A DNA stretch of 64,000 nt, taken from Prorocentrum cordatum (Eukaryota). Where the stretch lies: positions 1 to 64,000 of the forward strand of contig CAUYUJ010000194.1 in NCBI GenBank assembly GCA_963575745.1. Reading direction: 5' to 3'. Position numbers and translations under genes: made by a program. The notes below the pieces were generated by a model that was not told the DNA's origin, searched no databases, and saw nothing but the letters and a program-made list of their open reading frames with translations. Shown here piece after piece: positions 1 through 64,000 of the stretch. The first letter of the stretch is position 1, and every line of letters begins with the position of its first letter.

Positions 1-7
1 GCTCAAA

Positions 8-409
8 TTGGCGCGCCGCAAGAACAAGCAATTCGGGTCCGTGCTGCAGCGAGCGTGCTGGCGCGCGCGCTGCACGAAGACGTGCCCGGTCCACGCGCTC
101 GGCGCATGGTTCGCGGACCTGCCCGTGGGCACCAGGCCGTTCGCGGACATTAGCGCGGCCAGCTCGCTGAGCACGCTGCGCTTTCTCCTCGGTCAGCTCG
201 GCGTCAAAGACGCGGCGCTCTATCGCACGCACGACCTGCGGCGCGGGCACGCACTGGACCTCCAGCAGAGGGGAGGCACCTTGCGCGAGATCCTTCAAGC
301 GGGCGAATGGTCCTCGCCCGCGCTCCTGTCGCACCTCGCTTTGACGCAACTCGAACTCGGCGCCGTGGTCGAGGCGCATCTAGCTGAGTCCGAGGACGAA
401 CTTGCCTAG
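8..409 (+). CDS. Tyrosine recombinase C-terminal catalytic region of a DIRS/Ngaro-like or Crypton-like element; 5' part lies outside the window
   Basis: Translation contains CPVHAL, then THDLRRGHA (H-x-x-R box) and GEWSSPALLSHL, the usual YR box II layout. The expected catalytic Tyr position reads His, so the copy may be inactive. Confidence 0.75.
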   Translation: MARRKNKQFGSVLQRACWRARCTKTCPVHALGAWFADLPVGTRPFADISAASSLSTLRFLLGQLGVKDAALYRTHDLRRGHALDLQQRGGTLREILQAGEWSSPALLSHLALTQLELGAVVEAHLAESEDELA

Positions 410-563
410 GCAATGGCGACCCAGGCGTCGCGCGACGCCCTCGCGCGCACGCCTCCGCCGCCGCGTGTCACAACACCGCGGCGCCGCCGCACGCAACACC
501 CGTTTCGCAAGGGGTGCGCGTGCCGCGCGCGTCGCCGCTGCGCGGTGCACCGGCATGCATCGG

Positions 564-1499
564 CTGGGGGCACTTGCATCCCTGGCGCCCCGCGCGTCGG
601 CTCAGACTGGCACCGCCAGGCTGGACGGCGCGGGGGGTGCCGCACCCCTTGTCAAGTGGGTGCGGGCATCCTCGGGTGCGGGAGGCTTCTGGCGCAGCTG
701 AAATTTGTGGTGGGCGCCCAACGCCATCGAAAGCGCGCGCGCTCGCTTGTGCTGCGTTGTGCGCGGGCACAAATTTCGCGCCCGCGCCTGGCCCGCAGGC
801 CCCCGGGCGCGGCAGCTGGGCGCGCGCCGCCGCCGCACCGCCTTTCCTTGTTAAACGCGGGCGCGCGGCCCCTGCCCACGCGAAGGGGCCCGGCGCGCTC
901 TGCGGGGGGGCGCTCAGCATGCGCCTCGCGGCGCGCGTCTGCCCCCACGCCGAAGGGGCCCTGCGTGCGCGCGAGGTGCGGGGGGGGGCGGCGCGGGGAA
1001 GAGGGCTTGGGTGGGGGGGGGGGGTTCGCCCGGGGGGGTGGGTGGGGGGGGGGGGGGGGGGGGGGAGGGGGGTGGGGGCGCAAGCGACGGCGCGCGCCTC
1101 GCGGCGCGCGGCCCCGCGCGAAGGGCCCGCGCGCGAGGGGGGTGCGTCGTCGCGCGCGTGGCTTGTCTGCTCTTCTGCTCGCTTTGCGTCGAACGCCCCG
1201 TGCAGGCGCGCCGCGGGGATCGCGTCGGGCCGGTTCGCGGCGCGCCTCGGGGTCGTGCGATGTGCAAGCATTGGTGCTTGCATCTCGCAGGCGTGTGCGC
1301 TTGCGTCCCGCCGTGGCGGACGGCGCGCGCGCTTTCGCCCCACCCCCCCGCTCCTGGGGGTACTTGCATCCCTGGCGCCCCGCGCGTCGGCTCAGACTGG
1401 CACCGCCAGGCTGGACGGCGCGGGGGGTGCCGCACCCCTTGTCAAGTGGGCGCGGGCACCCTCGGGTGCGGGAGGCTTCTGGCGCAGCTGAAATTTGTG
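564..1499 (+). mobile_element. Split direct repeats (B1 564-709, B2 1354-1499) at the 3' end of a YR retroelement
   Basis: Two 146-bp copies 790 bp apart with 3 mismatches, lying just downstream of the YR ORF. This matches the B1-A2-B2 end of PAT/Ngaro elements. Confidence 0.6.
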
Positions 1500-2474
1500 A
1501 CCAGCCTCCACGCGATCCCCAAGCACATTGCCCCCCCCGGCGCCAATCCCCAAAACGCTCCTACGGCGCCCGGGCCGGGATGGCTTCTACTCGCGGCAAT
1601 TCCCTGCAGCGGGCCGAAGCGGACGGACGCATCCCACGCATAATACATGGCGCCAACTCAGGGCAATGTTATCGGGCAGGAATTGTCTTGATCTTCAAGA
1701 GCATGTAGTCATTGGGCAACGTGCAGCTGAGTCGCGAATTCCTCTCACGGTCAACGACGTGCCCAAGTCCAAGGCAACGCGCGCGAAAAACCGCGTTCCT
1801 CAAGTGTTCGGCAGTCGATGAGATCAGCTTCATCCAGCGACCGATAATCAAAAAAGCACATGATATCACGCCTGCTCCACCACTGCCCCTCGCGATAGCA
1901 CCGATGGCGCACGCGCCATCCAGCCCCTCACCAGCAGCGCCGATCGGCATCGCAATTATCTTGCCCCATTGTTGCCGGCCCCTTCTGGATGTCACAACCT
2001 CTCTGACTCATCGCCGAAGATGCCGCGGAAGCCGCGGCAACTGACGGTCCGTCTACAGGAATCACAGCGTCACCGACACGAATGTCTGCGCGTCTACCCT
2101 TGGGTGGCCGCGTTCCTCCGGCGCCCCCAGGGGCTGGCATTTCTGGGGGCGGCGGATGAGACGTCCGGCGATCGGGCGGCGCCGGAGGAGGAAAAACCAG
2201 ACCCCACGCTCACTGAAAGCCACTATGTAAGAATATCTCATATTATGGTTTTTAAGAACATGTTTCAGCACATGTGCTTCCATATACAATATTTAGGGAA
2301 ATGTATCATTTCCACATACAAGCCGTCCTCAACTGGAGGTAATGCCTGAGTAGATGCGCATATAGTATTCTTATTGCGCAGACTGTGTTTCTATGCTACT
2401 AATGGGTACGTTATGTCCCTGAAATGGAGCAGACAGGGGGAGAGCGACGCCCTAACGATAGTCAAGAACGGAAT

Positions 2475-4815
2475 GACTATGACTATGACTATGACTATGA
2501 CGATGACTATGACTATGACTACGACTACGACTACGACTACGACTACGACTACGACTACGACTACGACTATGACTATGACTATGACTATGACTATGACTAC
2601 GACTATGACTATGACTATGACTATGGCTATGACTATGACTATGACTATGACTATGACTATGACTATGACTATGACTATCGACTATGAGCTGGTATGACTT
2701 TGACTATGACTATGACTATGACTATGAGCTATACTAATGAACTATGACTATGACTAGTGACATGACTATGACTGAGGGCTATGACTATGACTATGACTAT
2801 GACTATGACTATGACTATGACTATGACTATGACTATGACTATGACTATGACTATGACTATGACTATGACTATGACTATGACTATGACTCTGACTATGACT
2901 ATGACTATGACTATGACTATGACTATGACTATGACTATGACTATGACTATGACTATGACTATGACTATGACTATGACTATGACTATGGCTATGGCTATGG
3001 CTATGAGTATGACTATGACTATGACTATGACTATGACTATGACTATGACTATGACTATGACTGTGACTATGACTATGACTACGACTACGACTATGACTAC
3101 AACTACGACTATGACTACGAATATGACTATGACTATGACTGTGACTATGACTGTGACTACGACTACGACTACGACTAAGAACTACGACTACGACTACGAG
3201 TACGACTACGACTACGACTACTATGACTATGGCTATGACTATGGCTATGGCTATGGTTTTGACTATGACTATGATTCTAACTGTGACTATGACTATGACT
3301 ATGACTATGACTATGACTATGACTATGACTATGACTATGAATATGACTATGACTATGACTATGACTATGGCTATGACTATGACTATGATGACTACGACAC
3401 GGACTATGACGATGACTATGACTATGACTATGACTATGACTACGATTATGACTTCGACGGTGGCTACGACTACGACTGTGACTACGACTATGAAAATGAC
3501 GATCACTATGACTATGGCTATGACTATGACAATGACTGTGACTAGGACTATGACTATGACTACGACTATGACTATGACTATGACTATGACTACGAAATTG
3601 ACTACGACTACGACTACGACTACAACTATGATTGTGAATATGAATATGACTATTACTATGACTATGACTATGACTATCACTATGACTGTGACTATGACTA
3701 ATACTATGACTATGACTATGACTGTGACTACGACTATGACTATGACTATGACTATGACTGCGACTACGACTACGACTACGACTATGACTATGACTATGAC
3801 TATGACTATGACTATGACTATGACTATGACTATGACTAAAACTATGACTATGACTATGGCTATGACTATGACTACGACTATGACTATGACTATGACTATG
3901 ACTATGACTATGACTATGACTATGACTATGACTATGACTATGACTATGAATATGACTATGACTATGACTATGACTATGACTATGACTATGACTATGACTA
4001 TGACTATGACTATGACTATGACTATGACTATGACTATGACTATGACTATGACTATGACTATGACTATGACTATGACTATGACTATGACTATGACTTTGAC
4101 TATGACTATGACTATGACTATGACTATGACTATGACTATGACTATGACTATGACTATGACTATGACTATGACTATGACTATGACTATGACTATGACTATG
4201 GCTATGGCTATGGCTATGGCTATGGCTATGACTACGACTACGACTATGACTATGACAATGACTATAACTATGACTATGACTATGAACATGACTATGCCTA
4301 TGCCTATGCCTATGCCTCTGCCTCTGCCTCTGCCGCCTCTGCCTCTGCCTCTGCCTCTGCCTCTGCCTCTGCCTCTGCCTCTGCCCCTGCCTCTGCCTCT
4401 GAGCCTCTGCCTCTGAGCCTATGAGCCTATGAGCCTATGAGCCTATGACTATGACTATGACTATGACTATGACTATGACTATGACTATGACTATGACTAT
4501 GACTATGACTATGACTATGACTATGACTATGACTATGACTATGACTATGACTATGACTATGACTATGACTATGACTATGACTATGACTATGACTATGACT
4601 ATGACTATGACTATGACTATGACTATGACTATGACTATGACTTATGACAGACTAGACTATGACTATTGACTATGACTATGACTATGACTATGACTATGAC
4701 TATGACTATGACTATGACTATTGACTATGACTATGACTATGACTATGACTATGACTATGACTATGACTATGACTATGACTATGACTATGACTATGACTAT
4801 GACTATGACTATGAC

Positions 4816-4861
<46 letters not shown>

Positions 4862-5798
4862 TATGACTATGACTATGACTATGACTATGACTATGACTAT
4901 GACTATGACTATGGCTATGGCTATGGCTATGGCTATGGCTATGGCTAGGGCTAGGGCTAGGGCTAGGGCTAGGGCTATGGCTATGGCTATGGCTGTGGCT
5001 ATGGCTATGGCTATGGCTATGGCTATGACTATGACTATGACTATGACTATGACTATGACTATGACTATGACTATGACTATGACTATGACTATGACTATGA
5101 CTACGACTATGACTATGACTACGACGATGACTACGACTATGATTATGACTATGACTATGACTATGACTATGACTATGACTATGACTATGACTATGACTAT
5201 GACTATGACTGCGACTATGACTATGACTATGACTATGACTATGACTATGACTATGACTATGACTATGACTATGACTGATATTATAACTATGACTATGACT
5301 ATGACTATGCCTATGCATATGCCTATGCCTATGTCTATGCCTATGCCTATGCCTATGCCTATGACTATGACTATGACTATGACTATGACTATGACTATGA
5401 CTATGACTATGACTATGACTATGACTATGACTATGACTATGACTATGACTATGACTATGACTATGACTATGACTATGACTAAGACTATGACTATGACTAT
5501 GACTATGACTATGACATATTAGTAGTACCATGACTATGACAATGACTACGACTACGGACTACGGACTACGACTATGACTATGGGCTATGAACATGCTATG
5601 ACTATGGGACTATGACTATGACTGATGACTATGGCGATGACTATGACTATGACTATGACTATGACTATGACTATGACTATGACTATGACTATGACTATGA
5701 CTATGACTATGACTATGACTATGACTATGACTATGACTATGACTATGACGATGACGATGACTATGACTATGACGACGACTATGACTACGACTATGACT

Positions 5799-5851
<53 letters not shown>

Positions 5852-6255
5852 TATGACTATGACTATGCCTAGGACTATGCCTATGCTATGCCTATGCCTT
5901 TGCCTTTGCCTTTCCTATAGCCTATGCCTATATGACTATGACTATGACTATGACTATGACTATGACTATGACTATGACTATGACTATGACTACGACTACG
6001 ACTATGACTATGACTATGACTATGACTATGACTATGACTATGACTATGACTATGACTATGACTATGACTATGACTATGACTATGACTGTGACTATGACCA
6101 TGACTATGACTATGACTATGGCTATGGCTATGGCTATGACTATAACTACGACTATGACTATGACTATGACTATGACTATGACTATGACTATGACTATGAC
6201 TATGACTATGACTATGACTATGACTATGACTATGACTATGACTATGACTACGACT

Positions 6256-6308
<53 letters not shown>

Positions 6309-6715
6309 TATGCATATGCCTATGCCTTTGCCTATGCCTATGCCTATGCCTATGCCTATGCCTATGCCTATGACTATGACTATGACTATGACTATGACTA
6401 TGACTATGACTATGACTATGACTATGACTATGACTATGACTATGACTATGAATATGACTATGACTATGACTATGACTATGACTATGGCTATGGCTATGGC
6501 TATGGCTATGGCTATGATGACTATGACTATGACTATGACTATGACTATGACTATGACTATGACTATGACTATGACTATGACTATGACTATGACTATGACT
6601 ATGAGTATGACTATGACTATGACTATGACTATGACTATGACTATGATTATGATTATGACTACGACTATGACTATGACTACGACTATGACTACGACTATGA
6701 CTACGACTACGACCA
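2475..6715. repeat. (GACTAT)n hexamer array with variant blocks (GACTAC, GGCTAT, GCCTAT, GCCTCT, GACGAT, GGCTAG)
   Basis: Directly visible; all MT/DY/HS/VI ORFs here are repeat translations. Confidence 0.98.
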
Positions 6716-7029
6716 CGGTAAGGTCTACGGATACGACGCTGTCTATAACTATGACTGCGACTACGCGTTTGACCCAGAGGAGCCAACAACAAATCTGTCC
6801 AAGTCGAGCCCCATGATCACGCAGCGGCCCTAGTGGAAACAATTCGGTGCCACAGCGGGCACAGAAAGAGACGCATATCCCATGTAAGTTTTGCGTCGGC
6901 AATGTGCAAAAACAAGGGAACCCTTCGCGCGGGCAGTATAACTGGACATGCAAGCGTACATGTACAATGTCTGGTGCAAGCGGCAAAACAAAGGGAGGGG
7001 GGAGAGGTGGAGAGAGGGACGGGGAAAGA

Positions 7030-7800
7030 ACAGCAACAACAGCAACAACAACAACCACAGCCATGTTAAGAGTATTCGTTCTTACTTGTTTTTGTGCCAT
7101 TCCACATGCATGCCCCTAATACTCGGTACTGGCCCTCTTCGTCTTCGATCGTACACCCTCTGGGGACATATCTTCCTTACCTGCCGCGTATACTTGGCGT
7201 AGCCACTGAAACAGGGCAAGGGATGGGAAGGTGTGCGAGAAAGATGGAGCACGGGATTCGCAGGAGGGGGGCTACGAGCAGATAACACGTAGCAGAACCA
7301 GACGGACCCAACGGGCAGGTAGACCCTAACGGGCGGGTCGGCAAGCCAAGCCCCAACCGCCAGGTCGAGAGACGTGTTGCTCAAGCGTGAACACTGCATG
7401 AATCGCAGAGAGAGCCCGAGTGATACCGCGATTCCCAAGTAAATCGTGAGAAAGCCCAAGGCGGAAGCGTGATTCCTGAGTGTCGGAGGCGCGGCGCCTG
7501 AAAAAAACTGTGGAGACGTCACGCGCGAGAGTGCGCTTCCTGCATAATTTGTGGGGGGGTCCCGCGCAAGAGCACGATGTTGAAAGATGTTTGTGAGGAA
7601 GTATCGGGCGGGAGTTGTTCTTGTTGAACTCTGATTTCTTACAAAAAATGTTGCTCACCCCCGCCCCCCCCCAGTAACAAATGTGTTTGTTCAATTGGAG
7701 TACCCCTTCCTGGGGCTCGCACCCTGACCTCTATTAGGGAAGGCCTTCCTCCTCAAGCTACGCCCGTGGCCGCCAGTTTACAACGACAACAACGACAACA
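7030..7800 (+). mobile_element. AAC-jointed element: L module, 42-bp repeats, then R module in inverted orientation (7622-7783)
   Basis: L signature GCCCTCTTCGTCTTCG at ~7132. The reverse complement of 7622-7783 contains GTGCGAGCCCCAGGAAGGGG...CAATTGAA...GAGTTCAAC, as in 9279-9441. Confidence 0.6.
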
Positions 7801-7808
7801 ACAACAAC

Positions 7809-8572
7809 AATTACTAGCACGTGGGGACACTCCGTTCTCACCAGTGCCAGGGTTTTCATAGGAGGCGGGCAATACCCCCACTTTGTGGGGGGGCCGGTTC
7901 AAGCTCTACCAAATTTCCAAACGACTCTTCGCCACCACCCACACCCAGCTTCCCGCCCTATGACGTTCGGACACTTCACTTCGTGGCATGCGGACGACCG
8001 TGGCTACTATTCAGGGCCCCGCGGCCGACGACGACGGCGTGCGCGCGCGAAGAAAAAACGAATGTGTCCCGCATGGTATTATTTGACAGGGATGATGGCC
8101 CTGGCAGGTGCGCAACCGTTGTTGCAGAAGTTCGAAAAAGTTGTTCGCAAAAGCCCGTTTGACAGAAATGTTTAAAAAGTGTTGGGTTTCCTACGAATCC
8201 GCAAGAGCGCGCGGGATGAAATTTCGACAATTTTTGTTGAAAAACCATTGGTTTTTTGATGTTTTTATGTTAAAATCGCTACGAAAACTAAGGTTTTGGA
8301 AGGATTTCGTCTTGCGCGCGCGAATGTCCACTTTACCTTATTTTTTGCAAGGGATTCTTGAAATTTGATTATATTAGAACAAGAAATGTCATTTTATAGT
8401 GTTTTTTGCAAGGGAAAGCGGATTACAACAAAACAACCGGATCTGGATCACATCGTTTTACCTGAGGCTTCCTCACGAAAATGATGAAAATGTAGCTGCG
8501 GCCTAGGCGGCGCAGGGGGGGGCGTGCACCAGGGGTCCCAACAATAATTATTCTTTAGAAGTAATAATGTTC
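7809..8572 (+). mobile_element. Non-coding element B, copy B0 (internally deleted)
   Basis: Shares the 5' block (GTTCTCACCAGTGCCAGGG...CCCCCACTTTGTGGGGG) and the 3' block ending CAACAATAATTATTCTTTAGAA...TGTTC with copies at 17241, 18551 and 19871; flanked by AAC. Confidence 0.8.
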
Positions 8573-8578
8573 AACAAC

Positions 8579-9441
8579 AATCATCTTAAGACTGATCGCT
8601 CTTATATGCGCGCGCGTCACTCAATATGTAAATCCCAAACCCTCGATACCCACCCTCTTCGTCTTCGGTCATACCCCTTTGGGGGTATATCTTTTTTACT
8701 CGCCACGTGTAGTTGGCGCAGCCCCTAAAACAGGAAGAGCAGGGGGAAGGAGGAAGGGAGAGCGAGGAGGAAAAGAGTGGGGGGAGGGAGGGAGGAGGGA
8801 TCAAGAAGAATTATTCTTCAGTATTGAGAGTTCAGCAGGGCTCAGTTGTGAGGGAGGTCCCAGGCGGGAGCGCCGCTCCCGGAGTAATGCGCGAGGAAGT
8901 CTCAGGCGGGAGCGCCTCCGCCTGAGTAAACTGCGAGGAAGTCCCAGGCGGGGGCGGGGGTCCTGAGTAAATGTGGAGGAAGTATCAGGCGGGAGCCGTT
9001 GTTGTTGTAGTCCGGGGGGCCAACAACACAGTTTGATGCTCAGTTGTGAAGGAGGTCCCAAGCGGGAGCGCCGCTCCCGGAGTAATTTGCGAGGAAGTCT
9101 CAGGCGGGAGCGCCTCCGCCTGAGTAAACTGCGAGGAAGTCCCAAGCGGGGGCGGGGGTCCGGAGTAATTTGCGAGGAAGTCTCAGGCGGGAGCGCCTCC
9201 GCCTGAGTAAACTGCGAGGAAGTCCCAGGCGGGGGCGGGGGTCCTGAGTAAATTTGGAGGAAGTATCAGGCGGGAGCCGTTGTTGTTGTTGTCCGGGGGG
9301 CCAACAACGCAGTCTGATGCCCACGACTTTCCCTGATAAAAAACATGGTGCGAGCCCCAGAAGGGGCACTTCAATTGAAAAAATACGATGTCCGCCGGAG
9401 GGGGGGGATCAACAATAATTATTCTTCAGTAGTTAGAGTTC
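8579..9441 (+). mobile_element. AAC-jointed element: L module, 42-bp repeat array, R module
   Basis: Starts AATCATCTTAAGACTG, has hairpin ATACCCC-TTTG-GGGGTAT (8671-8688), about ten 42-bp units, then (GTT)n-R-GAGTTC(AAC)n. Confidence 0.7.
8850..9278 (+). repeat. 42-bp tandem repeat GAGGAAGTCTCAGGCGGGAGCGCCTCCGCCTGAGTAAACTGC and variants
   Basis: Period read directly; related units at ~7430-7620, 10140-10325 and inverted at 15413-15600. Confidence 0.85.
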
Positions 9442-9476
<35 letters not shown>

Positions 9477-9486
9477 CCACCACAAC

Positions 9487-9737
9487 AATCATTTTAAGAC
9501 TGTTCGCCCTTCTATGCTCGAGTGTCCAATAACGCGTATTTCCCAAACCCTCGATACCCGCCCTCTTCGTCTTCGATGGAACCCCTTTTTGGGGGTATAC
9601 CTTTCTTCCCTGCAGGCCGGGCCCCGGCAAGCGGCGGGGCGGCCGCGGACCGTCGGCCTGGCCAGCGGCAGCGATGATCGGCGGGGCGGCCGCGGACCGT
9701 CGACCCGACCCCAGGAGGGACGGACAGGGGACCGACC

Positions 9738-9786
<49 letters not shown>

Positions 9787-10325
9787 AAACGACGTCGAAG
9801 ACGACGGCGACGACGGCGACGACGAGCGAAAGCGAGAGCGAGAGAGAACGACAGCAGGGCCACGAAGGGCACGAAGTAGGCCACGAAGGGCGACAGCGGG
9901 GACACGATGGGAATGCGTATGGGGCCACGAAGAGTGCGAACGAGCGGGGGCCACGAAGTGCAGATGATGCGGGGCCACAGAAGGCAACTATGGGGCCACT
10001 GAAGGTAGCAACTGGGCCACGTAGGACAATGAGGGGGACACAAATGGCGACAGCGGGGCCACAAAGGGCACGCACATGGGGCCACAACGGGCGCGACTCC
10101 TGGCTGCCTGGGTGTCGGGAGCGCGGCGCTTGGGCAATTACAAGAAATTCCAACGCAAGGCCATTCTTTAGTAAGTTGCAAGCAAGTCTCCAGCGAGAGC
10201 GCGAATCTAGAGCTCCGGGAGAGCGATTCCTGAATAAATTGTAAGGAAGTCCCAAGCGAGAGCGCGATTCCTGAATCAAATGCGAGGAAGTCTCGGGCGG
10301 GAGCGGGGGTCCTGCCTAAATTGTA
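9487..10325 (+). mobile_element. L module, (GAC)n, GGGGCCAC short repeats and 42-bp units; left part of an element whose right part resumes at ~15226
   Basis: Starts AATCATTTTAAGACTG...CCCAAACCCTCGATACCCGCCCTCTTCGTCTTCG, with hairpin ACCCC-TTTTTG-GGGGT. Confidence 0.55.
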
Positions 10326-10991
10326 AGGCAAGGGCAAAGGCAAAGGCAAAGGTAAAGCAAGGGCAAGTACAAAGGCAAAGGCAAAGGCAACGGAGAAGGA
10401 AAAGGCAACGGCAAAGGAAAAGGCAAAGGCAAATGATGCCTGAGTTTTGCCGACGCTTTGTGGTCAGCAGTTTGGTCCCTTGTCTTGTTGTGTGCCTCGC
10501 GCGGAGAGTAATCGTTCCTCGCTGCCACGCCATGCCCGCATTTCTTTGGCAAGCTGCACGACGACCGTGCCGCCTTGTGTGCTACGTGCGGCGAGCACGT
10601 AGATATGCGTGCTGCGAGGGGCCTGGGCCCCAGGAGCCCCCCCTTGAGGTTTTCGAGTTGCGTTGGCACCGGGCCAGCTGCACGCACTGCGGGGTCCTGG
10701 GCGCGACTGATCCTGTGCATGGTGATCTGACCTGGGTTGTTGATGTTGCCACTGGGTGTCAAGCTTTTTTCTTGTCTTCGCAGTGGGGGTTGACGATGAA
10801 GCGCGGTTGCTCATGTCTCCACCTGCCCGATTCGCCACTGCTTTTCCTGCGTGCCCTGTGGCGCTGCGCCAGGCTGTCGCTCAGCCTCTTTGTCCGGCCT
10901 CCTGATCCTCGGAGTGGGGTGTCGTTTTCTCCAGGGTACGCCGCCTCGGCGCCCCGTGCGCTCCGCCTGGTGCCGACCCCGAGGCCGCTGA

Positions 10992-13786
10992 TTGCAGAGG
11001 CTGCCTGGCCGCCTCAGATCGCGCGCTTGGCTCCGCCCCCCGTGGAGCGGGGGCGGAGCATCTGAGAAAGAACGCCGCATTCTGTTGGACGCGTCGGCAT
11101 GGGCCCGGGACGTCATATACGTGCTTGCGGGCTTCGCAGCGGGGGCCACGAAGGCGTCGGCGGCGTCCCCAGCACGCGTCAGTAGCCCCCCGGTTGACCC
11201 ATCAGCTTACGCGTCGCACGCTGCCTTTAAACGGGCGGTGGCGCAAGCCGCGTGGGCGGACCGACATCGTGCCTTTCAGCGCTTCTCTGACCTTCGTGCC
11301 CAAAATCCAAGCCCGGCGGAAAGCTTCTTTTCTGAGTGCTTCCGGTCCCGGAATGCCTTGCAGATTGCTCTCGTCGGCCCGGTCGACGGGCGCTCCCTCG
11401 ATGTGGAGGAATCGCTCGCGCTCTTGCAATCTGACTTGACAGGCCGAATGCAGAATGACTTCGAATTCGACGCGGCGGAGCAGCAAGCGCAGGCCCGCGC
11501 GGCCTCGGCCATCAGGTCGATGGGCGGGGGGCCAGTGCACGCGCACATTGGTCCGCACATACTCAGTCGAAGAGGTGGACGCGGTGTTGGACAGTTTAAA
11601 AACGACATCCGCCGCGGTCCGTGGCTGCTTCGCAGCTGGGCCCCTGCGGGCAGCCGGGCCACGCGTGCCCTCGCTAATGTTTCCAGGCATTGCGCGCTCA
11701 CGAGCACCCTGTGGTCGCCTCGCCAGGTCACGCCTCTCCATAAGTCGGGGCCCCGCGTTGTTCGGTCAACAGTTTGCCTCCGGCCGATTTCTATCTCGGC
11801 GGTCATGACATCCGTTGTGGATGGGCTGTGGAACTTGCGCAACGCGCCTTCGCTTGAGAAGTGCTGCGGGGTTGCGCAACAGGGCGGCGTTGGGGGCCCG
11901 ATCTCCCTCCTCCTCTCCCTTCTCCTCCACGCTCAACTTCGTAGCGCCCCAGGTCTTGCCACTTATTGGGCAGTTACGGACCTCAAGTGGGCCTTTGCTG
12001 TGGCGTCTCATCTCGCCATGCTGCTCAATGCTTATGAGGCGGGGGTGCGCGGTGACGACTGGCTTCTGCTGGATGATTTCATGTCGTCTGACGCGCAGTA
12101 CATCGCGCTCCGCGGTCACGTCTCGTCCTTATTTTCCCTTGGTGGTGGAACAGCCCAGGGGCGTAGATTCAGTGTTGGCGTTTTCAATGCGCAGCGTAAG
12201 TGGCTGGCTGAAGAAGTACATCGTGCACTCCCAGGTAGCTGCGCTGCTTGGGTGGAACCCCACCTCCGCCACCATTGCTTGGGCATCAGTGTCCCCGAGC
12301 CCGCCTGCAATGGCGCACCCGCCCCGCCGGCTGTTGGGGGCGACCTCGAAGCTCTCGCTGTTGAGGTGGCGTCCGCGGCCGCTGCGGAACAGGCGCCCTA
12401 CCCGAGGGCTGGGCGCGCGCTTCGCTGCGGGGCCACGCGCGTTGCCACAGAGGCCGACAAGGCCTATCTGCTTGACCGGCTGGGCTCGGCCCTTCTCCAC
12501 CCGCTGCAGTTTGTGGATGACTTGACGGACGCAACCTCCTCGCCAGGTGCTCCCCGCAGAATAGTATCGCGTGAACCTCGGTCGGCCTGCACTCGGCATG
12601 CGAGGCGCACCCGTTCTCAGTTTAATTACAAAGCGGGGAAAACAGCTGCCATGGCGATCCTCGACAGCCCTCCTCCAGGAGACGTCGGCTGCCCAGTTGT
12701 AGACTTGAAGGCCATGCTGGGGGTTCTTTTTGGTCCACAACTCACGTTTGGTCCATTGCTGAAGGCGACAGTGGCCAGAGGGAGCGAGTTGTTCGAGTCC
12801 TCGTTTTTCGCAGGTGAGACAGGAGGCTTTGGGCTTCCAATCCTGCGTGTACAGGTGCCGCTGCGTATAGAGTCTGCTCTGCTTTATCCCTCCCCCTTCC
12901 TCTTTCTCGCTCGCCGTGCTCGCTTCTCCCTTGACTACATGCAAGCGGGGAGGGCCGGCCGTTTGCTCGGTTGTGCCACTGGCCCGCCGCCCCCTGGCCC
13001 GGTAGTCATTGTGCAGTGTGGTTGGCACATGCGCCTTGGCACCAAAATGGTTGGGCGAACCATCCTCGCGCGCGCAAGGCTCTTCCTCTTACCTGTTGAG
13101 CATCCTGGGGCTACCATGCTTCAGGAGGCTGAGAACACGCGCTGCTCCTTGTGGCCGTCAGCCGTGCGGGCGTGGATGAATTCCGTGGACCCTCCACTCC
13201 CTGACGTAGTTGAGTGGACCTTTGCTGGGCAGCAAGCTGGCGCAAACGCTCGGACAGATCCAGTGGCTCGCCGGCAGCTGTTGCGCAGTTACAATTTTTA
13301 CGTGGTCCGCCCTAGTCAAGCTTGACCATCTTGCGTTCCAGCAGGCAGCAGCTGCATCACTGCCAGTTTTCCGCCTGCCGTTCTCGGCGTGGCTGTCTGG
13401 ACCGCCTGGCCTCCAGTGGAATTTGGTGGACTTGGAGCTTGGCCCAGGCTCCTGGCTTCAGTTTCGCTCGTGGGCTGTCGCACGGACGTCGGGGTGCTGG
13501 CCGCTCCAGGTCCTCGGGGCCCCACTCTGCGCCCCCACGCTGCCGCGGTGTGCTGGTTGCGGGGCGCTGGACGTTGACGTCTAGCACGCTCTTTTCGTTT
13601 GCCCCGCGGCGGCAGCTCTTAGGACCTCCATCTGGTCTCGCCTTCCTCTGCCTCCTCCTTCCTCCCCCGCCCAGGTCCCCCAGTTCCCTTTTTCACCAGT
13701 CCCGGCCGCCGGCGGAACGCCGCAAGCACGTGCACTTCGTCGCCGCTGCAGTGCTACCGGCCGTCACAGGCACCAGTCAATTTTAA
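10992..13786 (+). pseudogene. Non-LTR retrotransposon (LINE) ORF2: reverse transcriptase plus C-terminal CCHC knuckle, disrupted
   Basis: Motifs VTPLHKSG, LRPISI, QQGG, DLKWAF, AQGRRFS, QFVDDL and FNYKAGKT. After a frameshift near 13320 comes C-AG-C-GALDVDV-stop-HALFV-C (13549-13613). No endonuclease domain recognised. Confidence 0.85.
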
Positions 13787-14084
13787 TGCGGTGCGCCCGC
13801 TTGTATGGAGCATGGCCGGGGGGGTCGCCGGCGCTGGCCGGCGCCGTCGTGGCCTGCTCCGGGAGACTGACTGCTTGCCTTGCGCCCTTTCCTGGAAAAA
13901 ATGTTGGTCGCCTTCCCCTCTGCCTCTCGTCGTCCCCTTCCCCTCCCCCCCCCCTCTCCCTGCCCCTCCCCCCCCCTCCCCCTTCCCCCCTCCCCCTTCC
14001 CTGCCCCTCCCTCCGTTCGTGCCTTTCTTCTTCTTCCATCTGCCCCTCTCTGTAGTGGCCCTCTTCACAGCTAATGCCTACATA

Positions 14085-14730
14085 TTTGATTGAGTGCGCT
14101 TCACAGTCGTGATGCGGTCCTTTGCCTTGTTTGTGCTTCACAGTCGTGATGCGGTCCTTCTCTTGCTCGCGTAAGTGATTGTTTGTTGTGAATTCCCACT
14201 GAACTGCTCCTTGGCCTGTCTGGGAAACGCGGAAGATCACATTACACTTTGTCTATGTTCCTTCATTACCTGTTGGCCCCCTTCAAAGCTTCTGCTCACA
14301 TCTTTGATTGAGTGTGCTTCACTGTCGTGATGCGGTCCTTTGCCTTGTTTGTGCCTCACAGTCGCGATGCGGTCCTTGTCTTGCTCGCGCAAAAGATTGT
14401 TCGCAGTCAGTTCTCAATTAGTTGCACCTCGGCGTCTGTGGGAAAACGCGGAAGATAGCATGTAACGTGGTTGCCTGGAGGGGACACTCCATCGTCCGGT
14501 GGCGTTACCTATTCACAGCTTGTCCTTGCTAACATGTTGTGTTGTGCTTCACAGCCGTGATGCGACCCCTTGTCTTGCATGTGCTTCACAGTCGTGATGC
14601 GCTCCGTTGTCTTGCTGCCATCGGTGCCTCACCATGCAGTGTTTGTGCCGATTCTCATTACACTTTCTATGTGCTCCTGCGTTCCCACCTTTTCCTATTT
14701 GTGCTCCTGCTTCACAGTCGTGATGCGGTC
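14085..14730 (+). repeat. Dispersed motif GTGCTTCACAGTCGTGATGCGGTCC (about 7 copies) within a ~215-bp duplication
   Basis: Copies near 14096, 14133, 14315, 14351, 14544, 14581 and 14709. Confidence 0.75.
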
Positions 14731-15225
14731 GTCGTGCTTGGATTGATATCTTGTACCGTTCACAGGGCACAGCGTACTGGGTCTATGCCACATGTCCTAT
14801 CCGATGCATATGATTTGCCCTCTTTTTGTTGTTTGCTTTAGCACTCTATTGTCCTTGTTCGCCTTCTTGTTGTTTGTCATGCTCTCCACTCTCTTTGCTG
14901 GTCGCACGCGCGGGGCAAGCCCCCATGCGTCTCCCTTGGGATGGGGGGGCCAGCCACTCGCTTTTTTGAGGGCTGGTGCCGTCATCTCGGGATGCACGTG
15001 GGAGGGTGGATCGGCGCGGGCTGCGAATATTCATCTTTCCACGGGGGGCCCTACGAAGGGCGGTGAAAGACCTGACCCTAGACGGGGGCACCCTGCGTCC
15101 CATCTCGTCCACCTCTCTCTTTTGGGGGACGCGCTGGGGCGCCGCGGGGGCCCGCGGGCCGGGCGCGCGGCGCGCGGCGCGCGGCGAGCGCCCGACCTGT
15201 GGCCGCCGATGCGGAGGCCAAAATA

Positions 15226-15942
15226 AGGAAGTCTCAGGCGGGAGCCGTTGTTGTTGCAACCCAGGGGCCAGGGGGCCAGTTTGAGCAGGAAGACTTTACC
15301 TGCCAAAAAAAGTGGTGCGAGCGTCGAGGGGCACACTTTGACTGAGAAAAAACAATATGCACCAGTGAGGGGGGGATCAACACTAATCATTCTTCAGGAA
15401 TGAGAATTCAACGGTTCCCGCGTGATACTTCCTCAGTATGTACTCCCAAATCGCGATCTTGCGCGGGACTGCCTCATAATTTAAATACAATCGCGCTCTC
15501 GCGTGGGACTTCCTCCCAATGAATCACGCCCTCGCTTTGGGCTTCCTCGCGATTTACTTGGAAATCGCGCTTCCTTGCGATTCATGCAGGACCCACGCTT
15601 CAACAACAAGCCTGCTTCACCTGGTCGCCTGGGCCCGCGTTCCCGACCTGCTCGCTGTGGGTCTGCCCACCCGATCTGCCCGTCTAGTTCTACCACTTGT
15701 GTTCTGATCCTTGCTCCCCAACTTCAAAATTCTCTCGTGTTCCATTCTTCCCCCATCCCCTTCCACCCGTCTTCTCTTCCCTTGTTAGGAGTTGCACTCA
15801 GGCTCGTGGCAGGTGTGGAACATACACCCCAAAGTGGGTATGACCGAAGACGACGAGGGCGGGTATCGAGGGTTTGGGATATACTATTGGTTGGCACGGG
15901 AGCGGACAGGAACGCACAGTCTTAAAATTATTGCTGATGTTG

Positions 15943-15982
<40 letters not shown>

Positions 15983-16157
15983 TGTTGCTGTTGTCGTTCG
16001 GGCCCCAACAACAAAGTCTGGTGGCATCATGCCCTCCCTGTGCTGTTATATGTATAAAAGAAAAATGCGAGCCCCGAGGAGGGCACGCCAGTAGTAATTA
16101 TAGAATGTTTACCAGAGGGCGGAAACAACAGGAGTTATTCTTCAGACACGACAACTC
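15226..16157. mobile_element. R module (15246-15413), inverted 42-bp arm with inverted L module (15413-15932), (GTT/GCT)n, second R module (15990-16157)
   Basis: The reverse complement of 15800-15932 reads AATAATTTTAAGACTG...CCCAAACCCTCGATACCCGCCCTCGTCGTCTTCGG. Both R copies carry TGCGAGC...GGGCAC and end TTCTTCAG...TCAAC. Confidence 0.65.
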
Positions 16158-16211
<54 letters not shown>

Positions 16212-16279
16212 AACAACAACAACAACAACAACAACAACAATAACAACAACAACAACAACAACAACAACAGCAACAACAA

Positions 16280-16311
<32 letters not shown>

Positions 16312-16372
16312 ACAACAACAACAACAACAACGACGACGACGACGACGACGACGACGACAACAACAACAACAA

Positions 16373-16403
<31 letters not shown>

Positions 16404-16686
16404 AACCACAACCACAACCACAACCACAACCACAACCACAACCACAACCACAACCACAACAACAACAACCACAACAACAACAACAACAACAACCACAACC
16501 ACATCCACAACCACAACCACAACCAAAACAACCACATCAACCACAACAACCACAACAACCACAACAACCACAACAACCACAACAACAACAACAGCAACAA
16601 CAACAACAACAACAACAACATCAACAACATCAACAACAACATCAACAGCAACAACAACAACAACAACCACATCAACCACAACAACC

Positions 16687-16722
<36 letters not shown>

Positions 16723-16893
16723 GCAACAACAACAGCAACAACCACAACAACCACAACAACCACAACAACAACAACAACAACAACAACAAAAACAACAACA
16801 ACGACGACGACGACGACGACAACAGCAGCAGCAGCAGCAACAACAACAACAACAACAACCACAACCACAACAACAAAAACAACAACAACAACG

Positions 16894-16939
<46 letters not shown>

Positions 16940-16940
16940 T

Positions 16941-16986
<46 letters not shown>

Positions 16987-17040
16987 GCAGCAACAACAAC
17001 AACAACCACAACAACCACAACCATAACCACAACCACAACC

Positions 17041-17071
<31 letters not shown>

Positions 17072-17212
17072 CCACAACCACAACCACAACCACAACAACC
17101 ACAACAACCACAACAACCACAACAACCACAACAACCACAACAACCACAACAACCAGAACAACCACGACAACCACAACAACCACAACAACCACAACAACAA
17201 CAACAACAACAG

Positions 17213-17240
<28 letters not shown>
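16157..17240. repeat. (AAC)n microsatellite with ACAACC, GAC and AGC variants
   Basis: Directly visible. Confidence 0.98.
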
Positions 17241-17243
<3 letters not shown>

Positions 17244-18374
17244 CACTTTACCCGAACGCTCAGTGTTCTCACCAGTGCCAGGGTTTTCATGCGACGCCAG
17301 CCAATACCCCCACTTTGTGGGGGGGCAGTGCAAGCTCTACCAAATATCCACACGACTCTTCGCCACCACCCACACCCAGCTTCCCGCCCTATGACGTTCG
17401 GACACTTCACTTCGTGGCCTGCGGACGACCGTGGCTACTACACTGGCGTGGAGTACACACCCACAGAAGTTGTTAAGCCTACGTTCGTACACCCACAGAA
17501 GTTGTTAAGCCTTGTTAACCCACAGAAGTTGTTAAGCCTTCCACAGAACATCTGTTGCATATGATGCATATGGTACATGATACACATGATACACATGATA
17601 CGTACTCACAAGATAGTTGATCACATCTTTAGGGCAAATTCCTGAGGGATGTGGGAATACACAAGAGAGAGAGGATATGGTTGTCCCGATGGTTGTCTCG
17701 ATGGTTGTCCCGATGGTTGTCCTGATGGTTGTGGTTGTCCCGATCGTTGTCCCGATGATTGTCCCGATGGTTGTCCTGATGGTTGTGCTGATGCGCGGTG
17801 CTAAAATTCTTAAGAAGCCCAATGGTTTTTGGAGATTTCGGCGTGCGCGCGCGAAGAAAAAACGAATGTGTCCCGCATGGTATTATTTGACAGGGATGAT
17901 GGCCCTGGCAGGTGCGCAACCGTTGTCGCAGAAGTTCGAAAAAGTTGCTCGCAAAAGCCCGTTTGACAGAAATGTTTAAAAAGTGTTGGGTTTCCTACGA
18001 ATCCGCAAGAGCGCGCGGGATGAGATTTTGACATTTTTTGTTGAAAAACCATTGGTTTTTTGATGTTTTTATGTTAAAATCGCTCCGAACACTAAGCTTT
18101 TGGAAGGATTTCGTCTTGCGCGCGCGAATGTCCACTTTACCTTATTTTTTGCAAGGGATTCTTGAAATTTGATTATATTAGAACAAGAAATGTCATTTTC
18201 TATTGTTTTTTGCAAGGGAAAGCGGATTACAACAAAACAACCGGATCCTGTACACACCCTCTTTTCTGAGGCTTCCTCACGAAAATGATGAAAATGTAGC
18301 TGCGGCCTAGGCGGCGCAGGGGGGGCGCGCACCAGGGGGCCCAACAATAATTATTCTTTAGAATAATAATGTTC
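17241..18374 (+). mobile_element. Non-coding element B, copy B1
   Basis: Starts AATCACTTTACCCGAACG and ends TGTTC(AAC)n; ends nearly identical to B2/B3; private middle with GATGGTTGTCCC 12-mers. Confidence 0.85.
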
Positions 18375-18446
18375 AACAACAACAACAACAAACAACACAA
18401 ACAACAACAACACAACAACCAACAACACAACACAACCACAACAACC

Positions 18447-18486
<40 letters not shown>

Positions 18487-18521
18487 CGACGACGACCAAC
18501 AACAACAACGACAACAACGTC

Positions 18522-18550
<29 letters not shown>

Positions 18551-18553
<3 letters not shown>

Positions 18554-19519
18554 CACTTTACCCGAACGCTCAGTGTTCTCACCAGTGCCAGGGTTTTCAT
18601 GCGACGCCAGCCAATACCCCCACTTTGTGGGGGGGCAGTGCAAGCTCTACCAAATATCCACACGACTCTTCGCCACCACCCACACCCAGCTTCCCGCCCT
18701 ATGACGTTCGGAGACTTCACTTCGTGGCCTGCGGACGACCGTGGCTACTACACTGGCGCGGAGTACTACACTGACAAGAGCGTGCGAAAGTAGCTCGCGC
18801 GAGCTCATGTAACATAAATGTTGGAAAACCATTGGTTTTTTTAGGATTCGGACAGCGCGCGCGGGTAGAAATTTTGAAAAGTCGTGCAGGTGTTTTTCGA
18901 GGGCCTACGGTGCGATTCGTGTGATTTTATGATGCGCGGTGCTAAAATTCTTAAGAAGCCCAATGGTTTTTGGAGATTTCGGCGTGCGCGCGCGAAGAAA
19001 AAACGAATGTGTCCCGCATGGTATTATTTGACAGGGATGATGGCCCTGGCAGGTGCGCAACCGTTGTCGCAGAAGTTCGAAAAAGTTGCTCGCAAAAGCC
19101 CGTTTGACAGAAATGTTTAAAAAGTGTTGGTTTTCCTACGAATCCGCAAGAGCGCGCGGGATGAGATTTTGACATTTTTGTTGTTGAAAAACCATTGGTT
19201 TTTTGATGTTTTTATGTTAAAATCGCTCCGAACACTAAGCTTTTGGAAGGATTTCGTCTTGCGCGCGCGAATGTCCACTTTACCTTATTTTTTGCAAGGG
19301 ATTCTTGAAATTTGATTATATTAGAACAAGAAATGTCATTTTATAGTGTTTTTTTGCAAGGGAAAACGGATTACAACAAAACAACCGGATCTGGATCACA
19401 TCGTTTTACCTGAGGCTTCTTCACGAAAATGATGAAAATGTAGCTGCGGCCTAGGCGGCGCAGGGGGGGCGTGCACCAGGGGGCCCAACAATAATTATTC
19501 TTTAGAACAAATAATGTTC
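18551..19519 (+). mobile_element. Non-coding element B, copy B2
   Basis: Same termini as B1 and B3; internal deletion relative to B3. Confidence 0.85.
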
Positions 19520-19613
19520 AACGACAACAACGACAACAACGACAACAACAACAACAACGACAACAACGACAACAACGACGACAACGACGACAACGACGAC
19601 AACGACAACGACC

Positions 19614-19654
<41 letters not shown>

Positions 19655-19655
19655 C

Positions 19656-19762
<107 letters not shown>

Positions 19763-19822
19763 TACGACGACGGCGGCGACGACGACAACAACAACAACAA
19801 CAACATCACCACCACCACCACC

Positions 19823-19870
<48 letters not shown>

Positions 19871-19873
<3 letters not shown>

Positions 19874-21031
19874 CACTTTACCCGAACGCTCAGTGTTCTC
19901 ACCAGTGCCAGGGTTTTCATGCGACGCCAGCCAATACCCCCACTTTGTGGGGGGGCAGTGTAAGCTCTACCAAATATCCACACGACTCTTCGCCACCACC
20001 CACACCCAGCTTCCCGCCCGATGACGTTCGGACACTCCACTTCGTGGCCTGCGGACGACCGTGGCTACTACACTGGCGTGGAGTACACACCCACAGAAGT
20101 TGTTAAGCCTACGTTCGTACACCCACAGAAGTTCTTAAGCCTTGTTAACCCACAGAGGGTGTTAAGGCTTCCACAGAACCTATGGCGCAACCAATAGGGG
20201 GACGTTTTATTCTCGGCGGCCGAGGGCGCAACCTATGGCGCAACCGCAAGGGATTGTGGCCCCTGGCAGGCGCGCGAACCCCGTTGCAAGAGCGTGCGAA
20301 AGTAGCTCGCGCGAGCTCATGTAACATAAATGTTGGAAAACCATTGGTTTTTTTAGGATTCGGACAGCGCGCGCGGGTAGAAATTTTGAAAAGTCGTGCA
20401 GGTGTTTTTCGAGGACCTACGGTGCGATTCGTGTGATTTTATGATGCGCGGTGCTAAAATTCTTAAGAAGCCCAATGGTTTTTGGAGATTTCGGCGTGCG
20501 CGCGCGAAGAAAAAACGAATGTGTCCCGCATGGTATTATTTGACAGGGATGATGGCCCTGGCAGGTGCGCAACCGTTGTCGCAGAAGTTCGAAAAAGTTG
20601 CTCGCAAAAGCCCGTTTGACAGAAATGTTTAAAAAAGTGTTGGGTTTCCTACGAATCCGCAAGAGCGCGCGGGATGAGATTTTGACATTTTTTTGTTGAA
20701 AAACCATTGGTTTTTTGATGTTTTTATGTTAAAATCGTTCCGAACACTAAGCTTTTGGAAGGATTTCGTCTTGCGCGCGCGAATGTCCACTTTACCTTAT
20801 TTTTTTGCAAGGGATTCTTGAAATTTGATTATATTAGAACAAGAAATGTCATTTTCTATTGTTTTTTGCAAGGGAAAGCGGATTACAACAAAACAACCGG
20901 ATCCTGTACACACCCTCTTTTCTGAGGCTTCCTCACGAAAATGATGAAAATGTAGCTGCGGCCTAGGCGGCGCAGGGGGGGCGCGCACCAGGGGGCCCAA
21001 CAATAATTATTCTTTAGAATAAATAATGTTC
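19871..21031 (+). mobile_element. Non-coding element B, copy B3 (longest)
   Basis: Same termini as B1 and B2; head-to-tail with them, separated only by (AAC/GAC)n. Confidence 0.85.
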
Positions 21032-21081
<50 letters not shown>

Positions 21082-21118
21082 AAACAACAAAAACAACAAA
21101 AAACAACAAAAAAAAAAA

Positions 21119-21154
<36 letters not shown>

Positions 21155-21194
21155 ACCCACGACACCCCCTGGCGCCTGGAAACACGGAATAGTA

Positions 21195-22920
21195 AAGCCC
21201 TTACTCCGTGAGACTTTATTTACTCCGTGTATCCAACGCACGGGGAAAAAGGCCGCGATTACTCCGTACATCACCTAACGGAAAAAAAGAGCCTGTGTCA
21301 CTCCGTCTAACAGGTACACGGATTGGAACAGCCGCGACTACTCCGTGTATAAAATACACTTGAATAACAAGACCCTGCCACTCTGTGAGTAATTGGGCTG
21401 GACGCTCCCAGAGGATTTGGGCGCCGTGCGCAGAAGTTCAAAATTTCAGCACAAGGAAATGTGAAAGGGTTGAGCGGCCGGGTGAAACTCCTGTGTATCC
21501 GATACACAGCACAATAGGCTGCTATTGCTCCGCGCATCGGGTACACGAATCAAACGGCCACTATTACTCCGTGCATCCGTTTTCCGATACACGGAAGGAG
21601 AGTCGGCCACTAGTTCGTGAATCTGGCACGCGGGAAAAATATGAATACAGGGCTGCTCTTACTCCGAGAATCCTATGCACGAAATACGAGACAGCTATTA
21701 CTCGGTCGGCGGGAAACACGGATAAAGATACCACTACTTATTCTCCATGTATCCGGCCGGAAAGCACGCCAACGCGTTTCCAGAGAATCTGATCGCCGCG
21801 CGCACTGATTGCGCATTTCCACGAAAAGGACATATAAACGAATTGCCTTTTCTTGGGGGGCCGCGCACGGATGAGAGCAAGAGGCCGCTGGTGATCTCTC
21901 TACCTGATACACGGAGTAACTCGCCGCTAAAATCCCCTGCATGGGGTTCCTGGGGTACTAATCCGATCAAATCCGTTCTTACTCCGTGTATCTGGCTGGC
22001 GGGGTGGCCCAAAAAAGAGGCTCCCAGAAAAACTACACGCTGGGCCAGAAATTGCGCATTTAAAATAGGACTTCCCTTTTTCGGGCACCACGCCCAGATG
22101 AGATTTCCCATGCATCCGACACACAGTAAGCCTCCCTTACTTCGTGTATCCGACGCACATAAAAACGAGCCGGCCGCTATTACTCAATCTATATGTTCTA
22201 TATGTTATGTTTTAGGGGAAGGGAGGGGGGGAGGGAGGGTAGGGGGAGGGGGGGGGGGGGGGGATGGGGGGGAGGAGGGGGAGGGGAGGGGGAAAGAAAA
22301 AACAAAAAAAAAAAAAAAAAAAACAAAAAAAAAAAAAAAAAAAAAAAAACTCGGGCGCCGAATCGAACCAATGTCAGCGTATCCGACGCACGGACTTATA
22401 AGCCGCTATACTCGTGTACCGGATACACGCACAAAGAACCCTCTACTAATCCGTATCTCCGGCCTGGGGGCCAGCCGGGGAGGTCCCAGAGAATCCCCTT
22501 GCCAGAAGCAGAAATTGCGCAGGCTTGAGGGGAATATTTGTAATAGACGTGCCTGTTCCGGGCGCCGCGCCCGGATTAGATTTTCCGTATCCGATACACA
22601 GAGCACCAGGCCGGTACTACACTGTGGGTACAAAACACAAAGAAAGAAGCCCCTCTTCATTTGTGCACCGAGCTACTTGCAGGAGGATTCAAGACGTCGC
22701 GCGCAGAAATGGCAAACTTTCAACAAGAGGATCAGTAAAGGAATTGCCTTTTTCGGACGCTTCGTCCGGATCAGACTGCCGTTGTATCCGACACAAGGAG
22801 CCACCAGTGCACCGTGCAACGGAGCAGCAGCTCGCTAATACTCCGTGTACCCCGCCGGGGGGGCAGCCCTGGTGCCCCCAAAGGACACAGGCGCCGCGCG
22901 CAAAAATTGCGCATGAACCA
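21195..22920. repeat. Degenerate ~40-bp repeat with palindromic core TACTCCGTGTATCCGATACACGG, interleaved with CAGAAATTGCGCA blocks
   Basis: ACTCCGT recurs near 21222, 21261, 21300, 21340 and onward. Confidence 0.65.
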
Positions 22921-23289
22921 TCGTCCGCTTCGCGCGCACTGAAATTCAACCTAGGTTTGCTAGGCTAGATCATGATATATTATATTGGTCACTTCTTGCG
23001 TCCAGGGGCTCTCTGGGAGGCCCTGAAATCGTATAGAAGGGGAAAGGCGAAAACGCAGAAATCATTAATGCCTGTAGGTGTTCCATGACTTGGGGCCCTC
23101 GAAAACTTCCTGGGCTCTTCTTTTGGAGGCGAAGGGGGTCTGCATCGTGCTCCGTTTGGCACGATTAGACACGGGCACAAACTCCAACAAAAAACTATGC
23201 CCATGTTTTTCCACTCCATCGGCGCTGTTCAGCGCTATTTGTTGTTCGCGCCTCGCGGGTTTTGTTAACTGGACCCCTCAGGGGTGTGG

Positions 23290-24010
23290 GATCTCCTTGG
23301 GTTCTGGAGGGTTTTGAAGGCCTCCTGGACGCCTGGAGAACCGTCGGAGGGGTGTCTCGGGCTGCGCGGGAGTGTTTCAGGCCGTTCGTCACGTTCTGGT
23401 GGCAACTTGGGCTCGTCTTGGGCTGTCCTTGCGCGCCCCGAAACCCCGGGAGGCCGAGAGGCGCGGCCCCAGCCAGATGTCAGGGGACGGGTGGGATTTC
23501 CCGAGTAGGGGTCCCACTTTGAAAAAAGAAATGCAAATCCCTGTTCTCTCTTCAAAATCATCGATCATCGAGGTTTGGATGCGGGGAAACAGGAGAAGGC
23601 GGAGAACATTAGAAACATCATTGAAAATCAACGACTTTACCCTCTTTTGGCTCTCTCGGGACGGCTTTCGCAGGCTCTCTTGGGCTGTTCTTGGTGCCTC
23701 TTCGGGGTCTTTTTGGGGCCTCTCAAGGATCAGGGGTTTGTTGGGGGTCTCTGGGTGGTCCTCGACACCCCTCGGAGGTCTCTTGGGCCCATCTTGGGCC
23801 TGTTTGGGGTGGTCTGGGGCTGTCCTGGGCGTCGGCAGTCTTGGAGCCTTCTGGGCCCGTCTTTGGGCCGTCCTGGAGGTCTCTGGGGTGGTCTTGAGGC
23901 GGTCTTGGGGGCCTCTCTGGCGCTCTTAGACCGATGGAAGCTTGAAAACGTGAGAAGCCAAAAACATTCTAAAAACCTATGGAAACGCAACGCCTCTTGG
24001 ACACCTCCTG
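23290..24010 (-). repeat. Low-complexity GGCCCAAGA-type repeat similar to the interior of the 37387-38250 element, in reverse orientation
   Basis: Runs of TCTTGGG/GGGCCGTCCTGG are the reverse complement of CCCAAGA/CCAGGACGGCCC. Confidence 0.45.
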
Positions 24011-24271
24011 GGACCAGCTTCTCCGAAGCCCCCAGTGGTACCGCCCACAGGCGCCACTCACCCCCAATTTGCCATTGCCACCCCCCAGTACAGCGTCCCG
24101 CGGCCCAACAAAATGCACGTTTGGAACATTCTGCGTGTACGCCCCTTCAAACCCCAAAAACATCCCAGAGAAGCTGCAGTGTTATGCCGATCTCGATATG
24201 AAATACAGCACTTGTTCGGCAAGTGCTGGAAAGGTTCTGATTGGGGACTTGACTGCATGAAGCAAACACGG

Positions 24272-25245
24272 CTCCGCCACCTCCTCCACCTCCGCCACCT
24301 CCGCCACCTCTTCCTCCTCCTCCTCCTCCGCCGCCCCCACGACCTCCGCCACCACCTCCTCCTCCTCCTCCTCCTCCTCCTCCTCCTCCTCCTCCTCCTC
24401 CTCCTCCTCCTCCTGCGCCTCCGCCTCGCGTCCGCCTCCGCCTCCGCCTCCGCCTCCGCCTCCGCCTCCGCCTCCGCCTCCGCCTCCGCCTCCGCCTCCG
24501 CCTCCGCCTCCGCCTCCGCCTCCGCCTCCGCCTCCGCCGCCTCCGCCTCCGCCTCCGCCTCTCCCCTCCCTCCCCTCCCTCCCTCCCCTCCCTCCCTCCC
24601 TCCCTCCCCTCCCCTCCCCCCTCCCCTCCCCTCCCCTCCCCCTCCCCTCCCCTCCCTACCCTCCCCTCCCCTCCCCTCCCTCCCTACATCCTTCCTCCCT
24701 CCCTCCCTCCTCCTACCCCTCCCTCCTCCCCTCCCTCCCTCCCTCCCTCCCTCCTCCCCTCCCTCCCTCCTCCTTCCCCGCTCCTCCTCCCTCCTCCTAC
24801 TCCCCTCCTCCCCCTTCTTCCTCCCTCTTCCTCCTCTTCCTCTCTTCCTCCTCCTCCTCCTCCTCCTCTCCTCCTCCTCCTCCTCCTCCTCCTCCTCCTC
24901 CCTCCTCGTCCCTCCTGTTCCTCTGTTCCTCCTGCTTCCTCCTACTCATCCTCGCCTCTGCCCGTATTCCTACTCCTCTGCTTCCTGCTCCTGCTCCTCC
25001 GGCCTCCGGCTCCTGCTCCCGGCTCCTGCTCCTGCTCTGGTTTCCTGCTCCTGCCTCCGCTCCTCCTCCTCCTCCTCCTCCTCCCTCCCCTCCTCCCTCC
25101 TCCTCCTCCTCATCCTCCTCCTCCTCCTCCTTCCTCCCCTGCTTCCCCTCATCCTCCCTCCTCCTCCCCTCATCCCTCCTCCTCCTCCTCCTCCCTCCTC
25201 ATCCTCCTCCCTCCTCCTCCTCCTCCTCCTCCTCCTCCTCCTCCG
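24272..25245. repeat. (CCT)n/(GCCTCC)n/(CCCT)n polypyrimidine tract
   Basis: Directly visible. Confidence 0.95.
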
Positions 25246-25486
25246 TCGTCCGCAATCCCGGCGCGCGTTTGGCGCGTCCAAGCCACTTGGGCACGCGTTT
25301 GGCGTGCAACCGTCTGTTCATCCTCTTCCTCCCTATTCCTTCCGTCCGCTCGGCGCGCAGCGGGCGCGTCCAGGCCTGGTTGGCGCGCCTTTGGCGCGTG
25401 CGTCACCATCTGCGCTCGCGCGCATTTGACCTGTCGCTTTTGTTTTCCTTGCCCACGCGCTTTTGGCGCATGGCTGTTTCATTTGT

Positions 25487-26170
25487 CACCGAAGCCCCCA
25501 GTGGGACCGCCCGCCTGCGCCCCCCACCCAGTACAGCGCATCGTGGCCCGAGAGGGAGCCCAACCAAAGCTCCGAGTGGGACCGTCCGCCTGCGCCCCCC
25601 GCACCCGCTTTGGCATTCTCACCCATCCAGTACAAGGCCTCGTGACCCCATACGGAGCTCCACCGAAGCCCACACTGGCACCGCACGCATGCGTCCTCCA
25701 TGCCCAATTTGGCATGTTCACCCGCCCATGGGGAGCTCCACCGAAGCCCCCAGTGGGACCGCCTGCATGCGCCCCCCACAGGGAGGTCCACCGAAGTCTC
25801 CTGTGGGACCCCCCGCGTGCGCCCCCCCCCCCCATTTGACTTTCCACCGACCCAGTATAGCGTCCCGTGGCCCTCTAAGAAGCTCCACCGAAGCCTCCAG
25901 TGGGACCGCCCGCACGCGCCCCCCACACCAAATCTGGCACTCCCACCCACCCTTTATAACGCTTCGCGGCCCCAGAAAGAGCTCCACCAAAACCCCGAAA
26001 GGGACCGCCCGCATGCGTCCCACACGCTGAATGTGGTATTTTCACCCACACCGTGCAGCGTTTCGTGGCCTCACAGGGAGCTGCACCGACGGCCCCAGTG
26101 CTACCGCCCGCATGTGCCCCCCCCCCGCCCAGCGCAGCGCGTCGTGGCCCCATGGGGAGCTTCACCGAAG
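25487..26170 (+). repeat. Minisatellite of ~50-100-bp units CACCGAAGCCCCCAGTGGGACCGCCCGCATGCGCCCC...; a lone copy at 24023-24106
   Basis: About 8 unit starts visible. Confidence 0.8.
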
Positions 26171-26795
26171 AAGATATTCACAATTGCGGTACCCACAACT
26201 TCATATGTTTGGGCCCTTCGCCAGGATCAGTAGTATTATTATGAGTCGTCTTAGTACTCTTGTTGTTTATATTATGTAACGTAATTGTCTTATGTTTCGT
26301 CACATTCTTGATAATAGGATCCTTCGTACTGTTATTAATAATATGTTGATCATATTAATAGTGTTCGCATTATTATCCTTATGTTTCGTTTTAGTTTCTG
26401 CTCATCCTTACTATCAGTCTTCGTAGTGTTCTTACTATACGTTGTTGCGTCATGGTTAATATTATACCCCTTCTTCTTCAGCAGTACATATCAATGTTCG
26501 CATTTGACTTGTTATTCTCAGTCTACGTATTAGTATGCTTAGTATGCTGCTTAATAGTACTAGCATTGTTCGTAATATTATTGTTTCTGAACAATATTAA
26601 TATCATGCGTTTCCTTATTCTTAGCATTATTCCGATTAGAAAATAATTGTCCTGTGATTTGTCTCAGTATTTCTATTACCTTTTTGAGTCATACACTTCT
26701 TTCCCTTACTAGTAATAGTATGGTGTACCATTAGTCGTGTTTATTATTACTACTATTACTATGAGTATTCGCATTAGTATTATCATCCTTATGTT

Positions 26796-26827
26796 CTCTC
26801 CTCTCTCTCTCTGTTTCTCTCTCGCTC

Positions 26828-26882
<55 letters not shown>

Positions 26883-26994
26883 TTTCCCCTCTCTCTCTCT
26901 CTCTTTCTCTCTCGCTCTGTAACCCTCTCTGTCTCTGTTTCTCCGTTTCTCTTCGTTTGTTTGTTTGCTTATCTCTCTCTCTCTCTCTCTTTCG

Positions 26995-27067
<73 letters not shown>

Positions 27068-27875
27068 CCCCTATGGATGTACTTAAGTATTAATGTATGC
27101 ATTGGCATATGTATTAATGTATGTACTTAGTTAAGTTTGATGCTTCTGTATGTAAGTGTTCCTTTATGATTTTGAGTATGCATTTCTGTGTTTCTGTGTG
27201 TGTATGTACTTAAGCATGTGTGTCTGTATACATGTATGTGTTAGTGGTGTATGTACTTACTCATTGATGCATGTATGTACGTATGTGTGTATGCATGTGT
27301 GCGTGTATGTATGTATGTATGTATGTATGTATGTATGCATGTATGTATGTATGTATGTATGTATGTGTATGGATGTATGTATGTATGTATGGATGTATGT
27401 CTGTCTGTATGTCTGTCTGTCTGTCTGTATGTATGTATGTATGTGTGTATGTGGATGTGTATGTATGTATGTGTATGTGTATGTATGTATGTATGTATGT
27501 ATGTATGTATGTATGTATGTATGTGTGGATGGATGGATGGATGTATGTATGTATGTATGTGTGAATATTTATGTTTGTGTGTATATGTGTATGTATGTAT
27601 GTATGTATGTATGTATGTATGTACGTATGTATGTATGTATGTATGTATGTATGGATGTATGTTTGTATGTTTGTATGTTTGTATGTATGTATGTGTGTAT
27701 GTATGTATGTATGTACGTATGTATGTATGTATGTATGTATGTATGTACGTACGTATGTATGTATGTATGTATGTGTGTGTATGTATGTATGTATGTATGT
27801 ATGTATGTATGTATGTATGTATGTATGTATGTATGTATGTATGTATGTATGTATGTATGTATGTATGTGTGTATG
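26796..27875. repeat. (CT)n followed by (ATGT)n microsatellites
   Basis: Directly visible. Confidence 0.97.
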
Positions 27876-29214
27876 TAGTTTTCCTGGTTTGACCACACGG
27901 GGCCCGGAAACGGCCGCACGCCAAAACTGCATCGTAGAGATCTGGGTACGCAGGTCGCACACCACATTCCGCGGCCCAGCGGAAGGGGGGATCATCGCCG
28001 CCGCCGCCGCCGCCATCGCCCCCCCTCGCTCCGTCGTGTTCCGTGCTCCTCGTCAGCCTTCGCTTCTTCCTTCTCGTTCGCCGCCTTGTCCTCCTCCGAC
28101 CTGTCCTTCGCTTCATCCTGGCGTCCTCGGCTATGCTCCGCAGCCTCCTTCGCGCGTTTCTTTTTTGTCGCCGAGCCAGGGTGTTTCCTTCGTCTCCCTC
28201 CCCGGCCGGGCCAGCCTCGCTCTCCTCTTACGGCCTCTTGCCCAGGCACGTCCGGGTGCCCTCCTCCTTGCTACACCTCTTGCGCCCACCGCGTGCCAAG
28301 TCCCCATCCAGACGTTCAGCGCCAGCTGGCCGAACGGGCTTCCTTGTAGCTGCCCTTTGCTGGCTCTCCGCACGTGCGGGCTGCTGTGGCCGCTCCATCC
28401 CACCCACCGCTTCTGTCCGACCCACACTACCCGACACACACCCGCAGTCACAGCACGTCCGCGGGCAGGGTCTACCTTGGCCACCTCGCCACTTCGCTGC
28501 TGGCGCAGCTTTTGTCCCCCATGCCGACGCCCCCACGCGCCACCCGACACTACGCAGTTGGGTCTGGTCTCCTCCGCCGCCACGATGCCTCCTCGGGCCC
28601 TGCCTGGCTTGCCAGAAAATGCCTTGCCGCACCTCGTTCGGTGCGCCCTGCCCGGTTTGCTGGCCGCGACTCTCTCAGTGCGGCCGGCACTGCTCCCGCC
28701 CTCTGCCGCCAAGAGCGCCCCCTGGCGAGATGCGCCCGCTGCCCCCGGACAGCCCCCTCCTCCTCCTCCTCCTCCTCCTCCTCCTCCTCCTCCTCCTCCT
28801 CCTCCTCCTCCTCCTCCTCCTCCTCCTGGACAGCCCTCACCTCATGTGGCCTGTCCGGCCGCCCGCTCCCCCACTGCCTCCAGCAGCTCGCAGCACGGCG
28901 TGCACCTCCCACGTGGGCGCGCGCTCTTTGCCACCGAGAGGTCCACCACTTCCCTGACTACCTACCAAACCACCCCAACCCAACCCGAAGACCCGAATTT
29001 CGGGTTGGCGGGGGTACGGGCTTCATGTGTGTCTTCTCAACGTTCCCCGACCGCCCCAACTGGAAATGGAGGGCAACTTGGGGCCTTCGGGTTGGGTTGG
29101 GGTGGTTTGGTGGGCGGTGATTCCCGCCGCCTCGCTGTCACCTCGTCCCTTTCTTGCGTCGCCCAGACCTGCTCCCCAGTGAGCACGGACTGCCGCGCCA
29201 GCCTCCTTCCTGAT

Positions 29215-29950
29215 TAGGTGTCGGCGGTTTTGCGCCCTCGTCTTCCCTCCTGTGCGTTTCCGTTTCCTGCCTCCTCCCTCACTCTTCCTCGCCTCCTCTG
29301 CGCCCCCTCTGCGTCTCCCCTGCCTCTGCCATCCTCCTTGGCCTCTCCTTGCTCCTCCTCTGCCCCTGCCTTCACAGGACCCTGGGGCGTGCGGCGGGTC
29401 CCGGCTCTCCCTCCCTGGAACCGAGCCGCCACCTCCTCGACGCCTTCTCCGTCGGTCCCTTCGCAAGTCTTTTTCAAAGTCTTCCTGCTTGATTGACCCG
29501 CGCCTCGAGTCCTGTGCCTGGCCTTTTGCGCGTTCCCCGATGAGTCTCCGATGCTTGTCCCGAGGACCCCTGTCTCCCCAATCAGTGCTTTGCGCGGCCT
29601 GGCTAGCTCTTAACCGGAAGAGGCTCGCTCTCGACCCGCAGACCAAAAATTGTCCCGAGGACCCCGTCCTTCCCGAGCGCCTTCTCTTGTCGCAGTGTGC
29701 CTCTGGGGCCCTGGCAAGCCATCCCCGCGCATTTTTCACCTCGATAGAGTCGTGGTTTCCTCTCGGGTCTTTCCTTATTGGGCGCAATTGTGCTCCCCTC
29801 GTTTTCCTTCTCTCCCTGGACTCTGGGCCCGCTCCCTCCACGTCGTTGCCTGCTCCTCCTTACCTGCCCCCTCGTGCCAGCTGTCCTAGCGCTGCTCGGA
29901 TGACGTTTTCCACAGCTATGCTGAAAAGCTCCCACTCGGCCTCCACAGAT
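29215..29950 (-). pseudogene. Possible decayed LINE linker fragment (between endonuclease and RT)
   Basis: Minus-strand peptides EAEWELFSIAVE and KDLRRDRR resemble LINE linker helices; no catalytic motif. Confidence 0.25.
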
Positions 29951-30384
29951 TTCTATTATTGATATTACTAGTATTACTACGAGTACTAGTAGAATTCTAG
30001 CATTGATATTATTGGTGGTACTTTTGCTATGATTGTGATTCTGACCAAAAGTAAAATGACCCCTAGTATGATTAACAGTATCACCGTTATTTGTAGTACG
30101 GTGACTAGTAGTATCATCACCATCATCATCAGTATCATCATTGAAATGATTACTGTCATTAGTAATTGTATTACATGTTGTTAGTGTTGTTATTAGTGCT
30201 GCTTGCGATTATACCTAGATTAGCGTTGATAACATTGTGGTTCGTAAGGTTCGTAAGATTGAAAGTCATGAGTATTACTGCTATCACTGACCATAGTAAT
30301 AAAACTCGCCTGTATTCAGTGATAGTCGCTGTGTTAATACCATTATTGTTAATGTCACCATTAGTGTTAGTATTCTGAACGGGA

Positions 30385-30403
30385 ATGACGACGACTACTA
30401 CTC

Positions 30404-30443
<40 letters not shown>

Positions 30444-30444
30444 A

Positions 30445-30497
<53 letters not shown>

Positions 30498-30517
30498 GAC
30501 CGTTGCTACTGAAACTG

Positions 30518-30557
<40 letters not shown>

Positions 30558-30570
30558 TACTACTACTGCC

Positions 30571-30632
<62 letters not shown>

Positions 30633-31325
30633 GATTCGTGATAGTATGTGTCTTATTGGGGTTACTAGTAGTACGAGGCTTGTGCGGTTTGCTGTACTGA
30701 TTGATTAATATCTTTCGTTTTCTTATCAAGATAATTATCGGTATCATTATGTATCTAATTCGTCTATTCTTCGTACAATGAACATTGTGTTTCGTATTAG
30801 TACTCCTCTTGTTCCTCTTCTTCAAACTACGATCCAGATTGTTATGAGTCGTCTTTTTCTTCGTATTAATACCCTTCTCATTATTATTAATACCCTGTTC
30901 CTTAATTGTACAAGTTGTCTTTCTTGTAATGTTCGCATCTTCCGTAGTATTGGTATTATTCTCATTCGTATTAGTATTCCTCTCCTTCATATTATCAAGA
31001 GTATGATTAGTAACATTACTGTGCCTCTTGTTCCTCTCATTATTCATCTCCTTCGTCTTCCTCGTCTTCTTTCTCATTATCATCAGCATCATCATCACCA
31101 TCGACACCACCATCACCGGCATCATCATCATAATCGCCTTCATCATCACATTCACCCTCACCATCACTAGCATTATCATGATATTCAGCAGCATCATCAT
31201 TATCGTAATCATAATGATCCTCCCCTTTATCGTCATGAGCAGCACCAGCAGCATCATCATCATCATCAGCAGCATCATCCTCATCAGCATACCATCATCC
31301 TCGACACCACCACCACCACAACCAT

Positions 31326-31375
<50 letters not shown>

Positions 31376-31632
31376 GCATCATCATCAGCATCATCATCCT
31401 ATTCATCATCAGCATCATAAACATCATCATTATTATTATCACCATCATCATCATCATTATCATCAGCATCATCATCAGCAGCATCATCGACATCATCAGC
31501 ATCATCAGCAGCAGCATCATCAGCATCCTCATCATCAACAACATCATCATCATCGTTTCATCATCGTTTCATCATCATCATCATCGTCATCATCATCATC
31601 ATCAGCATCATCATCATCATCATCAGCATCAG

Positions 31633-31684
<52 letters not shown>

Positions 31685-31685
31685 G

Positions 31686-31724
<39 letters not shown>

Positions 31725-31740
31725 GCATCATCATCAGCTC
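30385..31740. repeat. (ACT)n and (ATC)n microsatellites with decayed trinucleotide flanks
   Basis: Directly visible. Confidence 0.95.
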
Positions 31741-32199
31741 TCTCCTCCTCGTCCTGTCTCTCCTCGTCCGTAACCTCATCCTTATCTGCCTCCTCCACAT
31801 CCTGCTCGCCAACCTCCGCAGCATCATCCTACATCGCCTTTTCCTTACCTCCTCTCCGTACTCCTCCTCTTCCTCCTCCTCCTCCCCCTCCTGCGCCTCC
31901 TCCCACCACTACTGAACACGCGCATAACAAACAACACCTGTGGCAAACACCCACGCCCCATAACACACATAGCGCTAGCCTGCGCGCGAACCCACAGCAG
32001 TAAAAACAGCATGACACATAGTGCTGCGACAATCACAACCCTTGACGAGCAATTGCCGTACGCACAAACCCTCCAATAAGCCAGGCACAGGGAAGCCGAT
32101 AAACCCTCAAATCAGCAAACGCACCAAATATTCCGCGACAGGCAACATTGTCAAACAACAGCACTCCGCATACGAATCACGCTACACATGGCTACATAC

Positions 32200-33190
32200 T
32201 AACTGAGGCTCCTAAAAGTTAATGCCCGCTAGTGTCCACGAGCCTGAGAGTACGATACCAGCGACGGTGTCGCAACATCAACTGCAACGCTCTTGCCCGA
32301 AACGCCAAGCAACAACAAACCAGAACTGTTGCCCAACAGCACAACAAAACCAATGACACTAGCACATTTCTTTCCGACGCCTGCACAGCACAGAACCAGC
32401 CAAACGTGAACACAACTGAACACTTTCAGCCCGCAGCCTCCAAAACCAATAACAAATAAGCGCCAACGTGTCCAGTCAACATGCGCCCAAAAACACCACT
32501 CTGGAGTGAATAGGTAGCTGTCACTGCAAACTGTCACCTGCTCAACCATATAGCACTCCGCAAGTCCACCAACCCCTCCGCCTGCTTCACATGACATGTG
32601 AGCACACACACACACTGGGCACGAAAACACCCAACCGGAGGAACAACCCGAACTCAACCAGTGAGGCTCCAACAACTAAATGAACAGTCATGCTCATTGC
32701 AGTGCCACGGCGGAAGGACAACTGAGAACCCATGCTGCAGACGGAATGCTACCTTTCCGTATTCGCATTGCGAAACAAGATGCAACCACCCTTTTGTAGG
32801 AACGTACCCAAACTGAACCGGTGAGGCTCCGATAAATCAACGACCGCTGCTGCTGATAGAGAGCACATGTACAACACAAGCGCGTCACCCCGCATGATCC
32901 GGCCATTATGCAAACTACGAACTCCCGATGAAACAATGTAACCACTGCAGGAGAACGTATGGCATGCAGCATGTCCAACTCCACAACAATAACTGACAAG
33001 CAATGACAGGCCCACAAAGTGACCACGGGAAAACTTTTGAGCGCCACGCCGCTTCCGAGACGCGCCCCCACGAGGCATCCAGACCCAGGCATCTCGAACA
33101 AGCCGACACGGGCAACGTCACTTCCAAGAAGAACATTGTTCCATCAAGCCCACTTGCTGCATAGAAAAACGTACGACAGGACGCTTGCCG
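32200..33190 (-). pseudogene. Possible decayed LINE ORF2 C-terminal fragment
   Basis: LWACHCLSV.VVELDML resembles the post-RT LYGCE-type motif, with a frameshifted WAGH-like stretch near 32890-32908. Confidence 0.25.
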
Positions 33191-33307
33191 CGGCGCCCCT
33201 GCACCCCAACATTCCTCCTCCTCCTCCACTTCCTCCTCCTCCTCCTGCTCTTCCCCCTCATCCTCCTCATCCTCCTCCTCCTTTTTTTGCTCGTGCTCCT
33301 CCTGCTC

Positions 33308-33600
33308 CTTTCACAGATGGAAGGCTCCTTTTCTAAATATGGATCTCGTTTTGACGCCAAGCACACTTGTCTGTAAAATTAGCACAAGTTTCACGAATGG
33401 AGGGCGGCCCGTTTTCAAAATGTAGTTTTCGCCTTGGCACCGCGCGCATGTGTGTTTTAAACTGCAAGAGCTTCACGGTTGGAGGGCGGTTCCTTTTCAA
33501 AATGTGGTTAACGCCTGAGCGCCGCGCGCATTCGTTTCTGTTAAGATGCAAGAGATTCACGGTTGGAAGGCGGTCCCTTTTCCCAATGTGGTGATCGCCT
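33308..33600 (+). repeat. ~82-bp tandem repeat, 4 copies (TTCACGGTTGGAGGGCGGTCCCTTTTCAAAATGTGG...)
   Basis: Unit starts near 33310, 33390, 33472 and 33556. Confidence 0.75.
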
Positions 33601-34024
33601 TAACACCCCGACCATGCATCGTAAGAATGTGCAACAGTTTCAAGGACTACCATGGTAACGTCCTGGAGATGCTGTTTTGGTACGACGTCGGGATCTCAGG
33701 GCGCAACAGTTACGTTGATGTGTAGCGTTGGGGTCCCAGGAATGGCCTTCGGCCACGATCCTACATCGTCCAGATGCAAGAACAAAAAAAGATTCGCGGC
33801 GTTGAAATCCCAGGAATGGAGTTCTGGCACAACTCCAGATGTTCAAACGATTCTGCCAACGAAGCACTTCCGTCAGTGAACACGAACCCCTGTAGGGGAC
33901 TATGGAGAGGGAACTTGGAGGCAGGGCTTATTGCAAAATCGTTGATGAGTATTGGGTTCACGCTGGTGCTCCTCCTCTTCATACTCCCCCTCCTCTCCTC
34001 CCACATCCCCCTCATTGTCCCCCT

Positions 34025-34231
34025 CATCATGATCGACACCACCAACAACAACAACGACAACAAGAACAGCAACAACACCATCGCCAGCATCATCAGCACC
34101 ATCATTGTCAACATCCACGTCAACATCATCACATTCACAGCCCACATCATCACAATCAGCGCCATTTTCACCACGATCTGCATCACCATAAGCATCACCA
34201 CCAGCAGAATCCTCATCATCATCATCATCAA

Positions 34232-34289
<58 letters not shown>

Positions 34290-34405
34290 GTCATCATCCA
34301 TAGCATCATCATCTTCATTATCGCCGGCATCATCATCACAATCATCGTGATCATCATCACAACTACCAACATGAGCATCATCAGCATCATCGTCATCATC
34401 ACCAA

Positions 34406-34437
<32 letters not shown>

Positions 34438-34728
34438 GCAGCATCATCATCATCATCATCGTCGTCAGTTTCAGCAGCATCATCACCATAATCATCAGCA
34501 GCATCAGCATCATCAACCTGGTCATCACCATCAGCTCTAATTATCATACTCTCTATCATCAACATCAGGTGGAGAAGGAAAAGGAGGGGGAGGAGGAAGA
34601 GGAGGAGGAGGTGGAGGAGGAGGAAGAGGAGGTAAAAGAGGAGGAGAAGGAGGAGGGAGAGTAGGAGAAGGGGGAGGAGGAGGAGGAGGAGGAGGAGGAG
34701 GAGGAGGGGGAGGAGGAGGAGGAGGAGG
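34025..34728. repeat. (ATC)n then (GAG)n microsatellites
   Basis: Directly visible. Confidence 0.95.
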
Positions 34729-36639
34729 ACGGGATTGGCGGCGTGAAATGCAAGGCGGCGCAAAGTGTGGGCGAGTGCGTGGGTGATGCTGCTTGGAGGG
34801 CGTCGCGGGGCGCGGGCAAGTGCGTCGGTAATGCTGAGTTGCGCGTGGCATGTCTTCGCCGCGCTGGGCGGCGTGCTTGCCGACAGAACCTCACGCGTGG
34901 GTCTGGGCTCTGCCAGGATGTCTGGCGCGTCCCGCGCGTGGCGTCGGCGAATTCGACGCGGCGTCGCGTCGGGGCGACTCAGAGTCGCCGACGCAGGAGA
35001 TAGCTTGGGTGCGTGGCGGAATAAGCGTTTGCAGTTGAGCGTGGCTGGGCTTCGCTGTGCTGGCGCGCGCGCCCAAGCAGAGGTTTCGTTTGAACTGCAG
35101 TGCGAGAATGCTTCCACGGGACCAGAGCGTCTTGCGACGCTGCGGAGAGAGCGAATGTCGCGGCTGTGCAGGGTTGGCTGGAGACGGCAGGGCCGAGGGT
35201 GCGCGTCAGGCTGGTTGGCGCTGGGCACGCGGGCGGCAGCGCTGGCGACGAAGGGCGCGGCGGCGGTCGTGGCCGTGCCGCGGAGCGGCGTCGGGGAGCG
35301 GCGGGCGGGGAGCTGCCCGGCAGTGCATCATTCCAGATGTGAGCGATTTCAGCAGCGCCACGGATGGTGGATTTGGCGCTCAGGGCGAGGCGGGCGCCAT
35401 TGGCCGCGAGGCGCAGGGCGGCGGCGGGGGGCGCGATAGCGGTCGCAGGTCGGGGCAGGGGCGCAGGGGCGGCTGCTGGACCCCGTCGCATCATTCCAGG
35501 TGTAAACGATTTCAGAAGCGATGAGGAGGGAAGGATCGTTGGCGCCGAAGTCGAGCTGGAGGTCATTGCCGGTGAAAGGGTAGCGGGGAGGGAAGTCGCG
35601 GCGGGGGTGCGGAGGCGCGGCGGGGCAGGGGGGCTGCTCTTCTTCCCCGCGCCCTGGGCGTCGCGGATTTCAGCGACGATGATGACGGCGCGCTCGCTGG
35701 GCCCGAAGAGGGCGGAGTTTCTCGCCCGCGCAGGGGCAGCGGGGCGCGCCGAAAGCGCGGGGCCGCGGACGGGTCGCTCGCGACGGAGGCGGAGTCCAGG
35801 CAGTTCCAGCCGGATTACGCGGATGAGGACCGGCGCAAACGGATGACGTGGGGGGGGCGGGAGGAGCGCCAGTTTCGGCCTCAGAGAGGAAGCGACGCGC
35901 GCGGGAAGTGCGCCACACATGGGTGTCCGCACGGGCGCGTCAGGGGCCCGACTCCGGCGCTCGCGTCGGACAAGTTCAAGGAGTTCGCTCTGAAGGCGAA
36001 CAGGCCGTCGAAAAAATGGCACGCGCGGCACGCGATGTGGGAGGCGGCGCCGAAGATGAAGCCTGAGTTGAAGTCCATACGCGAGGTGGACGAGCACGGG
36101 CAGTTTGCTTTGTCGAACGGCGAATACGAGCAGTGCTTGAAGCAAGCGCATGGGATTTCCCAACAACAACACCCCCCCGGAAAATATGCAGCAACAAAAA
36201 CAGTAATAACCACAACAACAACAACAATCATTTTACCCTCATGCGCCATGCTTCCACATGACACATGCATCCATCTGGATAACACACCCCATCATGGGGG
36301 ATTTTTCTGGCATGCGGGATCCGATATTCCCTCACCCAGATATCCCGCCCAAGAAGGTTTGGCCACCACCTCTTCCGAGGAACTTCAACATCCATAGCTC
36401 GGACGGCACATCGCCTTCGCAATCGCCTTGCGCATGCCCCGCATCTCAGAGGGAGAGGAAGAGGAAGAGGAGGGGGAGATGAGAGAGATAGGGAGGGGGA
36501 GGAGGAGAAGGGAGGGGGAGGAGGGGGAGGAAGGATGAGTAGTTGTAGTAGCAGCAGTTGATGATATTGTTGTTGCGGCTGTAGCACTAGTAGTAGTGGT
36601 AACGGTAGTAGTAGTCCAAGTAAGAGTAACAATAGTAAT

Positions 36640-37083
36640 ATTAGTAGTAGTAGTAGTAGTAGTTAGTAGTGTTGTTGTTGTCGTAGTGTTCGTCGTAGAG
36701 GAATTGAAGTAGCAGTAGTAGCAGTAGTAACCAAAATAGTAGTAGTACTAGTATCAATAGTAGTAATAGTAGTACTAGTAGTACTAGTAATTCGAATAGT
36801 TTTCAGTAGTACTAAGTAGTAGTAGTAGTAGTAGTAGTAATAGTTGTTGTTGTTGTAGTAATAGTAGTAGTAGTAGTAATAGTAGTAGTAGTAATAGTAG
36901 TAGTAGTAGTAGTAATCGTGGTAGTGGCAGTGGCAGTAGCAGTGGCAGTAGCAGTAGCAGTAGCGGTAGCGGTAGTAGTCGTAGTAGTAGTAGTTGCTGT
37001 AATAGTAGTAGCTGTAGTACCTGTAGTAGTAGTAGTAGTAGCAGCAACTGCAATATGAGTAATAGTTGTGGTAGTAGTAGTAA

Positions 37084-37119
<36 letters not shown>

Positions 37120-37199
37120 CAGTAGCAGTAGCAGTAGCAGTAACAGTAGTAGTGTAAGTAGTGGTAGTAGTTGTTGATGTTGTAGTTGTAGTTGTAGTT

Positions 37200-37238
<39 letters not shown>

Positions 37239-37250
37239 TAGTAGTAGTAA

Positions 37251-37321
<71 letters not shown>

Positions 37322-37380
37322 TAGTAGTAGTAGTAGTAGTAGTAGTAGTACTTGTTGTTGTCGTTGTTGTTGTTGTAGTA
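36640..37380. repeat. (TAG)n microsatellite
   Basis: Directly visible. Confidence 0.97.
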
Positions 37381-37386
37381 ACAGTA

Positions 37387-38250
37387 ATCTGCCACCGTGC
37401 CCTTGGCGCGAACTGGAATGCCCCAAGGCTCACGCAGCTGCGGTGCTGCAGCCGGGATTCTAAATAAATACCTAGGGGGTCGGAACCCAGGTTTCCCGGG
37501 CGCTCCTGGGCGCTCCCGGGCGTTCTTGGGCGCTCCTGGGGCTTCTCGCGTGGCTTGTCCGAAATCCAAAAATCTCCGAAACGGGCCAAAAGAGCTCCAA
37601 GAAATCCCCAAGGCGGTCCAAGAAGGACTCGCGACGCCCAAAGATCGCTCCAAGGTACCCAAGACGGCCGCAGGACGGCCCAAGAGGCACCCAAGACGCC
37701 CCATGACGCCTCCAAGAGCACTCCGAAAAGAGCCCCAAGAGGCCAAATTCGTCAAATTCATATGGGAAATAATATATTTTGAGCACATACGATTTGTCGG
37801 CCCTCACGGCGTTGAAGACGGCCCAAGAAACCCCCAAAGACCCCGCCAAGACGGCCCAGGAGGCCCCGAGGACGGCCAAGGAGAGCCACAGGACGGCCCA
37901 AGAGGCTCCCAGGACGGCCCAAGAGAGCCCCAAGACGGCCCCAGGAGAGGCTCAAAAAGGGGAGCCCGAACCGAAAATCCGAGCCCTCCGCCCCTGGAGG
38001 CGCCCAGGACGCCCCAAGAAGCTCCCCAGAGGCCCCAAGAAGCCCCCAAAAAAACCCAAAGACGCCCCACCCCCCCCCCCAAGAGGCCCCAAAACAGCCC
38101 CCAAGAGGCCTCCACAAACGGCCCCCGAAAGTCTTTGACGCTGCCTCAAAGAAGCCCCCGAAAAGCCTCCCAAGACACCCCAACGAACATCCCGTAAGCC
38201 TCATACCCTCAACCCAGGCACGGTGGCGGGATGGGCCGAAGGCCAGCAGT
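37387..38250 (+). mobile_element. Non-autonomous Helentron/Helitron2-like element
   Basis: Asymmetric inverted repeat GCCACCGTGCC (37391-37401) / GGCACGGTGGC (38217-38227), followed by hairpin GGCC-GAA-GGCC (38234-38244); (TAG)n on both sides. Confidence 0.65.
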
Positions 38251-39559
38251 AGTAGTCGCAAGGGTGGTCGTAACAGTACTTCTCGCGTCGCATTCGCCTG
38301 GCAACGTTATGTGATTGTTCGCACATGTGTTCCTCGCCCCCGTTGTTCTCGCTGTTTCGAACGGGGATTCGCGGAACGGGGCGCCCCCCCAGGTGCCTCT
38401 TATCTTCGCGCTGGCGCCGGCAATGTGCACCCAGGGGGGCGTGGGTTGAAATGAGTGGAGCAGGAAGGATGTGGAGTGGCGTTCCGCTCTGAAGCGCCCT
38501 CACAATCCAGCGAAACCGCAACCCCTCCCAGGGGGCACCGCGCGGGCTGGACCAGGCACATGCGGCGCCCTATGTCGGCGCGCACATGTGAAAGGCCAAT
38601 GTTTGTGTGTCTGTCGGGGAATCCTGGAACACCCACCGCCCCGTTGGCTCGGCGGCATCCAAACGCGCGGGACGCCTTCCTGGTAAGGTCCCCGGGGGCC
38701 CCCGGGAGCATCTGGAGGCCTCCAAGAGCCGTCGGGCCCCGAAGAGCCCCCCTCACCCACCGAGAGGCCACCAAGAAGACCCCTCCCCCAAGAAGGCCCG
38801 ACATGGCAAGCAGAAGGCCCCAAGAATTCGTCCGACTGACCCCCCAGAAGACCGCAGGGAGCCTCCCAGAGAAGCCTCGCGTGCACGACATTGGCCGAAG
38901 GCCACTGGATATGGAAGTACAACATTTTAAGCAGAAATCTCTTTGCATCTGATGGTACGCGCCGGTGCCGCTGCTGCGAGCACGCTGCCCCATCAGCAGC
39001 ACAAGGATGGTTCGGACTGGGCTTGCCAACCGTACGAACAACGAGTACCACTGCGAAGGAGCTGCTCCTGATCGTGGACGCAACGCTCGAGCCCATACTG
39101 AACCCGTCCCTCCTCTGTGCAGCCGGCCGGCCCGCGCACCCGCCGTTCCCGTGCAGCCAGCCGGCCCGCGCTGCCCGGCATCGGAAAGGTTGTTCCACTC
39201 TGGAGCTCTGGCGCCCGCGACCCGTAGACTGACCCCAAGCCCGCCCCCCAGACCGCATTGGAAGAATCACGGGGCCCATCGGGAGGGGCCGCAGGTCGCG
39301 ACCTTGCACGATGTCCACGCGTCCTTACGCGAGCAGCCACGCAAAAGCGGAACCCACCGAGATTGTCCTAGCGGTCGTCCTGACGCCCATTGAGCCTGAC
39401 GACAAACCCTCCTTGATCATCCCTTCACACCCTCCATGGTCCACGCACGGCCCGAAACTACGCAGAAAGACGAAGGAGAGCGGAGAAAGCAGGAAGGACG
39501 AGGCTCTCGAGGATTGTCCAGAGGCGAGCCTGAGGCACCCCGGTGCCCCCAGGGGCGGG

Positions 39560-40920
39560 CCCGAGTAAAAAAAGTGGGAGCATCGAAAAGACGCGTTGTT
39601 GTCGGAGGGCCGGCTTCGGCGAGACCCCGAAACGCCTGGGCGTGAGTTTCGATATCAAAGTAAATGCAGCCGGCGCCTGGGCGAAAGCCCGAGGGCGTAT
39701 TGAGGGGGGCCAACAACGACAATGATATTTGTTTAGTAATGAAAGCTCAACAGGGACTCCTCTGGAAGCCCTCCAGGGGTGTTGCCGCCACGAGGGCCCC
39801 AGTCTTCAGTGAAAACTGCGGCATTGTCACGCGAAAGCGCCGCGGTTGTAGGGGGCGGGACGTTCGCGGCGCCGAGGCGAAAGCGCCGATCCTGAGTAGA
39901 AGGAAATATCGAACGGGAACGCTGGTTTGGTGGGACCGGCATTCGGCGGCGAGCAAGAGCACCTGGCCTGAGTCAAAAAAGGGGTATCGAACGGGAGCGG
40001 TGGCATGGGCTTTCGGCAGCAAGGCGAGATCGCCAATCCTGAATAAAAAGCGTGGAAATATCGATCGGAACACAGGTTTGGTGGGAATGCCAGCTTTCGG
40101 CGGCGAACAAGAGCAGCGGGGCTAAGTAAAACAGGACCAATATCGAACGGACCCGCTGGTTTGCTGGGGAAGCCGGCTTTCGGCGGCGAGCAAGAGCACC
40201 GTACCTGAGTAGACAAGGAGGAAATATCGAGCGGGAGCAGGAGGAGCGAAGATTCGGAAGGAGGAGGAGGAGGAGGAGGAGGAGGGGGAGGAGGAGGAGG
40301 AGGAGGAGTAGGAGGATGAGGAGGAGGAGGAAAGGAGGAGGAGGAGGAGGGGGAGGAGGAGGAGGGAGGAGGGAGGGAGGGAGGAGGAGGAGGAGGAGAG
40401 GAGGAGGAGGAGGAGGAGGAGGAGGAGGAGGAGGAGGGGGGGGGGGGGAGGAGGGGAGCAAACGGGCCCGACGCGGCGGAGCCGCGTCGGGCCCTCAGTC
40501 TTGAGTAAACGGCCCTCAGTCTTGAGTAAACGGCCCTCAGTCTTGAGCAAAGGGCCCGGCCGGAGCACGCGCGGCGGCCGCGCGACGGGCGACCCGAGAT
40601 CGCGACAGGCGACCGGGGGCGCCGAGGCGACCGAGCGCGGAGCGCTGGCGACCGGAGGGCCCCCAGTCTTGAGTAAAGGGTGAGGGCTCTCGGCGGCGAG
40701 CAAGAGCACCGAGCCCGAGTAAAAAAGGAGGAAGTCTCGAGCCGGAGCGTTGTTGTTGTTGGGGGGCCGGTTTTGGCGGAACCCCAAAACGCCTGAGCGT
40801 GAGCCTCAATTTCAGAGGAAATGCAGCCGGTGCCTCGGCGAGAGCGCCAGGGCGAATATAGGGGGTCCAACAATAATGATTGTTTAGTAATTAAGGTTCA
40901 ACAACAACAACAACAACAAC
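39560..40920 (+). mobile_element. Diverged subfamily of the AAC-jointed element: two R-like modules (39595-39751, 40749-40899) around ~60-bp CGGCGGCGAGCAAGAGCACC repeats
   Basis: Both modules start GTTGTTG and end GGGGG.CCAACAA...TCAAC; the second is preceded by GAGGAAGTCTCGAGCCGGAGC, like the 42-bp arm. Confidence 0.55.
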
Positions 40921-42929
40921 CACAAACCAAATCTATATATATATATATATATACATATAAGCGATCGGGCTTCGTGCGTGCCCAGGGCGAAGTGGCGCGG
41001 GCCACGCGAGCTCGCTGCGTGGAGGGCGAAATTCAGCTCCGCTCCGACAGGGAGTCGCACAGTGGGCGGGATCGGGGTAGGGTGTTCATGCGGTACAGCC
41101 AGCTGGTCTTCAACAAGTACTCGGCGCAGTTCGATGCGCGGTACTGTCGGCGCCTGCTCTCGCCTGCCTGCGCTGCGCGCGCAGGGAGGAGTATTACTGG
41201 GCTCGCGACACAGACCCGGACTTGGAGGGGTGGTTGGGGGGGGCGGCGGCGCGGCGCGCGGCGGCGGTAGCTGCGTCGGGAGACAAGGGCGCCGCGCTCG
41301 GCGGAGCGGGCGGCGACGTTGCTGGGAGGCGCCGCAGAAGGACGGCGGCGCGGGGGGGGGTGCGCCACGAGTGCCGCGAGCGGCGGCAGGGGCGCAAGGC
41401 GTCGCAGTAGGAACGAGACCAGGCGGAGGGTGCCGGAGCTATTCCTGCGTCAGATGGCCAGGGCGCTGCGCGCGGCGGCGAGGGCGGCGACGTCGCGGGA
41501 TGCGCGGCACAGGAGGGCGGCGCGGCCGCGGGCGGCGGGCGCGGGAGGCGACGAGACGTCCAAGGTGGAGGCTGCGGTTGGGGCGCAAGACCTCCGAGGC
41601 CGAGGCCGCGGGAGCTGGCCCAGGGCGCGGGGTCGCGGGAGACGGGCGCGCCGGGGCGAACGCGGCGGGGGCGGCGAAGGCGTCAAAGCGAAGGAGGCTC
41701 GGGCACAAGACGCCCGCCGAAGAACGGGCCGAGACGAGCGGCGCAGGGCGCGGGGGCGCGGAGGAGGCGCTCGGCGCCGAGGTCGCGGCGGCGATGGCGG
41801 GGCTTTCGGCGTCCGAGCATGACGACGACTTGTCTGCGTCGGATCGCGAGGTCGCGTCGGAGGACGTCGCGCTGCCGGGCGAGGCGCGCGCGCCGCTCGG
41901 CGCGGACCTGCCCGGCGCGGGGCTGCCGCAGAGGCGGACTTGGCGGTGGCGCGAGTGGTGGCGCGGACTGGCCTCGAATGGGACGGCGGGGTGCGAGCGC
42001 GTGGACAGCGGCGTCGGTGCCTCTCTGAGGGGGATGCGACTGCCGCAGCTGGTCGCTGCAGCGCGCGATTAGATGATGTCGCGGCGACAATGCTGTCGCG
42101 CGGCCGCGCGCATTGAAGGGTCCGACGGGAAAACGCTGCGGGGGGGGCTGATGGAGTCCAAGCAACCAGGGCGCTGCAGATGTGCGCTGCTAGAGCTGGA
42201 GGGTTGCGCGCAGGGTCGCGACGCAAGCAAGGCGCGCGCAGAATGGGAAGAGGTCGTCGTGGATGGAACTTCCGTTGGCGCTCGCAGTGGCCTTGGGTGC
42301 ATTTCGAGTGTATCATGTTGCAGACGCCAGTCGTGGGCGAGGGTCGCGCGACGCAGTGGCAGTCGGCGCGGTGCTGCGACAGGCCTGACAGGGGGGGGGC
42401 GCGAAGGATTTCCGGGCTGCGCCAGCGCGGGTCGCGCATCGCGGCTGGGTTCGCAGCGAACGCGGTGCCAGACGACGACGTGGTCGTCTTGCCCGCGGAG
42501 CGGCCTGCCAGGTGCCGGGAGCTGTAGACATGGCAAGAGATTCGTGGAAGGACGCAGGGCCCGAGCATGCGCCCTTTCTCCATCTGGGTGGGCCAGCTGC
42601 AGGAGGGCGCGGGAGTGGCGGGACTGCTAACGCAGGGTCGACGCGCTACAGCGGGGTAGCTGGAGGCGCGGCCGTGGAGCTCGAATTCGAGGGCGCAGAG
42701 GAAGCGCTGCCGGCACGGTGATTTGGGCGTGGTGATCCGGGCTCAGCGGGCGATTCAAGGGCCGGTCAGTCTGGTGCGGTGGAGCCATTCCGCCTGGTGC
42801 GGAGGCCTGGATCTTCGTTTGCATGCTCGCTTGACGAACAGGGGGCAGCGGCAATTGGGGCGATCGGTCGGAGGCCGCGTGGCTGCGGGAGACGCGGCGC
42901 AGGGGTGCATGCTGCTTACGCTGAAGACG

Positions 42930-43508
42930 ATGCCGCTGCGCGTGGCAAAGTACGACGCCAAGCTAAGCCACGCGTCCGCGCGGGCTGCGAAGGCAGCGCA
43001 GGCGGTCCTCACGCGCGGGGTGAAGTTTACGTGCCACGAGTGCCAGGAGCGGCTACCGGCGTTCACCATGCCTTCGAGCCGCTGGATGAGCTCTCGGAGG
43101 AGACGTTCCTGCTGCGGCACGCCGAAGATGTGCTGGCCGCGCGCAAGACGGAGGTGGCCTACCGGCCAGACGACTTTGCTCTGGAGCGCGCGGGCGCGCG
43201 CATGCGGCACAGGCAGAACCTTGACAGATTTGCGGCCGCGCCCACTGAGGACGATCTGCATCAGGTCTATGCGTACTGATCGACCAAGGCACGCTCAGAG
43301 GGCCTGCTCATTGCGCTAGACCACGTGTCCCGGACGGGTCTGCGCAAGTTCTGCAGGCACACCGTCTCCTTCCCGCAGGACGTGACAGGGCTTGCGTGGC
43401 GTCACAAGCTCATCGAAGGGATTTGCGTCGGAGGCAGCGCGAACTGGGCGCGCGGGCCTGGCGAGCGCCCAGACAGCCCAGACTGGTCCGAGCGCGGAGC
43501 GCCATGAC
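42930..43508 (+). pseudogene. Probable Helitron Rep/helicase N-terminal remnant (CxxC plus DUF6570-like motif)
   Basis: FTCHECQERLPAF, then after frameshift and stop, EGLLIALDH...TGLRKFCRHTVSFPQDV, resembling the EEMLIA...ISFPQD motif of Helitron proteins (from memory; needs an HMM search). Confidence 0.45.
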
Positions 43509-46500
43509 ATCCATGGAGCGCTGGGCATTTCCTCGTCGGGTCGCGGACTGGAAGCCGGCGGCGCCACGTCAACCTTGGTTGTTTGCATTGCGCAGAGCCG
43601 CAGGCCTGAGTCCGGACCTAGCTCGAACAGTAGACCGAATTCAGACATCTGGATGCAACAGACGAACGCGCCTGATGATTCTGAATCGGTTTCTGTAAGT
43701 ATCAGCTCTGTGGCTGTCCTACAGTTCGAGTTAAGTACAAAAAACCAACAACGCCTATCAAGATGACTCAAAACGGCCGATCCCGCCGCAACACTTTTTG
43801 GCAGTGATAGCTACCCGATCGAGCTGAGATCAAGACGGCGAGCGGGAATAAGATCGAATATGGTCAGAACAAATACTAGAGCTCTAACGAATGGTTGAAT
43901 TTCGAGAACCAAATTTTCAACCGACCAAAAGTCAGCAAAAGGTGCGTCGAGATTTTTCTTGCCAACTAGCTCTCCAGCGCCCCTGAATTATTCTTAAGCT
44001 TCCAGCAACTAGCTAAGGGAAGCTCTACGAGTTATCTCACAATGTTTGCCCAACCGGCCCAAAGTTCGCACATTGTCCGTCGGGGCCGGGTTGGCCAACT
44101 AGCTGCACCCGCGACGGAATTCCTCTATCGATGCCGAAGAGCTCTACGAGGTAAAAACCGACCCCAAGTCACCATTGGTAGCGTCCAAAACCGGGAGAGC
44201 GAAGAGACCCTCGGGGACGGGAAATTGGTAGCGTCCAAAACCCGGAGAGCAGAGAGACCCTCGGAGACTGGGCGCCGGCGGTAAACCGTCAACCCTTCTC
44301 ACCGCCGGGAGACTCGCAGAGCTTCCTTTCCATATATTATGTCCAAAGAAGTAGCAGGGGACGAATATCTTTTCAGTCCGAGCGCTGATAGCAGACTGAT
44401 CTCAGGCGTCTAGATACTATTGCCGCTGATAATTCCCTTCCCATTGTTGTGCTGAACAGATCCAGCCAAGCGGCGCCTCATGATTTCCATCTCATTTATG
44501 TGCCAAAGATCTCTCAAGTTAGGTGAAGAAATTCACCGTCATTTCGAAGAAAAATCGGTCCAGTACGAATAATTTTGCGACCTAGCTCGAGTAGCAGACT
44601 GAGTTCAGAGCTCTGAGTGCTTCAGAAGAACGCGCCTGTGATTCTGAATCGATTATGTGTGCGTACAAGCTCTGTAGCTGTGCTAAAGCTCGAGTTAAGT
44701 ACAGAAAAGCAACAGCTGCCTGTTTTAGATAACTCGAAAAATACAAATGGTTTCGCGGACCTAGCTCGAGTAGCAGACCGAGTTCAAATCTCTCGATGCA
44801 ACAGACAAGCGCGCCTGATGATTCTGAATCGGTGTCTGTGAGTACCAGCTCTGTAGCGTTTCTACAACCGAGTTAAGTACTGAAAACCGACAGCACCTGT
44901 CAAGATGACTCGAAGAATACGAATAGTTTCGCGGACCTAGCTCGAGTAGCAGACCGAGTTCAGACCTCTAGATGTAACTGATGAACGCTCTACGTATGCG
45001 CATCAGCTCTGTAGCTCCTCTACAGCTCGAATTAAACACCGAAAACCGACAGTATCCGCCAACAAAATTCGTAGAATACGAATAGTTTCGCGACCTAGCT
45101 CGAGTAGTAGACCGAGTTCAGACCCCTAGATGCTAGAGACAGACGCGCCGGATGATTATGAATCGGTGTCTGTGAAGACCAGCTCTGTAGCTCTCCTACA
45201 GCCCGAGTTGAGTACAGAGAACCGACAGCACCTATCAAGATGACTCGAATACTCAAATAGTTTCGCGGACCTAGCTCGAGTGGCAGACCGAGTTCAGACC
45301 TCTACATGCAACTGACGAACGCACCTGATGAGTCTGAATCGGTTTCTGTAAGTATCAGCTCTGTAGTTGCTCTACAGATCGAGTTCAGCACAAAAAAACC
45401 GTCAACGCGTATCAAGATGACTCGAAACGGCCGATCCCGCCGCAACGCTTTTTGGCAGTAAAAGGTACCCGATCGAGCTGAGATCAAGATGACGAGCGGG
45501 AATAAAATCGAATACGGTGGGAAAAAATACTGGAGCTCTAACGAATGGTTGAATTTCGAGAACAAAATTTTCAACCGACCAAAAGTCACCAAAAGGTCCG
45601 TCGAGATTTGTCTTGCCAACTGGCGCCGGCGGTAGACCGTCAACCAGGTTACCGCCGGAACCCTCGTAGAGCTCTTTTCTCGCACGATGCTTTTCGGAAA
45701 ACGTGCAGAAGCGAGAATCCAAAAACTAGAAAAAGGACGTTTTTCTGTTTTTATCCAACGTCGGTTGCTCCAAGTGTTTTTATAATAATACTGCACCTAC
45801 GGGCCTGAGAATTTCAGAGGCGCACGCGTCATAACCCACTACAGGTGCGAAAAATCTGGTTTCTGAAAATGAATTGTCAAATATCTTTCAAATTCTGGGA
45901 ACACCGACCCGAAGTTGTCACATTGTCTCTTCTCGTCGGGTCGACCAATTGGGCGTCGGCGGTAAACCGTCAACCTTTCTCATCGCCGGGGGACTCGTAG
46001 AGCTTCCTGACCATATATTATGTCCAAAGAATTAGCAGAGAACGAATAGTTTTTCAGAGCGCTGATAGCAAACTGATCTCAGGCGTCTAGTGATATCCCG
46101 TTGCTGTGCTGAACAGTTCTATAGCTCATCTGCAGCGTGTAGAAAATACCAGTACGGAGAAAATAGCAGAGTACGAATCCGTGTTTGGCGTCTGCGCTCA
46201 CAACAGACCCAAACCAAGCGTCTAGATGCTTCGCGCCTCACGATGTCCTTCTGATTTTTCGGCCGAAGAGCTCTCGAGCTGCTCTGCAGCTCGAGTTCAG
46301 TGAAGAAATTGATCATTTGGAAAAAAATTGTCGGTCGAATACGAATAGTTTTGTGAACCTAGCTCGGATAGCAGATCGAGTTCAGACCTCTCGATGCAAC
46401 AGACGAACGCTCCCAATGCTTCTGCATCAGTTTCTGTGCGTAGCAGCTCTGTAACTCTCCTACAGCCCAAATTCAATACAGAAAATTGACAACATCTGTC

Positions 46501-48238
46501 AAGATGACTCGAAGAATACGAATAGTTTTGCAAACCTAGTCCGAGTAGCAGACCCAGTTCAGAGCTCTGGATGCAACAGACAAACGTGCCTGATGATTCG
46601 GAATCAGTTTCTGTGCGTATGAGCTCTGTAGCTGTCCTACAGCCCGAGTTGCGTGCGAAAACGGACAGCACCTCTCAAGATGACTCGAATGATACGAATA
46701 GTTTCGCGGACCTAGCTCGAGTAGCAGACCGAGTTCAGACCTCTGGATTCAACAGACGAACGCGCCTGATTATTCTGCATCGTTTTCTGTGCGCATTAGC
46801 TCTGTAGCTTCCCAGGAGCTCGAGTTAAGCACAGAAAACCGACAGTCCCTGTCGAGATGACCCGAGCGATACGAATAATTTTGCGGACCTAGCTCGAGAA
46901 GCAGACCGGTTTCAGACCTCCACATGCAACAGGCGGACGCGCCTGATGTCTCCTAATCGGTTTCTGCGATTACCAGCCCAGTAGCCCCCCTACCGCCCGA
47001 GTTAAGTACAGAAAACCGACAGCATCTCTCAAGATGACTCGAACAATACGAACAGCTCCGCGGACCTAGCTCGGGCAGCAGACCGAGTTCAGACCTCTGG
47101 ATGCATCAGACGAACGCGCCTGATGATTCTAAATCGGTTTCTGCAATTATCAGCTCTGTAGCTCTCCTACAGCTCGAGTTAAGCACAAAAACCGTCAACG
47201 CGTGTCAAGGTGACTCGAAACAGCCGATCCCGCCGGGATGCTTTTTGGCAGTAATATCTACCCGATCGAGCAGAGATTGAGACGGCGAGAAGGAATGAGA
47301 TCAAATATGATGGGAGCTCTAACGAATGGTTGAATTTCGAGAACAAAATTTTCAACCGACCAAAAGTCACCACACGGTCCGTCGAGATTTTTCTTGCCAA
47401 CTAGCTCTCCAGCGCCCCGGAACTGGGAGCCGGCGGTAAACCGTCAACCAGGTTACCGCCGGGGGCCTCGTAGGAACACATGGAAAGAGCTTCATCAAGC
47501 GTTAGCTGTTGATATCAGTTGAAAACTCGAGAAATATTGTTTCTGGGTTTTACGCAATGTCGGTTCCTTCTGATCTTTTGATAGAAATAATGCAGCTAGA
47601 GCCCTGAGAATTGCACCATCGAACGCGCCATGATTCACTGCAGAGAATAAAGATCTGGATTTCCAAAACGAATTTCAAAATCTCTCACAATCTCCGAAAA
47701 ACCGACCCCAGGTTACCACATTGTCCACCCGGGCCGGGTCGGGCAACTCGCCCCGGCGCTGAACCGTCAACCTGGTCACCGTCGGGAACCTCGTAGAGCT
47801 CTTTACACTGGTAAGGGTGCTCAGAATCCAAGTAGAGTCATAAAATAAAGATTCCCCTAAAATCTTGGTTTTCGATTTTTTCGATGTTCATATTGTCTCG
47901 GTTCCGGGAAGTCAACTCTTGATAGTATACATCGGGAGAGCTCAGCTGCTGTCAGAGAGAAGTTTATATGCCAATGATCGGCGTAAAAATCTGCTTCCTC
48001 ACAATGAATTGTCAAATATCTTTCAAATCTTCGCAAAACCGACCCAATGTTAACACATTGTCCGCCCAGGCCGGGCCCGCCAACTAGCTCCACCCCGCGC
48101 CGGAATTCCTCTAGCTAATCGATGCCGAAGAGATCTACGAGGTACTAGCTCCACCCTGCGCCGGAATTCCTCTAGCTCATCGATGCCGAAGAGCTCTACG
48201 AGGTATTACTGGCGCCGGCGGTGAACGTCAACCTGGTC

Positions 48239-49482
48239 TGCGATGTCTGCGTTGGCCGATTCGAGCTCCCTGGACAGCAGGCCAGGACACAGAGAACCTA
48301 AACAGCGAAGCTGCAAAGATTAAAGCAGAGATGCATTCAAACAGCGAAGCTGCACAGATATGCACAAGACTGCAAGTACACGAGAAAACAACTAACAAAA
48401 TAATGAGAGAAGCAATGCAGACCATAGATATGGAAGCAAAGCTAGAAGCAGTGAGAGACCACACAGTAACCACTGGTTTATACAGCGATTACCGTCTCAA
48501 CACCACTGAGAAAAACACGAAACTAAGAACTAAAATAGCGAGTGCGCTACAAAGTAATGCGAGACCATGCAGTAACCACATATAGCGATTACCGTCTCAG
48601 CACCACTGAAAGACAATGCACGTGAAACACAACGTCGAAATGTGGACTAGATAACGAATTAAGAGGGCAACATACAGAGTGAGCCAAGACACCCACCACT
48701 ACATAGAGCGAATGCGGGCTCTTATCCGAACAAAGTGAAGATCAGGCGAAGCTCTTATTCAACACACGTGCATGCACGACAACACACACAGGCATGAAGA
48801 AAGGCAACGCAATGACAAATCACAATAGTTCGAACACGAAGTATGTGGAAATCAAGTGCAATGAAATCTGAACTTCACTCGAGGCGAAGTATAAAATCGG
48901 ATGCCCAGAGACCTCAATATCAAGATACTCTAATGTCACAAAACTGTCAAAGTACCTCAACGTTGAAGAAACCACACGTGTACAAGAGCAATAATGAAAC
49001 GAAAGAAACGATTCCAACCACCCCTCGAAGGTTCCCACTGCGTTGTGAATAAGAGTACTCAGACTGCGACCAAAGTCAAAATTGGATACGTGCTGAGAGC
49101 AACTCGTACAAGATAACAAATGCGGCAAGTACAATCACAAGCGGCCTGGAAGTGCAAGCAGACAACGCAACAAGTACAAAACAAGCGGCCTGGAAGTACA
49201 GGAAAACAAATGCAGCAAGTACGATCAAAGCAAGCGGCCTATGCACCTGCTCCAATGGGAGCTGTCTCACTTGACACAACAGAGAACCTGGTGCCTATCG
49301 TCTGTAGGCCCACGGAGTGGAGGTCGTCGCAGACGACGAAATACCCGAAGATATGGGACGGTTCAGTGGCGTACGATACGTGTGCGTGCACAGAAACCTG
49401 TCCGCACAATGCGGCTCGGGGAAGCCACCGACGGGCCAGGTCGCCGCTGAACTCCCCCAGGAGGGACAGCAGCAACCTGGTC
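48239..49482 (-). mobile_element. Inserted element, copy 1 (short), inside a hairpin
   Basis: Bounded by CAACCTGGTC at 48229-48238 and 49473-49482; both ends are homologous to copy 2. Confidence 0.75.
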
Positions 49483-51798
49483 TTTTGCGTCTTTTGCGAA
49501 GGCCGGTTCGAGCTCCCATGGGAGCAGGCCTAAACACAAAGAACCTAAGCAGCAAAGCTGCAAAGATTAAGTACAAGTGCACAAACAGCGAAGCTGTACA
49601 GTATACAATACACGAGAATGCAACTCAAAAATTGACGGAAGTAAAGCAGTGCGAGACCATGCAGTAACCACATATAGCGATTACCGTCTCAGCACCACTG
49701 AAAATAAAAACAGTGAGTGACCATACAGTAACCACTGGTTTATACAGCGATTACCGTCTCAACACCACTGAGACAAACACAAAACTAACAACTAGAATGA
49801 CGAGTACACTCCAGTCCTCTTTGAGGCAACCGTAGTGTCGACAGATCAAAGGCCTACTTTGAGGCACCACGTGACAAATCACGGAAAGTCACGTTCAAAG
49901 GTCAATGAGCACTCAAATCAAGGAAGCAACGAATGCACTCAATCAATGAAGAAAGGCAACGCAATGACAAATCAAGCGTGCAGGATCAATCGCATGTGCA
50001 TCATCTGTGCCGTTTCCGATGCTTCTTGCCGCTCCGCGTCAATGCACTCCTGGAAGTAAAACTCTGAGGACCCCCTTGTTGCGAATCATCCTCCTCGGAG
50101 CTTTCAATTCCCAAATGCAGCCTGTATGCATTAAGAGCCTCAGTCCTACGCTGAAGCTCCTGTGTCGGGAGTCGGTGTAGCTCAAGCCAAAGAGCCCTCA
50201 TATCGACACCGGCAAGAGCCCAGTCCCTGGCAGCTTGGCACTCAGAGCGTGTCTCACTCGGTCGATCTGCAGAACTCCCATTCATGGAACTCCCTACTGC
50301 ATCAGCTGAACTCCCAACTGCAGAACTCCCAGCTGTTGAACTCCCAACTGCATCCTCAACTGCATCAGCGGAACTCCGAACTGTGGAACTTCCTGCTGAA
50401 CTCCCAAGTGTTGAACTCCCGACTGCACTGGAACTCCCGACTGCATCAACTGTACTCAAAACTGCGGTACTCTCCACCGCACTCCCGTTGGTCGCATGCA
50501 ATTCTGAAGTGCGCAACTTTGTACTCTCGATAGTCTCCGTTCGTTTGAAACAATATCTCTTCATTCTGAGAGAAGCATCACCCCGATCAACGTGCACTCG
50601 ATGACACTCCTCCTTCTCCCCCTCACCAACATGAACAAAATCCTCCTCAGCCACCTCCTCCTGCTCCAGCTTAGTAACTGCTTCACTATGAGCATTATCA
50701 TCCTCCTCGTCCTTGCAGCCAGGGTTCGATGCCACAGCATCAGCTGAACTCCAAACCGCGGTACTCCCAACTGCAGAACTCCCAGCTGTTGAACTCCCAA
50801 CTGCATCCACAACTGCATCAGCGGAACTCCGAACTGTGGAACTTCATACTGCACTCCGAACAGTGGAACTCCCGACTGCACAGGAACTCCCAACTGCAGA
50901 AGCATCACCCTGATCAGCGCGCACTCGATGACACTCCTCCTTCTCCTCCTCACCAACAAAGAGAACACAAAGATCAGTCTGAGTCCCACACTCAATGTGA
51001 ACACAGGGATCTGTCTGAGTCCCACAATCGGAACACTGCGAACGCAAAGAGTTGCCAGCCAATTCAACTGCATCCATATCAGTCTGTGTTCCACAAGTGT
51101 CCTCAACCCACTCCTCTTCCTCAGAATCGTCCGAGCAGAAATTCCGATAATATCTGGGCGCGAAAATGCCCGCGCGAACAAGGCACGACGGATCTGGCCC
51201 CCGAGCCGTGGACCACAAACGATACCTGACACGTTTCGCCCGCAAACGGCGCAACTTCGATTGAGAAACTTTGACACCATGCCCATACAGCTGGTCTCGC
51301 TCATGCATGCGAGACTCACCTCCGTACGAAGGGCGAACACGGCAATATAGATCACTAACACACACTTCGACCGTAGACAAACGAGCAGACAAACAAGCGA
51401 GAGACTCGGAAGTAAACAACGCCGTATCTGTCCAATCTGAAGCAAGAAAATCCGCGCCTGACAATTCAGATGAAACAAACTCCATATATAAAAACGTGGA
51501 CTCGCTCTACAAGAAGGCAAATCACAAGCAATAACTAGATGGACAGTTGAGATAACCAAGGAGAATGCTGTTCCAACGATACTCCGACAATCTCAACAAT
51601 TATATGCACTCCGACGACAATCAATAAGAGGCCGTCGACAAGCAATAAGAGTGTACGGTACTCAGGCAAAAGAGACACTGAAGCACCGTGTACGGTAAAG
51701 AGAACCAAACGCCAGGCACGGCACGATGCCGCTCGAGGAGGCATCCGACAGGCCAGGTCGCCGCTGAGATCCCGAGGAGGGACAGCAGCAACCTGGTC
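49483..51798 (-). mobile_element. Inserted element, copy 2 (ORF-bearing), in tandem with copy 1
   Basis: Bounded by CAACCTGGTC at 49473-49482 and 51789-51798, after which the host hairpin resumes (ACCGCCGGGAACCTCGTAGAGCTC). Confidence 0.75.
50001..51485 (-). pseudogene. ~494-codon cargo ORF of unknown function with one premature stop; AVGSS repeats, three CGTQTD motifs and a basic C-terminus
   Basis: ORFs 50844-51485 and 50001-50810 are in the same frame. They are separated by TGA at 50844-50846, where sibling repeats have GGA (Gly). Confidence 0.55.
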
Positions 51799-54700
51799 AC
51801 CGCCGGGAACCTCGTAGAGCTCCTTTCACACGTGAGAGTGCTCAGAATCAAAAGACAGAGCTTCTGGAAGCATTTCTCGAAAAAGGCAATATTGATTTTT
51901 TTCATGTCGAAATAAAGTTGGTTCCGCCAAGTGTTTTGATAGTAAAAGTGCGCCTACGGAGCTCATATAGTCTTTCACGGGTGCGAAAAATCTGGTTTCT
52001 CAAAATGGATGGTTGAATATCTTTGAAATCTTAGCAAAACCGACCCAAAGTCACCACTTTGTCCTTTCTGGTCGGGTCGACCAACTGGGAACCGGCGGTA
52101 AACCGTCAACCAGGTTACCGCCGGGGCCCTCGTAGAGCTCTTTTCTCACACGGCGCTCATCGGTAGACATGAAGAAAGCGTCTGGAGCAAGACCTGAAAA
52201 ACTCGAAAAATCACGTTTTTCTGTTTTTATCCAACGTCGGTCCCCCAAATGTTTTGATAGTAATACTGCAGCTACGGACCTGAGATTTTCACTGGAAGAC
52301 GCGGCACAACCCACTACAGGTGCGAAAAATCTGGTTTCTCAAAATCAATTGTCAAATATCTTTCAAATCTTCGCAAAACCGACCCGAAGTTACCACATCT
52401 TGTTTTCTGGTCGGTCGACCAACTAGCTCCACCCCGCGCCGGAATTCCTCTAGCTCATCGATAACGAAGAGCTCTACGAGGGACTAGCTCCACCCCGCGC
52501 CGGAATTCCTCTAGCTCACCTGGTAGCGTCCACTGGGCGCCGGCGGTAAACCGTCAACCTTTCTTACCGCCGGGAGACTCGTAGAGCTTCCTTTCCATAT
52601 ATGATGTCCAAAGAAGTAGCAGGGGGCGAATATTTTTTCAGTCCGAGCGCTGATAGCAGACTGATCTCAGGCGTCTAGATACTACTGCCGCTGATAATTC
52701 CCTTCCAATTGTTGTGCTGAACAGATCCAGCCAAGCGGCGCCTCATGATTTCCATATCATTTATGTGCCAAAGAGCTCTCAAGTTAGGTGAAGAAATTCA
52801 CCGTCATTTCGAAGAAAAATCTGTCCAATACGGAAAATTTTGCGACCTAGCTCGAGTCGCAGACTGAGTTCAGAGCTCTGGATGCTTCAGACGAACGCGC
52901 ATGCGATTCTGAATCGATTATGTGTGCGTACAAGCTCTGTAGCTATGCTAAAGCTCGAGTTAAGTACAGAACACCGACAGCGCCTGTTTAGAGACCTCGA
53001 AGAATACAAATGGTTTCGCGGACCTGGCTCGAGTAGCAGACCGAGTTCAGACCTCTGCATGCGACAGACAAGCGCACCTGATGATTCTGAATCGGCGTTT
53101 GTGAGTACCAGCTCTAAAGCGTTTCTAGAGCCCGAGTTAAGTACGACAGCACCTGTCAAGATGACTCGAAGAATACGAATAGCTTCGCGGACCTAGCTCG
53201 AGTAGCAGACCGAGTTCAGACCTCTAGATGTGACTGCAGAACGCGCCCGATGATTCTGAATCGATTACGTGGGCGCATCAGCCCTGTAGCTCTCCTACAG
53301 CTCGAGTTAAGCAGCGAAAATCGACAGCATCCGCCTACAGAAATTCGTAGAATACGAATAATTTCGCGACCTAGCTCGAGTAGTAGACCGAGTTCAGACT
53401 CTAGATGCTAGAGACAGACGCGCCTGATGTTTATAAATCGGTTTCTGTGAACACCAGCTCTGTAGCTCTCCTACAGCCCGAGTGAAGTACAGAAAACCGA
53501 CAGTACCTGTCAAGATGACTCGAATGATCAAACAGTTTCGCAGATCTAGCTCGAGTAGCAGACCGAGTTCAGACCTCTAGATCCAACTGACGAACTCGCC
53601 TGATGATTCTGAATCGGTTTCTGTAAGTATCAGCTCTGTGGCTGCTCTACAGCTCGAGTTAAGTACAAAAAACCGTCAACGCGTATCAAGATGACTCGAA
53701 ACGGCCGATCCCGCCGCAACGCTTTTTGGCAGTAAAAGGTACCCGATCGAGCTGAGATCAAGATAGCGAGCGGGAACAAGATCGAATATAGTGCGAAAAA
53801 TACTAGAGCTCAAACGAATTGTTGACTTTCGAGAACAAAATTTTCAACCGACCAAATCAGCAAAAGGTCCGTCGAGATGTTTCTGGCCAGCTAGCTCCCC
53901 AGCGCCCCGGAATTACTGGGCGCCGGCGGTAAACCGTCAGCCTTTCTTACCGCCGGGGGACTCGTAGAGCTTCCTTGCCATATATTTATCCAAAGAATTG
54001 GCAGAGAACGAATAGTTTTTCAGCCTCCGCTGATAGCAGACTCGAATACAACACTCAGTTCAGAACTCTAGATGCAACAGACGCACGCGCCTGATTATGC
54101 TGAATCGATTGATGTGCGTACGAGCTCTGTGGCCTTCCACATTTCGAGTTAAGTACAGAAAAACGACAGCATCTGCCAAGATGACTCAAATAATGCGAAT
54201 AGGTTCACGGACCTAGCTCGAGTAGCAGACCGAGTTCAGACCTCTAAATGCCATAGATGAACGCGCCTGGTGATCTCGAATGGGTTCTGTGAGTATCAGT
54301 TCTGTAGGTGTCCCACAGCTCGAGTTAAGTCCAGAAAGCCGACAGCATCTGTCAAGATGACTCGAATAATACGAATAGGTTCGTGGACATAGCTCGGGTA
54401 GCAGACCGAGTTCAGACCTCTAGATGCAACGAATGAACGCGCCTGATGATTCAGGATCAGTTTCTGTTAATATGAGCTCTGTAGGTGTCCTACAGCTCGA
54501 GTTAAGTACAGAAAACCGACAGCATCTGTCAAGATGACTCGAATAATATGAATAGCTTCGCGGACATAGCTCGGGTAGAAGACCGAGTTCAGACCTCTAG
54601 ATGCGACAGATGAACGCGCCTGATGATTCTGGATCGGTTTCTGATAATAAGAGCTCTGTAAGTGTCCTACAGTTCGAGTTCGTACAGAAAACCGACAGCA

Positions 54701-57700
54701 CCTGTCAAGATGATTCGAATACTACGCATAGTTTCGCACGACCTAGCTCGGGTAGCAGACTGAGTTCAGACCTCTAGATGCAACAGACAAACGCGCCTGA
54801 TAATTCTAAGAGGGTTTCTCTGAATATCAGCTCTGTAGCTGTCCTATAGCTCGAGTGATGTTCAGAAAACCGCCACCGCGTGTCAAGATGACCCGAAACG
54901 GCCGATCCCGCCGCAGTGCTTTTTGACAGTAGTATCTACCCGATCGTGCTGAGATTGAGACGGCGAGCGGGAATGAGATCGGATATCACGGGAAAAAATA
55001 CTAGAGCTTAAACGAGTGTTGAAATTCGAGAACAAAAATTTCAACCGACCGAAAATCAAAAAAAAGTCCGTCGAGCTTTTTTCTGGCCAACTAGCTCTCC
55101 AGCGCCCGGAATTACTCTTAAGCTTCCAGCAACTAGCTAAGGGAAGCTCTACGAATACTCGAATACTACGAACAGCTTCGCAGACATAGCTCGGGTAGCA
55201 GACCGAGTTCAGACCTCTAGATGCAACAGACGAACGCGCCTGATGATTCTAGGAGGTTTGTTTTGTTAATATCAGCTCTGTCGCTGTCCTATAGCTCGAG
55301 TTATGTTCAGAAAACCGCCACCGCGTGTCAAGATGACCCGAAACGGCCCATCCCGCCGCAGTGCTTTTTGGCAGTAATATCTACCCGATCGATCTGACAT
55401 TAAGACGGCGAGCGGGAATAAGATCGAATATCACGGAAAAAAATACTAGAGCTCAAACGATTTGTTGAATTTCGAGAACAACTATCAGAAAGCGTTGCGG
55501 CGGGATCGGCCCTTTCGATTCATCTTAAGACGCGCTGTCGGTTTTTTGTACTCAATTCGAGCTGTAGGACAGCTAAAGAGCTGATACTGACAGAAACCGA
55601 TTCATAATCATCAGGCGCGTTCGTCTGTTGCATCCAGAGGTCTGAACTCGGTCTGTTGCCCGAGTCATTGCTCGATTCATCTTGAAACGTGCTGTCGGTT
55701 TTCTGTACTTAACTAGGGCTGTAGGGAGGCTACAGGGCTGGTAATTACATACACCGATTCGGAGGCATTAGGCGCGTCCGCCTGTCGCATGCAGAGATTT
55801 AAAATCGGTCTACTACTCGAGCCAGGTCAGCAACACTATTCGCATCGCTCGGGTCCACAGGGACTGTCGGTTTTCATACTGGATCGTCTCATGTGCATAC
55901 CAGCTTTGTAACTCTTCTAAATCTTCAATTGAGTAAGGAAGACTGAGAAAACTTGTCAAAATGACTAAGAAGAATAAAGAATAGACGAACGCGCCTAAAT
56001 CTCGAGTTAAGTACTCAAACCGTTCAACGATATTCGCAAAACCACCCAACAGTTTCTCCCTTCTGCATTCGATAGATGCCGAAGAGCTCAACGTGGTTCT
56101 GGCTGGCGCCGGCGGTGCACCGTCAACCTGGTCACCGCCGCGTAAGATTACTCAGAATCGAAAGAGACAGCTTCTGGAAGCATTTATACAATTCATATTT
56201 TTTCATGTCCACGTGAAGTTGGTTCCGCCAAGTGTTTTGTAAAAGTGTGCCTACACAGCTCATATTATGAAGCAGAGGCTCTCACTGTCATCTACAGATG
56301 CGAAATATATGTTTTTCTCAAATGAATTGTGAAACATCTTTCCAATCTTTGGAAAACCGACCTAAAGTTGACACATTATCTCTTCTTGTTGGGTCGACCA
56401 GCCCGCACCGGAATTTCTCTAGCTCATCGATAAAGAAGAGCTCTAAGAGCTAGAAGCGTCGGCTTGGTAGCATCTACTTGGTAGCCACTGGACCCCGCGG
56501 TAAACCGTTAATCTGGTCGCCGCCGAGAACTCCGCAGAGCTCCTCCGACGCGTGAAGTGCTGAGAGTCGAAGGAGAGAGCTCCTCGAGCCATTTCTCGGA
56601 AAATTGAATTCATTTGTTGATTAAAGTTGGTTCCGCCAAGTCTTCTGTTGTAAATTTATGCCTAAGACACAGAAACTCTCATAGTCGTGTACAGGTGTGA
56701 AAAATATCGTTTCTCAAAATACATGGTGAAGTATCTCTGAGATCTTAGCAAAACCGACCACTCGGTAGCGTCCACTCGGAACCGGCGGTGCACCGTCAAC
56801 CAGATTACCGCCGGGGCCCTCGTAGAGCTCTTTTCTCACACTGCGCTCCTCCGTCAGCATGAAGAAAGCGTCTAGAGGAACACCGAAAACTCGAAAAATC
56901 ACGTTTTTCTGTCTTTATGCAACGCCGGTTCCTCCAAGTGTATACTGCAGTTACGTACCTGAGCATTTAACTGGCAGACGCATAACCCACTACAGGTGCA
57001 ACACATCTTTTTTCTCACAATGAATGGTCAAATGTCTTTTAAATGTTCGCAAAACCACCCAAAGATTACCCCTGTGTCCTTTCTGGCCGGGTCGACCAAG
57101 TAGCTCCACCCCGCGCCGAAATTCCTCTAGCTTATCGACAACGAAGAGCTCTACGAGGTACTGACGCCGGCAGTGAACCCTAAACCTGGTCACCGCCGGG
57201 AACCTCGAAGAGCTCCTTTCACGCGGGAGAGTGCTCAAAGTCGAAAGAGAGAGCCTCTCGAAGCTCGAAAAAGAGAAACATTGATTTTTTCGTGTCCCAG
57301 ACTGGGAACTGGCGGTAAACCGTCAACCAGGTTACCGCCGGGACCCTCGTAAAGCTCTTTTCTGATGAAGAAAGCTTCTGGGGCGAGGCCCGAAATAATA
57401 GAAAAAGTACGTTTTTCGATGTTTATCTGTCGTCAGTTGCTCCAAGTGTTTTGGTAGTCATACTGTACCTACGGGCCTAGAAATTTTACAGGTGCACGCG
57501 TCAAAGCCCATTATAAGTGCGAAAAATCTGTTTTTCTCTGAATGAATTGTCAAATATCTTTCAAATCTTCGCAAAACCGACCCAACTTTGTCTCTTAAGG
57601 CCGGGTCGACCAACTGGCGCCGGCGGTGAACCGTCAACCTGGTCACCGCCGGGAACCTCGTAGAGCTCCTTTCACACGTAAGAGAAAAAATCGAAAAATT

Positions 57701-60700
57701 ACGTTTTTCTGATTTCACCCAACGTTGGTTCCCCCACTGGGCGCCGGCGGTAAACCGTCAACCTTCCTTACCGCCGGGGGACTCGTAGAGCTTCCTGAGC
57801 ATATATAATGTCGAAAAAATTGCAGAGAACGAATATTTTTTCATCCTCAACGATTCCAGACCTCTGGATGCAACAGCCAAACGCCCCTCATGCTCGTGGA
57901 TTGTTCTGTGCGCACGAGCTCCGTAGCTCTCCTACAGCCCGAGTTACGTGAAAATCGACAGCACCTCTGAAGATCACTCGAACAATACAAATAGTTTCGC
58001 GAATCTAGCTCGAGTATCAGACCGAGTTCAAACATCTGAATGCAACAGGCGGATGCGCCTGATGTCTCCGAATCGATTCCTGTGATTGCCAGCCCTGCAG
58101 CCCCCTTACAGCCCGAGTTAAGTGCAGAAAACCGAGAGCACCTCTGAAGACGACTCGAACAATATGAATAGCTTCGCAGACCTAGCTCGGGCAGCAGGCC
58201 GAGTTCAGGGCTCTGAATGCGACAGATGGACGCGACTGATGTCTCCGAATCGATTTCAGTGATTACAAGCCCTGCAGCCCCCTTACAGCTCGAGTTAAGT
58301 GCAGAAAACGGACAGCATCTCTCAAGATGACTCGACAAATACGAATAGTTTTGCGAGACTAGCTCGGGCAGCACAGCGAGTTCCGAGCTCTGGATTCGGC
58401 AGGCCGACACGCCTGATGTCTCTGAACCGATTCATGTGACTACGAGCCCTGTAGTCCCCCTACAGCCCGAGTTAAGTGCAGAAAACTGTCAGCAGCTCTC
58501 AATGTGACTCCAACAACACGAATAGTTTCGCGAACCTAGCTCGGGCAGCAGAAGGAATTCAGACCTCTAGATGGAACATACGAACGCGGCTGATGATTCG
58601 CCATCGATTGCTGTGAGAATGAGCTCTGGTGCTGCCCAAGTACAACATACCGACAACACGTATCAAGATGACTCGAAACAGCCGATCCCGCCGCGATGCT
58701 TTTTTGCAGAAATATTTAACCGATCGAGCTGAGATTAAGATGGCGAGCGGGAATAAGATCGAATTTTGCAGAAAAAAAACTAGAGCTCTAACGAATTGTT
58801 GAATTTTGAGAGCAAAATTTTCAACCGAGCAAAAGTCAGCAAAAGGTCCGTCGAGAGTTTTCTTGCCAACTAGCTCTCCAGCGCGCCGGAATTACTCTTA
58901 AGCTTCCAGCAACTAGCAAAGGGAAGCTCTACGAGTTAAGTGTTTTGATAGTAATACTGTACCCACGGACCTGAAAAATTACTGCGAGTGCGGCCGTTAA
59001 CAGGTGCGAAAAATCTGCTTTCTCAAAATGAATTGTCAAATATCTTTCAAAAAATTGCGAAACCACCCAAAGTTTACCACTTTGTCCTTTCTGGCCGGGT
59101 CGACCAACTAGCTCCACCCCGCGCCGGAATTCCTTTAACTCATTGATGCCAAGGAGCTTTACGAGGTACTACCTCCAGCCCGCGCCAGAATTCTTCTGGC
59201 TGGTCGATGCCGAAGAGCTCTGCGAGGTACTCGCTTCCATGCATGCTTGCACGCGTGCAAGCACACTGGAGACGGCGGCGAACCGTCAACCTGGCTACCG
59301 CTGGAACCTCGTAGAGCTCTTTTCTTGCACGGCGATCGTCGGAACACGGAGAGAAAGCTTCTGGAGCGAGAAAGAAAAAACTCAAAAAAAACACGTTGTT
59401 CTGCTTTTACTCAACGTCGGTTCCCCCAAGTCTTTTGAAAGCAACACTGCACCTACAGACCTGAAAATGTTACTGGCAGACGCGGCAAAACCCACTACAG
59501 GTGCGAAAAATCTCGTTTCTCAAAATGAATTGTCAAACATGGTATCATCCGAAACCCGGAGAGCAAAGATAACACGCAACAGAAACTGGGCGCCCGTCAA
59601 CCTTTCTTACCGCTGGGGGACTCGGAGAGCTTCCTGACAATATATAATGTGGGAAAACATGCAGAGAACGAATAGTTTTTCAGCCCAAGTGATTTCAGAC
59701 CTCTCGATGCAACAGGGGAACGCCCCCGATGCTTCTCGATTGTCTTCTTCGCGAGCTCTGTAGCTCTCCTACAGCCCGAGTTACGTGCGTGAATCGACAG
59801 CACCTCTAAAGATGAGTCTAATAAAACCAATAGTTTGAGAACCCAGCTCGAGTATCAAACCGAGTTCAGATCTCTCAATGCGACAGGCGGACGCGTCTGA
59901 TGTCTGCGAGTCGACTCCTGAAATTACCAGCCCTGCAGCCCCCCTACAGCCCGAGTTAAGCGCAGAAAATCGACAGCACCTCTCAGGATGACTCGAACAA
60001 TAGAATAGTTTCGCGGACCTTGTTTGGGCACTCGAACAATAGAATAGTTTCGCGGACCTTGTTTGGCCAGCAGACCGAGTTCCGAGCTTTTGATTCGACA
60101 GGCGCACGCGCCTGACGTCTTCAAATCGATTCCTATGACCACACTGTAGCCCCCCAGCCCGAGTTGAGCAGAAAACCGAGAGCACTTCTCAAGATGACTC
60201 GAACAAGACGAATAGTTTCGCGAGTCTGGATCGGGCAGCAGACCGAGTTGAGAGCTCTGGATTCAACAGACAAATGCGACTGATGATTCTGAATCGCTTT
60301 CTGTAAGTATCGGCTCTGTAGATGTTCTATAGCTCGAGTTAGTACAGAAAACCGAGAGCTTGTGTTAAGATGACTCGAATAATACGGATAGGTTTGCGCA
60401 CATAGCTCAGACCTCTAGATTCAACAGGCGAACGCGTCTGTGGATTCTGGTTCGATTAGCTGTGCTAACCAGCTCTGTAGCTGTCCTCAAGCTCGAGTTA
60501 TGTTCAGAAAACCGTCATCGCGTGTCAAGATGACTTAAAACGGCCGATCCCGCCTGCCTGCTTTTTGGCATAAAAGGTAACCGATCGAGGTGAGATCAAG
60601 ATGGCGAGCGGGGGAACAATACTAGAGCACACACGAATTATTGAATTTCAAGAACAAAACTGGGCGCCGGCGGTAAACCGTCAACCTTTCTTACCGCCGG

Positions 60701-63371
60701 GGGACTCGTAAAGCTTCCTGACAATATATAATGTAGAAAAAAATACACAGAAAAAAAAATTGTTCAGCCCAAGCAATTCCAAACCTCTCGGATGCAATGC
60801 CGAACGCCCCCGACGCTTCTGGATTATCTTCTGTACGAGCTCTGTAACTCTCCTACAGCCCGAGTTTCGTGCGAAAATCGACAGCACCTCTCAAGATGCC
60901 TCGAATAATACGAATAGTTTGGCAAACCTAGCTCGAGTGTCAGACCGAGTTCAGACCTCATGCCACAGGTGGACGCGTCTGATGTAAGCGAATGGACTGC
61001 GATTACCAGCCCAACAGCCCCCCCTGAGTTAAGTGCAGGAAACTGACAGCACCTGTCAGGATGACTCGAACAATGCGAATATTTTTGCAGACCTAGTTCG
61101 GGCAGCAGACAGAGTTCGAAGCTCTGGATTCGAAAGGCGGACGCGCCTGATGTCTTCGAATCGATTCTAGTGATAAACCAGCCATGCAGCTGCCCTACAG
61201 CCCGAGTTAAGTGCAGAGAACTAACAGCATCTCTCAAGATAACTCGAGCAATACGAATAGTTTCTGCGATTCTAGATCGGGCTGCAGACCGAGTTCAGAG
61301 CTCTGGAGTCAACAGACAAGGGCCACTGATGATTCTGAATAAGATTCTGTACGTATCAGCTCTTTACTGTCCTTTAGCTCGACTTTACAGAAAACCCGGA
61401 GCGTCTCTCAAGATAACTCGAATAATACGAATAAGTTTGCGGACCTAGCTCGGCTAGCAGACCGAGTTCAGACCTCTGGGTTGAACAGGCGAACGCGCCT
61501 GATTATTCTGAATCGATTAGCTGTGCTTATCAGCTCTGTGCCTGCCCTGAAGCTCGAGTTATCTTGAGAAAACCGTTACAGCGTGACAAGCTGACCCGAG
61601 ACGGGCGATCCCGCCGCAGTGCTTTTTGGCAGTAAAAGGTACCCGATCGAGCTGAGATCAAGATGGCGAGCGGGAATAAGATCGAATTTTGCAGAAAAAA
61701 TACTAGAGCTCCAACGAATGCTTCAATTTCGAGAACCGAAATTTCAACCGACCAAAAGTCATCAAAATGTCCGTCGAGATTTTTCTTGCCAACTAGCTCT
61801 CCAGCGCCCCGGAATTACTCTTAAGCTTCCATCAATGACTTGCTAAGGGAAGCTCTACGAGTCATTTTCAACTGACAAAAAGTCAGCAAAAGGTCCGTAG
61901 AGATTTTCCACCAGCGTCCGGCTTCTAAACCCTTTAGCTCTCAGCGAGCTCTCCGGATATTACTTTTAAGCTTCCAGCGACTTGGTAGCGTCCAACTGGG
62001 AACCCGCGGTAAACCGTCAACCAGGTTACCGCCGGGAGCCTCGTAGAGCTCTGCATAGACCAGCTTGGTTCCGAGATAACGCAGAATAATAGCTTCAAAC
62101 ATAAAGACACTGTTTTTTTGGTCGTACACAATGGTGGTTCCCCCTAGTCTTTTAATCGAAATAATGCAGCTAGGGCCCTGAGAATTGCACTATCGAAAGC
62201 GCCATGATTCACTGCATAGAATAAAAATTCAAATTCGCAAAACGAATTTCAAAATCTCTCGCCATCTTCGAATCTTTCATGGTAGCGTTCAAAACCCGGA
62301 GAGCGAAGACACCCTCGGAAACGGGAATCTTTCCTGCAGAGTCTTGGGGGGCCCCCCTACAGCGCTGCTGAAGCGCTGCCAGGATTGCTTCCATGCATGC
62401 CTGCAGGCGTGCAGGCACGCTTGGAAGCTTACCGGAAGCTCTCCCGGACCCGTTGCCGGGTCGCCGGAGTTTCTGCGGGGAACGTGGAGCGCCGTGGAGG
62501 AGCTCCTGGCAGGCACCACCACCGTCCGGCTTCTAATCTTAAACCCTTTAGCTCTCAGCGAGCTCTCCGGGAACTGGGCGCCGGCGGTAAACCGTCAACC
62601 TTCCTTACCGCCGGGGGACTCGTAGAGCTTCCTGATAATATATAATGTGGAAAAAATGCAGAGAACGAATAGTTTTTCAGCCCAAGCGATTTCAGACCTC
62701 TCGATGCAACAGCCGAACGCCCCCGATGCTTCTGGATTGTCTTCTTTGCGAGCTCTGTAGCTCTCCTACAGCCCGAGGTACGTGCGTAAATCGACAGCAC
62801 CTCTCAAAGATGACTCTAACAAAACGAACAGTTTGGCAACCCAGCTCGAGTATCAAACCGAGTTCAGACCTCTGAATGCGACAGGCGGACGCGTCTGATG
62901 TCTGCGAATCGATTCCTGTGATTACCAGCCCTGCAGCCCCCCGACAGCCCGAGCTAAGTGCAGAAAACCGACAGCACCTCTCAGGATGACTCGAACAATA
63001 CAATAGTTTCGCGGACCTAGTTCGGGCAGCAGACCGAGTTCCCGGCTCTGGATTCGACAAGCGGACGCGCCTGATGTCTTCAAATCGATTCCTGTGACCA
63101 CCAGCACTGTAGCCCCCCCAGCCCGAGTTGAATGCAGAAAACCGAGAGCACTTCTCAAGATGACTCGAACAATACGAATAGTTTCGCGATTCTAGATCGG
63201 GCAGCAGACCGAGTTCAGAGCTCTAGATTCAACAAAAAAATGCGACTGGTGATTCTGAATCGGTTTCTGTAAGTATTAGCTCTGTAGCTGTCGTATAGCT
63301 CGAGTTAATTACAGAAAACCGAGAGCGTCTGTCAAGATGACTCGAATAATACGAATAGGTTTGCAGACCTG

Positions 63372-63897
63372 AAAAAAACGAATCACGCAAGCACGTGTAG
63401 CACTCATGTGAAGAAGTTTTTCGATCATAACTTCTTCAATAGCCAGCTCTGAACACTCTTCCGCCACAAGTAGACGCACATCATCATTCTCAAACGATTT
63501 GGTTTGCTTGCCATCTCTGTAGCTTGCCTACAGCTCGAGTTAAGTTTAAAAAACCGAATCACGCAAGCACGTGTAGCACTCATGTGAAGGAGTTTTTCGA
63601 TCATAACTTCTTCCATGACCAGTTCTGAACACTCTCCCGCCACATGTAGACGCGCATTATCATTATACATCGATTTGGTGTGCTTGCTATCTCTGTAGCT
63701 GGCCTACAGCTCGGGTTAAGTTGAGGAACCGAATCACGCAAGCACGGTTAGCACTCATGTGAAGAAGTTTTTCGATCATAACTTCTTCAATGGCCAGCTC
63801 TGAACACTCTCCCGCCACATTTAGACGCGCATCATCATTCTACATCGATTTGGTGTGCTTGCCATCTCTGTGGCTGGCCTACAGCTAGAGTTAAGTT
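63372..63897 (+). repeat. Second ~176-bp tandem family, 3 copies
   Basis: GAATCACGCAAGCAC at 63380, 63556 and 63731. Confidence 0.9.
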
Positions 63898-63923
63898 GTT
63901 TTTTAATTTTATTTTTTTTTTTG

Positions 63924-64000
<77 letters not shown>
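63924..64000. other. Poly(A) run reaching the window end
   Basis: Directly visible; could be a retroelement tail or a sequencing/assembly artefact. Confidence 0.6.

Follow-up and report, generated by a model that had tools for sequence, protein, structure and literature searches.

Two inserts within one palindrome

What are the two stretches of DNA that split a conserved palindrome of the dinoflagellate Prorocentrum cordatum, and by what reaction did they enter it? In the window analysed here (64,000 nucleotides of one contig, numbered on the forward strand), the left arm of this palindrome, CCGGCGGTGAACGT (48215-48228), is followed directly on its 3' side by a 10-bp core, CAACCTGGTC (48229-48238). 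The core recurs at the junction between the two inserts, E1 and E2 (49473-49482), and again at the junction between E2 and the right arm (51789-51798), where the right arm, ACCGCCGG (51799-51806), follows directly; all of these features lie on the plus strand. The sequence confirms the initial annotation on this point, which had placed one 10-bp core at all three junctions and the halves of the hairpin 3.55 kb apart. Beyond the arms, the host unit has an outer inverted repeat, GAGCTCTACGAGGT (48191-48204, plus strand), that pairs with 51809-51822 across the inserts over 14 nt at 100% complementarity.

The core occurs seven times in the window against 0.14 expected, a count reached by 0 of 100 shuffles. 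Three copies are the junctions, such that the 10-mer flanks each insert; three stand singly in intact palindromes, which are empty sites (47768, 56124 and 57635); and one falls in an (ATC)n tract (34514). The intact, unoccupied target at 57620-57652 (plus strand), CCGGCGGTGAACCGTCAACCTGGTCACCGCCGG, is identical to the consensus, the arms of which read CCGGCGGTGA and TCACCGCCGG. Further palindromes with this loop type start at 47753, 56109 and 57167, and a different loop type, CAACCAGGTT, also exists. Altogether 18 intact copies were found within a complex satellite at 44-64 kb, and the host repeat bearing them is complex, extremely abundant and tandem or satellite-like. Excising 48239-51798 in silico restores the target, except for a 1-base deletion in the left arm relative to intact copies (a C missing behind 48225, as comparison with other copies in contig alignments shows).

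The layout of the target is that of inverted arms of 12-13 bp flanking an 8-bp centre (CCGGCGGTGAACC-GTCAACCT-GGTCACCGCCGG). It folds into a GC-rich stem of 10 bp, and most of the core falls within its 13-nt loop; the insertion site reads GGTC|ACC. The core is asymmetric about the dyad of the palindrome, extending from 2 bases on its left to 8 bases on its right. Because all three cores are identical, a target site duplication (TSD) and a core borne by the element are inseparable from this locus alone, which fits equally both mechanisms of the initial annotation (attP x attB recombination of a circle, or insertion with a 10-bp TSD). The locus had been taken for a hyperparasite that targets the hairpin of another element. 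Insertion at one exact base of a palindrome, with empty sites in the same window, holds; the palindrome itself lies within an abundant satellite-like repeat, and "hyperparasitic" is therefore unproven.

Shared ends and exchanged middles

E1 (48239-49472, minus strand) spans 1234 bp without a long open reading frame (ORF) and E2 (49483-51788, minus strand) spans 2306 bp. Both are read in the minus sense, with the 3' end of E1 at 48239 and its 5' end at 49472, and they are arranged head to tail. Alignment of E1 and E2 against the window with blastn gave a left-end match of 73% over 334 columns (48248-48551 versus 49495-49813), a second left match of 97% (48551-48611 versus 49643-49703), a 29-bp island of 100% identity at 48794/49946, and a right-end match of 84% (49404-49472 versus 51721-51788). 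The elements thus have ∼320-365 bp of left end and 69 bp of right end in common, and their middles are unrelated. This agrees with the earlier description of diverged family members with different middles; the ∼500-600 bp of shared left-end motifs given there is reached only if the 29-bp island is counted, whereas contiguous likeness stops at ∼320-365 bp. The right-end motifs noted before the core were recovered as GGCCAGGTCGCCGCTGA...GGAGGGACAGCAG, a pattern with two matches in the window, none besides E1 and E2, and neither blastn nor pattern searches found a third copy of either element end in the window.

The element ends read T(G/T)...CAGCAG, or ...CTGGTC with the core included. Each element has, at its minus-sense 3' end, tandem 9-mers that overlap the core by 3 nt, their first GTC being that of the core: GTCTGCGAT/GTCTGCGTT in E1 (48236-48253, plus strand; this left end is also read in P0022, described below) and two copies of GTCTTTTGC in E2 (49480-49497, plus strand). 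These 9-mers differ between the subfamilies.

In line with the initial annotation, inverted-repeat, run and Pfam searches returned no terminal inverted repeat (TIR), poly(A) tail or transposase. No arm pair was found at the termini of E1 or E2, and the left end compared with the reverse complement of the right end was equalled in score by 1146-2428 of 3000 shuffles. Transposons that combine TIRs with an 8-10-bp TSD or with RNA-gene targeting (MULE, Dada and others) were rejected, as terminal inverted repeats are absent. When the element ends were compared with the host arms, no significant likeness emerged, 180-584 of 2000 shuffles scoring just as high. Neither insert contains an A or T run of at least 6, or AATAAA or ATTAAA.

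Further copies at the same position

The same arrangement recurs elsewhere. P0022, an annotated protein on another contig, reads through the left arm, the core and an E1-type left end (LAPAVNRQPGLRCLRWPIRAP), with a different host flank upstream, a module matching 52139-52198. A contig of run X7, from another organism, has GGCGGTGAACCGT directly before the position of 49473, that is, host left arm, core and E2-type left end without E1. In P0025, an annotated protein on a further contig, an E1-type right end and the core are followed by sequence other than the host arm, which may tentatively be read as another E left end, much more diverged than that of E2. These three independent copies (the P0022 locus, the X7 contig and the P0025 locus) bear out the expectation that others would sit in the same hairpin at the same base, within a tiny sample found partly with queries that included the host flank. 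Ends are precise in every copy seen (three right ends and three to four left ends), with no 5' truncation among them. As the same junctions recur at other loci, site specificity and stacking are real.

The family is variable: in run X5, as many as 13 distinct contigs lie over a single position of E1. Joints that combine E1-type with E2-type parts as mosaics occur in DNA runs as well as in runs labelled RNA. No unit-length joint that "goes back" (circle-type) stands among the 15 joints listed, a listing outside which 203 further joints lie, and contigs are prone to drop rare forms.

Coding capacity and RNA structure

The sole long ORF of E2 lies on the minus strand (50001-51485). It is 494 codons long, has a single TGA in frame (50844-50846) and matches the ORF of a complete MMETSP transcript at 94%. 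It contains an internal duplication (50310-50445 resembles 50763-50898) and encodes an orphan protein family, of which the library has 17 representatives at E ≤ 0.001, counting that of the query itself. In 15 ORFs of E1 and E2 Pfam gave no enzyme domain that reached the curated cut-off, and in 18 ORFs elsewhere in the window no match at this level of reverse transcriptase/endonuclease, Rep/helicase or integron type. Long copies encoding tyrosine recombinase (YR), RT-RLE or DDE enzymes had been suggested as a check; the Pfam scan of eight family proteins, at the same cut-off, yielded no enzyme domain, be it reverse transcriptase, endonuclease, tyrosine recombinase, Rep or helicase. Rfam returned 0 matches at the gathering score in the window and, at E ≤ 10 over 47000-53000, two weak and irrelevant matches only. 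An HDV-like fold tried by hand on the element end fails, as its P2 strand is missing. A ribozyme-bearing retroelement (R2-type HDV-like, or Penelope/retrozyme hammerhead) was set aside on these grounds, no self-cleaving ribozyme having been found by Rfam or by hand.

Contigs of X15, a poly(A) RNA run, and of X7, a run labelled "RNA?" whose RNA nature is a guess, are found along both elements; such contigs show neither the RNA strand nor true ends. One X7 contig of 748 nt stops at 51787, one base before the right end of E2. At the left junction, RNA-run contigs contain 13 host letters and the core.

Fold calculations place the core in the right-end hairpin of each element. For E1 it comprises core copy 2 and, in the minus sense, the initial ∼36 nt of the element (49428-49482, minus strand); a stem of 14 bp spans the junction and another 4-5 bp are added, with -33.3 kcal/mol and a z-score of -3.59 that rises to +0.35 once the core is removed. 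E2 with core copy 3 (51745-51798, minus strand) forms a hairpin of the same type (-32.3 kcal/mol, z -5.18, 0 of 200 shuffles; z -0.88 with the core removed). Both are long and imperfect, with conserved outer stems and a variable tip, and the core lies within the stem, not the loop. The pairing of core to partner, 8 bp with one G-T, was matched by 91 and 108 of 5000 shuffles, in a comparison of two sequences only whose stems are identical.

At the other end, each element has two conserved stem-loops on the minus strand, of 64-70 nt in E1 (48446-48515 and 48552-48615) and at 49643-49706 and 49707-49777 in E2. All four reach -25.7 to -27.3 kcal/mol as minus-sense RNA (z -3.9 to -5.6), against -10.4 to -16.2 kcal/mol (z -1.5 to -2.7) in the plus sense, a gap that is due to G-U pairs.

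A possible retroposon route

Because the elements are present in RNA libraries, carry a minus-strand ORF, fold in a G-U-dependent manner in the minus sense and bear 9-mers that include the GTC of the core, the evidence inclines to an RNA-mediated, TSD-making route. Tentatively, and at slightly short of an even chance, we regard E1 and E2 as minus-sense, non-autonomous retroposons mobilised in trans through target-primed reverse transcription with a 10-bp duplication. An endonuclease would nick the plus strand after ...CAACCTGGTC, within the right arm, and the nicked 3' end would prime reverse transcription on the 3' tail of a minus-sense RNA ending in ...GAC repeats. A nick in the other strand 10 bp away would then create the duplication. 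The tandem 9-mers may reflect a ...GTC-3' primer that primes and slips on the ...GAC tail. Since the duplication would regenerate the core on both sides, a second element could enter beside the first, giving the stack. E2 would be the ORF-bearing form (5'UTR of 303 nt, ORF of 494 codons, 3'UTR of 518 nt) and E1 a SINE-like derivative without an ORF, which retains the initial 69 nt together with the final ∼360 nt, where its two conserved RNA stem-loops lie; the helper providing reverse transcriptase and endonuclease in trans is hypothetical.

Several observations touch this reading from either side. Empty and filled sites in one window and an identical 10-mer at three junctions speak for insertion at this position, and the lack of TIRs accords with an RNA route. 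Against retroposition stand the absence of a reverse transcriptase or endonuclease from the E1/E2 ORFs and the eight family proteins, the missing poly(A) tail, and precise ends without 5' truncation, which a DNA-level reaction fits at least equally. The minus-sense strand of E1 is T-rich and A-poor (36% T, 16% A), unlike typical LINE or SINE sense strands, the subfamily-specific 9-mers could be iteron-like binding repeats beside a nick site, and half a target would have to be cut for the second insertion. Target and element end alike also place the core in a hairpin, a design known from hairpin-dependent DNA recombination.

An excerpt of PMC4640811 describes, for target-specific non-LTR elements, TSDs of up to 20 bp, precise junctions and occasional tandem insertion in the target. 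Like such elements (R2, Utopia, the Tx1 group, R1, TRAS/SART) and their HAL1- or SINE-like partners, E1 and E2 hit one base of a multicopy repeat, with a putative TSD of LINE-like length and precise junctions; short repeats in tandem at what is presumed to be the 3' end may be a further likeness, as may the presence of the whole unit in RNA libraries. They differ in having no reverse transcriptase or endonuclease in the data searched, no poly(A) and no 5'-truncated copy, in their T-rich sense strand, in the lack of an HDV-like or hammerhead ribozyme by Rfam, and in a target that is a satellite palindrome and not an RNA gene or microsatellite. We take Tx1L inside the repeat Tx1D to be a parallel to this element-inside-repeat arrangement.

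Alternative reactions

Unlikely, in our estimate, is site-specific recombination at the DNA level, in which a circular element would recombine with the palindrome through the shared core under a trans-acting tyrosine recombinase, in the manner of Cryptons or integron cassettes. The 10-mer would then be the identity segment of two att sites and not a duplication, a unit-length circle would carry the junction ...GGGACAGCAG-CAACCTGGTC-T..., and cassettes would accrete because each integrated unit brings a new core. This accounts for one core that is identical at every type of junction (host-E, E-E and E-host), for precise ends without TIRs, and for a modular family with shared ends and exchangeable middles. 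The long imperfect hairpin of right end and core, with its conserved outer stems and variable tip, also fits, and may resemble attC. Integron cassettes (attC x attI) are head-to-tail units with a terminal imperfect hairpin that has the junction core in its outer stem and a variable tip, and they combine an enzyme in trans with diverse cargo. The E units share the head-to-tail order and may share the attC-like character of the hairpin end that holds the junction core; unlike these bacterial cassettes, they have no integrase, attI or promoter context in the window, and the E2 ORF is directed away from the hairpin. No recombinase was found in E1, E2 or the scanned family proteins, and none of the 15 joints listed is the unit-length one. 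The junction is asymmetric in the palindrome, and symmetric cuts at the spacer edges need GT before CAACC where the elements have AG. The element ends lack significant likeness to the host arms (as above), and the G-U-dependent minus-sense folds and GTC-including 9-mers are left unexplained. The target layout, with 12-13-bp inverted arms and an 8-bp centre, is that of recombinase core sites, for which an excerpt of PMC3212892 gives inverted repeats of 11-13 bp with 6-8 bp between. According to the same excerpt, circle integration has been proposed for Cryptons, and these, like E1 and E2, lack TIRs and LTRs and have short terminal direct repeats; those repeats measure 4-6 bp and not 10, strict palindromic targets and stacking are not mentioned in that part of PMC3212892, and no YR gene is present here.

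We consider distinctly unlikely a strand transfer of the HUH or rolling-circle type (IS91, Helitrons, replicons of CRESS origin), in which a trans-acting Rep would nick a specific sequence exposed in a GC-rich stem-loop and link the element origin with the identical sequence of the host palindrome, yielding no duplication and head-to-tail multimers at the nick site. The target, with its 10-bp GC-rich stem and 13-nt loop containing most of the core, presumably resembles rolling-circle origins, and the tandem direct 9-mers adjoin the core and vary between subfamilies as iterons do. Head-to-tail stacking at the core was seen twice (in the window and, tentatively, in P0025), and the would-be circle junction is spanned by a "common region" (69 + 10 + ∼330 bp) in units of 1.2 and 2.3 kb with different middles. 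Helitrons, IS91 and rolling-circle origins have a hairpin near one end, no TIR, tandem arrays and non-autonomous copies with swapped middles, all of which E1 and E2 share. However, neither Rep nor helicase was found in the window ORFs or scanned family proteins, the Helitron hallmarks (5'-TC, 3'-CTRR, insertion at A|T) are missing, the core lies in the stem and not the loop of the element's own strong hairpin, and such a reaction gives no reason for the difference between RNA strands in the folding of the conserved stem-loops.

It is very unlikely that the stack reflects something other than two insertions at the site, namely an E2-core-E1 read-through dimer, or recombination or gene conversion between occupied sites. 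A minus-sense transcript from the right end of E2 would cross the core into E1, an E-type left end follows an E1-type right end in both cases (the window and, tentatively, P0025), and mosaic joints indicate recombination among family members. Yet the partner behind the E1-type right end is E2 in the window but a far more diverged left end in P0025, the X7 contig also has an E2-type left end directly behind the host left arm, and homologous exchange through host flanks would leave host sequence and not a bare 10-mer. Finally, an assembly artefact or an immobile local satellite variant is hardly conceivable: the region is highly repetitive and no listed contig covers the full stretch, but the same junctions occur in independent loci and runs, the halves of a perfect palindrome are 3.55 kb apart, and the inserts have their own ORF family (17 representatives) and presence in RNA libraries.

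Bacterial IS1397 and ISKpn1 insert into the loops of REP/BIME palindromes; these members of the IS3 family have a transposase and TIRs and duplicate 3-4 bp. E1 and E2 likewise have as their specific target the loop of an abundant genomic palindrome, and differ in having no TIR or recognisable enzyme. Taken together, the results make it very probable that E1 and E2 are members of a mobile family of Prorocentrum that is multi-copy, transcribed and non-autonomous and inserts at one exact position of a conserved, satellite-borne palindrome.

Two related inserts share a core at three junctions

The initial annotation proposed that two related elements had inserted site-specifically into a hairpin, leaving a 10-bp core at every boundary. 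This was confirmed: the core CAACCTGGTC lies at 48229, 49473 and 51789, delimiting inserts E1 (48239-49472, 1234 bp) and E2 (49483-51788, 2306 bp). On the left, 48215-48238 reads CCGGCGGTGAACGT followed by CAACCTGGTC (left arm and core), and on the right, 51789-51806 reads CAACCTGGTC followed by ACCGCCGG (core and right arm). The 10-mer occurs seven times in the window against 0.14 expected. Besides the three junction copies, three are located within intact palindromes (47768, 56124 and 57635) and one is a chance match inside an (ATC)n tract.

E1 and E2 have common ends and different middles, as had also been claimed. Their left parts are 73% identical over ~330 columns and their right ends 84% identical across the final 69 bp; they additionally share a 61-bp block (97%) and a 29-bp island (100%), and they are unrelated elsewhere. 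No further copy of either end was found elsewhere in the 64-kb window. Both left ends open with tandem 9-mers (GTCTGCGAT/GTCTGCGTT and two copies of GTCTTTTGC), and in both elements bases 1-3 of this 9-mer tract are the final three bases of the core. The reported lack of a TIR, poly(A) tail or transposase also held up, as TIR, A-run and Pfam searches of the inserts were negative; a seeming CTGC..TGTC match at the termini does not exceed chance.

On the minus strand of 48229-51798 the core reads GACCAG|GTTG, such that the unit GTTG + element + GACCAG starts with GT and ends with AG, and its excision restores the empty site exactly. This is an introner-like property, which may be coincidental. 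Separately, contigs in DNA and RNA-labelled runs join E1-type to E2-type segments at shared motifs (48512/49843, 48793/49946 and 49935/48740), indicating that mosaic family members exist.

The target is a satellite-like repeat

The palindrome had been taken to belong to another mobile element, making the inserts hyperparasitic. This was not borne out: it is part of a satellite-like repeat that gives no sign of its own mobility. Left halves of the palindrome occur 18 times in the window, all on the plus strand, and the right half follows in every case. Beyond these 18 intact palindromes there are the split, occupied copy and a decayed copy at 59590. In the aligned palindromes 93.5% of the cells of the 10-bp stem are paired, and one pair changes from A-T to G-C in four sequences. 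Because the covariation score was equalled by 31 of 500 shuffles, we describe the palindrome as an inverted repeat with modest covariation support only.

The complex repeat fills 44-64 kb in units of ~320-460 bp, each with one conserved palindrome, interleaved with 61-bp sub-repeats and 177-bp tandem arrays. Three loop types were distinguished (...CAACC-AGGTT, -TTTCTT and -TGGTC), each linked to a downstream module of its own; the modules upstream vary freely. E1 and E2 occupy a palindrome of the TGGTC type; the other types are designated CAACCAGGTT-type and CAACCTTTCTT-type. The window holds four intact TGGTC-type copies in addition to the occupied one, and one intact copy has a 1-base core variant. 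In the DNA runs X2 and X5, word depth (which is not copy number) was 4,000-83,000 for the flanks versus 35-1,200 for the inserts, placing the satellite 10-1000 times above the inserts. We describe the host as a satellite-like repeat of very high abundance.

The idea that host units are themselves cassettes of the same system was rejected. The loop variant, a compensating arm base and the downstream module travel together while the upstream module varies, and this linkage places the unit boundary to the left of the palindrome and not at the core. Two EukProt proteins labelled Pyramimonas sp. (P0023 and P0024) are translations of the Prorocentrum-type satellite including an intact AGGTT-type palindrome, which suggests either cross-contamination of the Pyramimonas data set or a shared repeat.

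The window is eukaryotic and very uneven in composition, with kilobase-long microsatellites. Very long arrays with strong strand skews lie at 2473-6713, 16157-17242, 24272-25244, 27267-27877, 31074-31736 and 36588-37350; they comprise (ATGACT)n (4.2 kb), (CAACAA)n (1.1 kb) and, at 0.6-1 kb each, (CTC)n, (ATGT)n, (TCA)n and (TAG)n. A run of 77 A (63924-64000) closes the window.

Junctions at other loci fall at the same base

Other loci were sought in four public runs and by protein searches with translations crossing the junctions. One contig of X7 (RNA by guess only) carries GGCGGTGAACCGT directly upstream of 49473, that is, host left arm and core joined to an E2-type left end without E1. Two further X7 contigs carry GCCGGCGGTGAAC ahead of 48226, an E1-type left junction with the canonical arm. 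In metagenome contigs a 30-base end pattern gave no matches; an 18-mer spanning the right junction matched 41 loci, all by chance, with unrelated flanks and without blastn similarity to 47400-52400.

The left-junction translation, a query that included host sequence, retrieved three proteins. Two represent the host repeat only and the third, P0022 from another P. cordatum contig, reads ...KKASGARNEK-LAPAVNRQPG-LRCLRWPIRAP..., corresponding in order to the canonical left arm, the core and a left end of E1 type. Its upstream part resembles a different host module (window 52139-52198; 75%, 20 aa), indicating a different locus. P0022 also shows that the E1 version of the left-end 9-mers is inherited. 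A second junction-translation search returned one match, P0025, likewise from another contig and containing an E1-type right end ...PPTGQVAAELPEGGQQQPG (27/34 identical). Beyond the core P0025 carries sequence other than the host right arm, and in tblastn its alignment extends over the core to the left end of E2 (overall 50% across 68 columns, but weak past the core). We tentatively read this stretch as a third, diverged E-type left end. The tally is three or four host-left/E junctions, one E/host-right junction and two E/E junctions; all fall at the core, without a counter-example in this small sample.

The inserts encode no recognisable enzyme

The only long ORF of E2 (494 codons, minus strand) is interrupted by one in-frame TGA (50844-50846), at which the relative P0006 reads Gly. 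The ORF includes internal duplications (50310-50445 with 50763-50898, and 50571-50631 with 50898-50958, each 93%). Proteins matching it are named P. cordatum by their sources, one of them from an MMETSP transcript, which identifies the organism as a dinoflagellate of the genus Prorocentrum. The family is a small one, restricted to its lineage: among 1.84 billion proteins it has 17 representatives, counting that of the query itself. Its members share a ~130-aa N-terminus and differ in their C-termini (P0009, P0010, P0006), a modularity that the gene family has in common with the elements.

The E2 protein is not a recognisable enzyme. Pfam matches were below cut-off and amount to noise (Parvo_coat, E 0.33; TOH_N, E 0.12), a PDB sequence search gave nothing below E 0.27, and the atlas gave no usable relative. 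AlphaFold2 with a 6-row alignment predicted a disordered protein (mean pLDDT 33.6). No Pfam enzyme was detected in the inserts, the rest of the window or eight family proteins, and E1 and E2 contain no A-runs, poly(A) signals, tRNA-like part or Rfam family.

Contigs of X15 (a poly(A) RNA run) and X7 lie on both elements. A 748-nt X7 contig stops at 51787, one base short of the E2 right end, and RNA-run contigs at the left junction carry the core and 13 further host letters. On that side X7 and X15 contigs end within ~75 bases of the junction, while the DNA runs continue. Over the flanks (47700-48161 and 51858-52300) X7 depth is 0 in all six bins and X15 depth is 0 in three of six and 1.6 to 11 in the remaining three; X15 also has no cover across 51704-51857. 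The missing cover on the satellite flanks is no more than a weak hint. A motif search for a dinoflagellate spliced-leader relic gave no match at ≤3 mismatches; there is thus no sign of a spliced-leader-bearing retrogene.

Predicted stem-loops favour the minus-sense strand

The best-conserved part of the family is a stem-loop of 64-70 nt, present in two copies per element (E1, 48446-48615; E2, 49643-49777). As minus-sense RNA the four stem-loops have predicted energies of -25.7 to -27.3 kcal/mol (z -3.9 to -5.6), versus -10.4 to -16.2 kcal/mol (z -1.5 to -2.7) as plus-sense RNA. They have ~21 pairs, several of them G-U, and identity between E1 and E2 copies reaches 97%. These predicted folds with G-U pairs point to a structure selected in minus-sense RNA; the stem-loops would also be compatible in size and shape with precursors of small RNAs. 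None of the four matched Rfam.

In minus sense, the core and the first ~36 nt of each element are predicted to form a hairpin with a 14-bp stem across the junction (-32.3 and -33.3 kcal/mol; z -5.18 and -3.59), with z falling to -0.88 and +0.35 when the core is left out; the plus-sense fold is nearly equal (z -4.78 and -2.71). In a simpler test, 91 and 108 of 5000 shuffles equalled the 8-bp match of core to partner. Since the stems do not differ between E1 and E2, the hairpin counts as one observation and not two. Pairing between the left ends and the core lacked significance, being equalled by 762 and 2442 of 5000 shuffles, and so did the folds obtained for the junctions with DNA parameters (z -1.45 to +0.88). 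Two further candidates were rejected: target mimicry or capture, as likeness between element ends and host arms was not significant, and an HDV-like fold at the 5' end, which lacks the P2 strand.

A model for insertion, and its alternatives

Taken together, the results describe a real, recurrent, base-precise insertion of a transcribed, enzyme-less family into a dinoflagellate satellite palindrome, with stacking via the 10-bp repeat. E1 and E2 very probably represent a site-specific mobile family, and the class is most likely a new target-specific retroposon pair. The minus-strand ORF, the RNA-run contigs, the minus-sense stem-loops and the left-end 9-mers fit a minus-sense, non-autonomous retroposon, a mechanism that we propose tentatively, at a little under an even chance, and for which we infer the enzyme, the nick positions, and the strand and ends of the RNA.

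According to this model, the RNA would start at ...CTGCTGTCCC and end in or just past the left core. A nick in the plus strand after ...CCTGGTC would release an end that anneals to the RNA tail at its ...GAC and serves as primer for the cDNA; slippage at this step could account for the doubled 9-mer. A second nick 10 bp off would create a TSD, regenerating the core on both sides and thereby allowing stacking. E2 would be the ORF-bearing form, and E1 a SINE-like derivative that retains 69 nt at the 5' end and the stem-loop-bearing 3' region. As precedent, the Utopia paper (PMC4640811) describes target-specific non-LTR elements with precise 3' junctions, family-dependent 5' boundaries and TSDs of 0-20 bp, which at times insert in tandem at their target.

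Alternatively, the inserts could have arisen by DNA-level recombination via the shared core, of a tyrosine-recombinase/Crypton-like, integron-like or HUH rolling-circle type. Ends are precise in every copy seen, the core lies in hairpins in both host and element, the left-end 9-mers could be iteron-like, the family is modular, and the 13-8-12 palindrome has the layout of recombinase sites (PMC3212892). However, no such enzyme was found in the inserts, the window or the eight family proteins. The junction is asymmetric within the palindrome, the elements read AG before the core where the host reads GT, the element ends are unlike the host arms, and the RNA-strand asymmetry of the stem-loops would be unexplained. 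A specific form of this alternative, which we consider unlikely, is cassette accretion in a eukaryotic nucleus: enzyme-less 1-2 kb units with exchangeable cargo would be added head to tail by trans-acting, hairpin-dependent YR- or HUH-type DNA strand transfer at the 10-nt core, displayed by the host 13-8-12 palindrome and by the core-pairing unit end. This would amount to integron-like or rolling-circle-origin-like logic in a dinoflagellate.

The E1-E2 stack might instead have moved as a dimer, but E1-type right ends are followed by different partners at different loci, and the host arm is also seen joined directly to a left end of E2 type. An assembly artefact is unlikely because independent loci and independent runs carry the junctions.

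Dinoflagellate genomes are huge and rich in repeats, and to our knowledge their mobile elements are largely unclassified. R2 ribozymes, Tx1L/Tx1D, attC, loxP/FRT, CRESS origins and IS1397 are the known systems with which comparisons were drawn. Neither the element nor the satellite is described in the literature searched, which included passages from the genome paper on P. cordatum (PMC10666404), from a review of dinoflagellate genomics (PMC11453091) and from an introner survey (PMC12130899). The family provides a clean, base-precise case of target-specific insertion in dinoflagellates, in which the palindromic target is defined and both empty sites and stacked inserts are seen. If insertion is RNA-mediated, E1 and E2 would be a LINE/SINE-like pair with a new type of target, a satellite palindrome, and a model of 3' priming that is open to test. 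If it is DNA-mediated, a hairpin-directed cassette system in a eukaryote would be of a new kind.
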